Of a DNA stretch of 64,000 nt, positions 1 through 64,000 are shown piece after piece; position 1 is the stretch's first letter; the number at the start of each line of letters is the position of its first letter. The notes below the pieces were generated by a model. That model searched no databases, was not told the origin of the DNA, and saw only the letters and a list, made by a program, of their open reading frames with translations. Both the position numbers and the translations under genes were made by a program. Source of the stretch: Lepidodermella squamata (lineage: Eukaryota; Animalia; Gastrotricha); assembly GCA_047495785.1 (NCBI GenBank), contig JBLDXI010000007.1, forward strand, positions 1,488,001-1,552,000, given 5' to 3'.

Positions 1-470
1 TGAATGTCATATACGCGACAAGAAAATAAAAAAAACCGAGTTGATCTAATTGAACTGTGAACACCTAAATCAAAGATTTTCGAGAGTTTGAGAAATAGCC
101 GTCTAAATCGTTGATCGAACCGAAGCCGGCATTTTTGTTCGACATAGTTCGGCCAGGATTCAAGGATTATCTTGAACTATAACCAACATCCGCCGGTGTT
201 TCCTCCACGCGCGCATTCCTATTGGTTGGTTAAATTTACGCGTAACCGCACGTCGCGCGCATTTATTGCGCAACAAATAATTTCGGCGAATTTAATGATG
301 AATCATCGAAATATTATTTTTTTCAATTAACGTTGTGACAAGAAAAGCGATTCTTTTGAAAGCTCAGCCATCTCTTCTCTGCCAGTCTCTTCTAGCTCAA
401 CCGTTACGCCGGTAATTTCCTCTGAATTAGTGCTATTTTCCACATTTTTCTGTGGTTTCAGAGAGTGACC

Positions 471-882
471 CTGCTCGTACATATATATGTACGAGATTTT
501 TGCTAGTCGTACATATATTTCAAAAACATTTCTGCTGAACTTTGAAATTATATGGATTTATCAATTTTCATCGCAAATGTTCCAAATTTTAACCATATGT
601 ACATTGAGGCGTGACCAACCTTACCTCAAAGTTTGGTATGCATAGGGTGAATACCCATTATTAGCCACCCTGAAACCCGAAATTACCCGAAGTCGGTAAT
701 GTCAGGAACCATAACCGATGGACGGATAAAAATTTGCAGGTGTGTGGAACCCTGTTAGAGGCATTTGCCCTCAAAAAATAAACTTCCCAGGATCGACATT
801 GAGTGATTGGCTAAAATTCTAAGTTTTCATTCGAATATATGTACGAGCAGCAAAAATCGCGTACATATATATGTACGAGCAG
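471..882. mobile_element. MITE-like element with ~50-bp imperfect terminal inverted repeats
   Basis: ctgctcgtacatatatatgtacgagatttttgct at 471 is the near reverse complement of agcaaaaatcgcgtacatatatatgtacgagcag ending at 882; no coding interior. Confidence 0.7.
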
Positions 883-1906
883 TCATTCCGTAAAACTAAT
901 CAAGGGCTAAGCGAGGAGAAAAGAATAGGGATTCAAAATCAATTGATCTTGATTTTGCATGCTCATAAGTGTGAAAAACGAGATGCTAGCAAAGTCGATA
1001 GCAAAGTCGATAGCAGCAAGTGTTGCTGGTACTGCAACAAACCCGACTTTACCGAACTGCAGAGTCGCTTATTGTCAACGAATGAAAGAAGTGATAAGCC
1101 ACTTGAGAGGTTGCAGGCATGATAAATCTTGCACATGTGAGTTTAAATTATGGAATTAATTTCGGATGCTAAGATTTTAGATTCGATTTTAGACAAACGC
1201 TGCTTGTCTACGCGGCAAATAGGTATACATTGGCAGTCGTGCAAGGACGAGGAGTGTCCTGTATGTAAGGAAGTTCGGATGCTGAGTCACTTGTCGAAGC
1301 CTGTTTTCGACTCGAAAGTTTTGCGGAAAACAACGAGTGATAATATCCCGGGAGGCTCTGGCACCGTTATTCCCATTCAAGCTAATGCATCAACATGGCA
1401 GAAAGAATTCGGAACTGAAGCTAAGGCAGGCTGCTATCGATAAATTTATGCAAGAATTAAGGGTGAGGAGCGGTGGTTACAGTGACCTCGCGGCTTTGCG
1501 CAAGTTTGCCGTTCAAACCGAAGCTGAAATTTTCACCCGATCTGATAAATCCGAGCGGTACTTCTTTTTATTGGCCGAGAAGCTTTACACTGCTTCGAAG
1601 GAACTCTTGCATACTGGAGGGAATGGTAAAGTGTTGGTGCAATTTTTCTAATTTCTATCTGTTTTTCTTCCTTAAAGACGAAACTATGAATGGGGAGACT
1701 TCTCAATGCCCGATTTGTTACTTGGACATCGTAAAACTCGGTTGCAGTTCGAGACGCTTGATTTGTGGACATGGTAACTTCAAATTCAAATGTCTTCACC
1801 TCATCCTTATATCGATGTTTTTCTAGCTTATCATATGGCCTGCATTAACCGCTGGCTGAGAGAGAATGACAGTTGCCCAACTTGCAGAGCTATTGTACAG
1901 AAGTAA
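871..1906 (+). pseudogene. CBP/p300-like TAZ1 + KIX domains fused to a RING-H2 finger; two frameshifts; 5' end unresolved
   Basis: QNQLILILHAHKC...NCRVAYCQRMKEVISHLRGC...CTYKRCLSTRQIGIHWQSCKDEECPVC (TAZ); WQKEF..LRQAAIDKF...EAEIF...YFFLLAEKLY (KIX); CPIC...[24 protein letters not shown] (RING-H2). Introns 1137-1192, 1626-1677 and 1774-1826 keep the frame; extra bases near 974-978 and 1420. Confidence 0.75.
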
Positions 1907-2740
1907 ACATGTAGTTTCAAGAACTTCAAGTAATGGAGTGATGAGTGCTTGAAACCTCTAACTTCGAGCGATAAATTGAAACATTACAATTCTATTATTA
2001 TTCAAGATTAGCTAATTGAAACATTTTTACAGTGGAAGGGAATACTCTATGGCTAGCCATGGAGAAATATAATTTCCCCCCGATCTGGAACCCTGAGCTC
2101 GTTTGGCGCAGCCAAACGAATCGAGGGGTTCCAGTGAGGGGTTCCAGTATAAGTAAGGTCCTTATATTCCACCTTATAATAATCCTTTCAACTCATTGAG
2201 AGCTAATTTATAGCAATAACTCGCAATATTCGATACGCATGACCGTATATTTGTTGAGAATCTTGAAAATAAATTTGCGTACTACCGAAAAATTACAGAA
2301 ATATTTGTAATATGGCAACGCTCCTGTAAAAATCCGTAACGCAGACTACCAATAATAAGCAGAATACCACTATAAAACCCACAAATTTGGTTCCGCTCAC
2401 CTTGAATTTGGTTGCGGCAAAAGGTAAATTTATCACAAATCCGGAGAAATTTGGTCAAACATATGATAAAATACCGACAATTAACGAACCCCGAGCAAGT
2501 TACCTTCAGAGTTTTCCAAGGTTTCCGGTAAAATATGAATTCTTCAGAAAATTCTTAGATAAAGAATGAAATCTCCCGGTAGGTTACATTAACAAATTAG
2601 TTAAATTTCCATAAAAAGGTGCGAAATAAAAAAATTATTGCTGCGCGAATATAGGACATAGGTCAACTGATTAAGATTGGGATTCGTTAATTTACGAATT
2701 TATTTTACGAATTTATGTTTTAATCGTAATGATGTGAAAA

Positions 2741-3670
2741 TTACCTGTCTGGCAATTTCGGCGGTAAGAATAGGCACGTGATTTGTAAGAAGAAGGTCGC
2801 ATAAGACGGAATCATCATACTGGCGACGTAGTAGTTGTATTTGCGCCTGAATCGACTCGTTAAAACCATTCGCGAAAAGACGCCTGTCGACTCGGAAACA
2901 TTCAAACTCTCCCCGGTGAATGTCCGACTTAAATTATTAGGATACGCCAACTCCCAAACATCGGTATCGCTTATCAGATTCGTACTTAGAGACGCATCCG
3001 TCCCATAAAAAACGACATCGTACCAGAGAAAGTCACTACTCTCCTCGGGTTCAAACTTCATTTCGCAAGTCAACGTGTCGAATGGGAAGTGTTTAAATGA
3101 GAATGACGAGCAAGACGTATCGATTCGCCTTGTATAACCGATGTAAGCCTGAGGTCCAGATGCCATGAAAGGGAAGATGAATACGATATCTCCGTCAGCT
3201 CCATTTTCCAACGGCCGAGTCGTTTCATAAGCGTTGAGATGGGCCAAGTAGGGGTGCCAGACGTCTCGAGGCGTTAGGAGAAAGTATAAACTTTGAACCC
3301 GATCTTTCGGCAATTTGCACAACGGCGAATCTGGTACGATTTTGTTACAATCGTAGACTGGGCAGGGAAACGCCCATTCAAAGGTGAAGTATAGGAAAAG
3401 GGACATTCGCTGCTCGACGTCGTTGATCTGAATGAAGCGGAAAATGTAAGCGGCTGTTTTGACGCGAAGGGCCTGGGTGAAATTATTCCTGGCCACCGTT
3501 TCGCTCGGGACGCTTCGGGACATCACGACTGGGCACCAGTTGTAGACATACTCCTTCTGCAATTCTTCCATCAGTGCTTTTGTTTGCGTACTGGAATCTT
3601 GATCACATCGAACTAACACATTGCCGGCTATTCCTGAAATTACTAGTAAAGCAAAAAATTCCTTCGCCAT
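2741..3670 (-). CDS. Cys-loop ligand-gated ion channel subunit (signal peptide, extracellular domain, M1), ending after M1
   Basis: Signal peptide; WHPYL; Cys-loop CSSFSFKHFPFDTLTC; RRKYNYYVASMMIPS pre-M1/M1; stops at LPDR, where CAG/GTAATT could also be a splice donor. Confidence 0.8.
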   Translation of the reverse strand: MAKEFFALLVISGIAGNVLVRCDQDSSTQTKALMEELQKEYVYNWCPVVMSRSVPSETVARNNFTQALRVKTAAYIFRFIQINDVEQRMSLFLYFTFEWAFPCPVYDCNKIVPDSPLCKLPKDRVQSLYFLLTPRDVWHPYLAHLNAYETTRPLENGADGDIVFIFPFMASGPQAYIGYTRRIDTSCSSFSFKHFPFDTLTCEMKFEPEESSDFLWYDVVFYGTDASLSTNLISDTDVWELAYPNNLSRTFTGESLNVSESTGVFSRMVLTSRFRRKYNYYVASMMIPSYATFFLQITCLFLPPKLPDR

Positions 3671-5118
3671 TTTTTCGAACGCTTTACTACAATGTATGTC
3701 GATTCTCCATTTGGCGGATAGTATGTGTTGATATAATTCGATATTTTTTAATTGCCCAGGAGGCTTGCTTAGCTCGAACTACGCTGTTTGCAATTTTTGC
3801 AGCTGAATTATTGATGAGCCTTAGAGCTATTTGCTCCTAATCAAGTCGGGGTTTAACTTCCTGATTTCACTAGCTATTTCCAGAACATAGCCTCAGGAGC
3901 CCAGCGATATATATATATATGATTGGTATAACATTTATTTGATTTCAATCGATTAATTTTCCCCCATTTCACCATTTCATTTATAAAATCTATTTGAAAC
4001 TTTACGCTTCTTTCTAGGAATTGGGCATTACTAGCATTACCTTAATAAAAAAATGCACCAAGCCGCGAATCTGATATTGTCTTTCATGACATAGTTTTTA
4101 ATGAGGCAAGTCGGGGTTTTGGTGCAGTTTTAAAATTTATGAGAACAACTCGGCAAATCTAATTGAGAAAAACCTTAATTTTCCATGCTCCGTTTACTTT
4201 AAAATTGCAGTCCACTATAGGTAGTGGAAAAAACAAGGATTTTTAATGCCAATAAATTTCACAACTAATAAATGACGCCTGGTTTTTATTTGAAACTGTT
4301 ATCCAATTATCCAAAGTATTAAGCACAAAATGCCCCAACGCGAAAACTTCTATACTGGGGAAAAAATATCCCATGACAAAGCTTTTTCCCTTCATCATAA
4401 ACCTCACGATGACGGTTCGAGTCCCATAGCCTCTCAGGATCTTCTTGCCAAGATTCCTATTGCTTTGAAATCGTGAAATACCATTTTCCTCCAAATCATT
4501 ACTTCATTAGAAGCTTTGCGGCAATGTAAGGGCAAAATGGTGATGCGCTACGATAGGAAAGGCTTTCGAAGTTCCCAGCATCGCAAAGTTCCTAAGGCCG
4601 GTTCCAGTGGAACACCATTGAAACTATTGGCCAGGGATTGGGTTGGTCTCGATATTGGGCCTATCTGGAAGATCCGCCATACAAGTTGGTAGTCATTTTC
4701 TGAATTTGATGTTTCGTAGAGGGAAATGCAAATCTCAAATTTTTAAGGTGTTAGCGCAGTTGATAATTTGCCGCACGATAAAAACTGATGAGGTACTCAT
4801 ATTTCAAGGATTTCTGGAGCATCCTATATTAATCTGGAATAATTCAAAATCTCTCCGAAAAACTGGTTCAGGCCATAATGAGTTCACGAATCTTTCTTTC
4901 TCTTTTTTCAAGTAATTTTTGCGATTTTCTAGAAAATTCGGAAAACTCGCCATAAATTTTCGAGCTAGCAAAGGCATTTTATTATATCGTCGTTAAAAAC
5001 TGAAAAATGATGTAATTCAGCCGTCTGATTATCGAAATTCGTCAATTTCACTCATGAATATTGAAAGTATCTAATAAATTTGAATAAGTTATCATCAATG
5101 AGACATTGATTGTTCGGC

Positions 5119-6015
5119 CTATTGTTGCTTGTTCGAGGCCTCAGCCTTCTCGCTAGAAATCGCTTTCAGCGCTTCCTGCTGCGCGTTAATCTCAAGTCGA
5201 CGCGCCTTTCGAACAGCATCACCATGGCCAGCACTGTGAAGATGCTCCATAACAGCGGCCATGTGCAACGGCTGTCGCGGGACACTGAAAGGCGGCGACG
5301 ATTTGCAAACGCCACAACACAGCTCGCCGACGTTATTCAACGCCAAATGGCCAAGTGAAGCGTTGACCATACCCGCGAAACCAGTCCGCTTCTCCGCCTT
5401 TTTAATACGTTCGCTCAAAAATTTCGACATGTAAGGCAGTAGGTACTTCTTCTTGTTGTCTTCATCGCTTGTTTTAGTCGTCGTGGAACCGGCTAGACTT
5501 TCGTTGCTTTCCGGCTTAGCCTCCCGTTTCGGCTTCGCGGCAACTTCGACCCAATTCGCGTCTTTATCCTTGTTTTTCTGCTTACGCCGGTCGCGTTTAT
5601 TCTTAGCCAGCTCCGTTGTAAAATCAACGCTTTGGACGCTGGTGTCAGGGGTAAGAATTGCCGGCGGGACAACTGGTTCAAGTTCCGGGGTGGATTTCAT
5701 CGCCGTTTCTTCGACTTTATTCGCCAGTCGAACTACGGCTCGAACATCGCTGATGATACCCGGTAAACGGGAAATTAACCGATTTTCCGGCGATTTCGCC
5801 GCCGCGAATTCCGTCAACCAGCTGAAGTCCTGTGATTCATCGCCGTTGATCGAATCGGCCAAAACTTGCCAGGTTTGATTTAGCACATCACGAAGTTGGT
5901 CGATCTTCGAATTTTCAAGCAGAGATGCTTCGATTTCGTTGCATAGATTAGCTATAGTTGCTCGGGGTTTCTGGCCATCGTTTTTTGCAGATATCGGTCT
6001 GGAAGTACTTGTCAT
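5119..6015 (-). CDS. Uncharacterised protein with C-terminal C2H2 (U1/matrin-like) zinc finger
   Basis: Long ORF (to 6183); Met at 6015 follows a ttttccag acceptor; CGVC...MEHLHSAGH motif; basic low-complexity linker. Confidence 0.6.
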   Translation of the reverse strand: MTSTSRPISAKNDGQKPRATIANLCNEIEASLLENSKIDQLRDVLNQTWQVLADSINGDESQDFSWLTEFAAAKSPENRLISRLPGIISDVRAVVRLANKVEETAMKSTPELEPVVPPAILTPDTSVQSVDFTTELAKNKRDRRKQKNKDKDANWVEVAAKPKREAKPESNESLAGSTTTKTSDEDNKKKYLLPYMSKFLSERIKKAEKRTGFAGMVNASLGHLALNNVGELCCGVCKSSPPFSVPRQPLHMAAVMEHLHSAGHGDAVRKARRLEINAQQEALKAISSEKAEASNKQQ

Positions 6016-6362
6016 TTGCTGGAAAAACGATGGTATTAAACGAATCTTGAATAAATGTAAGGTTTTTATACCGCGAAAATTGCGCGCGATTGCGTCATCT
6101 TTTTCCTTATCGCAATGTATATACCGGTGACTCAACTTGGGTGTGTGTGTGTTTTTTCTTGATATATGCGGCGTCGTATACATGCGCTATACGGGTGAAT
6201 AATTAACTACGTGTAAAAAATTGCCGGTCGCTGGAATAGTCGAGAAATGCAATGTGTACAACACAAGCTGAGCTGCCATGGATGGAATCAATATTAATCT
6301 AGCTTTGCGATTCAAAATATAAAAAAATAGATCTGAAACAGCCCGGACTGCCATATTCGATA

Positions 6363-6555
6363 TACCGTATTTGTTCCAATAGGGGCCCATTCACTAATAT
6401 TCGCCCATCCCTAATAGTAGCCCAGGGTTGAGGGGTCAAGTTGGTTCGAAAACATAAAAATGAACGATTCACCAAAAATTATTTTTTGAACTTTTCAAAA
6501 TTTCGAGGGTGATATTTTAGTAGCCCGGGCTGCAATAGGAACAAATACTATGGTA
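6363..6555. mobile_element. Tc1/pogo-type MITE
   Basis: taccgtatttgttcc ... ggaacaaatactatggta imperfect TIRs with TA ends. Confidence 0.5.
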
Positions 6556-7108
6556 AGTGGAAATATTCGATAAAGATGGAGGCAGAGGAAAATTCCCTGA
6601 GCAGCAATGGACGCTTTTTGCGAAATAACTACGAAAATCATGAAACTGCCCTAAAACGCCATTTTATGCCAACTTTCACCTTTTCTTCGTAACTTACTGC
6701 AGTTTAACCCTCTAAGGCCGGGAGCGTGTATACTCAAACTACGACCTTGAATTCTCATACTTCCCGATTTATGCCGAAAAAACGGCTTGGCAAAATTTTA
6801 GATCTAGACTACCCGATTCCGAAAACCGCAGACTCGCGGACAGTTAGCCTGCAGCGACCCGAAGCGATTTTCATCAAAAATTGCGGACAGCATTTTCGTT
6901 ACCAATTTTTTCTCACGCACCCGATTCTAATGAAAATTTGATGAAAGTTTACCGCAAACTAGATCTATCGACTGGTGAAAACCACTTCACAAAATTCCTC
7001 ATGGTTGAAAAGTTATTGAAAAAATTCGATGCAAATAAAATATTACGCATACTTTAATCTAATAACTAGTGAAAAAGAATAGCTTTTAGCGGGACAAGTA
7101 TGCATTTT

Positions 7109-7510
7109 GCGGAACCAAAGTCTAAATATGGCAAGGGTCATTTTTAATAATTCTACGGATTTTAGGCGAAGCAGGAGTTCTGAATTGAACACTCTGTCTT
7201 GTTGGGAATGTTACGCTGAATTTACTGGTGATTATTTTAGAAGCATTGTGGTCAATCGTGACCCACAAGAACGAAAATATTTTTAATTGTCCTTCACTTT
7301 CCTGGCACAATTTTCCAAAAATAATTTGGAGGAAACCAACAACAACATAACAATCAAGGTAAAATCAAAAATCAAGAATAATAGGAAAAGATAAAGGCTC
7401 GAGCAGAGGGTGAACAAGCGCTTGTCAGAGACAGTGCGCAGGCGACGATAGTGAGGAGATATCGGAAAAGTTATTTCGGGCCACCAGAAAATACCAAGCT
7501 TTGGTTCCGC
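7109..7510. mobile_element. MITE with GCGGAACCAAA TIRs; second, inverted copy at 56269-56487
   Basis: gcggaaccaaa...tttggttccgc ends; internal sequence homologous to 56269-56487 in reverse orientation; abuts the truncated gypsy integrase. Confidence 0.7.
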
Positions 7511-7519
7511 TAAAAGGAG

Positions 7520-9600
7520 GACCCAAACAACCCTGATTGGCACTAAGGGTACCGTAGTCGACTGGTTAGTCGCCTTCCGGACCTTGCAGGTCTCGCACTG
7601 GCGACAGTACCGCCGCACCGCGCTGTAGCAGCCCGGGAACCAGCATTAGTCCCGTATCCTTTCCAGCGTCTTGAACCGACCGAGGTGACCAGACGAGGGC
7701 GCGTCATGAGCGACGCGGATCACCTGCGGCACGTGGACAGCGGGAAGGATGAGGCAAAGCCGAGGGAAGAGCCAGTCTTCCACCGACAGGTAAAACACGC
7801 CGGCTTCGTCCTTTGAGACTGCGCTGCGGTGGCGCAAGAGGCAGGCGGATGCGGCAGAGAGCGGCTGAGGCAGAACTTCGCCGAGGTCGAAATGGCGTAG
7901 GACAGGTCCGAGGTCGGGATCGTCTAGCTGAGCGGCACGGAGCTAGGCCGGGTCGAGGCGAAACGAGTCGGCTATCGACAACGAGGCGGCGCAGGTCGCG
8001 TCGGGAAAGGCTGTGTCGTCGTAGGTGTAGCCGATCTCGTCTGAATCGACTGAGGGCCGCGAGAGGCCGTCGGCGAGGTTGAGGCGACCAGGTCGGTGTA
8101 CCAGATCGAACTGGTAGTCGCCCAACCAAGCCAACGCCAGACTCGCTTGCTCGGGTCGCGTAGCGTCTGGAGCCACACGAGCGCATTGCGGTCGGTTTCG
8201 AGGACGAACCTGGTGCCAAGCAGGTATTCTCTGAACCGGTCACACGAGAACACAATCGCGAGGCACTCCTTCTCCAGGGCTGGATACTTCCGCTCGGCGG
8301 GCGAAAGCAGGCGGCTGTGCGCGGCGACCAGCCGGTCGAGTCCATCGCCGCCAGTCTGCATGAGCATGCAGCCTAAGACGACGTCCGAGGCGTCACACAT
8401 CACCTTGAACGCGCGAGAGAAGTCAGGGTAGACCAGGATGCCCGGCTGCTGGAAGGCGGCATTCAAGGCGAGGAGCGACTTCTCGCAGTCGTCCGACCAG
8501 GCAAACGGCACGGCGTTCGAGGTGAGAGCGGATAAAGGCGCGGCCAACGTCGCGAAGTCAGGCAGGTGTACACGTAGGAAATTGCAGGTGCCCAGGAACG
8601 AGCGGACATCCCGACGGCAGGTAGGGCGAGGAAAGTGCTCGATATCGCGAGTACGATCGGGGTCCGGGGACACGCCAGAGGCAGAGAGGCGACGGCCGAG
8701 GAACTTCACTTCGGGGCGAGCGAGCTCGCACTTGGCGGCGGACACGCTAACACGAAAGTCCCGGAAGCGCTCAAAGACCAGGCGGAGGCGGCGAAGCATC
8801 TCTGGGACGCTGTCGGCGTAGACCAGGCAGTCATCCTGGTAAACGATGCAGAGGTCTAGCAGACCGTCCAGGATTTCATTCTGCATCGCTGACTGCAGCA
8901 AAGCAGGGCTAACCGACAGGCCCATAGGCAACACAGCGTAGCGCCACTTTTCGCCATCCGCACCGTAAAAAGTCAAGATCGCGGCAAGATTCGTCCAAGG
9001 GCAGCTGGTGAAAGGCCTGGCGCAAGAAGACGGTGGCGCCATGCAGCCGTTCGATCACGTCCTCCCAGAGCGGCGGGACGTGATACCGGTCGGGCAGGAA
9101 CTTGTTCTGCGGGCGGAAGTCGACCGTGAACCGGGTGCCGTTGGGATCCGCGGCCGAGGGCTTGGGGACGATGACCGGGCAACAGGCGTTCGGCGAGTTG
9201 CCGGGCTCGATCAGGCCCCGCTCGCGCAAGAATCGGAGGTGCTTATGCAGCTCGGACTTATTGTGCGGGCCCATGTAGCGGCTAGGCTGATGGTCTTCGC
9301 CGTCGTCTCAATCAACAAGGGCTGCTTCAGGCGAATGCCCATCGAACTGTCGCTGATCGCTGAATATCGGCGCGAACTCGGTGATGAGTAGGCGAAGCGC
9401 GGCGCCATCCTCAGTGTTCAGTTCCATGACGGATCGGTCGATAAGCGCGCGAACATCGTCGGGTAGCGACTCGGACGGGCTGGGCGGCGAGAAAGAGAGC
9501 TGACCCGAGGCGAGGTTTAACTCGGCCTTGTGCCTTGTTTGTGAACAGTACCGAGCCACCAACCGTTAAGCAATGCCGGTCACTTTCAACGACGAGTACC
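7520..9600 (-). mobile_element. pol: Degenerate Ty3/Gypsy LTR retrotransposon pol (RT, RNase H, integrase zinc-binding region)
   Basis: RFTVDFRPQN, LPMGLSVSP, YQDD, MCDAS, YPALEKECLAIV, ETDRNAL, AHD...GHLGRFKT, CRQCETC; frameshifts and stops; GC-rich relative to flanks. Confidence 0.92.
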
Positions 9601-10171
9601 GGTAGGCTCGCCGAGTGAGTAGCCGTGTATTTGAGTTCCTTCTACTGCCATATCTGCTGTGGTTAGAACTCATCTTCTGGTCAGATGAACAATCTTCAAG
9701 ATGGTCCATGTCATGAAATCTGCTTGTTGTCGTGAAATGTTAGTAGCATTGTTACTCATTATCTTCTTGTACAATAGAGTGTATATTTCGTAAGGGAATA
9801 TACTAAGAGACAATAACAGTTAGACGATATAGCAGGAAGAACCTGGTTTTGCTGCCCCAAAATACCCAGAATAGGCCTGGACTCTCCCGACTGGGAAAAA
9901 ACGGTCAAATTACGGTTAATAGAATTATGAGATTTAAGCTTTTAATTCTCTAGTTTTTGCCATAGCATTGCCGCCATTCCGCTATGAACTGCTTTTCGCA
10001 ACATTGTGACGCCAAAATTGCGTCTCAAGATAAATCTGAGATTCAAAACTTGTCGTTCTTGCAGCAAAACCTGCTCATTTTTCGCCTACTGTCCTCATTT
10101 AACAAACCATCCTCGAATAAAAAAATTCAGCCTTTAAGACCTATTCCTGCAGGCTGCTCTATTGTTAGATT

Positions 10172-11468
10172 ATTCCCTACAAAAAGCTCCGCGCTGGCTG
10201 TAGAGCCGAAGAATGAAGAGTCCTGATACCATTCTGCCACAACTAGCAAACTGCATCAAATCCCGAGATGGCGCTGGCGCGCCATCATTACATCACTCGC
10301 CATTCTGAGCGGCACTTCATGCTCATTTTTTGCGAGGTTACATGTTACATGTTACATTTTGAAACTAAAAGTAACCATGTTTGCTGGTGCCCACTACATA
10401 TATGCAATTACTTGAATTTTTTCCAGAGCATATCAAGCTGATATTTGAAATAACTGCAGCTCATCGGATTGTAACAGGCCGTTACATTCAGTTTTAAAAA
10501 CTTCAGAATCCAATGGCATACCCAGAATCACGTTTTCATTTTCTGTTCTAGCAAATATTTCTAAGCGCTGGTGATTTTTTCGAGACGTAGGTACATGAGA
10601 ACTGTTAAAATTCCTGATTGTGTTGAGATGAATCCAATATCGATGTTGATGTTCCGCAGTTGATGGTATAGGTATAAATCCACCAGTTCAGCTCCTAGAC
10701 CTAGGCGATTGAGTTTACAGCAAATGATTTAAATCTTGCTATTGCATGTCTATTGCTAGCCTTTTAGCCGCATTGACAAAGATCGAAATTTAACAACGAT
10801 CGTCACCAACATCAACAACATCATAGGCGCGGTTCAAATTGAAACTTGAGGTTGTACACCAAACAAATCTCTCGTGGAAGAGAGAAATTTGTTAAGATTC
10901 ATCACAAGTTCTCTGTGGATATAATGTATTTTCAGTGGTAAATATTGTTAATTAATGTTATCGGTTGGTTTGACATAAGCTGGTGCTATAACGAAAAAGG
11001 TGGCATGTGGAAAGTGCAATCTGATCGGCTCTTCAGATTTCGATGCATTATCGTATCACGGGGACTGGGTCATCTCTTCATATTAATTCCAATACGTATG
11101 AGGTAACATCTAACTGAAAATGCAAGGAGACATATTATGCGATTATCCTGAATCCTGATCAAAATGCATTTTTATTGCTCCTTATCTACAACCAGGAGTA
11201 ACCAGCGGTTTAACATCGGAAGCAGCACTATGCCCAAGGCATATGGGATTAGATTAAGAAGTTCAACCTGGTATGTTGCTGTTTGTATTTCTCTCTTTTC
11301 TGCTGTGACTCCGTGTCATAAGAAGCGCCGCTCAGAATGGCGAGTGATGTAATGATGGCGCGCCAGCGCCATCTCGGGATTTGATGCAGTTTGCTAGTTG
11401 TGGCAGAATGGTATCAGGACTCTTCATTCTTCGGCTCTACAGCCAGCGCGGAGCTTTTTGTAGGGAAT
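10172..11468. mobile_element. Non-coding element bounded by ~145-bp near-perfect inverted repeats
   Basis: 10172-10318 is the reverse complement of 11322-11468. Confidence 0.75.
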
Positions 11469-13252
11469 TTGATGCAGTTTCATGAAGCTAGTTTTCTTCA
11501 TATCTTGAAGCTGTCCGCGTTACAAGTTCGCTGTCGCGAATTTGAGGATGACAAATCGAGATATAGCTATGAGATTGAACTCAAGCGACAGCTTACATCC
11601 GGTGTCGAAGATTACCCTAAGAAACGAAGACGAAGTCGAAGAATTCAGCGCTCGCTAGATTATTTTTTATTGGCTTCGGGTCGGTTTTGCTACCCAACAA
11701 ACCATATTCCATCGAATATACTAATATATATCGTGCGAAGCGTGCTCAGCTGGCGGTCTTTTCACGATAATCAGTCAGAAAATGGTCCAGGGTTCTCTCA
11801 AAGTCGGGTTATCCAGCTACAGTGATGACCCCCCCCCCCCCCCCCAATGGACGGCCCTTTGCTGAAGCAGCGATGATCCCTGGCACCCCCTCCTGTTTTT
11901 TCGACCCTCCTGTTTTACACCAATAATTTCGCGGCGCTATCTGGCATGCTGTGATAAGAATTTAGAGTAATTCAGAATTCAGACTTCTCCCATCAATAAA
12001 CTCTTTCACTCTTCGTCCATATTTCAATAAATATTCTAAGAAACTTGTTATTTCGATTTTATTCAAGCCAATCATATGTACAAAACTGAGAATGTAGGAA
12101 GTTCTGCTAAGAATGTGTTGTCCGTGGCGCAGGCTGCATCGGTGCACATCATGATGCCGTCGCATGCAACATGCAAAACACTTATCTGCTAGACCTCCAA
12201 AAAAAACTTGATGACTTTTTTTTCTTAACATTGGATTGAAGATACTTACTTGTTACTCGATGCATTCTTGCCTCTTTAACCAGCTCTCAAAGGTTTCTGC
12301 GAGAAACCCGACGGAAAAACAGCAGTTAACTCGATGAACGCAACTTGAACTTCGTGCCGCAACTTGCTAGTTCGAAGCGCGCGCTTAAGCAGTCACAAGT
12401 TTGAAAAAAATACCGCCAAAACAAAATATAATTTTTGCATTCATAAATTATTTTAAAATTTAATTAAAAATCCAGGAATTAATTTTTTTTAATGTGAATC
12501 CTGTCCCCCCACGAAACCGCGGCCAAAGCGGTTCGCGTTTGCACACTGGCAGGGGGGGTTCAGCCTTTTTAAGAAACCACGTAAAAATTGACTTCGCGCG
12601 GTGACTCAAAACAACAAGTTACCTGTAGAATCTTTGAAAATAAATTATACCATTAGAAAGCTGGGGATATTAGCTACATGCTGGTCTAATTTTTTTCGAA
12701 AATATCTTCTGCTAAGGCCTTGTAATAAGTACCCAAAGTAGGTACACTTTTGCCAATTTTCTTCTATTCTGCGTAGACCTTATTATATAGGGGGCTAACG
12801 GTGTGCCTTTTTTCCTCTTCCCTGGCCATTTCCCCTTTTCGCCGCTGTCCTTTTCCCAACCCTCTCCATTCTTCGGGAGGGCACGACCGTGCCCCCACAA
12901 TTTTATCTTGCGACGCAATTTCGGCGTCACTATGAACTATGAATCCACATTATCGTCCAAAAGTAAAATCCAGCACTTACGGGCTCTGGTGAATTTATCG
13001 TGAATTTTCCGCTGAACGCCAATGGAGATCCGGCAAGCTTATAGGTTTCTCTCGGAGGTTCAATGCTTGCTAATTGAATCGGGATAGCAAGGCGTAATCA
13101 GTAATTAAGCAGTCCTCAATATAACCAGATTTATTTTAGCTTTGATTTTGAAACATAACGGAAATTCCGAGCTCAATTCCGGCCACGGTTCCAAATTCTT
13201 CTACGCTATCAGCCTCCTTTCTCCTCTTTAAGAACAATCATGTTCAATCATT

Positions 13253-15637
13253 TCAAGAAGATAAATCGCGTGGGGAACCGCCATTGCCGCTACCGTTTGG
13301 GGGACCGTTTGGGGGACGGCCATTGCTGTTACCGTTTGGGGGACCGCCATTGATGTTACCGTTTGGGGGACGGCCATTGCTGTTACCGTTTGGGGGACCG
13401 CCATTGATGTTACCGTTTGGGGGACGGCCATTGCTGTTACCGTTTGGGGAACCGCCATTGCCGCTACCGTTTGGGGGACCGGTTGGGGGACGGCCATTGC
13501 TGTTACCGTTTGGGGGACCGCCATTGCTGTTACCGTTTGGGGGACGGCCATTGCTGTTACCGTTTGGGGGACCGCCATTGATGTTACCGTTTGGGGGACG
13601 GCCATTGCTGTTACCGTTTGGGGAACCGCCATTGCCGCTACCGTTTGGGGGACCGGTTGGGGGACGGCCATTGCTGTTACCGTTTGGGGAACCGCCATTG
13701 CCGCTACCGTTTGGGGGACCGGTTGGGGGACGGCCATTGCTGTTACCGTTTGGGGGACCGCCATTGATGTTACCGTTTGGGGGACGGCCATTGCTGTTAC
13801 CGTTTGGGGAACCGCCATTGCCGCTACCGTTTGGGGGACCGGTTGGGGGACGGCCATTGCTGTTACCGTTTGGGGGACCGCCATTGCTGTTACCGTTTGG
13901 GGGACGGCCATTGCTGTTACCGTTTGGGGGACCGCCATTGCTGTTACCGTTTGGGGGACCGCCATTGATGTTACCGTTTGGGGGACCGTTTGGGGGACGG
14001 CCATTGCTGTTACCGTTTGGGGGACCGCCATTGATGTTACCGTTTGGGGGACGGCCATTGCTGTTACCGTTTGGGGGACCGCCATTGATGTTACCGTTTG
14101 GGGGACGGCCATTGCTGTTACCGTTTGGGGGACCGCCATTGATGTTACCGTTTGGGGGACGGCCATTGCTGTTACCGTTTGGGGGACCGCCATTGATGTT
14201 ACCGTTTGGGGGACGGCCATTGCTGTTACCGTTTGGGGGACCGCCATTGATGTTACCGTTTGGGGGACGGCCATTGCTGTTACCGTTTGGGGGACCGCCA
14301 TTGATGTTACCGTTTGGGGGACGGCCATTGCTGTTACCGTTTGGGGAACCGCCATTGCCGCTACCGTTTGGGGAACCGCCATTGCCGCTACCGTTTGGGG
14401 GACCGGTTGGGGGACGGCCATTGCTGTTACCGTTTGGGGAACCGCCATTGCCGCTACCGTTTGGGGGACCGGTTGGGGGACGGCCATTGCTGTTACCGTT
14501 TGGGGGACCGCCATTGATGTTACCGTTTGGGGGACGGCCATTGCTGTTACCGTTTGGGGAACCGCCATTGCCGCTACCGTTTGGGGGACCGGTTGGGGGA
14601 CGGCCATTGCTGTTACCGTTTGGGGGACCGCCATTGCTGTTACCGTTTGGGGGACGGCCATTGCTGTTACCGTTTGGGGGACCGCCATTGCTGTTACCGT
14701 TTGGGGGACCGCCATTGATGTTACCGTTTGGGGGACCGTTTGGGGGACGGCCATTGCTGTTACCGTTTGGGGGACCGCCATTGATGTTACCGTTTGGGGG
14801 ACGGCCATTGCTGTTACCGTTTGGGGGACCGCCATTGATGTTACCGTTTGGGGGACGGCCATTGCTGTTACCGTTTGGGGGACCGCCATTGATGTTACCG
14901 TTTGGGGGACGGCCATTGCTGTTACCGTTTGGGGGACCGCCATTGATGTTACCGTTTGGGGGACGGCCATTGCTGTTACCGTTTGGGGGACCGCCATTGA
15001 TGTTACCGTTTGGGGGACGGCCATTGCTGTTACCGTTTGGGGGACCGCCATTGATGTTACCGTTTGGGGGACCGTTTGGGGGACGGCCATTGCTGTTACC
15101 GTTTGGGGGACCGCCATTGCTGTTACCGTTTGGGGGACCGCCATTGCTGTTACCGTTTGGGGGACCGCCATTGCTGTTACCGTTTGGGGGACGGCCATTG
15201 CTGTTACCGTTTGGGGGACCGCCATTGATGTTACCGTTTGGGGGACCGTTTGGGGGACGGCCATTGCTGTTACCGTTTGGGGGACCGCCATTGATGTTAC
15301 CCTTTGGGGGACCGTTTGGGGGACGGCCATTGCTGTTACCGTTTGGGGGACCGCCATTGCTGTTACCGTTTGGGGGACCGCCATTGATGTTACCGTTTGG
15401 GGGACCGTTTGGGGGACGGCCATTCATGCTACCGTTTGGGGGACCGTTTGGCAGACCGCCATTGCCGCTACCGACTGGGATACCCCCTGGGAAAGGACCT
15501 AAGCCACTGCGGCTTCCGCCTGCGGAAAGTTGATCCCCACTGTCGCTACTGCTCGGAATACCGCTGGATGCATACAGAGGGAGACTTGCAGACAGAGCAA
15601 CAGCCAAAATCGTGAAGTCAAAACGCACGAAATTCAT
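13253..15637 (-). CDS. Secreted Asn/Gly/Pro-rich tandem-repeat protein (794 aa)
   Basis: Signal peptide MNFVRFDFTILAVALSASLPLYA, short unique linker, then G(G/R)PPNGN(S/I)N repeats. Confidence 0.75.
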   Translation of the reverse strand: MNFVRFDFTILAVALSASLPLYASSGIPSSSDSGDQLSAGGSRSGLGPFPGGIPVGSGNGGLPNGPPNGSMNGRPPNGPPNGNINGGPPNGNSNGGPPNGNSNGRPPNGPPKGNINGGPPNGNSNGRPPNGPPNGNINGGPPNGNSNGRPPNGNSNGGPPNGNSNGGPPNGNSNGGPPNGNSNGRPPNGPPNGNINGGPPNGNSNGRPPNGNINGGPPNGNSNGRPPNGNINGGPPNGNSNGRPPNGNINGGPPNGNSNGRPPNGNINGGPPNGNSNGRPPNGNINGGPPNGNSNGRPPNGPPNGNINGGPPNGNSNGGPPNGNSNGRPPNGNSNGGPPNGNSNGRPPTGPPNGSGNGGSPNGNSNGRPPNGNINGGPPNGNSNGRPPTGPPNGSGNGGSPNGNSNGRPPTGPPNGSGNGGSPNGSGNGGSPNGNSNGRPPNGNINGGPPNGNSNGRPPNGNINGGPPNGNSNGRPPNGNINGGPPNGNSNGRPPNGNINGGPPNGNSNGRPPNGNINGGPPNGNSNGRPPNGNINGGPPNGNSNGRPPNGPPNGNINGGPPNGNSNGGPPNGNSNGRPPNGNSNGGPPNGNSNGRPPTGPPNGSGNGGSPNGNSNGRPPNGNINGGPPNGNSNGRPPTGPPNGSGNGGSPNGNSNGRPPTGPPNGSGNGGSPNGNSNGRPPNGNINGGPPNGNSNGRPPNGNSNGGPPNGNSNGRPPTGPPNGSGNGGSPNGNSNGRPPNGNINGGPPNGNSNGRPPNGNINGGPPNGNSNGRPPNGPPNGSGNGGSPRDLSS
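13270..15470. repeat. 27-bp minisatellite with interspersed 12-bp subunits (coding)
   Basis: ccattg(c/a)tgttaccgtttgggggac(c/g)g units in tandem, with higher-order blocks. Confidence 0.95.
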
Positions 15638-15726
15638 TCTGCAAAACTTTCGATAATTAATACCAAGGGCGAGTTGGGTAATAACCGAAAAAAATTCACA
15701 TAATGACTTGAGCCTATACCTATTAC

Positions 15727-15936
15727 TTAATGCGGATCGTTGAGATGTTCAGCGCCTGAACACACACTGAAACAAGGCATCCGATGAATAATAAGCGCAG
15801 TGATCATACATGCACATAACATTATCGACGGTTTTCTTGCCCACTGCGCTTATTATTCATCGGATGCCTTGTGTGTGTTCAGGCTTTGAACATAAACTTG
15901 ACAACCTGCGACACGCATCTCGACGATCCGCATTAA
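15727..15936. repeat. ~210-nt fold-back palindrome (MITE or hairpin RNA)
   Basis: Nested arms ttaatgcggatcgttgagatg/catctcgacgatccgcattaa and acaaggcatccgatgaataataagcgcagtg/cactgcgcttattattcatcggatgccttgt. Confidence 0.75.
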
Positions 15937-16069
15937 ATAAAATACTATATTATTATTATGTTCAATTATAATAAAGTTATATAGAGCTATATACGCAAGC
16001 TTTGAAATGAAGTAGCGACTAAGTCGCATTTTTCACTTTGTTTTCATTAAAGAAACCCGGCGAAACCAT

Positions 16070-16425
16070 ATGGCTAAGGATCAAAAAGAAAATGGCTCTC
16101 GGTTCATTATTGACTTCACGCATGATGGGTGGTGTGTCTGCAATTGTTGAAAAAACTGCTACTAGGTACTACCTACTCCCATTGAGCGTGTCAAGTTTTT
16201 CATCATTCTAAGAGCTGGTCGCCTCGATAAGCCTAACTCTGGTATATTCAATTGCCTTAGCCGGGTGATCAAGGAAGACGGCGTTGGCCAGCTATGGCGC
16301 GGCAACTTGACGAACGTGATTCATTATTTCCCGAACCAAGCTCTCAATTTTGCCTTCAAGGACTATTTCAAGAAGAGTTTGGTTTCAACAAGGATGGATA
16401 TAGAAAATGGATTGTTGGCAACCTG
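16070..16425 (+). pseudogene. ANT: ADP/ATP translocase (mitochondrial carrier) 5' fragment, frameshifted
   Basis: [64 protein letters not shown]; indels; no introns. Confidence 0.88.
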
Positions 16426-17919
16426 AAATTGGGATAGTGAAACTGGGTAACTCAGTGCAGTTCCACAAGTTAACTCGTCGCATGGAAATTTCGCTGCAGA
16501 AATAAACATATTATTATTCAACTTTGAACAAATTAAAAATTTCAGAAAAACATCGTCAGCCCTAATCAATTTAGCCCTTTCACGGCGGGAAGGACGATTC
16601 CTGAATTTCGACTTTGATAGGGCACAGTAAATTCGATTTGATGAGTTAGTGATCGCCCTTTGAGGAATATGACTTCTCGATGTTGGTTAAATGACTTTGA
16701 AACAATCAGACCGCCATCTAACACCGTTTTGATGCATTTTAAAATTGATAACTGAGGTGTGAAATTTCGATTTCTTCAACAACAACAACAACATGATTAT
16801 TTTATTTTCTCATTATTTCGATATTATTTCGATGCCAGCCCGAGAGCGCAAAGCATTTACACAATTTTTAATTAACAATAAACATGAATGAGATATGGTT
16901 ATATTTCGTTCCGTATATTTAGTTAGAGATTTCTTCAATTTAAATCAATGTAACCGCGTTTTATCAGTTGGTTCGAATAACAGTACTACATATTGTCTGG
17001 CATTATTGACTTGTGTCACAATTCCATTTTTTCGAATTGATTTGTTTGCTTCATTCCATTTCGAACTTCGGGTACACCTTTCACCTGGAAAATTCCGCCG
17101 AATGTAATAAATTCGCAACAAAATTCCTCTGAATAAAAATTCTTCGGCCATTCAAACGTTCGATCAGATTATTTATAGTAGTTTTTCATCCATAACCAAA
17201 GCATTGATTGATCGGTGTGATAAATTGCCTCGATTTTCTTATAAAGTTTATAAGAAACAGATGATGCACCTAATTTTTCCCCAAAGGTCAATAAAAAACT
17301 ATAGCTCACAATGCTATGCAAATGAGCGTCAAAAATTACCCGTTAATTGTCCAACATTATTCTCAAATGTTTTCGATCGCAAAAAATCAGGTAAAAATCT
17401 TAAAATCACCAAAATTTGCCGATAATACGGCGATAATTACAAACACATTCGTACAAAAATTCATCGATCTCTGCATCAAGACTGATTTTTAAACCTCGAA
17501 AAACAAGATTTTGTCCGTGATTACCCCACCCTGCGGCATGTCGATTTGTTTAAAAAAAAACCACCCCAAGTTGGCGAGAGATTCAACCAGGCATTATCCT
17601 ATCAAGCGGATTAATTTTTTTCTCCGCGCACAATGCGATGACCAAAATCACTTGCGTCAGAGAGGCGCAATTACAACTTTTATTATTATTAATGCGCTTT
17701 CAAAGTATAAGATCAATACTTATGGGAATAGTTCTAGTATTCTTCCGCCGCATTTTTTCTATTGATTTCACGCGTTGTTTTCCTTTATACATATACAACG
17801 TGTTATAACATAGGCATCGATCGATAAAAACGGCAGAAGGCTACGCGCTAGATATATATTTGATAATAACATTCGCGCACATTTCAGGCATGTAATAAAA
17901 CACAACGCATTGAAAAAGC

Positions 17920-19224
17920 ATGCAACGAGGCCGCCTTATCTGCCCGGCAAATTGCCCGCTTAACACCGACAACTTCCACGACGACTACCTGGCGCTAGCG
18001 AACGCGACATGGTGCAAAGTTAGGCTAAAACTTCCCCCTGATACAACAACGAGTTCCACCCTTCAATCGCACTGGTACCTGTTCAGTAGGTTAACGTCAC
18101 AATTCGACCCGGACCAGGCGCAATTTATCATGTTCTACCCGCGGTGTTTAACCGGCTACTGCTCGAATTCGCAGCGGCAAGATCGTGATATCGGCCTGCG
18201 AGAGATCAGCCGATCGCAATCGAAAGAACTCCACGAAAAATTTCTCGCCGAACTAACGAAATTTCGGTTGAAAGATGTTGCGAAAGTTTTTCATAAAAAA
18301 GTGTTCGACCACCGGCTAGCTATGCAATTGTGGTGTTCGGTTTCCTCCGGTGATCATCGCAATTTTTCGGTTTTAATTCGCAAAAATTCAGCAATCATCC
18401 CGCGCTGCTACCTACAGGCCCTGTTGTACGAGGCTGTCTATAACGGCTATCCTGAATGCGTTAAAATTTGCTTGAAAAAAGGCGCGTTAACCGTGGTTTT
18501 GAACGAACCCCCGCCTGGAAGACGGCCCCACCCTAGGCCGATCGTCGCCACCGCGTCATCAATCAGCCAAGCTCTAATGACAAATCACCCAATCGACGAT
18601 TACGTTGTTATGATGAAGCTATTCCTGAATAGACGGCAGGAAGAAATGAAAGCTGGTTTAGTTTCAGATCGGGATTCGATTGAAGATTCAGTCTCAATCG
18701 CTAGTATCTCATCGCTGGCCTATCAATCGCCCGATTTATACCGGAGGTTGCTGGAAATGTTTTCCAGCCAAGCATTGGCGAGTTTGTCGAAGCGTTACCA
18801 GTTAGAAGCTGCGTTATTCACCCTGCTGAAAAAATTGCTATCGTCCGGGAAATTCGACGAGTTCGAGCTGGTTCTAAGGAATGGCCTGCTACTCCTAATC
18901 CAGGCCGGTTTTCGACTACCAGCCCGAATTAGGGCGACAAGTCAGCATCATTTAGTGCTAATCCGAACACCGATCGACGACAGGCCGCGGTTGGTTGTGT
19001 TTTTAAGGCGGATCCTAGAAGAGTACGGGCTAGTTGGCGTAGAATTCGATTCGAAAGTTCCGTTATCGCTGCAAAGGCTGTCGCGGCGTGTTTTGCTCAA
19101 TCAGCTGCCGAAGGGCCTCAACGAGCGGAATCGAGCCATCGAGTTGCTGGGCTTGCCGAAAACTGTTAGTGATTACGTGAAATTTGACGATTTATCGAAG
19201 ATGCAAAGCACTGTTAGTAACTGA
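17920..19224 (+). CDS. SOCS-box protein with ankyrin-like repeat (ASB-like), intronless
   Basis: C-terminal VPLSLQRLSRRVL...IELLGLPKTVSDYV SOCS box; LLYEAVYNGYPECVKICLKKGA ankyrin-like motif; AATAAA downstream. Confidence 0.75.
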   Translation: MQRGRLICPANCPLNTDNFHDDYLALANATWCKVRLKLPPDTTTSSTLQSHWYLFSRLTSQFDPDQAQFIMFYPRCLTGYCSNSQRQDRDIGLREISRSQSKELHEKFLAELTKFRLKDVAKVFHKKVFDHRLAMQLWCSVSSGDHRNFSVLIRKNSAIIPRCYLQALLYEAVYNGYPECVKICLKKGALTVVLNEPPPGRRPHPRPIVATASSISQALMTNHPIDDYVVMMKLFLNRRQEEMKAGLVSDRDSIEDSVSIASISSLAYQSPDLYRRLLEMFSSQALASLSKRYQLEAALFTLLKKLLSSGKFDEFELVLRNGLLLLIQAGFRLPARIRATSQHHLVLIRTPIDDRPRLVVFLRRILEEYGLVGVEFDSKVPLSLQRLSRRVLLNQLPKGLNERNRAIELLGLPKTVSDYVKFDDLSKMQSTVSN

Positions 19225-20360
19225 CGAGTTTTCGCGTGTGTACTTCCAGAATCAAATTACACTGTTAAATTTTTTTTTAATTTTAAACTACGCTATATCT
19301 ATGAATGCATGAATAAACAGCTGAGTACACAATCGTAAATTGTTTTCACTATACACACAGCATTTTGTGAAAGTGTGATGAAAAGGATTACGGGTGAAGC
19401 AGTTTTAAATATTTTTTTCCAGGCGAGATTTCGAGAGATGTTCATAGCCAGATTTTTGTCTGCTTGTGTTCAATTTTTGCTGTTGCTGTCGGGATTTTTG
19501 TTCGTTTCCATTTCGTTCGTTCTGTTTTACAAGTCGGTGACGTCACTTTTCACCTTGCTCACGGAGAAATGTGGTGATGGATTGGCGATAAATTATGGAC
19601 AAATCTCCCAAATTGTTAGTTGAAAAATTCGATTTATTGTATTTAATCTCGTGATTTTTGTTAACAGGTGCTTAGTTTTAGCCATCAAGCTAAAAACTTG
19701 GTATCTAATGTCCTGAACCTCAATGAAGTTGGCGTTGCCTCCTTCAACGATTTGTAAGGTGGGGGGACATTGGCTACCTGAGCATTCAAGCAGTACGAAT
19801 CAAAGAGAGAATTTCAAATTGAACCTTCAAGATTATTTCGATTCAGGAACTGGTGACAATCGCAACGGATCTTCTAAACGACTTCGAATAAAAATGAGAT
19901 TTTTTAAATTGAATAAATATGGCTATTTCGAATATTTCTCGTGGACTGAGTCGTCTTATTATAAAAATTTTTAAATTATATCTGGGTTTATTTTTTCTAC
20001 TTGATCAAAGGCGCGAAGTCAGGTGTGCATTGGACCCGAAATCGGAGAGTTCAGCTAATTCTCTCTGTAAAGCTGAGACTACAGGGGTTGAACATCATTT
20101 TCCGAAGTTCTATGAACTCAGGAATCTTGGTTTAGGCCAATCGCAAACTCGTCAATCATTATTAGAATAAATTTACCTTATTGAATACTTCAGCTTTCGC
20201 GAAACTAAAATTCCATGGTGAATAAAAGCTGATTTTGAAGATACAGATGAAACGTTGTAGCTTCATAGCTTCGTTGTACATAGCTTCGATCATCAATAAA
20301 TCCCAACTCCGAATAATTTGAGTCTTAGATAGAGCCCTCGCATGACCGCAGCTTAGCACC

Positions 20361-20432
20361 GGCCCGTTGGTCTAGGGGTATGATTCTCGCTTCGGGTGCG
20401 AGAGGTCTCGGGTTCAATTCCCGAACGGGCCC
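20361..20432 (+). tRNA. tRNA-Pro(CGG)
   Basis: Cloverleaf, A/B boxes, anticodon CGG. Confidence 0.93.
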
Positions 20433-20527
20433 GCAATTTGTTTTAGCTATATCATTTTCGACTACTTTGCGCTGAAGCGCGGAATCACAGCTGAAATTGA
20501 GGTCCAGAAGGTCTTGCTGGCAGCACC

Positions 20528-20599
20528 TCCCTGATGGTCTAGTGGTTAGGATTCCGCGCTTTCACCGCGGCGGCCCGGGTTCGATTCCCGGTCAGGGAA
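20528..20599 (+). tRNA. tRNA-Glu(TTC)
   Basis: Cloverleaf, anticodon TTC, T-run terminator. Confidence 0.93.
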
Positions 20600-20751
20600 C
20601 TTTTTTAACCTTTTAAATTTTGATCATGTGTGATGATGGCGTTATAAAAAGGGAGACGGAAGGCATTATGCTCAAATATTTGAGTGTCAAAATCCTCTCA
20701 TAATTTGCTTTACTTATCTTATCTTATCTTACGGGCTAGCCGAAAAAGTTA

Positions 20752-20824
20752 TGGAGGATACGGGCGTCGATCCCGTTACCTCTCGCATGCTAAGCGAGCG
20801 CTCTACCATTTGAGCTAATCCCCC
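20752..20824 (-). tRNA. tRNA-Ala(AGC)
   Basis: GGGGGATTAGCTCAAATGG...TCCTCCA, anticodon AGC. Confidence 0.93.
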
Positions 20825-20898
20825 TTCGAGATCTTCGTCATCTTAGCAGCATGAAGAAGTTACTTCCCATTAGCAAGTTACTTTGGGTAAAAAGCTTG

Positions 20899-20971
20899 CG
20901 CCCTCCGGGGGACTCGAACCCCCGACCCTGTGATTAAAAGTCACATGCTCTACCGACTGAGCTAGGAAGGC
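20899..20971 (-). tRNA. tRNA-Lys(TTT)
   Basis: Cloverleaf, anticodon TTT. Confidence 0.92.
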
Positions 20972-21098
20972 TCGTGATATGAGACGCAAATTGTTAGTCA
21001 ATGTCCGAAATCAGCAAAATTAGCAATAAAATTGAATATAATATTGGCTTTTAAAGCGTGCTACCGAAAATAAACAAAAATAATACAAAAGGAGCAAA

Positions 21099-21171
21099 TG
21101 ACGCTGATGGGACTCGAACCCACAATCTTCGGATCCGAAGTCCGACGCGATAGCCATTTCGCCACAGCGCC
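21099..21171 (-). tRNA. tRNA-Arg(TCG)
   Basis: Cloverleaf, anticodon TCG. Confidence 0.9.
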
Positions 21172-21280
21172 TCTCTTTTTAGCTGCAGCCTATGGAAGGT
21201 TTCAAGCTCTCTCTGATTGTGATTGCTCGAAGCTAGAAACAGCGTGTTGATTTGCAAATAATTGAATGGTTGGTCAAGCA

Positions 21281-21364
21281 GTCAGGATGGCCGAGCGGTC
21301 TAAGGCGCCAGACTCAAGATCTGGTCCTCGAAAGAGGGCGTGGGTTCGAACCCCACTTCTGACA
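21281..21364 (+). tRNA. tRNA-Leu(CAA)
   Basis: Long variable arm, anticodon CAA, no intron. Confidence 0.93.
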
Positions 21365-21422
21365 CAATTTTGCGACTTTTTTCTAAGAATTTCCCATTAA
21401 TAATGCGTAAAAAGTGGCCAAC

Positions 21423-21494
21423 TGGAGGCATCGGGGATTGAACCCGAGACCTTCACAATGCGAATGAGACGCTCTACCACTGAGCTATGCCCCC
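21423..21494 (-). tRNA. tRNA-Ala(CGC)
   Basis: G3:U70 acceptor stem, anticodon CGC. Confidence 0.88.
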
Positions 21495-21570
21495 TAGGCT
21501 GATCTGATTCTTAGTTGAACACTCGCTAGGTCCACATGAATGTTGGCTGTCTTGCCTAAAAACGTAGCCA

Positions 21571-21642
21571 AGGTCCCATCGAGAATCGAACTCGAGTCGC
21601 TGGATTCAGAGTCCAGAGTGCTAACCGCTACACCATGGGACC
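21571..21642 (-). tRNA. tRNA-Gln(CTG)
   Basis: Cloverleaf, anticodon CTG. Confidence 0.92.
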
Positions 21643-21673
21643 GCTCGAACATTGGCTACGGCAACGTCAGCTT

Positions 21674-21764
21674 CATTGTGTGACCACTTTTTGCTATGTG
21701 CATGACTTCTCCATACAAAAGCATTGGAGAAAAAAAATTAGAACGCGCAAGTGGTCACACAATG
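21674..21764. mobile_element. ~90-bp micro-MITE
   Basis: cattgtgtgaccact/agtggtcacacaatg TIRs; absent from the paralogous spacer near 48430. Confidence 0.6.
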
Positions 21765-21822
21765 TTTAACCTTTACTAGTAAAGTGCTTGCTATACTCTT
21801 GAACGTGTGCTGTAAAAACGTG

Positions 21823-21894
21823 TGCGTCAGCCGGGAGTCGAACCCGGATCGGCTGCTTGGAAGGCAACCATGCTGACCGTTACACCACTGACGC
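21823..21894 (-). tRNA. tRNA-Gly(TCC)
   Basis: Cloverleaf, anticodon TCC. Confidence 0.92.
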
Positions 21895-21968
21895 CTCATG
21901 AATGTGGGGACTATTATCGAAGGGAACTGTTGCAGAATTCAGATATCCAATCAGTTTTCAAAAATGTT

Positions 21969-22050
21969 CGTCGCCAGTAGGATTTGAACCTACGCGCGGA
22001 GACCGCATCTGATTTCTAGTCAGACCCCTTAACCACTCGGGCATAGCGAC
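21969..22050 (-). tRNA. tRNA-Ser(AGA)
   Basis: Long variable arm, anticodon AGA. Confidence 0.92.
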
Positions 22051-22211
22051 TTGCTGAAATACCAGTTGACCAGCTGGCTCAATATACTTGGCTATAACAT
22101 AAAGAAACCTGATTACTAATTTCCCCGAGTCACGAATGACTTCAAATATTTGCCCACTGCCTGCTGAAATTAGTTTGAGTTTCGGCTTCGCCTTGGCCGA
22201 TGGCAAAATGA

Positions 22212-22293
22212 TGGCAGCGGTGGGGTTCGAACCCACGCCTCCGAAGAGACTAGAGCCTAAATCTAGCGCCTTAGACCACTCGGCCACGCTACC
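22212..22293 (-). tRNA. tRNA-Leu(TAG)
   Basis: Long variable arm, anticodon TAG. Confidence 0.93.
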
Positions 22294-22891
22294 TTGATAT
22301 AACGGATACGGAAAACACGATCAATGAGTACCACCTTGATCTTGATATTTAAATCGAAAATTCCGAGTTATCATGAGCTATCGCTGCCGAAGACGCCGTT
22401 GTAATGGTCAATGTATTATTTTCATTTGGATGGTTTTAAACTCATCATTCGGACCATTTTCAAGAAACACGGTAATGTCGATGTCGCCACGTGCAGCGAA
22501 TTTCCGCGCAATGCATAGATGGATGGAAAAGAAACATCACTCGGACAGAAATCGCCTGGAATTTGCGCAGCCTAGAAATCAGCTCCGCCATAGTTCAGAA
22601 TGCCTTCTTTCAGCGTATTTCAGCTGCTTAAGTCAGTTCCAGCACACATTTCAGCTTATTTCGGGCCGGTTAGGGAAATTTGATTTGCGCACAATTGTGA
22701 AATCGGCGGCCGGGATCTCACAAGCTACTCTCTCGATCACTGTAAGTCGAAAGTTTGTTAACTATTGATATAGAAATCTTCGTATAACTTATTTGATACT
22801 TTATTTTAAAGCTCTTTGGCTTTTCCTATTATAAGTAAATTATCATAATGTTTTTCGCGTTTGAAATTGAATGAACAATTCAATGTAATGT

Positions 22892-24564
22892 CTAACTAGT
22901 TATTAGACTTGATCTTGGAAAATTTGTATAGTACTCCCCAGTATCATATTTCGAGCACATATCACCATCACCGAGTTCATTACTGCACGCATAAAACGTC
23001 GGCTGCCGAATGCAATAACTCGCCGTTAGATCCGCGGCTGCGACAGGTTTCGCCTCGTCCGCGTAGTTCAACGCGATGATCTCGCCGAAAAAATTGTAGT
23101 AGTGAACGAACGCCGCCATAAATATGTTGATTTTTCCACTACTTGCCGAGAGACGGTTCGCTTTGATCCATTTTACAAACTTGCTGGTCGTGCACGCGCC
23201 CATTTGCCCCAAATAGCTGCCAGGTTGCATCAATAATTTATCCTCAAACAGCCCCGTTGAAGGTTCCATCACACCAGACAAGACGAACAAATTTTTGTCA
23301 TCAGCCGGTCGCGACCTAACGGCCTGTAAGTTCAGTAAAAAGACAACAATTTGTAAAATTGGAGGCTGATAAATTTTCGGAAATAACCTATTAATGGCGT
23401 TTCGGTTAAAATTTGGGATGCTTATTGGGGACCCGCTACTCCGAGCCAATTTTAACCTGAGATTCAGATTTAAAATCTTCTCGAATTCGCGACAACAAGT
23501 AATTAAATTTTTCTAAATTAAAAGGAGAATAAAAGGAGGAGAAGGAGAATTAAAATAGTTTTTGCCCGTTTCTGAATTGGTTGCATGTTGCGAGCCTAAT
23601 TCTAGATAAGCCAGAGGTCGCTTCTGGAATATTCCTACGAAATTAAGGCAGATTTTCCAGCCCACCTCTGTTTTAATTTTCAGATTTTTTTATTTTGGAA
23701 GTAAAAAATAAAAGAAAATAGATTAATTAATCAATTAATTACCTCAGCCCAATTGACTTCAAGCCCTGTTTGTTCCGTGTAGGAAGCCCCGCTTCCACTA
23801 ATTGCATCAGCCCGCCAAGCTATCGAACTAGCTGGCCCAGTTGCCTTGTCGTAAAAAACGATTATTTGATGGCCCGCAGCTGTCATGTTGCTCAGGCTCA
23901 TCGAACTCGGTCCATTAGGGTAATCGCTAGGCTTCGCGAACATATCGTATCCAAAGTTGATGTAGAGCTTCTTCAGAAACGCGACATGCTGCTGCTGAGT
24001 CATGCTGTCGAAATTATTGAAGTTCAGTATAATAACCTCGCCAGGATTCATATTCAAGAAATCTCTCATGTCGCCGAACACACTGAACTGGCCGAACATC
24101 TCCGGCATAGACTGATGAAGATAGTTGGTAAAGTAAATCTTGTTGTCATTAACCATGTAATAGTCCGGGTTGCGAGCTGCGATCGGCAGGTCGAAATACC
24201 GGATGCCAAGGTACAACTGGTCGAACATTGTTTGTTCCTGAGATATGCCCCAATTCTGCAGCCTGCAGTTCATCAAGTCGTCATTTACGCGCTGGGACAG
24301 CTGAAATGGCATCAAATCGCGGTCAATGGTATAAACTCGGCCGAGATTGGGGTTTAGGGTTCTTGAAAACGCTGCATAGGATCCAGGAATAGCCAGTTTT
24401 GTCAGAGGCAGATCGCGTAGCCTGGCGGGTAAGTTGGTCATCCATTGGTCAAGCGTAGTGTTTGTCGTACATCTTAAAGGCAGCTCGTTTGCATCAGTCG
24501 TTGGAGGAAAAATCACACTGATAATGAGAGAAGAATAAAAGACGTTCCTTAGTGGTTGTAGCAT
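22892..24564 (-). CDS. Secreted PI-PLC X-domain (PLCXD-like) protein, catalytic residues substituted; exons 24564-23743 and 23323-22892
   Basis: Signal peptide; WMTNLP..LPLTKLAIPGSY; QLYLGIRYFDL; FLNMNPGEVIIL; phase-0 GT-AG intron. Confidence 0.85.
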
Positions 24565-25016
24565 TCGTGCTTAAAAAAATGCCTCAACCAAGTCGACAGA
24601 AACTAAACCATCATGCTTGTACTTTTCCAAAAGCATGCAGGTTGATAGTAGGTGCCAAAATATGTGACTCATTCCCCGCTGAGCCAGATTAGACTAGCAT
24701 GAGATGAAGATTTAGTAAAAATATTCATATAGTCTTGTACGTATTTCAGATGTCATTGAAATAAGGGTCCAGCCTTTATGGTCGTTCTGAGTGGAAAAAG
24801 GTGTCCATTTAATAATCGGTGCAATTCTACTGTTGATAATATAACCGTATTTGTTCCTATTACGGCCCGGGCTACTTAAATTCAACCTCGAAATTATTAT
24901 CGGCTGAGCTATTTTTCGAACAAATAAGTATAGTAGTAGTAGTATTTTAGGAAGTTGTGTAATGTGCGAAAAGAACCAAGTAAAAATGGCACCTATATTT
25001 TTTCGTGAAAATGTTT

Positions 25017-25175
25017 CGGGTGTGGCGCGAACGCCGGTACCCATGTGAAATATTTTGCACCCGACTCCACCGATGAGGCAGAGCGCAGGGGTCAGCGGAC
25101 CGCAGTGCAATGGCCCGCCTCGCCCTGGGGCGACCGACTTGCTGAGCTCGGTGCATCCCAGTGCCAGGTAAGTTT
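25017..25175 (-). ncRNA. U1: U1 snRNA (divergent)
   Basis: 5' AAACTTACCTGG, loop II CCATTGCACT, GCTGACCCCTGCG, terminal GGCG-TTCG-CGCC stem. Confidence 0.9.
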
Positions 25176-25290
25176 AGTGGCCAAAGGTCCAAGCGATCGA
25201 ACCCACCCAGCAGTTGGACCATAAGTGGATGCTGAAGTCATTTGCTTATTCCTATTTCCATCGAAATCCTGACTAAAATATTGCGACATT

Positions 25291-25362
25291 TAGCAGAGCG
25301 TAGTTTCGATCTACAGACCTCTGGGTTATGGGCCCAGCGCGCTTCCACTGCGCCACTCTGCT
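25291..25362 (-). tRNA. initiator tRNA-Met(CAT)
   Basis: A1:U72, GGG/CCC anticodon stem, GATCGAAA T-loop. Confidence 0.93.
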
Positions 25363-25514
25363 TGTCTGAAATTGAGAAGGCGCAAATGAACTACTGAAAT
25401 CGAAGATAATAACGTTCGGAAGTGCCAGCATTGGTGCTTATGATGTGCTTATAGCGATATTTCGCCGAAAAATGCCGTCTGCTAAATATAAATCTGAATG
25501 CTTATTCAGATCCC

Positions 25515-25598
25515 GTCATGATGGCCGAACGGTCCAAGGCGCTTCGTTCAGGTCGCAGCCAGTTTCTACTGGCGCGGCTTCGATAATCCCACTTCTAT
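25515..25598 (+). pseudogene. Degenerate tRNA-Leu(CAG)
   Basis: gtcatgatggccgaacggtccaaggcg...ttcaggtcgc; broken T-arm and acceptor stem. Confidence 0.65.
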
Positions 25599-25678
25599 TT
25601 CACACTCGCTGTTAGATTCGTGTCACAAGTCTGAGTTATCCCATTGAGACAGCCCTAATTGGTGACTACATCGCCAAA

Positions 25679-25751
25679 GCCCGGTTAGCTCAGTCGGTAG
25701 AGCATGGGACTCTTAATCCCAGGGTCGTGGGTTCGAGCCCCACATCGGGCG
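25679..25751 (+). tRNA. tRNA-Lys(CTT)
   Basis: Cloverleaf, anticodon CTT. Confidence 0.93.
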
Positions 25752-25829
25752 GCAACCGGCGTTTTTACTCTTTTGAATTTTCAGCGGTCTGGTGCGGCTG
25801 AAATTGAACCAAACAAAAACTGAGTCGCT

Positions 25830-25902
25830 TGCATCGGCCGGGAATCGAACCCGGGTCTCCCGCGTGGCAGGCGAGAATTCTACCACTGAACCACTGAACT
25901 GC
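25830..25902 (-). tRNA. tRNA-Gly(GCC), 5' acceptor strand irregular
   Basis: Anticodon GCC; GCAGTTCAG pairs imperfectly with CCGATGC. Confidence 0.75.
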
Positions 25903-25973
25903 CGCTGTGAAAGATGTTATTTGATCCAATTTTTGTTCTGCGGCCGCTTCCGCCATTATAGCGCAAAAAGGCT

Positions 25974-26045
25974 GGGCCCGTCCGGGATTTGAACCCGAGA
26001 CCTCTCGCACCCAAAGCGAGAATCATACCCCTAGACCAACGGGCC
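25974..26045 (-). tRNA. tRNA-Pro(TGG)
   Basis: Cloverleaf, anticodon TGG. Confidence 0.93.
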
Positions 26046-26300
26046 TCATAAAAAATACAATGAATAATAATTTTGCTTGCTTATCAGCTTATCAGCCGGT
26101 TTGATTTTGGCGTCACAAGCGACTATATTATCAGGAATGGCAAAATCGAATCTTGAGTATTTGAAATTTTTATGCCTTGTAATTTTTTAAAGAATATTTC
26201 TTAAAAAAATTGAAATTAATTGTGGGAAAAGTTGTCGTGATATATTTCAAACTAAGACTCGAGGTGTCATTAATCATACCCGTATTAAACTCGATTGGTA

Positions 26301-26390
26301 ACTCACTCGACACCCATTCGACACCCACTCGACACCATTCGACACCACTCGACACCATTCGACACCACTCGACACCACTCGACACATTCG
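26301..26390 (+). repeat. Subterminal tandem array of ~10-bp CCAYTCGACA units
   Basis: About 8 copies of the same motif that forms the TIR. Confidence 0.9.
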
Positions 26391-26672
26391 CCTGCGGCGG
26401 CCATATTATTTTACATTAATTGTTAAAATAAAATAATATAAATAAATTTATCTCACTATTTTTTATATTAATTTTTGATATTGTTCAAGAATAAAATTTA
26501 AAATGAGTCGTTAGCAACATTAAAAACTCATTAGCAGACAAAAGACAATAAAGACAATGCGGCACCGTTGCGGAACCGTTGGCTCCCGTTTCATTTGAAT
26601 TTAAACCTGGTTTAGCTCTGCACTACTGTATTTTACACTGTTCTTTCAGTTTACAGTTTTCAGTCCTTCATT

Positions 26673-27014
26673 ATGGGCCGCAAGTTTAACCCTTTCGATC
26701 CATTTAGCTGGGTTAACAGTGACTCAGTAGATACCATTGATTCGGAATCAGTTACTCAATCAACAGCTCAGACCACTGACTCCGAGTCTTTTTTTCAAAA
26801 CACCACGACGTCAGTTTTCAGCCTTCAAAACAACTCTACTGCACCATGCCCAGTGGAGGCATATGAGATAGTCATATTTTGTCTATCCTTGTTCTTGCTC
26901 GTGGCTGTTGTCACCTCAATTGTTTTCGCCTCTCGTCGCTTCCGGTGCAAATCTAAGAAGCGGTCTAACGATGCCGAGCAACTGCACTACAATCGCCTTG
27001 ACTCTCAAGTTTAA
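26673..27014 (+). CDS. Small single-pass membrane glycoprotein (113 aa)
   Basis: S/T-rich N-terminus with N-glycosylation sequons, TM IVIFCLSLFLLVAVVTSIVFA, basic stop-transfer, YNRL tail. Confidence 0.55.
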   Translation: MGRKFNPFDPFSWVNSDSVDTIDSESVTQSTAQTTDSESFFQNTTTSVFSLQNNSTAPCPVEAYEIVIFCLSLFLLVAVVTSIVFASRRFRCKSKKRSNDAEQLHYNRLDSQV

Positions 27015-27211
27015 TGTTTGTTTTTTTATATTTAGCTGTTACGATGAACAAGCACGAAATTCTTGCATACTCTAACAAAGATCAATCCATCTTTAGATCG
27101 ACAGAGCTGAGCCGATCCGAACTCGAACTGACTATCTTGCAATACGCCCTTTCGCTAATCATGGCAGTGCTGGTCGGATTCGTAATTGCCCGTGCTCTCA
27201 ATATGGACTGA
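27014..27211 (+). CDS. Small protein with C-terminal TM helix (start 27014 or 27044)
   Basis: ILQYALSLIMAVLVGFVIA hydrophobic segment; TAATG overlap with the previous ORF. Confidence 0.4.
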   Translation: MFVFLYLAVTMNKHEILAYSNKDQSIFRSTELSRSELELTILQYALSLIMAVLVGFVIARALNMD

Positions 27212-27437
27212 CATTGTTTCCAATTGAATAATATTATCCTTGGATCGTTTATATCAAATTAACATTTGAAATGCCTGTATCAAATTACTTATCATCATCC
27301 TACGACGGTGAATCGCTAATCTTGTCGTTGTGAATCAAGAGTTAACAGATATTTAATATTTAATATGCTCAATATTCTTGAACTCAATAAACGTTTCTTA
27401 CAATTTCATTGTGTTTTAGGTTTATTCTTATTACTTT

Positions 27438-28580
27438 ATGTTTTCACTTCCGAAGGCTTTTCAGCTTTGCGTCTACTTGATGCTCCTTACGGATTCGATG
27501 GGCTATCCTGCCAGCGGAGAGTTTCTGCTTGACATTTTCAAGCTCAATAGAGACGACCAAGGTCATATCGTGCGGAAGCGTGATACCACGATTGCGAGAA
27601 AGCCGGAGATATTGGAAGTTGCTAGCGGTCTTCAATACTACCGTGCGTATCAAACCGGGTCTAACAAGTGTTTGGCAAATTTCACAAAAATTGGTATGGC
27701 TCTATTGTTATCACTTGCTTGTTTTTATAAGATTGGTCTTTCAGCGGAGAAGATGTGCGAGTGGCCGCTTCCTACTGAAAAATGGGATGAGTTGACGATG
27801 AAGCTCATGTCTTGTTTCGTGAGACATTCCTGTAGCACTATATCTTGTGTGATGACTCTACCCGAAGAAGATATTCGAACGTGGGCAACTTCTTTCAGTT
27901 TGGTCAGCCCTTTGTGCGCTTACCTCGCTACTAACGGTACACATCTTTCATTGGCCGATTCGCTTTTTGATTTGGAAGCCTACAAAAGTTTTGGCATGAA
28001 AGCTGCTGAACTTGCTTCTACTGTATTTAACGTCGCGAGCAAATATAAATTTTTCCAGTTTATAGTCTGTCATTTTTTCCCAATCTACGAATTTGAATCA
28101 GTATTTTCTGCGACTCATTACGTTCCTCAAATAATATGCTTTATCGCAGCCGTCTATTTTGAGTCTCAGTCAGGGTTTCTGGCTGTAGTATTTGACTTGG
28201 GTATTGAAATCTTTTACACAAGCGTTGTGTACTACTGGTTTGGTCGACTTTTAGGCATTTTTTATTTGGATTATTACACAGTTTCCATCGTCATCCGTTA
28301 TTTGATTCTATTCATTTCTTTCGGCGTGAGATCGTTTATATTTTTCTACTATTTGGCGCGAATTGCATGGACTTTGTCGTCTTCTCTTTTCAATCATATA
28401 CATAACATCTTCAAAAAAAACAAAAAAGTCCAATACACCCCAACCAATCAGCCTCCTCAAGAGACTGTGCCTCTCATGGAGTCTAGCAATGAAATAATGA
28501 AGCAAGGCATTTTGAAGGCGAGTAATTGTTCAGGTTGCTCAAATTGTGGACGACGAATTTCAACCAGGAAACGGAATTGA
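27438..28580 (+). CDS. Signal peptide + GEX1/Brambleberry/Kar5-like cysteine-rich domain + multiple TM helices; probable in-frame intron 27694-27744
   Basis: After splicing: CLANFTKIAEKMC (C-x11-C) EWPLPTEKWDELTMKLMSCFVRHS...CVMTLPEEDIRTWATSFSLVSPLCAYL; hydrophobic C-terminal half. Confidence 0.6.
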   Translation: MFSLPKAFQLCVYLMLLTDSMGYPASGEFLLDIFKLNRDDQGHIVRKRDTTIARKPEILEVASGLQYYRAYQTGSNKCLANFTKIGMALLLSLACFYKIGLSAEKMCEWPLPTEKWDELTMKLMSCFVRHSCSTISCVMTLPEEDIRTWATSFSLVSPLCAYLATNGTHLSLADSLFDLEAYKSFGMKAAELASTVFNVASKYKFFQFIVCHFFPIYEFESVFSATHYVPQIICFIAAVYFESQSGFLAVVFDLGIEIFYTSVVYYWFGRLLGIFYLDYYTVSIVIRYLILFISFGVRSFIFFYYLARIAWTLSSSLFNHIHNIFKKNKKVQYTPTNQPPQETVPLMESSNEIMKQGILKASNCSGCSNCGRRISTRKRN

Positions 28581-28784
28581 TTGTAAATTGATGCATTGTG
28601 ACTCTGCGTGTTTTGACATTCGATTCGCTTTTGTGTCGCGGCTTTTTATACCCATTTTATACTATGTTATACTCAATGCTCTTTTCTCTTTTTCCATGCT
28701 CTGACATGTAAGCTCATTAAATTTCCTCAATTTAATCAAAATGATTCATGTGGTCTGATTTTTTTTGTCGATTTTAGAGAATTA

Positions 28785-30962
28785 ATGTCCCAGTTTGTTT
28801 TCGGAGACTTGCCTTTTCCGCTATTCTTGATGGATCCCGAAGATCGATTTGAAGAAAGCAGCGATAATTTCTCAACGATGCAGGCAACTACGAGCGAAAC
28901 GACTCGATATCACGATGCCCTTGCTGACCGAACGAATACTTGCTCGGGAAATATTTCAAGTCACTTCGCTAAAAAGAAGTGCCGACCCCGCGCTGGTAAC
29001 GGAAAATTTGCTCCATATTTGCCTTTCAATGAGCGGAACCGCAAGGATCGTCATCTGCAACGCTACTGCGTTTTTTGCGGAAGCCCGAAGAGCACGAAAT
29101 TCCTCAAACAGCATATCTTGCGCTACTGCCCGGAGACTGCCGGTCGTCGATCGTCCGATGAAGTCATCAAAGCTGCAAACTATGTGCGCAAGGCTGCTAT
29201 CTTTCAAGGATCCAAACATGGACTAGCCCATCGTAAAACACCATCTGCCCGAGGTGTGAAAAGGGTGAATTTTTCAACTAATTCCGAATCATGTCATCGT
29301 TCGGCGCAAATGGATTCGACAGAGATTTCACAAGGATCTTGCGTTTGCTCAAGAATCAGTACGCCGAAAAATGCCCATTCTCAAGGATTCAGCGATAATG
29401 GAACTTCGAATTCCATCTGTACTTGTTCGGAAAGCCAACGCCGTGCTCCAGTTGCGTGCTCTACACCTGCTCTTCAGAATATGGATGCTGATGTCTCTCA
29501 TCCAGTCGATTTCACATTCAACAGCTCATTTGATCAGTCCAATTGTTCGGGTGAGAACGAGTATTTCGGTGACGATGGCGCTGTCTCCTCTCGGCAGCAG
29601 AGCGAATCTAATATTTCACATGTTCAGACTTCGAATGAAGGCGTCGTATTGGACGACACTTATTTCGATGAATCGTCTGACGAAGAGACATCAGGCGAGG
29701 CGACGTTGTCAAAGAAATTAACCCGTATCGCGCTGTCTCCAAGCCCAATTAAGAAGACGAGAAAATTGAGTAAAAAATATGTCACCAATGATCCTCGCTT
29801 GAAGCCGGCCCTCGAGCATTATAAAGATCCAGATTTTAAAATGGAAGCAACGCAAGATGATCGCAATGCTAAAACTGTTCGATCGCGTTATTCCGGACTA
29901 ACCGGCATCCTCAATTTGGCAGGCATATTCACTGTTGAGGATATGCTCAATGTTGACAAATGGTTCGATTTCGCGGCTCGTGAGGATCGATTGATTACGA
30001 CAAATTTACGCGGTGGGGAAGAGCCAGTCTCGTGCCACAGTCTCTACATGAGATTCATGGCTTTAAAAGACTTCTTGCAAATGTTTCGAGACAACTTCCT
30101 TTTACCGAGACGTCTTGTTAGCGAATCGGAGCGTGAAAAAATCGATTTCATCATTACCAGATTCCTTGACCCGAGGATCAAGCAGTGCAATGCTAAACGT
30201 GGCAAGGCACAGGCTGCGCTGAAACACGAAAGAATTGATGAAAAGGTCACTATTCATCTAGCGCCACAATACGCTGAATTCATTTCGCAGACGATCGCCG
30301 AGATGGAGAAAGCAGGCCAAATTGTGCCGTATGCCTTTCGAATTGCGAGAATTGTTGTTAAAATGAACGCCTTCAATGGCTGCCGCCCTTCGAGTCTCGC
30401 AGGCATGAAGGAGGCTGAATTCGATAAGCGATTTTCCGAGATCCCGGGCACTTGGACAGTTCATGTCCTGGAGACGAAGAACGGTAAGCGGTGCTTCCCC
30501 TACGTTACGATGGACCAGGAACTTGTGGAACTCTACGACGAATACCGCCGCAAGTTCCGGCCGAAGCCGGCTGACCCTAAAAGCGCCAAGTATTTACTGC
30601 TACGAAGTGATGGCAAGAGGTTTGATTGCTTGTCCTACTACGCAAGTATTTTGTGGGACAAATTCGTCCTAACTCTTCCATCTACTGCCCGACCGAGTCT
30701 CGCATCATATCACTTTTCAATGCAAAGGCGCATGATGCAGACAAGTTCTCGCCACAATCAAATTCCTGGCTTGACTCCCGCCCAACAGAAACAGGTCAAC
30801 CGCTACCTCCACCACACCGATGGCGTTGCCGAGCAAATCTACGAGCAATTTATTTCACCTCAGGAACATGCTGAAATTTTCTTGAAATTTAAGGAATTTC
30901 TCAGTTCTCAGAAAAAACCCAAACAATCGCCAAGAAAAATGCCTAGATCAAAGAAACCTTGA
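28785..30962 (+). CDS. Tyrosine recombinase with N-terminal zinc finger (725 aa)
   Basis: CVFC...HILRYC zinc finger; acidic linker; GCRP (R), ETKNG (K), SMQRR (R), YLHHT (H), AEQIY (Y) in phage-integrase catalytic order. Confidence 0.85.
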   Translation: MSQFVFGDLPFPLFLMDPEDRFEESSDNFSTMQATTSETTRYHDALADRTNTCSGNISSHFAKKKCRPRAGNGKFAPYLPFNERNRKDRHLQRYCVFCGSPKSTKFLKQHILRYCPETAGRRSSDEVIKAANYVRKAAIFQGSKHGLAHRKTPSARGVKRVNFSTNSESCHRSAQMDSTEISQGSCVCSRISTPKNAHSQGFSDNGTSNSICTCSESQRRAPVACSTPALQNMDADVSHPVDFTFNSSFDQSNCSGENEYFGDDGAVSSRQQSESNISHVQTSNEGVVLDDTYFDESSDEETSGEATLSKKLTRIALSPSPIKKTRKLSKKYVTNDPRLKPALEHYKDPDFKMEATQDDRNAKTVRSRYSGLTGILNLAGIFTVEDMLNVDKWFDFAAREDRLITTNLRGGEEPVSCHSLYMRFMALKDFLQMFRDNFLLPRRLVSESEREKIDFIITRFLDPRIKQCNAKRGKAQAALKHERIDEKVTIHLAPQYAEFISQTIAEMEKAGQIVPYAFRIARIVVKMNAFNGCRPSSLAGMKEAEFDKRFSEIPGTWTVHVLETKNGKRCFPYVTMDQELVELYDEYRRKFRPKPADPKSAKYLLLRSDGKRFDCLSYYASILWDKFVLTLPSTARPSLASYHFSMQRRMMQTSSRHNQIPGLTPAQQKQVNRYLHHTDGVAEQIYEQFISPQEHAEIFLKFKEFLSSQKKPKQSPRKMPRSKKP

Positions 30963-31585
30963 ATTAGCTTCGTTAATATTTTCGAATTCCTCGTGAAAGC
31001 TCTTATTCAATGCTTTTTGCATGTAAATGATTGCCTATTGCCAGTTCTTGTAAATTGTTTGTAAATTTCTATTACTCATTCGAACTTATTGTTGACGTCA
31101 TGGAAACATCCGCACGGATCCGCAATATTTATTACTTAATTCATTTTTTTTTATAATTTATTGGTTCTTAATCATTCGTGCAATATCAGAATAAAGACGA
31201 CGTGGTTTTAAATAAGTCTTTTTCATGTATCCGGTGATTTTGTCGGGGAGAAATGTTCCGGCTGTAACAAAGACAGCGTCACCTAGCTGACGGAATTTCA
31301 CGAATATTGTGCTAAGCTAGAGCCTCGGATAGAATAATCAGAATGCCTTGCAAATTTCGCTGAGTTCGCTGAGTTATCAAAACCTTGCCGATTTATCAAA
31401 ATGGTGTCGAGTGAGTTATATATTGATATATAACAAAGCGATGTGCATAGTAAAAAAATATTAAAATCGACAAAAAGATGAGCTCCGTCCAGCAGCTGCT
31501 CAAACAATTCTTGGTGCTCGGTGAAGGCTAAACATCTATTATACCTGCCAAACAGTCGAGTAGAAAACAGCTTATTTTTTAGCGA

Positions 31586-32485
31586 ATGGTTGCACCGCCG
31601 AATTGCGTTGAAATCGCACTTGGAATTTCAATTTTTTGCTTAATAGTCATATTCCTTAACGCACCCCGAGTGCTTAATACAGACAAGATTTATTACCTAT
31701 CCGATCAGCAGCTAGGGCAGTTCATTAACCAGAGGTCGTGGGAAAATGTATCCTCCTCGACTGAGAAAAAACAGGCGGAACCTTATGTGTCACCCTACTT
31801 CTGCAAAGGCCCTAATAAGGCGCTGTGCGACCGCGTTGATGGATTCATGGACGAAAAGCCATTCTATCAAAGATCGTCACGTTTATGCCAGTTGATGGAT
31901 AAATTCGGAAGTGACAAATGCTGGCGGCATCACTACGCAATTTTCTATGAATTCCTATTGCCAAGATGGCCGAATAGGATCATCAAAATTCTTGAAGTTG
32001 GACTCGGCGCGAATGGTGAATGGTCGCCGTGGAATTTGAGTGAATTTCGACGGCCTGGAGGGTCGTTATTCGCCTGGAGAACTTACTACCCAACCGGGTT
32101 GATTTTCGGGGCTGATAATGACACAAATGTCCTGGTGAATGCTTCTCGAATTCAAAGTCACCACGTCGATCAGCTCGATAAGGAAAGCGTTAGAAAATTA
32201 TTTTCCGACTACGGCACTTTTGATTTGATTATCGATAACGGGTCGCATGATTTCAAGTCCAACTGGGTTTTTCTGGAGTTTGCGTACAAATACGTGAGGC
32301 CTGGTGGAATTTTTGTGACGGAAGATATCGCGATTTCGGAGATTGATAAATATGTTAATTTCATGATTGATCAATCGTTGAATGGGTCGCTCATTAGCTC
32401 ACCTTCATTTCACAATACTGGCAAGTTCAACAGTGTTTTCATGCTGGTTGAAAAACCACGTTTTTTAAATAAAAGAAAACGATAG
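31586..32485 (+). CDS. Type II membrane class I SAM-dependent methyltransferase (MycE/TylE-like sugar O-methyltransferase family), intronless
   Basis: N-terminal TM; FGSDK..HHYAIFYE; KILEVGLG; GGSLFAWRTYYP..IFGAD; FDLIIDNGSH; VRPGGIFVTED. Confidence 0.8.
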   Translation: MVAPPNCVEIALGISIFCLIVIFLNAPRVLNTDKIYYLSDQQLGQFINQRSWENVSSSTEKKQAEPYVSPYFCKGPNKALCDRVDGFMDEKPFYQRSSRLCQLMDKFGSDKCWRHHYAIFYEFLLPRWPNRIIKILEVGLGANGEWSPWNLSEFRRPGGSLFAWRTYYPTGLIFGADNDTNVLVNASRIQSHHVDQLDKESVRKLFSDYGTFDLIIDNGSHDFKSNWVFLEFAYKYVRPGGIFVTEDIAISEIDKYVNFMIDQSLNGSLISSPSFHNTGKFNSVFMLVEKPRFLNKRKR

Positions 32486-32794
32486 ACCTGTTAATAAATG
32501 ATCATGGCGTTCTTAAATTTGCGTATAAAATTTTAAATCCATCTCGATCATTGGCCATTTTCCATTACCTAACTATTTTCTAAGTCCCAAATCCAAGGTT
32601 CCCCCGCGAAGCCGTGACTTCAACAATTAAAAATACCAGCCTTCTAAGGTTCGGAAGTAGAATCAGTTACGTTTTTTCGATAAATTTCGATAAATTTATT
32701 ATTTTCGATAAATTTCTGAATTTTTTCTATTCGTTTCGATAAGCTTTCACTGACTTGCGAATTTCATTTTTCAAGAAGCAAAAAAGTGGCCAAC

Positions 32795-32866
32795 TGGAGG
32801 CATCGGGGATTGAACCCGAGACCTTCACAATGCGAATGAGACGCTCTACCACTGAGCTATGCCCCC
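32795..32866 (-). tRNA. tRNA-Ala(CGC)
   Basis: Same sequence as 21423-21494. Confidence 0.88.
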
Positions 32867-32941
32867 TAGGCTGATCTGATTCTTAGTTGAACACTCGCTA
32901 GGTCCACATGAATGTTGGCTGTCTTGCCTAAAAACATATCA

Positions 32942-33013
32942 AGGTCCCATCGAGAATCGAACTCGAGTCGCTGGATTCAGAGTCCAGAGTGCTAACCGCT
33001 ACACCATGGAACC
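32942..33013 (-). tRNA. tRNA-Gln(CTG)
   Basis: Near-identical to 21571-21642. Confidence 0.92.
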
Positions 33014-33509
33014 TTTCGAAAACCGGTTCGGGCAAGATCAGCTTGAATCTTATTTCCTAGTAATGGGTTGGCTACTCTCAATGAATTTGAGGACTGTTCG
33101 GCGAATTAATTCGGCAGGACCGAAATATATGGCAGAACCGGAATAAAGGGCAGAGGGTAATTGTCATTTGAATAATAATTGCCAGAACCGTATTAATAAC
33201 GTATGATGTGGCTTGCATGAACGCCTGCTGGGCAAGTGGTTGAAGCTGGATAGGTTGCAATTTTTCCTCAGTGCTCCAACCGTCCTTTTCTACTTTTCTA
33301 CCTTAATCCACTTCGCGTATGTATAGTCACAGGTGGAAGGTAGTAGCTATAGTGGTTATTCGTCGGTTTTAACTGTTAATATAGGTGCTCTTCAGACTGA
33401 CTGATTAGGTTGGAAAGAATAAAGGGCAGACGCCAAATACACAAAGCAGGACTTGAACCCTGTTTGAAGAAATACAGGGTAGTGTCTTATAAATTTCGTA
33501 AAAATAAGG

Positions 33510-34091
33510 TACCGTATTTTCCGTATTAGCTTCAGGGGGCATTGTAATTTCAGAGCTTCGAAAAAGGGGGCTGTAAACGGGACATGTTTCAATTGCGAGC
33601 ATGCGATTTTATTGTTTCAAAGCAAATTTTCAAGTGTTAAAGTTGAAAAAAAATTAGAATATATTGATTATTTTTGAACAAAAGTCAACAACTTTTTATC
33701 AAAATCGATAGCGAGTTTTCAGCCATTTTTTATGCAAATTTTTGAAAATTGAAAATTTAATTTTTTTCAAACGATGAATGCTTGGAAATCGATAGCTACT
33801 TTGGCAATTTTCATTGCTTAAATTGTCTTACTCAGCCATGTTTCGCCATTTTCTATCAAACATGACCACAAACGCCTCAGAAATGGATTCAAAAAATTGT
33901 GCGCAGTTATTTTTAAATGCGATTTTCAGAGTTTTATTTAAAATTTAGATCGCGGGTAGCTATGACGAGTATGAGGCTTTGTTTTTTCAAAGGCTTTGAA
34001 AAGGGGGGTTGTAAACGGGACGGGCGGTAATAACGGGCATATGAAGCTCCCGGATATTACGGGATTACCGTATATTACGGAATATATGGTA
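33510..34091. mobile_element. Tc1/pogo-type non-autonomous element
   Basis: taccgtattttccgta / tacggaatatatggta TIRs; internal direct repeat aaaagggggg..gtaaacgggac. Confidence 0.55.
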
Positions 34092-34124
34092 ATTTTGTTT
34101 TCCAATGAATCTGCAAAAAATGTT

Positions 34125-34206
34125 CGTCGCCAGTAGGATTTGAACCTACGCGCGGAGACCGCATCTGATTTCTAGTCAGACCCCTTAACCACTCGGGCAT
34201 AGCGAC
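34125..34206 (-). tRNA. tRNA-Ser(AGA)
   Basis: Same sequence as 21969-22050. Confidence 0.92.
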
Positions 34207-34383
34207 TTGCTGAAATATAAGTGGCCAGCTGACTGGACATAGGATATAGGACATAGTTGGCTACAACATAAAGAAACATGTATCCTAATTACCAGGAGTA
34301 TAGCGCATGACAAATGTTTGCCTAACTGCCTGCTGAAAGAAGTTAAGGGTTTCTGATTCAGTCCTAGGCCGATGGCAAAAAGA

Positions 34384-34465
34384 TGGCAGCGGTGGGGTTC
34401 GAACCCACGCCTCCGAAGAGACTAGAGCCTAAATCTAGCGCCTTAGACCACTCGGCCACGCTACC
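34384..34465 (-). tRNA. tRNA-Leu(TAG)
   Basis: Same sequence as 22212-22293. Confidence 0.93.
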
Positions 34466-34930
34466 TTGATAGAAACAGAAACCCCGAACACTAAGTTGGC
34501 CTCAGGTATACCAGCTGGAAATTCAAGCCATGACCCATTTTACTCGTCATGGCCCGTTAATTATTTTTATATAACTTCTCATTGAGAGCAATTTTTGATA
34601 CCAAATTTATGGCCAAATTCGTCAAATTCGATTTAGGCAAATTTAGGTACTTGGCGGGATTCATTAGCCCAATGAGGATGAGTAGCGAGCGTGGCTTCTC
34701 TTGCGAGTTTTACAGGGCTTGGCAGTCACCTGGCCCCGGGCCAGCTTGACACGTGTTATCTGTATTCGATAATAGACGGAGTTTCAGTTTTACAAATTTC
34801 CAAAGCTTTCAAAAGATCCGCCTTAACTCATCATTGCTTAAGTTATTTATGTTTGATTCATAGAGAACAGAAGTACATTATGTACTTCTGTTCTCTATGG
34901 GTTAATCTGATCTCTATGGTATGTTTCTAG

Positions 34931-36108
34931 GTCCTGGTAACAGTTGAAGCGTCCAAAATAGTCATTCCGGCAAATCATTTCTTGGAGATGGGAACAATTA
35001 AGCTTATGTATAAAATAATGATAACAACCGGATACTACAACAGATCAGTCGTAGCTGTTGGCAACTCCGGCACCCGTGCTTTCGAATCCCAACCGGAAAC
35101 CTACTTCACGTATCAGCAAGGCGATCCAGACAGCACGATCACGTTTTATGACGTTGCAATGCAGCAAATATCTGTGCCATGGGTGACTTTTGTCATCAAC
35201 CCTTTCGCTAGATTGGAAGACTTTGCTAGAGCCATCAAGCGCTACATGGGCGAAACGGCGTATCCGCTATATGTTCAAGGCGAGATATCGCCTCAAGACG
35301 ATTATTTTTTTCTGACCAGAAAGTAGCACTTTTCATTGGCTATCCTCGTTATGCTTCTATTATGCATGTTGAACCTCATGGTCGACAAACCATAAACCAG
35401 ACATGGCTGTTTTTAGATAAGAACAACTATCAGAGTGTTGTTTACAGCAGCTTAGGTCAAACTTTCAACATCGCATGCGAGCATTTTGATTACGTCGACA
35501 TTCATGACGATCACAACGCAATAAAGCTGTTTAGTAGGTCAAACAACCTCGCTATTGCGGCGGCATTTACAACGGGAAATTTCATGTCAACGTGCCTCTC
35601 GCCTCCATTCCAACGGCCAAACGCATTCGTCCTACCCGGCCGTAATGAAATTAGGGGATATTTCGGACGGGATTTCGTCGAGCCTCGTATTGGTCAGATC
35701 AATAACCTGGCTAGACAGCTTATGCCGCAATTTTGGCAAGATTTCACCATAAGGAGGGATGTTATGGGAATCATGACTGCTGGGCATTATGAATTTAGGT
35801 GGTGCGCGATTTTCAACCAAGCTCGAGAACCAGCTGTTGATTGGGCCCTGATTCCGCTTCCTAATCTTTTTCGAAGGAGAACTGTTCCAAACATTGTGAC
35901 AATGGGCATCATTCCGGAGAAACCGGCTGCTGATCAAATTCAAGTTTTCGGTGTCGCCAAAACTTCGAATGACAGTTTCCAAACTCCGACGGCTTACTCG
36001 TGTTGGATTCGAGTGTCTAGGTTACATTTAGGTACTGCTGGTAGGATCCTGGCTGCTGATGAACCAAAATGGGCACTTGCGATTTTTCCCCATAATTTCG
36101 ACAAATAA
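34931..36108 (+). CDS. Unknown protein, split across two out-of-frame ORFs (intron or frameshift near 35326-35362)
   Basis: tttctag acceptor at 34930; ORFs of 114 and 248 aa with globular, beta-rich composition; no motif recognised. Confidence 0.4.
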
Positions 36109-37405
36109 ACTTAGACGCTAAAAATTCATTTCGAGAGGAAATTTTATGTTTTAGTTGTCCATGAAAACAAAACTTGTTTAATCTTAAAAGAAAATCCCAA
36201 AAACAAAACAGCCGTGTTCATTCCTTAAAAATCTTAACTTTTGGCTTTTAATTGCAAATTGCTATTTGATAAAGTTTTACTGTGATTTTGAGGAAAATCG
36301 CGGAAAAATTCGCCGGATGAATCGGATTCGATGCCGATTTGCCGCGACGTTGCCCTTGCCGCCGTTCTGACTTTGAATAAATCGGAACTTTTTCAAAATT
36401 TCAGCACAACAAAACGGTGGCTGATTTTCAACGCGAAGCAAGGCCGCTTGTTGGAAAATGACCTAGTTCAAATTGCATAATGGATTGGCGGTAGAATTCG
36501 GCTAGAGAAAATTGAAATTATTCGAGATTTCCAATTTACTCAACCCAACTACTAGTGTCACTAACTAAGGCAGGACTACTTTTAACGCGACCTTGCTGCT
36601 GGCAATAGTGGCCTATGATAAGAAGTCTGCGTTTTGCGAACGGCCTGAGAGACGGCGGTCGATTAGTAGGTCAAGTCCCTGGGAAAGATGCCCAGTGACA
36701 GGCGAGAGAGTAAGAAGGGGAGTGGAACTGAAACTAGAACTGATGCTACTGCACCTTCGAATTGAGCTGGCCGGACTATTCCCGTGGGTGTAAGGATCAT
36801 TCTACGTGAGTAATGATCATTATTATACTGGGAAATTTATTGGTAAAATTCATTAAATTCAAACAAAATTCAATTTTAAGAATTTTCGAGATTTTTATTA
36901 AATTCAATAAAAAATTTTAATTGTTTGAAATTTATTTTGAATTTTGAATAGAATTAATTAATTTCTTTAAAGGTCAAATTCCTTGAAATTATCAAATCGG
37001 GTACTCATTTCTAATTTCGAAATTCAAATTTTGCCAATTTTTCAAAAATTCTTAAATTCAACGAAAAATAATAGTTGGCTTCTTCTACGTTGGCGTTTCA
37101 CAGGTGTTGTAACTGCTAGTTTAATGATTACGCTGGTGCGATAGGTCCGGGCAGCTGAAATTGACGTTAGTCTCCGTAGAAGAAAAACCTGGCAACCGAG
37201 GCCGAGGGCGCGGGAAACGCCGAGGATAAAGGAGCGTCTTATTATATCTTATATCATCGAAATGAAGAGAATAAATGTGTTTCCGATGAATTAATTGGTT
37301 TTTATAGGTAAAATGATTATTCCGCTGGTTCCGATGGTTTAGGACAAAACTGGCACGATGGAAGTTATTATTGTTCCGAAGATTTGAAGTTATTTCGTAA
37401 TTTTA

Positions 37406-37564
37406 CGGGTGTGGCGCGAACGCCGGTACCCATGTGAAATATTTTGCACCCGACTCCACCGATGAGGCAGAGCGCAGGGGTCAGCGGACCGCAGTGCAAT
37501 GGCCCGCCTCGCCCTGGGGCGACCGACTTGCTGAGCTCGGTTCATCCCAGTGCCAGGTAAGTTT
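37406..37564 (-). ncRNA. U1: U1 snRNA (divergent)
   Basis: Near-identical to 25017-25175. Confidence 0.9.
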
Positions 37565-37679
37565 AGTGGCCATAGGTCCACGCGATCGACCCCACTTAGC
37601 AGTTGGACCATAAATGGCTACTATAGTCATTTGGTTATTCTTCTTTTGATCGAAATCCTGATTAAAAATTGTGGACAGT

Positions 37680-37751
37680 TAGCAGAGCGTAGTTTCGATC
37701 TACAGACCTCTGGGTTATGGGCCCAGCGCGCTTCCACTGCGCCACTCTGCT
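37680..37751 (-). tRNA. initiator tRNA-Met(CAT)
   Basis: Same sequence as 25291-25362. Confidence 0.93.
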
Positions 37752-37821
37752 TGTCTGAAGAAGGAATGAATTACTCGATCGTTGTATCAGAAGTTTTCAT
37801 GAATTCAAATGGAAAAAATGA

Positions 37822-37903
37822 TGGCAGCGGTGGGGTTCGAACCCACGCCTCCGAAGAGACTAGAGCCTAAATCTAGCGCCTTAGACCACTCGGCCACGCT
37901 ACC
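37822..37903 (-). tRNA. tRNA-Leu(TAG)
   Basis: Same sequence as other Leu(TAG) copies. Confidence 0.93.
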
Positions 37904-39097
37904 TTGATAAATTCGGTTGCGAAAGTCTAGACTTAATTTTCCAGATGATGTTGCTCACAGTTGCACTGAATTTATTATGCCGAGTTTTAAGCTCTATCGT
38001 TTCGTAATAACATCGAATAACTAAGGTGAATATTCTAAGACAAAGGCCAAAGGCGCTTCAGGGTGTTCAAATTCCACGAATTTAAAAAAGAAAACGTTAC
38101 AGCAGCCGTCGCTCGAGCAGGTATATCGTAAAATCACGCGAAATGTAAGAAAAAAGTCATTTTGAATTTGTGTTGAATGAACAGTAACATGCAGTTTTAT
38201 TTGCTATTGTTAACAATTTAGCACGCGTACAGAAACGACACAAAGAAGTAGAAGCGGTATAAGTAACCAATATTGTCATCGTCATGTTGGATGGCTGGTG
38301 AACGCCTTTGAGGCTGTTGGACGCCGATGATATTCACTCATTCAGTCAGACTTTTGATTGATTTTTTATTACGGTGCATTAATATAACAACAACAAAGAG
38401 ATGTTCGTTTTTTTAAAACTTTGTTGATCAGTTTATTAAAGCAAGTGTGCATGTGATGATGATGATGATGATGACAAAATTTGACAATTTTTCGCTGTTG
38501 TTGATGATTTTTTAACGATGATGATAAAGGCTTTTTTGATGCTCAGATGATCATCGTCATCATATAACAATCAAAAAGTTTGCTTTTTCAGTTTTTCTTT
38601 TCTCAATGTATAAACACGCGAGATTTTTTCGTTTAAAAATCTTTGGTAATAAAACACAGTTTTATAATCAGTTTCTGACAATCGCGCTATTAATTGTATT
38701 GCTTTGCTCATTAACTCATAGGTGACCAACTAGGTTTTTTTGTAGTTGCTTTAGGCCGTCACTACCGAGAATAGTAGGGCTATAACATATTATATAAGAG
38801 TTGATTTTTGTTTTTAAACGTAATTACACAATGATGAGAAGAGATGCGATTAAACACGATACAATTTTTGTAACAGATGAGATTAGTAAATCTATAGCTG
38901 CTATATTATACATGTTTTCATATGATTTTCCTGAAATTTATCCAAACACGACGGAGCAAAATTATCGAAAATTCCAACATGCATTCAGTTCCGCAAAGCC
39001 ACCAGGGTTGACTGTGAAATTGAAAAAAGGAATCAGCAATTTATTCAAAATTTCTATCAATTCGCGTACATACCTTAGACAATGGTGGTCAGCGCTG

Positions 39098-40156
39098 CTA
39101 TTGGTTCACCGCCGGCTGTACTGGTGTTTGGTTGGGAGCCAGTACGGTCGGAGCTGATTGCAGAGGGCAGATCTCGGTTCCACAGCAGCGGGTCTGCGAA
39201 AAAAACGTTACATTATTAAAACCAAAATAATTAAGGTGGATTTTTTTTTATTAACCGTGTAAAGATTGGCGGGGTCGATCCAGTGGCGCTTGCCGGTGCA
39301 GAAGATCATGAGCTCGCCCTTGGGCACCTGCGCATCCTGGCTGGCGGAGCGTGGCGGGTCAACGATGCCTGACGTGCAGTTCTCGCTGTTGTAGTTGTAC
39401 AACTGCTGGCCGCAGCAGCCCCAAGTGAGTGTCGCTTGCGTCGACAACAAGAAGCGGTAGCTGGCACACACGACGTAGACGGAGCCGAGGGGCAGCGGCG
39501 CCTGTTGCGGCGACGGGCGGTTCTGAACGGTGCCGGAGATGCACATCTGCGTGTCCGGGTCGTAGACGGCGAAGTTGCAGCAGCGGTGCGTGTCGGTCGT
39601 GATGTACAAGTAGCCGCCGCAGTTGATGCGGATCAGACGCTCGGCCGGGGTCGGGGTTGGCATGCCGGCGACCAATGGCAGAATGACGCCCTGCTGGCAC
39701 TTCTGGAAGCGCGTGTCGTACGAGTCGTCGTTGCAGCACGCCAACAGCTTGTAAGTGTCCTTGTAGACGGATTGTTGGCAGCACAGGAAGCCGAGCGGGC
39801 AAGTCGACCAGTTGGTCTCGACTGGGCCGTAGACGTTCGAGGCAGTCGGGGCTGGCAGGATGGAGGACACGCTCGACTGAACGGCGTTTTGGACCGGGTT
39901 CTGAACGGCCTGCTGGACAGCGGCTTGGGCAGCTTGGACGGCGGGCTGAGCGGGGTTGGCGAAGTTGCTCGGGTTCGAAGGCCGGAGGAAACGCGACAAG
40001 AACGGGATGGTGCCGTCATCTGATGACTGGGCTGTGTTATCAGCTATCAACGTGAGAGAAATTCAACGATTTAGTTAGGAATCAATAAGACTTACCGTTG
40101 TTTTGAGCAGAGCAGGCGCCGATAAGGACGGCGGCGACGATAAGTTCCCGGATCAT
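39098..40156 (-). CDS. Secreted galaxin-like dicysteine-repeat protein; exons 40156-40096, 40043-39256, 39193-39098
   Basis: Signal peptide MIRELIVAAVLIGACSA; repeated CC...Y...C motifs; GT-AG introns keep the frame. Confidence 0.8.
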
Positions 40157-42258
40157 TGTATTGCTCGCGACTTCTTTTGATTTTAACCTCGTCCTATAGT
40201 TGGGTTATAAGAAAATTTTACTTCTTACCAAACCGATTGTTGTTTTTAATGGCAATGCGCGCAGTTGGAGAGGATGCGCGCGCAATAATCGTAAAAACAA
40301 AGTAATAAACGATTGTTATTATTTGACATGCGAGATAAAAGCGCGCGCGCATGGCATAAAAGGTGTCATTATTTTTTTGATGATTACCAAGCCGGGCTTC
40401 AAGTGAGCAGCAGCTTCTTGTTTTGTATAGCTATGCGCGCGCGCCGTGACAAAACTCGTTTTTTCACAAGCGCGCACACGTAGACACATGCACATAGACA
40501 CATGTGTTATGTGAACGTGTGTTAGGGGCCGAAGAAAATGCGCGCGCCGCCGTTAGGTTAGTATAGTTGCCACTGGCCGGTCATTATCGTTTTGCCAGGC
40601 GTCGGTCGCCGGGTCTGAGACTTTTTATGCCGACCACACGCTGCGATGCGGCAACGAGGCGGTAGGTAGATGAGCGAGCCCGCGCGTGTGCTGACCATCA
40701 TCATCATCATCGCTATCATCAGCAGTTTTATTACAGTTAACTATTTTATCAACTAACAGCAGCGAGGACAGCAAAAAAGCAATGACACTCGCGCCCCGGC
40801 TATAAAGCTTCCAGGGTAGCAGTTGCTAGATGATAAAAACCGAATCGCGCCCTTACCTTGGCAGCGGCGATGAGACGGCCAGTTAATACTAGCTAGGTAG
40901 ATTTGAGACGCGATGGTAATAAAATGAGCGAGTAGTGAAGAAGACTGAAATTGAGCAAATGAAAATGACTAACTGACGAACGTGAAAAATTTCTCGGGCA
41001 AAATAATGGCTAAAATGAGCGAAATGAAGCCTTTAAGCTGGCATTTATACGTCGGCCTATTGCATTATTTGAGCCTATTTTAAGGTGAGACAACGACGCT
41101 ATGATTGTTTTAAGCTCATCATTAGATTAGCGACATGAGCTCAAAATAAAAGCGGCAGTGGCAACCTGCTGCCTGAGGGCTCCTTTTGTGTTGGTTGCGC
41201 TTCCGGCCGGCAGGTATATCGCAGTAATCGACGCCGCGCGACGAACGAAACAGAGACATCCGCGCACACACTCGCGCATCTTTATTATCTTAATCACCAG
41301 CGCACCAAACTTTCAAACAAATAAACAAAGCGGACACAAAGAAGGCAAGAAATTTCAGGCCTAGACTGAGGTTAGCCGACGGCGGCTCTGTGTTCGGCCA
41401 GGTCGTGTCACATTTCGCCGCGTTGCTCATCTAATTAGTAGGTTTCGCGGGCCCAGGTCGCGCGCGTGTGCTGTGAGAGATAGCATTAATGATGAGCCTG
41501 TGTGGTAATAATAATCCGACGCGGCTATAATGCAGCCGGGGTCGATTTCGATCGTCATAAATAAAGCCATTATTTCTCTAGGCAAAACACACGACGCGGC
41601 AACGAAACAAACAACGAAACAAACAAAGATAAATAAAAAAAGATGAAACGCTTCACAGCACAAGTGCACAAATAATGTAAATGAAAAAATGCTCTAGTTA
41701 CATTTGCCCCAATAAATATTTTCGGAGAGAAAAATTCGAAGCATTTTTAAAATGTGAAAATACGTTTAAAAACGGATTTTTATTTTAGCCGCGATAGCTA
41801 TATAAAAATGCAACACGCTTCTCGAGGCGACCAAAGCCCAGATAATAGCTGTGATAATAATAATTATAATTAAGTGTCCACCGGGTTATTTTTTGTTTAC
41901 ACATCGCTTCATCAGTAGCTGTCTTCCGACTGCGCACGTATGAGTGTGCGAAAAAAAATAGGCGTCTAGGCGCCCGGCTCATATAATTGATATAAACTTC
42001 TAAATGCATGCGGTTTGCCTGAACTTTTTTGCAGCTATCATCCCTGGTTTACAAGCTAAATACCGGCCGGCGACTTTGAAGACAAAAAATCGAGTTTTTT
42101 TCGCACCCAAACTGCCAAAAATTATTAATTCGCGTCATTTAATACCAAATTTATTTCAAGCCAGTTTTTGCTATACATTGTCATGATGAACTTCGGGAAA
42201 AAAATTTACAAAAAAAAATATTTTACACAGTATTTGACGAGTAAATTTCGGCCATCAT

Positions 42259-45134
42259 TCACAGCACTTTCAGTTTTCTTTTCCACTCATCATCGTCTGA
42301 TAAATCGCCGTCAGTGATTTCGTAGTCAGATTCATCCGAGATTTTGTCAATTTCAGTATTATTTTCAATCACTATCTGGTCATTTAGGCTGATCTCTGAT
42401 TCTGGAACTTTGCCAAGCCTTGGGCACAGCTTGGATCCGCAACAACGTGTCTAAAAAAATGTGTAATTAAGGGTTGATAAAAATCGAGCATTTTTAATAA
42501 TACCTGCATGAGGTTGGCCGGGTCTATCCAGTGCTGGATGCCTCCGGAACAGTAGACCATGAGTTCGCCCGGCGGACGTTGTAACTTTTGCGAATAGGAT
42601 GTTTTTACTATCTCACCTTCGGTGCAATTTTCCTTGTAAAAGAAGACAAACAAAAACAATAATTACCGCGAGTAGGATCACATTTTTAATGGCTTCAAAT
42701 GCGCTACAGCGAACTAAAAATAAGAAAAAATTTAAAAATTTCGCGCGAAAACAGTTAACAATTAGCTTGATAAAATATGAGAAAAATTAACTGAGTCGAC
42801 GGACTGAGCTGAAGACAGAGTTATCGTAAAACTTTGGACTCGGCCGGTTGGAAAAATGATGCGAATATGGGGAAAAAGAAGCAATAGCTTTCACCATAGA
42901 CAATAGCTAACTGTCTAGAGTTGGAAAAAAATTTACGCCAAGATGAAATGAAAAAAAGTGAACGGAAAAAAATCAATTTTCGACGATATTGCAATATTGT
43001 AAAGATGTCAAAGTTGCTGGACCCTCAAGCCGCTTCAATCGATCGAGTTTCGAAAATTCGGTCGAGTTGACGAGCGAAAATGAGTTTTTCGCGCGCTCAA
43101 ATACAATTTTATAAAAATTTAAAAAAATTCATTTTAAAATGCGCAATTTCCATCATAAATATGAGTTTCAAGCATATAAAGGACATGAGGGATTATAGGC
43201 CTAAATATTTTGCCAGAATTATTTTCCTAATATCTAACCTGAGAAAGAACGAATTGAGGAGGATGAAATTATGCATCACGGATCTCAATCTCGAAAATTT
43301 TCGATTTAAAACAGAGTTCAGTGATATTCTATAGTATCGCTCCTAATTCGAATTCCCAGTCTTCAGACTCTAATCTTCCGTCAAAAACGAATTTATTTAT
43401 CATTTATCAGAGAAAGCAAATAAATAGATGAAGTTAAGATTTACCAACTAACAGACTTGTGGGAATTTTCTATTATCGTACTTAAATTTACCATTTTGTA
43501 GTTGAACAACTGCTGTCCACAGCAGCCCCACGTTCGAAGGCCTCGATACGTAATAGGATAGCGATACATTTCGCACACGATGTACTCGCGTTTGCCGCGC
43601 GTTTTATTAACCGCTCCAACCTCACTCTGAACCGAAGCCACTCGGCGCGATTTCGCGTCTAGCCCGTGCGGAAACCGCCTCGCATGGCTGTGGTGCGGAT
43701 AGCGTCCCTTTCGCCGAGTCGGATATTCAGAGGAATTCACCATTTCGGAATTTTTCGGCCTTTGAGACGCAACTCGGCGGGTTTTTCGCGTTGATAGCAA
43801 CATTATAGCAGTTGTTGGCTCAGCCGTCGTAGTAGTAGTCATCTCAGGTGTGGTCGTGGCTATAACCTTGGTCGTCTAAAAAACGAAATTTAAAAATTTA
43901 AAACAAAGAAACAAATTAATTTTTAAAATAATTAATTTATTTAATTTTTGAAAAAACTTTAGATCAAAATATCAAAAAACTTTAGACTTTTAATCAATAT
44001 TTCCCCTAATAATAATGCCTTTCCAAGCCTTTCGGGAAATTCCTGGTTAATTAAAAAAAAATCCCGCATTTTTTTCATAGCGTGACCTAATTTTAAAGTT
44101 TATGCTCAGTGTCAAGTTTAGAAAAAAATGGGTCACCTGAAAGGTAAATTCTGATATAAAATTAGAAATTTAAATAATGTGTGTTCCCAGTTGGTTGAAA
44201 AATCTAAAATTTAAATAAACTGTTGAGAACGATGCAATTCTAACCATTTTTCCAGACTCGGAGCAGCGAAATTTCGATGTGTCGTAAAATGTCCCGTTGC
44301 AGCATCGGTAGAGAGTTGGCGCAAAGTACAATTCGTTATCCGGGCCGCAGAAAACTTGCTGAAGGCGAGCTGCTGGTGTTAATCGAGGCATGCCCTCTTT
44401 CAAGGGCGCCACACCGCCTGCTACACACGCTTCATACCTGTTATCGAACGATTCAACGCCGCAACATTGTAAAATGTTGTAGTGATTTCGATAAACAGCT
44501 CCTTCTTCACAGCACAGGAAATCTGGCGGGCAAACGCTTATCGTAGACGGCAGTGGGCCGAAAATGAGGGAATTCGTCTCGTGGCCAGTAAGTTGGTCGT
44601 TCCGGTTGAGTGATTTCATGTGATGAACGGGTATTTGCACGCCGGACGGGGTGATTATTGTCGAGGTTGCCGGGTCTGGTACGTTGACTGGGTTGGCCTG
44701 GCGAAGTTGGAAAACGTCGCGAGTCTGCGCTTCGGCCACGATTTTCTTCGGCAGAAAACTCGCCTCAGTTGGCATGAAATTAGGGTGATAGGTGAAGGGT
44801 ATTGGCCGGCTAACGACTGAATTGAAGCTGAATGGGTTGAAATAATTGTTTGATGATCGAAAAACGGGCACCATAGGGGCATTGCTTGGCGAGATTTGAT
44901 CGTTGCGATGTTGCGCTGGTGCAACAACGGCGCCGCTCGATCGATGAGGCGATGGGGCGGCAGGGGCGAGAGCTGCTGATTTCGGGACCACTGGAACGGC
45001 GGCCGTTGTGAAGGCGATCACGTTTTCGTTGGTGTCGATGAATTGGGACGACGATTCGGAGTAGATGAAGACGGGGCCTTTGTTATTTTCGAAAAGCTGA
45101 TCTCGTATCCCTCGTATCGGGCTACCACTGTCAC
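42259..45134 (-). CDS. Galaxin-like dicysteine-repeat protein paralog; exons 45134-44245, 43875-43492, 42632-42504, 42450-42259; first exon unresolved
   Basis: Collinear similarity to the 39098-40156 product (FLCC, TWGCCGQQL, GELM..C..HWIDPANL, TRCCG); Thr-rich insert; acidic tail. Confidence 0.78.
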
Positions 45135-45513
45135 CTGGAAAAAATGATCAATTAACAACCTCAACATCAATTCGAATACGGAGCCTATTTTTTATTTTTT
45201 TTCGCAAAAATATCCTAATTTCTTGATAATTGTTGAATAAATAATTTTTGATTTTAAATGATTCTAATTCTTAAATCCAGGAAAATTCAAAGATACTTCA
45301 AGTTAGTAAATAAAAACCTAGAATATAATTTCATTCATTCATTGCGAAAATTGATATAGTCCTTATTTAATTCAAGCTACCTTTTCCTGCCAGAATAAAT
45401 AGGTAATGAAATTTAAGATCATTATTGAAACTTGGCAGATTGGTCATGTCATTCATGTTCAAAGCTTACTATGAGATAGCGCTAAAACTTCTCAGAAGTT
45501 TACCGGGTAGATC

Positions 45514-45764
45514 CAGGGTGTCTGAAAAGTTGCACAACTACTTTCTGAGTTTTCAACTAATTGTAGGGAATTTTAGTAGTTTTACTACATTTTAGCTAAC
45601 TAATTGTTTCGTATCTCTTTTCTACCGAAGAAAATCCGAAGAAAAACCCGATGGGAATGGTTCGGTAATTTTCGGTATTTTACCATTGTTAAATGGATTT
45701 CTCCGCTACAGACTTCCCGATACTTTTTCCTTTTATCCGTTGAGTTCCTTATGAGACACCCTGT
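45514..45764. mobile_element. Mariner-like MITE; related copy at ~58268-58670
   Basis: cagggtgtct...agacaccctg TIRs; shared internal ggttcggtaattttcggta. Confidence 0.55.
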
Positions 45765-47906
45765 AGTTGCAAGACATTCAAATAACCTATGGCACTTCTC
45801 TTTTCAACCTTACAGTCCAGGTCACACAATAAATTTCAGACTTTATGAATCTTCAACCAGAAGTTGCCTCAAAGCTCAAAGCTCAAAGCTAACCAACTTG
45901 TAAAGATTCATGGAAAATGTAACCTCTGATAAATAATTGGAAATACAGCCGAATCAAAGGCGAATGGATGTGCCAAGTCAACACCCTAAGTTCAGTTCCA
46001 GTTCAGGGTTCCAGCGCTAAAATTTGATGCGCGTGCACTAGATTTTCAAGTTTCAGGTCTGAATTTGTATCATTTGCCCAAGCTGCAAATGTCACGCGTA
46101 TTTGGCCCTATGAACGCTACTTCAGTATGCAGGCCGATATCAGTTCCAAGTATCGATTTCACAAATCAGTGATTTTTCCGATATTCGAAGTCTTGGAAGC
46201 CAATATCGAAAATGTTTCTACCTTATACCATAATAATACCATGCAGCTATATAATTAAATATCCTAGGGCCATGGATCATGAGGGGCTTCAATATTGAAA
46301 AAGAAAGGAAAAGCCTGAAATCACCCAGAATTAGAAGAATAGACTCTGGAACCTCAATTTTAGTGGCGCAAATATGTTGACCCAGAGCGAAAATCCCCTA
46401 CGTTCGAAATTTCTATCCAAATTCTTGCCGATTGACGATTATAGAGAAAAGTTTACTTTGCCAAATCATAATTCTCGTCCAAAAAGAACCAAACCTTTAT
46501 TTATATAGAGATTACGATCCATGCGTTTTTTTTTAATTTCCGAAAAGCGAGTCTGGTTACGTTTTGGTAGCAATATTACCCCATTAATTAAAAGTTGAAG
46601 TTGGAAAAAATGAAAGTTATTACTGGCCATCTTACTAAGAAGATGCAATGTCAATAATGCGAAATAATTACTATTTGGGTAATTATAGCCAAGCATCGGC
46701 CGATTTATCGACAATAGTAATTTGAACGTGTTAATTATTAAATTTACCCCAGAAAAACGCCGATGTAAGGTGAATCGAAGCGAAAAGAAGCGCACCAATC
46801 CGCATCGCCAAATTAGTTTCCGTTCACCCTCGAGCAAAGTTCAGAAGAGAAAAAAAAAACAATAACACACAGAAAATATTTGCGTCAAACTGTGGCGCTC
46901 ATGTGTACAATTAACAGCGGCTAGTTTTTAACTGCCGCGCATCACACAAGCGCTTATTAGGCCTGCTGCAAAAATTATACCCTGCGAGAAGCCATTATTT
47001 CGCAATTTTCCCTGCTTTTTTCTGCATCAGACACACGCTGTTAGTTATTGTTGTGTTGCGTTTATAGAAACACAAACTGCTGCTGGCATATCACCCACTG
47101 CTGCGGTGGCTCAGTGTGTCTGTCATTTTTCGTGTCATCGCGCTCTTTCGCGCGCGTGAGATGATAAGTGCTTATAGGTATATACTAGTCTTATAAATGC
47201 GCGCACTTGTTGCGGTGGCTCACTTTCAGCGGCAGTAATAACGCGCTCGCTCTTGCTTTTTTCGACACCACTAAAAACCAATTGGCGGCGGCACATATCG
47301 CGGGATATAAGTGACACGGCGACTTGAAAGCGTCACGGCCAATCCAGCCGGTTGAATTACATTTTCACGGACTGATGAAATGCTGTGATGAAGGTTCAAT
47401 TACTCTGCGTCCAAGCAAATTTCCGTGTTTTAGCTAATTAAAGTAACGCTAATAAAAAAGCTACACTATTAGCGAGCAAACTTATAGCTAGATCATTGGG
47501 ACAACAAGCACCGGTCAAATTGTCTTGAAACTGGAGTACTACCAAAATGAGTAATAAACAAGAAAAAAGGCTGCTAAAATTAACGCGAGATTCTTGTCAA
47601 AGTTCCGCTTCTGACTAAATTACTCTCTACCGAGTATTGTTGACAGAGCAGCTGGAATAATATGAAATACCTGACGAACAGCAAGCTGTGTTTTGCTTTC
47701 CAGAATGATTCCGCAACTTCGGCTTCGTTTTCTCCGAATTATTCAGCTTCGAAATGGGTCTTAGAGCATCTTGCTCTTTGTATTAAATCTTTGAGGATGG
47801 GTAATAAAATGTCGACGAGTCATGTCCTGAATCTCAGTGTTTCTTTAAAACCTTTGAAATCAAATAGAAATATATCTAAGCATATGACTTCTTGAAATAT
47901 CGCCGA

Positions 47907-47988
47907 GGTAGCCTGGCCGAGTGGTCTAAGGCGCTAGATTTAGGCTCTAGTCTCTTCGGAGGCGTGGGTTCGAACCCCACCGCTGCCA
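47907..47988 (+). tRNA. tRNA-Leu(TAG)
   Basis: Cloverleaf; one acceptor-stem variant (G7C). Confidence 0.88.
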
Positions 47989-48147
47989 TCATTTTGATAT
48001 CAGCTACGGCGAAACCGAAACTCAAACTAATTTCAGCAGGCAGTGGGCAAATATTTGAATTCATTCGTGACTCGGGTAATTGGGATACAAGTTTCTTTAT
48101 GTTGTAGCTTGCAATATTGAGCCAGCTGGTCACTTTTATGCCAGCAA

Positions 48148-48229
48148 GTCGCTATGCCCGAGTGGTTAAGGGGTCTGACTAGAAATCAGATGCGGTCTCC
48201 GCGCGTAGGTTCAAATCCTACTGGCGACG
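48148..48229 (+). tRNA. tRNA-Ser(AGA)
   Basis: Cloverleaf, anticodon AGA. Confidence 0.92.
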
Positions 48230-48304
48230 AACATTTTTGCAAATTTGATTTGAAAACTAGATTCTGCAACAATTTGCTTCCAGAAGAGTATTCGAATTCA
48301 TGAG

Positions 48305-48376
48305 GCGTCAGTGGTGTAACGGTCAGCATGGTTGCCTTCCAAGCAGCCGATCCGGGTTCGACTCCCGGCTGACGCA
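48305..48376 (+). tRNA. tRNA-Gly(TCC)
   Basis: Cloverleaf, anticodon TCC. Confidence 0.92.
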
Positions 48377-48467
48377 CACGTTTTTATAGCCCATGTTCGA
48401 GAGTTGCGAACACATTGCTAGGAGAGGTTAAAGGTTAAGCTGACCTTGCCGAAACCAGTGTTCGAAA

Positions 48468-48539
48468 GGTCCCATGGTGTAGCGGTTAGCACTCTGGACT
48501 CTGAATCCAGCGACTCGAGTTCGATTCTCGATGGGACCT
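48468..48539 (+). tRNA. tRNA-Gln(CTG)
   Basis: Cloverleaf, anticodon CTG. Confidence 0.92.
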
Positions 48540-48611
48540 TGATATGTTTTTTCAAACAAACTTTAGATCATTGTAGTTACCATGTTGGGAACTTTTTATT
48601 GTACTAGCCTA

Positions 48612-48683
48612 GGGGGCATAGCTCAGTGGTAGAGCGTCTCATTCGCATTGTGAAGGTCTCGGGTTCAATCCCCGATGCCTCCA
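48612..48683 (+). tRNA. tRNA-Ala(CGC)
   Basis: Same sequence as the other two copies. Confidence 0.88.
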
Positions 48684-48743
48684 GTTGGCCACTTTTTTCG
48701 CGTTATTAACCGGATAAATTACTAGAAAAAAGTCGAAAAATAG

Positions 48744-48827
48744 TGTCAGAAGTGGGGTTCGAACCCACGCCCTCTTTCGAGGACCAGATCTTGAGTCTGG
48801 CGCCTTTGACCGCTCGGCCATCCTGAC
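48744..48827 (-). tRNA. tRNA-Leu(CAA)
   Basis: Near-identical to 21281-21364. Confidence 0.92.
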
Positions 48828-48936
48828 TGCTTGACCAACCTTTCGATTATTTGCAAATCAACACGCTGTTTCTAGCTTCTTGTAATTACAATCAGAGCGA
48901 GCTTGAAACCTTCCATAGGCTGCAGCTGTTCAGAGA

Positions 48937-49009
48937 GGCGCTGTGGCGAAATGGCTATCGCGTCGGACTTCGGATCCGAAGATTGTGGGTTCGAGTCCCA
49001 TCAGCGTCA
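48937..49009 (+). tRNA. tRNA-Arg(TCG)
   Basis: Same sequence as 21099-21171. Confidence 0.9.
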
Positions 49010-49140
49010 TTTGCTCCTTTTGTACTATTTTTGTTTTTGTTTGTACTATTTTCAGTAGCACGCTTCAAAAGCCAACGTATTTTTATTTCTTATTTTTCTG
49101 ATTTCGTACATTGACCAACAATTTGCGTCTCATATCACGG

Positions 49141-49213
49141 GCCTTCCTAGCTCAGTCGGTAGAGCATGTGACTTTTAATCACAGGGTCGGGGGTTCGAGT
49201 CCCCCGGAGGGCG
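49141..49213 (+). tRNA. tRNA-Lys(TTT)
   Basis: Same sequence as 20899-20971. Confidence 0.92.
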
Positions 49214-49288
49214 CAATAATTTTTACCCAAAGTAACTTGCTAATGGGAAGTAACCTTTTCATGCTGCTAAGAAGCCGAAGATCTCGAA

Positions 49289-49361
49289 GGGGGATTAGCT
49301 CAAATGGTAGAGCGCTCGCTTAGCATGCGAGAGGTAACGGGATCGACGCCCGTATCCTCCA
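49289..49361 (+). tRNA. tRNA-Ala(AGC)
   Basis: Same sequence as 20752-20824. Confidence 0.93.
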
Positions 49362-49514
49362 TTCTTTTTCCGCCATAATCTGCAGTGTTATTAGCTGCAA
49401 ATAACGTAAAATTAAAAAATTTCCCCGAATACATTAAGTGGTTTTCGACTTATCTAGCTCGCAAAGGATTCACTTGGAGTTTTCGATTTTTTCTCAAGGT
49501 TATTGTTCTATCAA

Positions 49515-49596
49515 GGTAGCGTGGCCGAGTGGTCTAAGGCGCTAGATTTAGGCTCTAGTCTCTTCGGAGGCGTGGGTTCGAACCCCACCGCTGCCA
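49515..49596 (+). tRNA. tRNA-Leu(TAG)
   Basis: Cloverleaf, anticodon TAG. Confidence 0.93.
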
Positions 49597-49666
49597 TCAC
49601 TTTTTTCGCTCAAATTTTTGGAAACTCTTAAAACAACCATCGAGTGTTTAGATCACTCTTCAGACA

Positions 49667-49738
49667 AGCAGAGTGGCGCAGTGGAAGCGCGCTGGGCCCA
49701 TAACCCAGAGGTCTGTAGATCGAAACTACGCTCTGCTA
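49667..49738 (+). tRNA. initiator tRNA-Met(CAT)
   Basis: Initiator hallmarks as in the other copies. Confidence 0.93.
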
Positions 49739-49808
49739 ACTGTCGCAATATTTTTTTATCAACATTTTCAAGAAAAGAAGGAATAGCCAAATGATTCTAG
49801 CTTCAATT

Positions 49809-49856
49809 TATGGTCCAACTGCTGAGTAGGGTGGATCGCTTGGACCTTTGGCCACT
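49809..49856 (+). promoter_or_regulatory. Conserved U1 upstream element (candidate PSE region)
   Basis: TATGGTCCAACTGCT...GATCGC.TGGACC..TGGCCACT conserved in all three U1 loci while further upstream spacer diverges more. Confidence 0.5.
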
Positions 49857-50015
49857 AAACTTACCTGGCACTGGGATGAACCGAGCTCAGCAAGTCGGTC
49901 GCCCCAGGGCGAGGCGGGCCATTGCACTGCGGTCCGCTGACCCCTGCGCTCTGCCTCATCGGCCGAGTCGGGTGCAAAATATTTCACTTGGGTACCGGCG
50001 TTCGCGCCACACCCG
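49857..50015 (+). ncRNA. U1: U1 snRNA (divergent; stem III variant)
   Basis: AAACTTACCTGG...CCATTGCACT...GGCGTTCGCGCC. Confidence 0.9.
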
Positions 50016-50099
50016 TAAAATTACGAAAAATGAAATCCGTAAAAACCGCGGAATGGAAAAAATACCGAACATTTGAGACGGGCGCCAAACTGCGTTAAA

Positions 50100-50680
50100 C
50101 GAGACGAGACATATTTTGTGAGAAAAGCTAGTGTGACTCTTGACAGGAGTTGTGAAACCCTTGGAGAATTTCGGAGAATTTAGAGTACCTTATTCTTCTG
50201 AATAAACCAGGTAGTTATTTGGAAACAACGGGCGTTTGCAATACTCGAAGATTTACGAACTGGATCGCAAAGCTAATGGCTTGAGGTTTTTGGCAGGTCG
50301 ACAGACAACGTATTCGTGGCGGCTGGCGGCTTTCGTTCACTACTACAGCTTTTTTGGCGAGGTCATCGCCCTAAATTACATGGACGAGCCGAAGCCATCT
50401 GACAGCAGATCTGACGCCGGATAATTGCATACTACAGACTAATTTCGACCCATGTCCTAACCAGCGGCTGGTCACTGCTGAATGCTTGAAGTATAAAGAT
50501 GAAATCTATGTTCCTGATCTAGGAATGACTATTGAAGAATTGCAGCGAAGTGAAAATGCAGCAAATGACAGGTTCAATCATTCTTCAACGAAATACAGTG
50601 GCGCAACGTATCAAGAATCTTTTTTGATCGATTTGCTCAATTCTATCAATTCATTATTGAATCACAAAAATCCGAAATAA
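50100..50680 (+). pseudogene. Frameshifted fragment of PLCXD-like exon 2
   Basis: LAAFVHYYSFFGEVIALNYMDEPKP and YVPDLGMTIEELQR match 59775-60329; indels. Confidence 0.8.
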
Positions 50681-51796
50681 TGTAAATTTATTTTTTGCTT
50701 GTAATAAGCTTTGTAATTATACGCATCCGCATCGATATTTTAGGTTATTGTTCTCGATTCTAATAAAATAATAAATACTTGCATCAAGCGAGATTCAACT
50801 GGGTATCTAGTACCTAGTTGCTAATCGGAATTCGTCAAAGTAAGTCAGAGCAATCGAAATACCACACGACATTGAAATTGCTGGCCTTGAAGGTAGCTCG
50901 ACACCTAGAACAGAGCTGGGATACATGCTAAGCTGCCTGCAAACCAAATTTCTCCGAAAAATTCCGAGCTAAAAATGACTCTTCCCAAGGAGCAACATTA
51001 TGTAATTCGTGCTTTTCCAGAACAAAATGGCATCGAATGTTCTCCAGCTCTCTGCTCCAGCAGAACATTATTATATTTGTCATATCGTTAGGGTGTTTGG
51101 AAAATTCAGATTCAAGCTTGTTAACGATAATTATAGCGCGGCAGCTGACAAGTAAGTAAAAAGCGGTGTCTGAATGTTTTTCAACGTGAATAAACAGGCA
51201 AAAACGAAGAAGTTATACTTGTCACCTGTCACTTCATAGTTAACAATGTAAATATGCTGAAATCCGATGTCTTCAAAGACGAAAACGATATGTAGGTAAA
51301 TTCTTTGCTTATTTTGAATGCTTTACATATATATCCCGACATATATTCGAGAAATATTTCTTTTCGATCTTAGCAACAAGAATTTGAAACAATCAGACCG
51401 CTATATCTCACACCGTTATGAAACTATAGCTTAAAAAGTCATTTAAAAATGGTTTTTTTCAATTTAAAATGTAAGGTAACCCGGTTTCATCATCCGGTCA
51501 AGGTCAATAAAAAATAATACAGTGTCCGGCATAGTTTCATTGACTTGTATGTACATTTTTATCAACTTTCGACAAAGACTAACGGAGCCGCTTTGATTTT
51601 AGTCAAGTGGTCGAAACCTCCCTATCGGCGCAGGCGAAGTGCTGTTTTAGGCAGTATTAGGCTAGAGATGTTAGACGTTAGGGACCTTCATGGGAGTAAT
51701 TTAGAATCTAAAAATGCTATGTTGAAAACATCTGAAACATTCAGCGCTCTGGCATGCTATATTATAAGGTTCGATTTATGACTCACTAGGTTCTCT

Positions 51797-53008
51797 ATGA
51801 TGATAAGATTTGCTTGGATCGTTCACTTGTTGCCTCTGGCAACTCACAGCGAAGAAGTGGCAAACAACTCGACCCTACATGAGCGACTGGAGGCTCGCTT
51901 CTTCGAGCTATGTCCTGCTGCGCGATCAAAATACTTGCCACTTGAGACAATTCGCTGGAGCCGATTGACGGGTCGAAATAATGATAACTTTATCACAGTT
52001 AGGGTATCCTTGTCTTTATTCCGATTTATCGAGATCAGTGATATCGACCGGCGGCTTTCACTTTCCGGTGAAATCAAGTACTTTTGGAAATACCCGTGTC
52101 CGAGCATCGACTGCCAGGATCTATTGAACGGCGACGATTTGGCCGTTTGCAACATTACAGACATGCATTTTACGGTGTCGACGCAGGACTATTGGTACCC
52201 AATTTTGACCCATATGAATGCATTCGAGAAGGCTCGTCTGTCAGCTGATGAAATTTCAGCATTGCCAATGCGAATTTATCCGCTAACCTCCGAGGCTTAT
52301 TTGTCTCACTTTGCGCGATTTGACTCAGCATGTAAAACATTTCAATTCAGCCTATTCCCATTCGATTCATTGAACTGCTCGATCTTGATGGATTCAGATG
52401 ATAACTTGGTTATGTACGACCCGTTTTCGCTGGCTATCGACAAAAGCTCAGCCTCGATATTCATAAAAGATGTGGAGCTATGGGAGCTCAAGAATCTACT
52501 GCCTCGGCTAGTTATGGTGAAATCTCTCGAGAGCAATATCTCCTTCAGCCGAGTGTATTTCTCAATGTTTTACAAGAGGAAATCCTTCTTCTACATCTGC
52601 AACACATTCCTACCAACAATGCTGCTTTTCGTCGTGCAGATGGCGTCACTTATCGTGCAGCCCGAATCAGGAGAAAGGTCCAATCTATGTGTTACGGTTA
52701 TGCTGGCTTACACGGTAATCCTAACGATGATATACGAGCAAATACCGCCGACCTCAGAACCTGTTTACCTGGTTTATATGGTTATAACCAAGTTCGCGAT
52801 CGGTGGCCTCATCACCGTTTACATGATTTTAATCTGGCAACTTGGGATCACCTACAAGGAGAGTGCTAGAAAGATCCAGATAAAGTGTTTCAAGCATGGC
52901 TTTAAGCTGTCTACTTTGCGAATCGCCGACATAACGATAGCCGCTATTTCAACGATATCAGTCATAGTTTCAGACATCATTTATTTCAGCTACATGTTGG
53001 CTGGGTGA
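51797..53008 (+). CDS. Intronless Cys-loop ligand-gated ion channel subunit (nAChR/5-HT3-like, probably cationic)
   Basis: Signal peptide; WYPIL; CKTFQFSLFPFDSLNC; M1 FFYICNTFLPT; GER-M2; M3 after PPTSEP; short loop; M4. Confidence 0.9.
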   Translation: MMIRFAWIVHLLPLATHSEEVANNSTLHERLEARFFELCPAARSKYLPLETIRWSRLTGRNNDNFITVRVSLSLFRFIEISDIDRRLSLSGEIKYFWKYPCPSIDCQDLLNGDDLAVCNITDMHFTVSTQDYWYPILTHMNAFEKARLSADEISALPMRIYPLTSEAYLSHFARFDSACKTFQFSLFPFDSLNCSILMDSDDNLVMYDPFSLAIDKSSASIFIKDVELWELKNLLPRLVMVKSLESNISFSRVYFSMFYKRKSFFYICNTFLPTMLLFVVQMASLIVQPESGERSNLCVTVMLAYTVILTMIYEQIPPTSEPVYLVYMVITKFAIGGLITVYMILIWQLGITYKESARKIQIKCFKHGFKLSTLRIADITIAAISTISVIVSDIIYFSYMLAG

Positions 53009-53306
53009 TCTTGTCTATAGGTTCTCGGTGCTCTTATATCGGTCAAGGTTACTGTCTTAAGCTTCATAATTTTTCAATAAATAGGACGAGTTCCCCACGT
53101 CATCTTGAGATATCAGAAAACTTGCCATTTTTCAGATGAGCTTTTTTGGATGAAACTTTCAGGAGAAGTTCAAGTTCTCAGCGTTATCGATGGCCAAAGC
53201 TTGGCTTTAACCATCCAGTTCAACTTGAAAACTTTGGCTTGAAAATGCGGTATGGAGAAGATCCCTCATCTTCAGGCAAGACAGTTTTCAAACTTGCACA
53301 TTTTAT

Positions 53307-53417
53307 CCCTTATGCTACCAAATGGACGTAGATTTTTCCCGCGCGCGCCAACTTTTGAACTGATCGACAAAATAAAATAGCGCGAGAATTCTAGTTCCTT
53401 TTGGTAGCATAAGGATC
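53307..53417. repeat. Short inverted-repeat element
   Basis: ccttatgctaccaaa / tttggtagcataagg arms. Confidence 0.5.
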
Positions 53418-54114
53418 ATTTTAGATCGCGTTAACAGTTAACAGCCAAGCATGTTGAAGAATTATGACACGTTGTGACAGGGGAATAGCGAAATCGTAAT
53501 AATTATGGAACCCACCTATGAGGGCAAATCCATCAAGTTTTGTCTCTGGTATATGTCATCAAGATATGAGCAAACAGACAGGTGCAAAGGACCTTTAAGT
53601 CCTAAAGTACCCGTAACATGGGTACATTTGCGGACTATTGGAACCCTCGCCAGGTTTTCCCAAGGCACTTTGCACTTTAGGTATCGCCAACAGCCAGACA
53701 GCTAGTACAGCTACACCTAATAATTTTGCTCATCTAGATCATGAAAAATCTGGTATTACTGCCCGAAAATTGCGGCCTTAATTTCGGTTTTTTTGGAATT
53801 ATTTCAGTGCCTACGAACTCAGTTTCTCATGAAGGATGATTTCGGTACATGAAGGCTGAACTTTTTTCTGGTGCATGGGGCTATTCGGAATCTAGATGTT
53901 ATTAGGACCTTTTGAAACTTGTGTTAATGCAGGAAAAACCAGGGGTAACTCCGACTCGAAAGCCCTCAAAACTAAAATTGCTTGATACTTCGCGTATATA
54001 TTTCTCTTTAATCCATGCTCGCTTAATCCGCGTATGTGATTCACCAAGTGAGGTGTTTAAAACAGGCAACATTTTAAAGCCGACGCAGAAAAAGTTCAAA
54101 GCATTATAAAAGAA

Positions 54115-55376
54115 ATGAAGCTACCAATATGCAACGTAATTTATTCTACCTTGCTGTTAGCTCTTGTTCTGGCTAGTAAAGCTGGGAAGCTTCCCCTAGC
54201 ATGCTTGACGAATGCTTCACTCGCCGAATGGATGACCAATTTACCTGAGAGGCTACTCGACATGCCTTTGACTAAATTAGCTATTCCTGGCTCATATGCA
54301 TCCTTTTCCAGTAGCATCGACACTGCGACGGATACGGATTCTCCCTACAAGGAAATGACGCATTACTATCGCGAAATCTACTCGGCTAGAAAAATTTACC
54401 AAGAACTAGAATATACCTGCCGGCTAAAACAGTGGAGCATAGCGCAGGAGCATTCATTATCCGACCAACTAAACTTCGGCATCCGGTATTTTGATCTTCC
54501 TGTCGCGGCCCAAAACGATGGGGGAATTAATTTGACTCGATACCTCCACCATTCGCAGGACATGTTCAGCGCTGAGGTATTCGGCGCCATTAGAGAATTT
54601 CTTAAGTCATACCCTGGCGAAGTTGTTTTGCTAAAGTTCAACTATTTCAATGGCATATCTTGGTCGGATCATGTCGCGTTTTTAAAGAAACTCTACATCT
54701 ACTTTGGCTATATGATCGCAAAGCCCAGTGATTACCCGAATGGACCGAGTTCGATGAGCCTGAGCAAAATGACAGCTGCGGGGCATCAAATTATCATTTT
54801 TTACGAAAGACCAGCAGGTCCAGCTAGTTCCATAGCATGGCTGTCTTACTCGGGCGCCATTAGCGATTACTACACCAAGTTACCAGCTTATTACAAGGAA
54901 AATAGTAAACTCGAGGAAAAGTGGACAGCAGTATAAAATATAAAGCAAGAATTAGGCTTGAAATAATTTATAAATTGCAGGCTCTCAAGTCGCGAACTGC
55001 GGACGATCCGGGTTTTTTTGTCTTGCCAGGCGTGGCAGAACCGTCTATGGAAATGTTATCAGAAAAGCTGAAGAAAGCTGGCAGTTATTTAGAGGCGATG
55101 GGTGCCTGCACAACTCGCCGGTTTATTACGTGGATAAACGAAGAGCGGCTGAAGGCGAAGGGTGAGAACGTGAACATATTCCTGGCGGCTTTCGTTCACT
55201 ATTACAACTTTTTCGGCGAGATAATTGCGCTCAACTACGCAGACGAGTCGAAACCAGTCAGGGCTGCAGATCTCACCGCGGATTATTGCATAATACAGCC
55301 AAGTTTTGACGCTTGCCATAATCAACTACCGGATACCGATGATGATGAATGCAAGCAGAAATATGGATCACATAAG

Positions 55377-55408
<32 letters not shown>

Positions 55409-55412
55409 ATAA
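54115..55412 (+). CDS. Secreted PLCXD-like protein, catalytic residues substituted, poly-Asp tail; intron 54931-54980
   Basis: Signal peptide; LAIPGSYAS; GIRYFDLPV; YPGEVVLL; exon 2 homologous to the paralogs. Confidence 0.85.
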
Positions 55413-56268
55413 TAATTATAATAAAAACTCACATTTCTCTACTTGTCTTTACTTTTGTGAACATTTTATTCATATTTAACATTGGATTTTGCACTTAATT
55501 CTAACTTTGGACATGGCTTCTTCACTTGGGAAGTCAGAAGTTGCGAAGATAATTTAGCACTGATGTTTCAATACCGTTGCGCAGGATAAATTTGGACATG
55601 GTAATTTTGGACACTCCGGCTTTGAAGGTGTAACGCCGAACAACAACAACACACAGGAATTGTTGGATACAATTCCCATCTCTTGAGCTTTCGAATGGCG
55701 CATGTCCCGAAGTGATTGAAGCAATACTTGATTTTTAATGTATGTTATAAGCAAGGTAACTCAAATTTCGATTTAGGACCCCCTCTTATCTCTCAAACAA
55801 ATGATCATTTTGGGACGAAAATTGGCATGGCGTTGCTCTTTCAGTTATCGAAAGAAAAACGAAGATCCAACGATTGGTTTTTGCAGGGCTTTCACCTGAA
55901 GGTCATGTAAAAATCTGGTAATTTTGGACCTGCATAAATGCGGCTGAGCAAAAATGTATCTTTCTCGATTTCTTCGGAAAACAGATGATGCGCGATCTTG
56001 CTCTTAAATATCTTCTAATGTTGACCCAAAACTAAGAAACAGTAACTTAACACCTAGAACTTAAACAGAAACTTAACAGAAACTTAAAAACCACTATGCC
56101 CTTACATATGCAAATGAGCGTGAATTGCCCGCCAATTGTCCAACTTGAGCCTTACATGTTTTCGATCGCCAAAAATCAGGTAAAGATCGTAAAGTCACCA
56201 AATTTTACCGATAAATCGAGGCTCACCTTACACACCTCTTGTCGATTTGTGAATGGGTCCTCCTGTTA

Positions 56269-56487
56269 GCGGAACCAAATTGTAGACTTTTCTAGTGGCC
56301 TGAAATCGCTTTTCAAATATATATCGCAGGTCAAGATTGGCCACAATAATTCTAGAAAATTCACCAGTAAATTCAGGGCAATATTCTCTATAAGACGGAC
56401 TGTTCATTTCAGAATGTATGCTTTTAGCCTAATATTCGTAGAAATATTCAAAAAATGACTCTTGGCATATTTCGAATTTGGTTCCGC
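56269..56487. mobile_element. MITE with GCGGAACCAAA TIRs and TA flanks
   Basis: TA-gcggaaccaaatt...aatttggttccgc-TA; homologous to 7109-7510. Confidence 0.72.
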
Positions 56488-57266
56488 TACAGCAAATTAG
56501 GTTGCGCTCACCGTAAATTTCGTTCCACTAAAAGATATTCCGTTTCTGAATTACGATTGACTTTCCAGTCCTCGAAAAACATGGTTTTGTCCATAATTAC
56601 CTGCCCTTTCGTAAATTGGCGGGGAAATGAGAATTATGAATGAAAGCAGCATAATGACTCGTTTTCGGTCTATTAGCCGGTGGGCCCACATGAAAGCCCA
56701 GATAAAACAGTTTTCTTGTTTCGATGTTTCGCGTGAAAATTGTCGGAATACAAGTCACTTCAGTTAGAAGTTGGCTCGCCGAGTCGAAATTGGGAATTTC
56801 TGCTCTATTAGAATCGTGATTATTTTAATTTTTAATTTGCGACACTTTTCCCTCATACGTTATTTTGACCACATACTTTGGTTACTAATTACGATTATTT
56901 AACGATCTGTGGGCGATGAAGATCATCTAAACAAATGAGTCACCATCCGCGGAGCTTCTCGGCGCGAAAATTTAAGGAAAATTGGCATGTCATTGACGAT
57001 TAAGTTGGACGGCTGCAGCCTCCAGTTTTTGAGGAATAAATGGGTGTGTGCGTACGATTTCCAAGCGTGTAAGTGTAATTTTTCTTGCGGCTAAAAAAAT
57101 TCTCCGGCAAACCGTGTGTTCTCATGTTTGACTAATAAGGAAAGGTTCCAAGCTGAACACAACAGGTATGAACCACTTGCCATTAAAAAATACATGCCTA
57201 ATAGAGAAGGAAAAGAATGTCCGCATGTCAACAAAAAGCTGCCTGGGATATTAATGCCAACCACGA

Positions 57267-60200
57267 ATGTTGTCGAGCCTAATTTTAGTTCTAACAGCTG
57301 TAATTTCCACCCTGCAAGGAAGTGATGCATTTGAATTGCCGCGATCTTGCGTGACAAACAACTCACTCATCCGTTGGATGACAAATTTGCCTAAACGAAT
57401 CCGAGACAAACCCTTGACTAGGGTGGCTATTCCAGGCTCGTACGCAGCCTTTTCCAGGCAACTAGACCCGTCGCTCGGTCGACGAAATGATGTCGGGAAA
57501 CTGTCCGTACGAGCTCAGTTGGCTCGGAACATCAGCGACAACTTGCTGAATTGCTGGCTCAAAAACTGGGGAATAATGCAGGAGATTAGCATTTACGACC
57601 AGTTGCACCTTGGCATCCGGTATTTTGATCTTCCAATCGCGGCTACTGACCCTTATTATGTCTATCGATATGAAACTTTCCACGACGAGATCGCCTTTTC
57701 GAAAAACGAAAGCAAAGTCTACTTGTCAAACTTTCTGTTCCAATCACAGGACATGTTTAGTGAAGTGTTCACCGTCATTAAAGACTTTCTGGCGGCAAAC
57801 CCCGGCGAAGTTGTTATTCTGGCTTTCCGCAATTTCGATAGCATGGGTGATGGACACCACGATTACGTTCTGCAAAGACTCCTTCGATTGTTTGGCTATG
57901 GCATGATTGCGGTACCCAGTGATTATCCGGATGGGATAATTTCGATGAATTTAAACAGTCTGAATGACGCAGGCCATCAGGTGATTATTCTTTACAGTAA
58001 AGCCGCGGGTCCGGCTGATTTCATTGCTTGGCAGCCTGAAAAAGAAGGTGGTATGGATCAATCCCAACTCGATATGGAATTTAAACAACCGGAGAACTAC
58101 GAGAAGACTTGGAAAGAGGTAATTTTATCTCTCTCAGTTCTCAGTTCAGGTTGAGGACAGAGATGAAACTTGTTTACTTAATATTTTATTACTAATTTTA
58201 TTACTATTTATACCTATAATCATGATTTCCTATCATGATTTCCAAACGCAGAAAAATAGCGTAATATACAGTTTGTCGGAAAAGTTGCGCAACTATTTTT
58301 CAATTTGGCAAAATTTTGTAGGAAATTAAAATAATTTTTTTAATAGATAATAATTATAGAGAATAATTTTTGAAAACGTCCGACTTTTATCTGCGATTCA
58401 ACCGAGAAATGAAAAATTTACCGGAGAAAACCCGGAAAATCCCGATGGTAACTGGTTCGGTAATTTTCGGTACTTTACCCCGTTGGAAAAAATTTCTCCG
58501 GACTTTTTTAATTTTTTTAACAACTGGCATACTCGATTACCATTGTCGTAATATTTTGAACTTTTCTAAATATTTTCCGGCCGTTAGATGTGAATTGGCC
58601 TCTCATTTTAGAGTTCCTGAACCCTTTTCTGTGTATTTTCTTTGCTTGCGTTACTTATGGGACACGCTGTACAGTGTGGTCTAAAACTAGTTAAACTGCG
58701 ACTTAAGATTCGCGAATCGTAATTGAAAATTAAATTGAATGATGGTTATCATGTGATCGGCACATGACCTCGCAGCTATACGCAGTATGTAGTTGGAGTT
58801 AATTTTCTCTATCGGCTTTTTTCACTTTGAAAAATAAATTTCAAGTGGAATTTTACTTTACACCGTAAAATTTAGTGCGTTCAATGTCACTTATTAGCGG
58901 TAAAATCGCACATGAATGAAATGAATGTATGATGAATGTATGAAAACCCATTTTAGCAATGTTTCGATGAATGCAACCTAGAAAATTACCTTTCCCGACA
59001 AGGAAAAACCTCGGAAATGCGCCCAGTTTAGACCCCGGTTCGGGTCGGATCGGATCCAAAATTATTTTTTTAAATTATAAGGACTGATTTTTTCTCTTGA
59101 AATTGCACATTTCCCCATCCGCCGGTGTTTCCTCCGGCTTGAAATTCCGGATTGAATATTGCAATTGTTTAAATGTTACTGGTGCTATGTTTTCAGTCAT
59201 AAAAACCTTGAGCTAAACTTGAGCGGAACCCATTTCAAAAAAAAACTACCTATATTCAGCGAAATTCGCAGAGATTTTTCGGCGATTAACAATTTCGGCG
59301 CAGATTTTGAGCCGATTGGCAAACGTCCCAGCCGCCAAAGGACCAACGGGAGATCTAAAAATCTCCTAAATTTCTTTCCCTCAACGGAATAGACCTCTGA
59401 AAAAGCGGATCGGATCCGGGTTTGAGGTTCGTAAGCCCGGATCAAATCGCGTCCGAAATTTTGGACCCAATGACAGCTCTGTGTTGTAATGCCTTGACTA
59501 CGAGCTTCTTAAAAAGATCACTTTAATCTGGTCGTTTCCTAGCTTCGATTTCGCATAATATTATTTTGAGGATAACCGAGGGTTTTGAAGGCTGAAAGCA
59601 AAGATGGAGATCCAATTTGAAAACACCGACGATAAATTTACTATTTGATAAGGCCTAATTTATCCCACCAACCTTACGATTTAGCATTTTTCGCAACTGG
59701 AAACCTTTTCAAGAACAAAAAATATTCAACAGCCTTAATTTCATTAAAAACTAATCATAATTTGAATGTCACAGGCACTGCAATCGCGATGGCTTGACGA
59801 GACATATATGTGGGCCCTGCAAGGAGCAGCAATACCTGATCTCGAATATTTAGAATCCGTTGAAAACCCGGGCAGTTACTTGGAATCAACAGGTGCCTGC
59901 TCTACTCGACTATTTGCGAATTGGATCAAAGCTAATGGGCAGAGATTTGGCAGGTCGACATTCAACGTATTCTTGGCGGCTTTTGTTCACTACTACAACT
60001 TTTTCGGCGAGGTCATCGCGCTTAATTACATGGACGAGCCGAAGCCAGTCACGGCGGCAGATCTGACGCCGGCTGATTGCATTCTACAGCCTAGTTTCGA
60101 TGCTTGCCATAATAAACCATCGGAAATGGCTGAATGCTCGATATACAAAGGGGAGATGTATGAACCTGATCCAAGGCTAGGAACTCTTGAACAATTGCAG

Positions 60201-60329
60201 CGAGATGAAGATCGACGCAAGGCCGATAAAGCAAATCGAAAAAGGGAATTAAGCAATAAAAGTGATAGAACTTTGCAGGACGTTTTTGAGCTGTATGGAT
60301 TAGAAACCTTGGATGCTGCTTTGATGTAA
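57267..60329 (+). CDS. Secreted PLCXD-like protein, catalytic residues substituted; exons 57267-58118 and 59775-60329
   Basis: Signal peptide; VAIPGSYAA; GIRYFDLPI; NPGEVVIL; same phase-0 intron position as the paralogs. Confidence 0.85.
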
Positions 60330-61155
60330 TTGCCATTTCAACACGCCATTTTTTTACTGAACTTATGCCTTGAGGCTTATATTTACCTAATAAAAATGGA
60401 TTATGCATAAAAATTGCTTGTACCACAGATGTTTTTGGACATGTTTCCTTGTCATATGACGCCGGTATTTCATAGGCACGGCTGATAACCTAATCTCTTT
60501 TAGCGCCCATTCTTGATATTCAACAGGTAACGCTTGGAGATTTTTAATTACCGAAAATCTCAAACAATCACTTTGCAAAATTTCAAAAAGGTTGGTAATG
60601 TTATTTCTTAACAGCAGAACCATTTTTTTAAATATTCATAGCCAATATGCACGCTGAAAAGCGCAAATTCATCCCTTGATTAAACTTCCTTGACACCGAA
60701 AAGACGAGCTGAAACTTAGCAAATGGATTCATCAGGCCTCGAAATGATAAAATAAAGAATAAAAATTGAAAATCCCGGCATTGAAAATGTCGCCGCCGCA
60801 GAGAATCGAACCCGAGACTCCCGCAAAACACGTTCAAGTACGAATTCTACAAGGAAACAATAGCGCCATTTGAAAGAGCGGGGTCAATTGCGGGGTCCTC
60901 GGCATCGGTGACAAATTTGACTGGTGTAATCTGCTCGACTCTCAAAGTTGGAAAAATACGCGTTTCGATTCATCTCGAAAAGACAAAATAATTTGCGCCG
61001 CTCCTAAATTGTTGCTCTTAGATCGCGTGCTCTCAAGTCATAGGACCTATTTTTTCATTGAATTTTTTCATCAACGCAGGGATCAACAATTTACGATAAT
61101 ATTTTTATTATATTTTCTTTCAAAAATAAATCATTCATTCTTTGATTTGCTACAC

Positions 61156-63248
61156 CTAGCAAGCCGATTTGTTCGAGTAGTTATAGCCGAGTTTATTTAG
61201 CCGCTCCACTACGGCCTGGCCATATTCTTCAGCCATTGAATTAGCCGTGACAAGCCTCTTTTTCCGAAATTGAAATTGGAAGCCCTCAATGTAAGGAATC
61301 CGGTAGTGAATCAGCCGTCCGACGTCATAAGGATCCAGCATCTCGCTCGGCCCGCCGTCTGCAATGACATGTACACAGAAATAATCGACGTTATCCGCTC
61401 GAATGATATGCTTGAATCGGCCAGCAGTGTGCGGCAAAATCGCTCGTTTCCTCATCGACAGAAGCCGAGTATACACGAGCGTAGTATTAGGCGGCGAAAA
61501 ATCACACTGCCTCCGGTGGGAAAAACCGAAAAACCAAGAGTAGAACGCCCAGCCGCCTGTTGTCGCATTTTTTCGATGCGATTCATCCAAAAACTCGATC
61601 AAAGAATCGTAGTTGCTGGGTTGAGACTTTGATGGGTAGTAGTGGAAAAATTCGTCGTCGTCATGCATGCCAATGTAATCTACACGCCCTTTCAATCGAT
61701 ACAAACAGTCGTTTTGCAATCCTGGTTGGACGAATTGATCCGGCGACTGAACGGGCGCATCGATGAAAAACGTCGCCAAGGTAACCACCTTCAACTTGTT
61801 GATGTAAACATCTGTAAAAACATTCGTTAAAATCATTAAAAATCAGAACAAATTAAAAAAATTAATTTTTCAAATTTGAAGTTGAATTTTTAAACTTTTA
61901 AAAAAATTTAAATTTAAATTTAAATTTCAAATTGTTGAATTGTTGAATTTTTTTTATATTTCAAATTTGACATTGAATTTAGGGATATAGTGAAATCATT
62001 ACCAAATTATTGAATTCAGTACCAAACATCATTGAATTCCGTACCAAATTATCCCAAACAGTTCCAAATTCCAAATCCCCAATTTGAAGACCCAGTCTTC
62101 AACTCTAACCTAACCCTAACCTAACCCTAACCTAACCCTAACCCTAACCCTAACCCTAACCACTTAAAAAACGAATAAAATGGTTAGGTATTGAATTAAA
62201 TGAAATTTGGTACCGGCGTAAGATTTTCCCTTGAATTTAAAACTTTTTTGAATTTTGAATTTTGAATTTTTTTGAAAATAAATTTGAAATTTGAAATTCA
62301 AATTTAATTTAATTTAATTGTTTAATTTAATTAGTATTCCCATTATCAGAAATACCTACCTAGAAGCTTCTCGTATCTATTCAAGTTTTTCTGATTGATA
62401 TAGATGACGAAATATTCGAAACCGATCAATCGATGATACTCAATCCATTCGGGCAGCCGGTCGAAATGATTGTGCGCCGTCATTGTGCAAGCCGCTAGTT
62501 TGTACTGCCTGTCTCTTTCCGGCAGGTCAAAATTGCAGACTCGCAAATTTCGCCCGGCTTGGTCGAACTCTGGCCGTTGCGGCGACGTTAAATTTACCAT
62601 AAAATAGGACCCATTTCCCGCCGGCTCGTTGATCTCACCGGCAATCGGGCATTTCAAGACGATTGTCCATCTTTCACTGTCGCCGGTTCCATTTCGACCC
62701 TTGATACTTTGGCAAGCGCTGTTTGGTCCGTTAGGTAAATGAACAACAAATTTAGTGTCTAGCCAATCGTTGTAGTCTTCGAAGTGATGAGGGGAATCGA
62801 ATTTCCAGTTCTTTTTCTTATTATTCTTCGAAGCGCTAACATTGCGTCTAGGATCTTCTTTCAGCTTAGGATCCACCATTAACGCGAGCAAAATAACGTA
62901 AAGGAACGTAGCTTCTTCAGGTGATGAGCTGCTGTTTGATGAGATTATTTCGCTTTTCAGGAATAAACTGCCAGGAATGGGCAGTCGGGGAGAAATCATA
63001 TACAGCTGTTTGTCGTTGATATCGTCCTCGAAAGCTTTGCGACATGCTGCAAATTCATCGTTCGATCTGAAACGAGGCGTTGTCAGCCTTTTATTAGGGG
63101 CGGCATCGATCAGCTTCGACCAGTAATTAAAGCGATTGAAATACGCGGAAAGAAAAGGTTGTTGAGAAATGATGACGAGGCATAACAGAGCGGAAATAGT
63201 AAAAAAGATTCCAGTTAATGGCTGAACCTTTTTGGGCTCGAAAGTCAT
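61156..63248 (-). CDS. Glycosyltransferase family 92 (DUF23) type II membrane protein; exons 63248-62360 and 61811-61156
   Basis: N-terminal TM; LAACTM...LPEWIEYHRLIGFEYFVIY; QNDCLYR...YIGMHDDDEF; K(H)II..., IHYR. Confidence 0.85.
62105..62162 (+). repeat. Interstitial telomere-like (TAACC/TAACCC)n tract inside an intron
   Basis: Alternating TAACC and TAACCC units. Confidence 0.85.
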
Positions 63249-63325
63249 TCTTGAATTTTCAGTATAAAAGTCTATCTTCCGAAAATCTATCTCAAATTTT
63301 TAACTTGAATTTTTGGCTATAATAC

Positions 63326-63459
63326 CAGGTGTGTAGAATCTGCAGACATTCCCGGCAGGAAACTAAATTTTCCTGCGTTAGGAGGCTTAAAAACTTCCCA
63401 AACTATCACTGAAAAACACAAATTTCCCAGCAGCAAGGCTGTCCGGATCTACACCCCTG
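63326..63459. mobile_element. hAT-type MITE
   Basis: caggtgtgtaga / tctacacccctg TIRs; 8-bp TSD tataatac/tttaatac (7/8). Confidence 0.65.
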
Positions 63460-64000
63460 TTTAATACACTGACCGAAAAGGCTCCCATTTATCTTTTCAA
63501 AAAAATGAATGAATTGGCGTTTCGAATTAAGCACGTGCCCATTTGTATTTGTCATGATTTAAGGTGCGAGATTCAGCTTATATTCTACGCATCACAGTAG
63601 ATGGCGACAATTCATAACAAAAATTCAAGCTAAAATCACCATTAATAATTTTGTCCACAATTAGGTTCAGAATTATACTTTAGTGTCCTGGCGCTAAATG
63701 TTTCTGATTCTGGCGATTTCAGCTTTTTTCGTTTGTTCATCGACACTGATGCCCTCCCTGAACCTTGGATTTTGTATTTTCGCTAAATGGTACCCTAAGC
63801 TCAGATATAAGTATATCGGAAAAATCACTGATTTGCAAAATCGATATTCGATACTGGGAATCGATATTTACGAATTGGGGGAATCTAGCACTGAAGTATC
63901 AAATTTAGGGTTGGATAAACCTTATAATTTAGGATGCGTACTTGGCACATGGTCCGATTTCTACCTCCAGGCTTATTCAGCTAGCTTTATTTTCTGTAAG

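Follow-up and report, generated by a model that had tools for sequence, protein, structure and literature searches.

What brings a tyrosine recombinase (YR) gene together with three membrane-protein genes between a pair of short inverted repeats in the genome of an animal? The original prediction for this locus was of an undescribed, compact, cargo-carrying animal YR transposon or a virus-like integrative element. We followed this prediction up in the window, meaning the whole 64,000-nt stretch of DNA that was analysed. On balance, we consider it probable that the locus holds one integrated copy of a compact DNA element of ~5.1 kb, from a family not described before, in which a YR bearing a C2HC finger is accompanied by a fixed set of three genes for membrane proteins. 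The features on which this reading draws are collected in Table 1.

Table 1. Features of the candidate element, with positions in the 64,000-nt window.
Feature	Position	Strand	Basis or remark
Left end: TA then 14-bp terminal inverted repeat	26299..26314	+	Motif match
Array, 8 tandem units of 10-11 bp	26304..26385	+	CACTCGACAC(C) alternating with CATTCGACAC(C)
ORF1, 113 aa	26673..27014	+	Membrane protein, no known family
ORF2, 65 aa	27014..27211	+	Small protein, one C-terminal transmembrane segment
ORF3, 380 aa	27438..28580	+	Cysteine-rich multi-pass membrane protein, the recombinase's conserved partner
Recombinase gene, 725 aa, intact	28785..30962	+	
C2HC zinc finger (C95, C98, H110, C115)	29067..29129	+	Conserved in 8-9 family members
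Predicted core-binding and catalytic domains, residues ~339-711	29799..30917	+	AlphaFold2, Foldseek, column counts
9-bp unit repeated 2.2 times, near right end	31356..31375	+	
Right end: 14-bp terminal inverted repeat then TA	31403..31418	-	Motif match

The perfect 14-bp terminal inverted repeat (TIR), flanked by TA at both ends, that had been described for the locus was found again. ACTCACTCGACACC lies at 26301-26314 on the forward strand and its exact reverse complement at 31403-31416, and with the TA outside both arms the ends form a perfect inverted repeat of 16 bp in all, enclosing a span of ~5.1 kb (26299-31418) that was seen in one copy in the window. The original prediction was to be dropped if the TIR proved to be an abundant, unrelated repeat; across the whole window the ACTCACTCGACACC motif occurs just at these two ends and in the adjoining array, and it is therefore not an abundant repeat. 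By itself the TIR is only suggestive, since 28 of 300 shuffled windows (9%) contained one or more perfect 16-bp inverted repeats whose arms lie 1-8 kb from each other. The chance of one arm falling in each of the ~625-bp gaps that bracket the block of open reading frames (ORFs) is estimated at ~1e-4 (628 x 624 / 4^16). TA, the sole direct repeat shared by the two ends, is palindromic and may equally belong to the 16-bp TIR; the crossover of known YR elements, at 4-8 bp, is longer. Terminal inverted or direct repeats were also sought in the relatives described below, whose contigs are short, and nothing convincing was found. A paralogous empty site, sought in duplicated tRNA arrays, was absent because the flanks of the element are unique.

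A tandem array at the left end had gone unreported in the original prediction. Its first unit overlaps the left TIR, the left arm coinciding with the start of the array, and the 11-bp terminal unit, present eight times at this end, has a single copy at the right end. We propose that the left units are candidate recombinase-binding iterons. Short-period tandem arrays were also found in the relatives, between the recombinase gene and the next membrane-protein gene.

The last ORF had been predicted to encode an uninterrupted YR with an N-terminal CxxC..H..C finger and the R-K-R-H-Y catalytic series, and on this fold, catalytic residues and relatives agree. AlphaFold2 modelled residues 329-725 with a mean pLDDT of 81 from a 12-sequence alignment. 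When this model was compared to the PDB using Foldseek, the best 50 matches were all tyrosine recombinases (probability 1.0, best E 7e-4), with XerH, XerA, Tn1549 Int, Cre and lambda Int among them and no other fold. No family member departs from R534, K565, R648, H677 or Y686 at a column that it covers, and the finger, which weakly resembles zf-C2HC_2 and UBZ4-type fingers, is conserved as well. The family does not keep the box-II His: position 645 is S, N, G, Q, D or T. The window recombinase retrieved no match from Pfam, PHROG or NCBIfam, and none in a direct search of PDB sequences; a word-indexed protein search found nothing, the words having come from the low-complexity N-terminal part. 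Searching PDB sequences with the family profile gave Tn1549 Int as the best match at E 0.06, with Arg II, GH and Tyr aligned. Two relatives, P0006 and P0007, match a PHROG integrase family at 3e-9 and 2.5e-6, and the window recombinase matches these two by phmmer (E 9e-17 and 3e-10, respectively), so membership of the YR superfamily by sequence is indirect and holds by transitivity. The likeness to viral integrases is at the level of the fold only, at 8-14% identity. Judged by its model and its conserved residues, the 725-aa protein is a genuine tyrosine recombinase.

As had been predicted, all four ORFs within the TIRs (113, 65, 380 and 725 aa) are intact and co-oriented, and the three besides the recombinase were rightly taken for membrane proteins, each having at least one hydrophobic transmembrane-like segment. 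ORF1 has a Ser/Thr-rich N-terminal part, three N-glycosylation sequons, a single transmembrane segment at residues 66-84 and a basic tail, a layout shared by proteins at L001 856-1224 and L015 4960-5286, to which its sequence similarity is not significant. The start codon of ORF2 overlaps the stop of ORF1, and a 78-aa ORF with one transmembrane segment stands at the matching position in L002/L011. ORF3 has a hydrophobic N-terminal leader, a dibasic RKR site, a cysteine-rich region and a hydrophobic multi-pass C-terminal half, and its residues C107, C126, C137 and C160 are invariant in alignments A5 and A6 alike. A single-sequence search with ORF3 found no relatives, and a profile search retrieved P0015 and P0016 only; no match was obtained for ORF3 in the PDB, PHROGs or NCBIfam, or for its relatives in Pfam. 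The AlphaFold2 model of ORF3 is uninformative (pLDDT 41), and thus no function is supported for the membrane module. The membrane proteins matched no viral protein family, an exact look-up of the window's own proteins returned no match, and no further domains were found in any ORF besides the recombinase features. No reverse transcriptase, RNase H, DDE transposase, capsid, packaging or polymerase/replication gene is present among the ORFs of the element, and the intergenic gaps of 204-440 bp leave no room for an additional gene.

Among 1.84 billion representative proteins, 11 relatives of the YR were found, ten of which come from a single metagenome project and the eleventh from a different sequencing run; conserved peptides of the recombinase, scanned against JGI metagenome contigs, found nothing. 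The distribution of the family is extremely patchy, and at least five divergent lineages are present within one assembly. The recombinase gene is intact in some relatives, split between two reading frames in two lineages and truncated in one, and these broken copies indicate that the gene is dispensable. Divergent lineages with both intact and broken recombinase genes suggest a family that behaves like a mobile element.

The original prediction described the membrane proteins as cargo, and in this it was wrong. At least four divergent lineages have an ORF3 homologue adjoining the YR; ORF3 is 29% identical (E 3e-35) to the gene adjoining the P0001 recombinase, and ORF3-like genes also adjoin the recombinases of P0003 and P0004. 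The order of all four genes is identical in L001/L002/L011, which amount to one relative (L001, L002 and L011-L014 all represent one locus), and in L007 and L015 the order is recombinase, array, membrane gene. Lineages in which recombinase and membrane module are linked stand at ~25-35% protein identity, and because the gene set recurs in such distant relatives, the membrane proteins are better described as a conserved core module than as cargo. The methyltransferase gene neighbouring the element in the window is absent from the relatives, and a pogo-type DDE_1 fragment adjoins one of them (L015 5765-6277).

Host tRNA and snRNA (U1) genes begin within 253 bp of the element on its left, where the tRNA-Pro that had been placed about 250 bp away lies at 25974-26045. 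In base composition and GC3 the element differs little from neighbouring host genes. The motif TTTTCAG showed no enrichment, which gave no support to a nematode as the host. A piece of a larger integrated virus was considered and rejected, since the block is directly bordered by host genes for tRNA and U1 and by host paralogues. A reverse transcriptase fragment at 7972-9042, 17 kb away, is an unrelated Ty3-type remnant.

Apart from the cargo, the original characterization stands: the YR, the compact, TIR-bounded block of four genes, the animal nuclear genome and the lack of a match to any described eukaryotic YR type, distinctness from Cryptons and Starships being judged by descriptions and Pfam families. 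Cryptons, including the CryptonA/I of animals, are likewise eukaryotic DNA elements of a few kb with a YR and no reverse transcriptase. Their movement is thought to involve a circular intermediate, and animal Cryptons have the recombinase only and no terminal repeats, other Cryptons having 4-6-bp direct repeats (PMC3212892). Unlike Cryptons, the element has TA-flanked 14-bp TIRs, a subterminal array, a C2HC finger and three conserved membrane genes, and Pfam DUF3504 was matched neither by its recombinase (E <= 1) nor by ten relatives (E <= 0.1). The Tec elements, which duplicate a TA target, are alike in size, inverted terminal repeats and YR. Tec1, Tec2 and Tec3 of Euplotes crassus are ~5 kb long, with inverted terminal repeats and a YR among few ORFs (PMC3212892), and Tec elements are known from ciliates alone (PMC4157794). 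They differ in this ciliate host and in having no membrane-protein module; in Tec1 and Tec2 there is a DDE transposase gene as well, and transposition is attributed to its product.

Tn916/Tn1549 share a YR acting on short inverted ends, a circular intermediate and an extra N-terminal domain that binds subterminal repeats, but are bacterial, far larger and equipped with conjugation genes, and the sequence relation is marginal (E 0.06). DIRS, PAT, Ngaro and VIPER elements are eukaryotic and have a YR, the DIRS1-like ones with inverted terminal repeats; they were rejected, as the reverse transcriptase, RNase H and gag that they require are absent here. Starships are also YR-driven and carry other genes, but are fungal, span tens to hundreds of kb and have a DUF3435 'captain' and variable cargo, whereas here the genes are fixed and fit in 5 kb. 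A Starship was rejected for the animal host, the size and the lack of a DUF3435 match in Pfam searches. The yeast 2-micron circle is similar in being ~6 kb of DNA with four genes, one of them for a tyrosine recombinase (FLP), and differs in being a free nuclear plasmid with 599-bp inverted repeats, partition genes and no membrane proteins; no Flp-family Pfam match was found here.

Against the reading that we prefer stand the single visible copy, TIRs seen in this copy alone, a direct repeat of TA only and the unconserved box-II His. The least improbable of the alternatives, which we nevertheless regard as doubtful, is that the inverted repeat is a coincidence or an internal site, and that the true limits lie elsewhere (for example, taking in the methyltransferase gene) or that there are no termini, as in animal Cryptons. 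The frequency of such repeats in shuffled windows, the failure to find any in relatives and the internal position of the array region in L007 and L015 fit this; that the arms sit in both gaps bracketing the four-gene block, and that the left arm is the array start, speaks against it, as do the relatives without the methyltransferase gene and the host genes starting so close on the left. It is unlikely that the TA-flanked TIRs are used in trans by a DDE transposase of Tc1/mariner or pogo type, with the recombinase and membrane genes as passengers of a non-autonomous cut-and-paste element. The element encodes no DDE transposase, distant relatives keep its recombinase and membrane genes together as a unit regardless of a DDE gene, its terminal unit is repeated inside the element with analogous arrays by the relatives' recombinase genes, and the palindromic TA may simply be part of the TIR. 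A TA duplication is the hallmark of Tc1/mariner-type DDE transposition, and it is the TA on either side of a short perfect TIR that recommends this alternative, together with the pogo-type fragment beside L015. A precedent is the fusion MarCry-1_FO, which has 16-bp TIRs and TA duplications credited to its mariner transposase (PMC3212892).

It is quite improbable that the locus is a cluster of resident host genes, its recombinase domesticated and its mobility lost, even if the four intact ORFs, the composition close to that of host genes and the one visible copy would all suit it: the full catalytic set is retained, unlike in domesticated DUF3504 genes (PMC3212892), the relatives' split and truncated genes mark the recombinase as dispensable, and the family is too patchily distributed. 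We find it very unlikely, and the least probable of these alternatives, that the locus is an integrated, capsid-less, envelope-only virus-like agent of the animal, whose three membrane proteins would form or decorate vesicles carrying circular DNA between cells or hosts. Such a reading has precedents outside animals in the L2 virus of the Plasmaviridae, pleolipoviruses and haloarchaeal plasmid vesicles, and it agrees with the compact one-strand layout, with its overlapping stop and start, and with an integrase that has stayed together with three membrane proteins of the secretory pathway through deep divergence. It is opposed by the lack of any structural, replication or packaging gene, by membrane proteins that match no viral protein family and by a recombinase that is like viral integrases in fold only.

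Returning to a mobile YR element with its own membrane-protein module, the recombinase would bind the 11-bp terminal unit at the right end (once) and the left end (eight times), with the N-terminal finger possibly acting as an arm-type binder of the array. It would then synapse both ends and excise the element as a circle, in which the 14-bp arms would face each other across TA as a palindromic recombination site, a layout like that of the classical YR site, where inverted arms flank a short crossover region. Reintegration of the circle at another place would follow, a step demonstrated for Tn916/Tn1549 and proposed for Cryptons. The membrane proteins would enter the secretory pathway and probably serve the element's own persistence or transmission, as their genes have been kept with the recombinase across deep divergence.

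With 11 relatives, the family is nearly absent from public data, and existing annotation therefore tells nothing of it. Recombinase-driven DNA elements are rare in eukaryotes, and the animal ones, the Cryptons, have been reported with the recombinase alone and without terminal repeats; here a YR is tied to a module of three membrane proteins, in this copy with predicted defined inverted ends and an array resembling binding sites. This raises the question of why a DNA element that integrates by recombination should encode membrane proteins of the secretory pathway. They may help the element to pass between cells or hosts, act as a selfish addiction system or manipulate the host. The vesicle reading, if true, would make the element an animal counterpart of plasmaviruses, pleolipoviruses and haloarchaeal plasmid vesicles, kept in the genome by its own YR.

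Taken alone, the 725-aa protein had no match in Pfam, among PDB sequences or in a word-indexed protein search. A phmmer search run exhaustively over 1.84 billion representative proteins retrieved only 11 relatives (E 8e-33 to 9e-4), the longer of which combine, in a common layout, an N-terminal C-x2-C...H-x4-C finger with ~370 residues of C-terminal region. An AlphaFold2 model of residues 329-725, generated from a 12-sequence alignment, has a mean pLDDT of 81, and the 50 top-ranking Foldseek matches from the PDB were tyrosine recombinases without exception (50/50, probability 1.0): XerH, XerA, Tn1549 Int, Cre and lambda Int. Among predicted viral structures, phage integrases, nudivirus VLF-1 and giant-virus integrases matched alike at 8-14% identity, and these matches therefore indicate the fold alone and no specific kinship. 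The family profile found Tn1549 Int as its best PDB sequence match (E 0.06), with Arg II, the GH motif and the tyrosine aligned, and two relatives, P0006 and P0007, match the PHROG integrase family (3e-9 and 2.5e-6). The original prediction of a tyrosine recombinase (YR) is upheld by these fold, profile and PHROG matches, and the C-terminal region of the protein is, on predicted structure and family-level sequence evidence, a tyrosine recombinase.

The residues proposed for the catalytic series and the finger also stood. Counted over the family-alignment sequences covering each column, R534 (11/11), K565 (9/9), R648 (10/10), H677 (8/8) and Y686 (8/8) are kept throughout, as are C95 and C98 (8/8 each) and H110 and C115 (9/9 each) of the N-terminal CxxC..H..C finger. 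Family members lack a conserved canonical box-II histidine, and the R-K-R-H-Y series is thus correct.

All four predicted co-oriented ORFs are present within the terminal inverted repeats (TIRs), the last being the recombinase gene, and the spacings among the ORFs and ends are 204-440 bp, so a further gene would not fit. By simple hydropathy, ORF1 and ORF2 have one strong transmembrane segment apiece, and in ORF3 a cysteine-rich middle lies between a hydrophobic leader and a hydrophobic C-terminal half, in agreement with the description of all three as membrane proteins. Nothing above noise was retrieved for ORF1-3 from Pfam, PHROG, NCBIfam or the PDB, and the ORF3 structure model was uninformative (pLDDT 41). 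Hexamers resembling poly(A) signals 3' of ORF2, ORF3 and the recombinase gene faintly hint at three transcription units.

Positions of the element's parts, of neighboring genes in the window and of tandem arrays near the recombinase gene in related loci
Feature	Position	Remark
Left end, TA + ACTCACTCGACACC	26299-26314	sequence match
Tandem array, eight 10-11-bp units	26304-26385	first unit is the left TIR arm
ORF1, 113 aa	26673-27014
ORF2, 65 aa	27014-27211	start overlaps ORF1 stop
ORF3, 380 aa	27438-28580
Recombinase gene, 725 aa	28785-30962
Right end, exact reverse complement of ACTCACTCGACACC, then TA	31403-31418	sequence match
U1 snRNA genes (three)	25016-25175 (-), 37405-37564 (-), 49857-50016 (+)	embedded in duplicated tRNA arrays
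Galaxin-like repeat ORFs	39208-40050 (-), 44170-45021 (-)
Array, locus L001	401-434
Array, locus L007	2526-2567
Array, locus L015	4732-4804
Array, locus L006	4998-5031

The original prediction regarded the membrane proteins as cargo, which is contradicted by their recurrence beside related recombinases. A single metagenome project, SAMN13674978 (represented by several assemblies from ENA and Logan), is the source of ten of the 11 relatives, and P0011 comes from a separate run, ERR12037361. The gene directly upstream of the relative P0001 is an ORF3 homologue (29% identity, E 3e-35), while ORF3-like genes lie upstream of P0003 (P0015, of which P0016 is a paralogue) and downstream of P0004 (P0014). 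C107, C126, C137, C160 and P158 do not vary in either alignment of the ORF3-like proteins. The four genes of the window element recur in unchanged order in the P0001 element (L001/L002/L011), where they encode a single-pass protein of 122 aa rich in Ser/Thr, a second single-pass protein of 78 aa, the ORF3 homologue (327 aa) and the recombinase. Locus L015 encodes a 108-aa ORF1-like protein after the recombinase. The small membrane proteins of the element and its relatives are alike in layout, with non-significant sequence similarity. Given the recurring ORF3-recombinase linkage and the retained four-gene order, the membrane proteins form a conserved core module.

The perfect 14-bp TIR flanked by TA was confirmed at both ends, which with the TA form a perfect 16-bp inverted repeat. 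Its motif is not an abundant repeat in the window, the case named originally as refuting the prediction; at up to 2 mismatches it is confined there to the ends and the adjoining array (0.1 expected). Composition-preserving shuffles produced one or more perfect 16-bp inverted repeats with an arm spacing of 1-8 kb in 28/300 cases, so the inverted repeat by itself is no more than suggestive. Each arm lies within one of two ~625-bp gaps on either side of the four co-oriented ORFs, a block defined independently of the repeat, and we estimate the chance of both landing there at ~1e-4. The array was absent from the original prediction; the right end has one array-type unit, with a 14-bp match to units inside the array. 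A 20-bp AT-rich near-palindrome (31415-31434; 9-bp arms, 2-nt center) contains the right junction and might reflect a preferred type of target or have arisen by chance in such AT-rich sequence.

Several features of the relatives suggest that the family is mobile. A single assembly, ERZ27333047, holds at least five lineages with only ~25-35% mutual identity. Four lineages of the family have an intact recombinase gene, two have it divided between two reading frames (one frame change each) and one has it truncated. Relatives have tandem arrays of short period (9-17 bp, 3-4 copies), placed either ahead of the first membrane-protein gene or between the recombinase 3' end and the membrane-protein gene that follows, the same position relative to genes as the window array. 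The 10-mer GTCGCCATTT, noticed post hoc, is common to the array regions of two lineages (L007, 2688; L015, 4750) and seems similar to the window repeat unit. Membrane genes precede the recombinase in the window, P0001 and P0003, and the order is recombinase, array, membrane gene in P0004 and P0008; the two orders might be explained by different opening points of a circular map. L001, L002 and L011-L014 are a single locus (99.4-100% identity) and are thus uninformative on boundaries. No recombinase relatives were found in two scans of JGI metagenomes, and an exact look-up found the window proteins absent from public protein collections. One copy of the element is visible, with flanks unique within the window. 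Adjoining the relative in L015 is a pogo/Tigger-type DDE_1 transposase fragment (5765-6277 (-), Pfam E 2e-7), probably a separate neighboring transposon.

Judged by its genes, the DNA around the element is animal nuclear genome: window ORFs include a Cys-loop receptor, SOCS-box, GT92 and galaxin-like proteins, and the element is like the host in base composition. The galaxin-like ORFs hint at a host resembling marine invertebrates. It lies within a cluster of small-RNA genes, and the tRNA-rich setting described originally was borne out, with segmentally duplicated arrays holding 31 tRNA genes in the window and tRNA-Pro 253 bp from the element (~250 bp predicted). A paralogous ORF family weakly resembling PI-PLC X domains flanks the tRNA arrays on both sides (22892-24564 (-), 54115-55412, 57267-58154, 59766-60329). 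An intronless ORF (31586-32485 (+)) like bacterial TylF/MycF macrocin-type O-methyltransferases (PDB 3ssm, E 5e-15) lies 168 bp right of the element, outside the TIR, is missing from relatives and may be a horizontally acquired host gene. Elsewhere, two arms of 147 bp separated by 1 kb (10172-10318 and 11322-11468) are 99% complementary and resemble an inverted-repeat element of foldback or MITE type, with no relation to the YR element; a 27-nt unit in ~82 tandem copies (13228-15637) has several open frames on both strands and no Pfam match; and a GC-rich patch holds a Ty3/gypsy-type reverse transcriptase fragment with RNase H (7972-9042 (-)).

We lean slightly towards movement of the element by YR-mediated excision to a circle and reintegration. 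Joining the ends would oppose the 14-bp arms across TA, and this layout would match the classical YR site, in which inverted arms of 11-13 bp surround a short crossover region (PMC3212892). The eightfold 11-bp unit at the left end and the extra N-terminal finger would, by analogy with lambda and Tn916 integrases, suggest arm-type binding by the finger at the array. Two main caveats apply to YR-mediated movement: direct repeats consisting of TA only are characteristic of DDE transposition of the Tc1/mariner type (cf. MarCry-1_FO), and TIRs are seen in the window copy alone, a search of the relatives for terminal repeats having found none.

Starships are a more recent addition to the eukaryotic YR carriers. 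Published carriers comprise 2-micron plasmids, Tec1-3, DIRS/PAT, Ngaro, VIPER and Cryptons (PMC3212892), and the element had no match to Pfam families tied to known carrier groups. The DNA-only carriers, Cryptons and Tec, whose class of YR DNA elements the window element shares, are described with a YR domain only (PMC4157794), and animal Cryptons are without terminal repeats (PMC3212892). The window element differs from described YR DNA elements in its TIRs, array, C2HC finger and fixed three-gene membrane-protein module.
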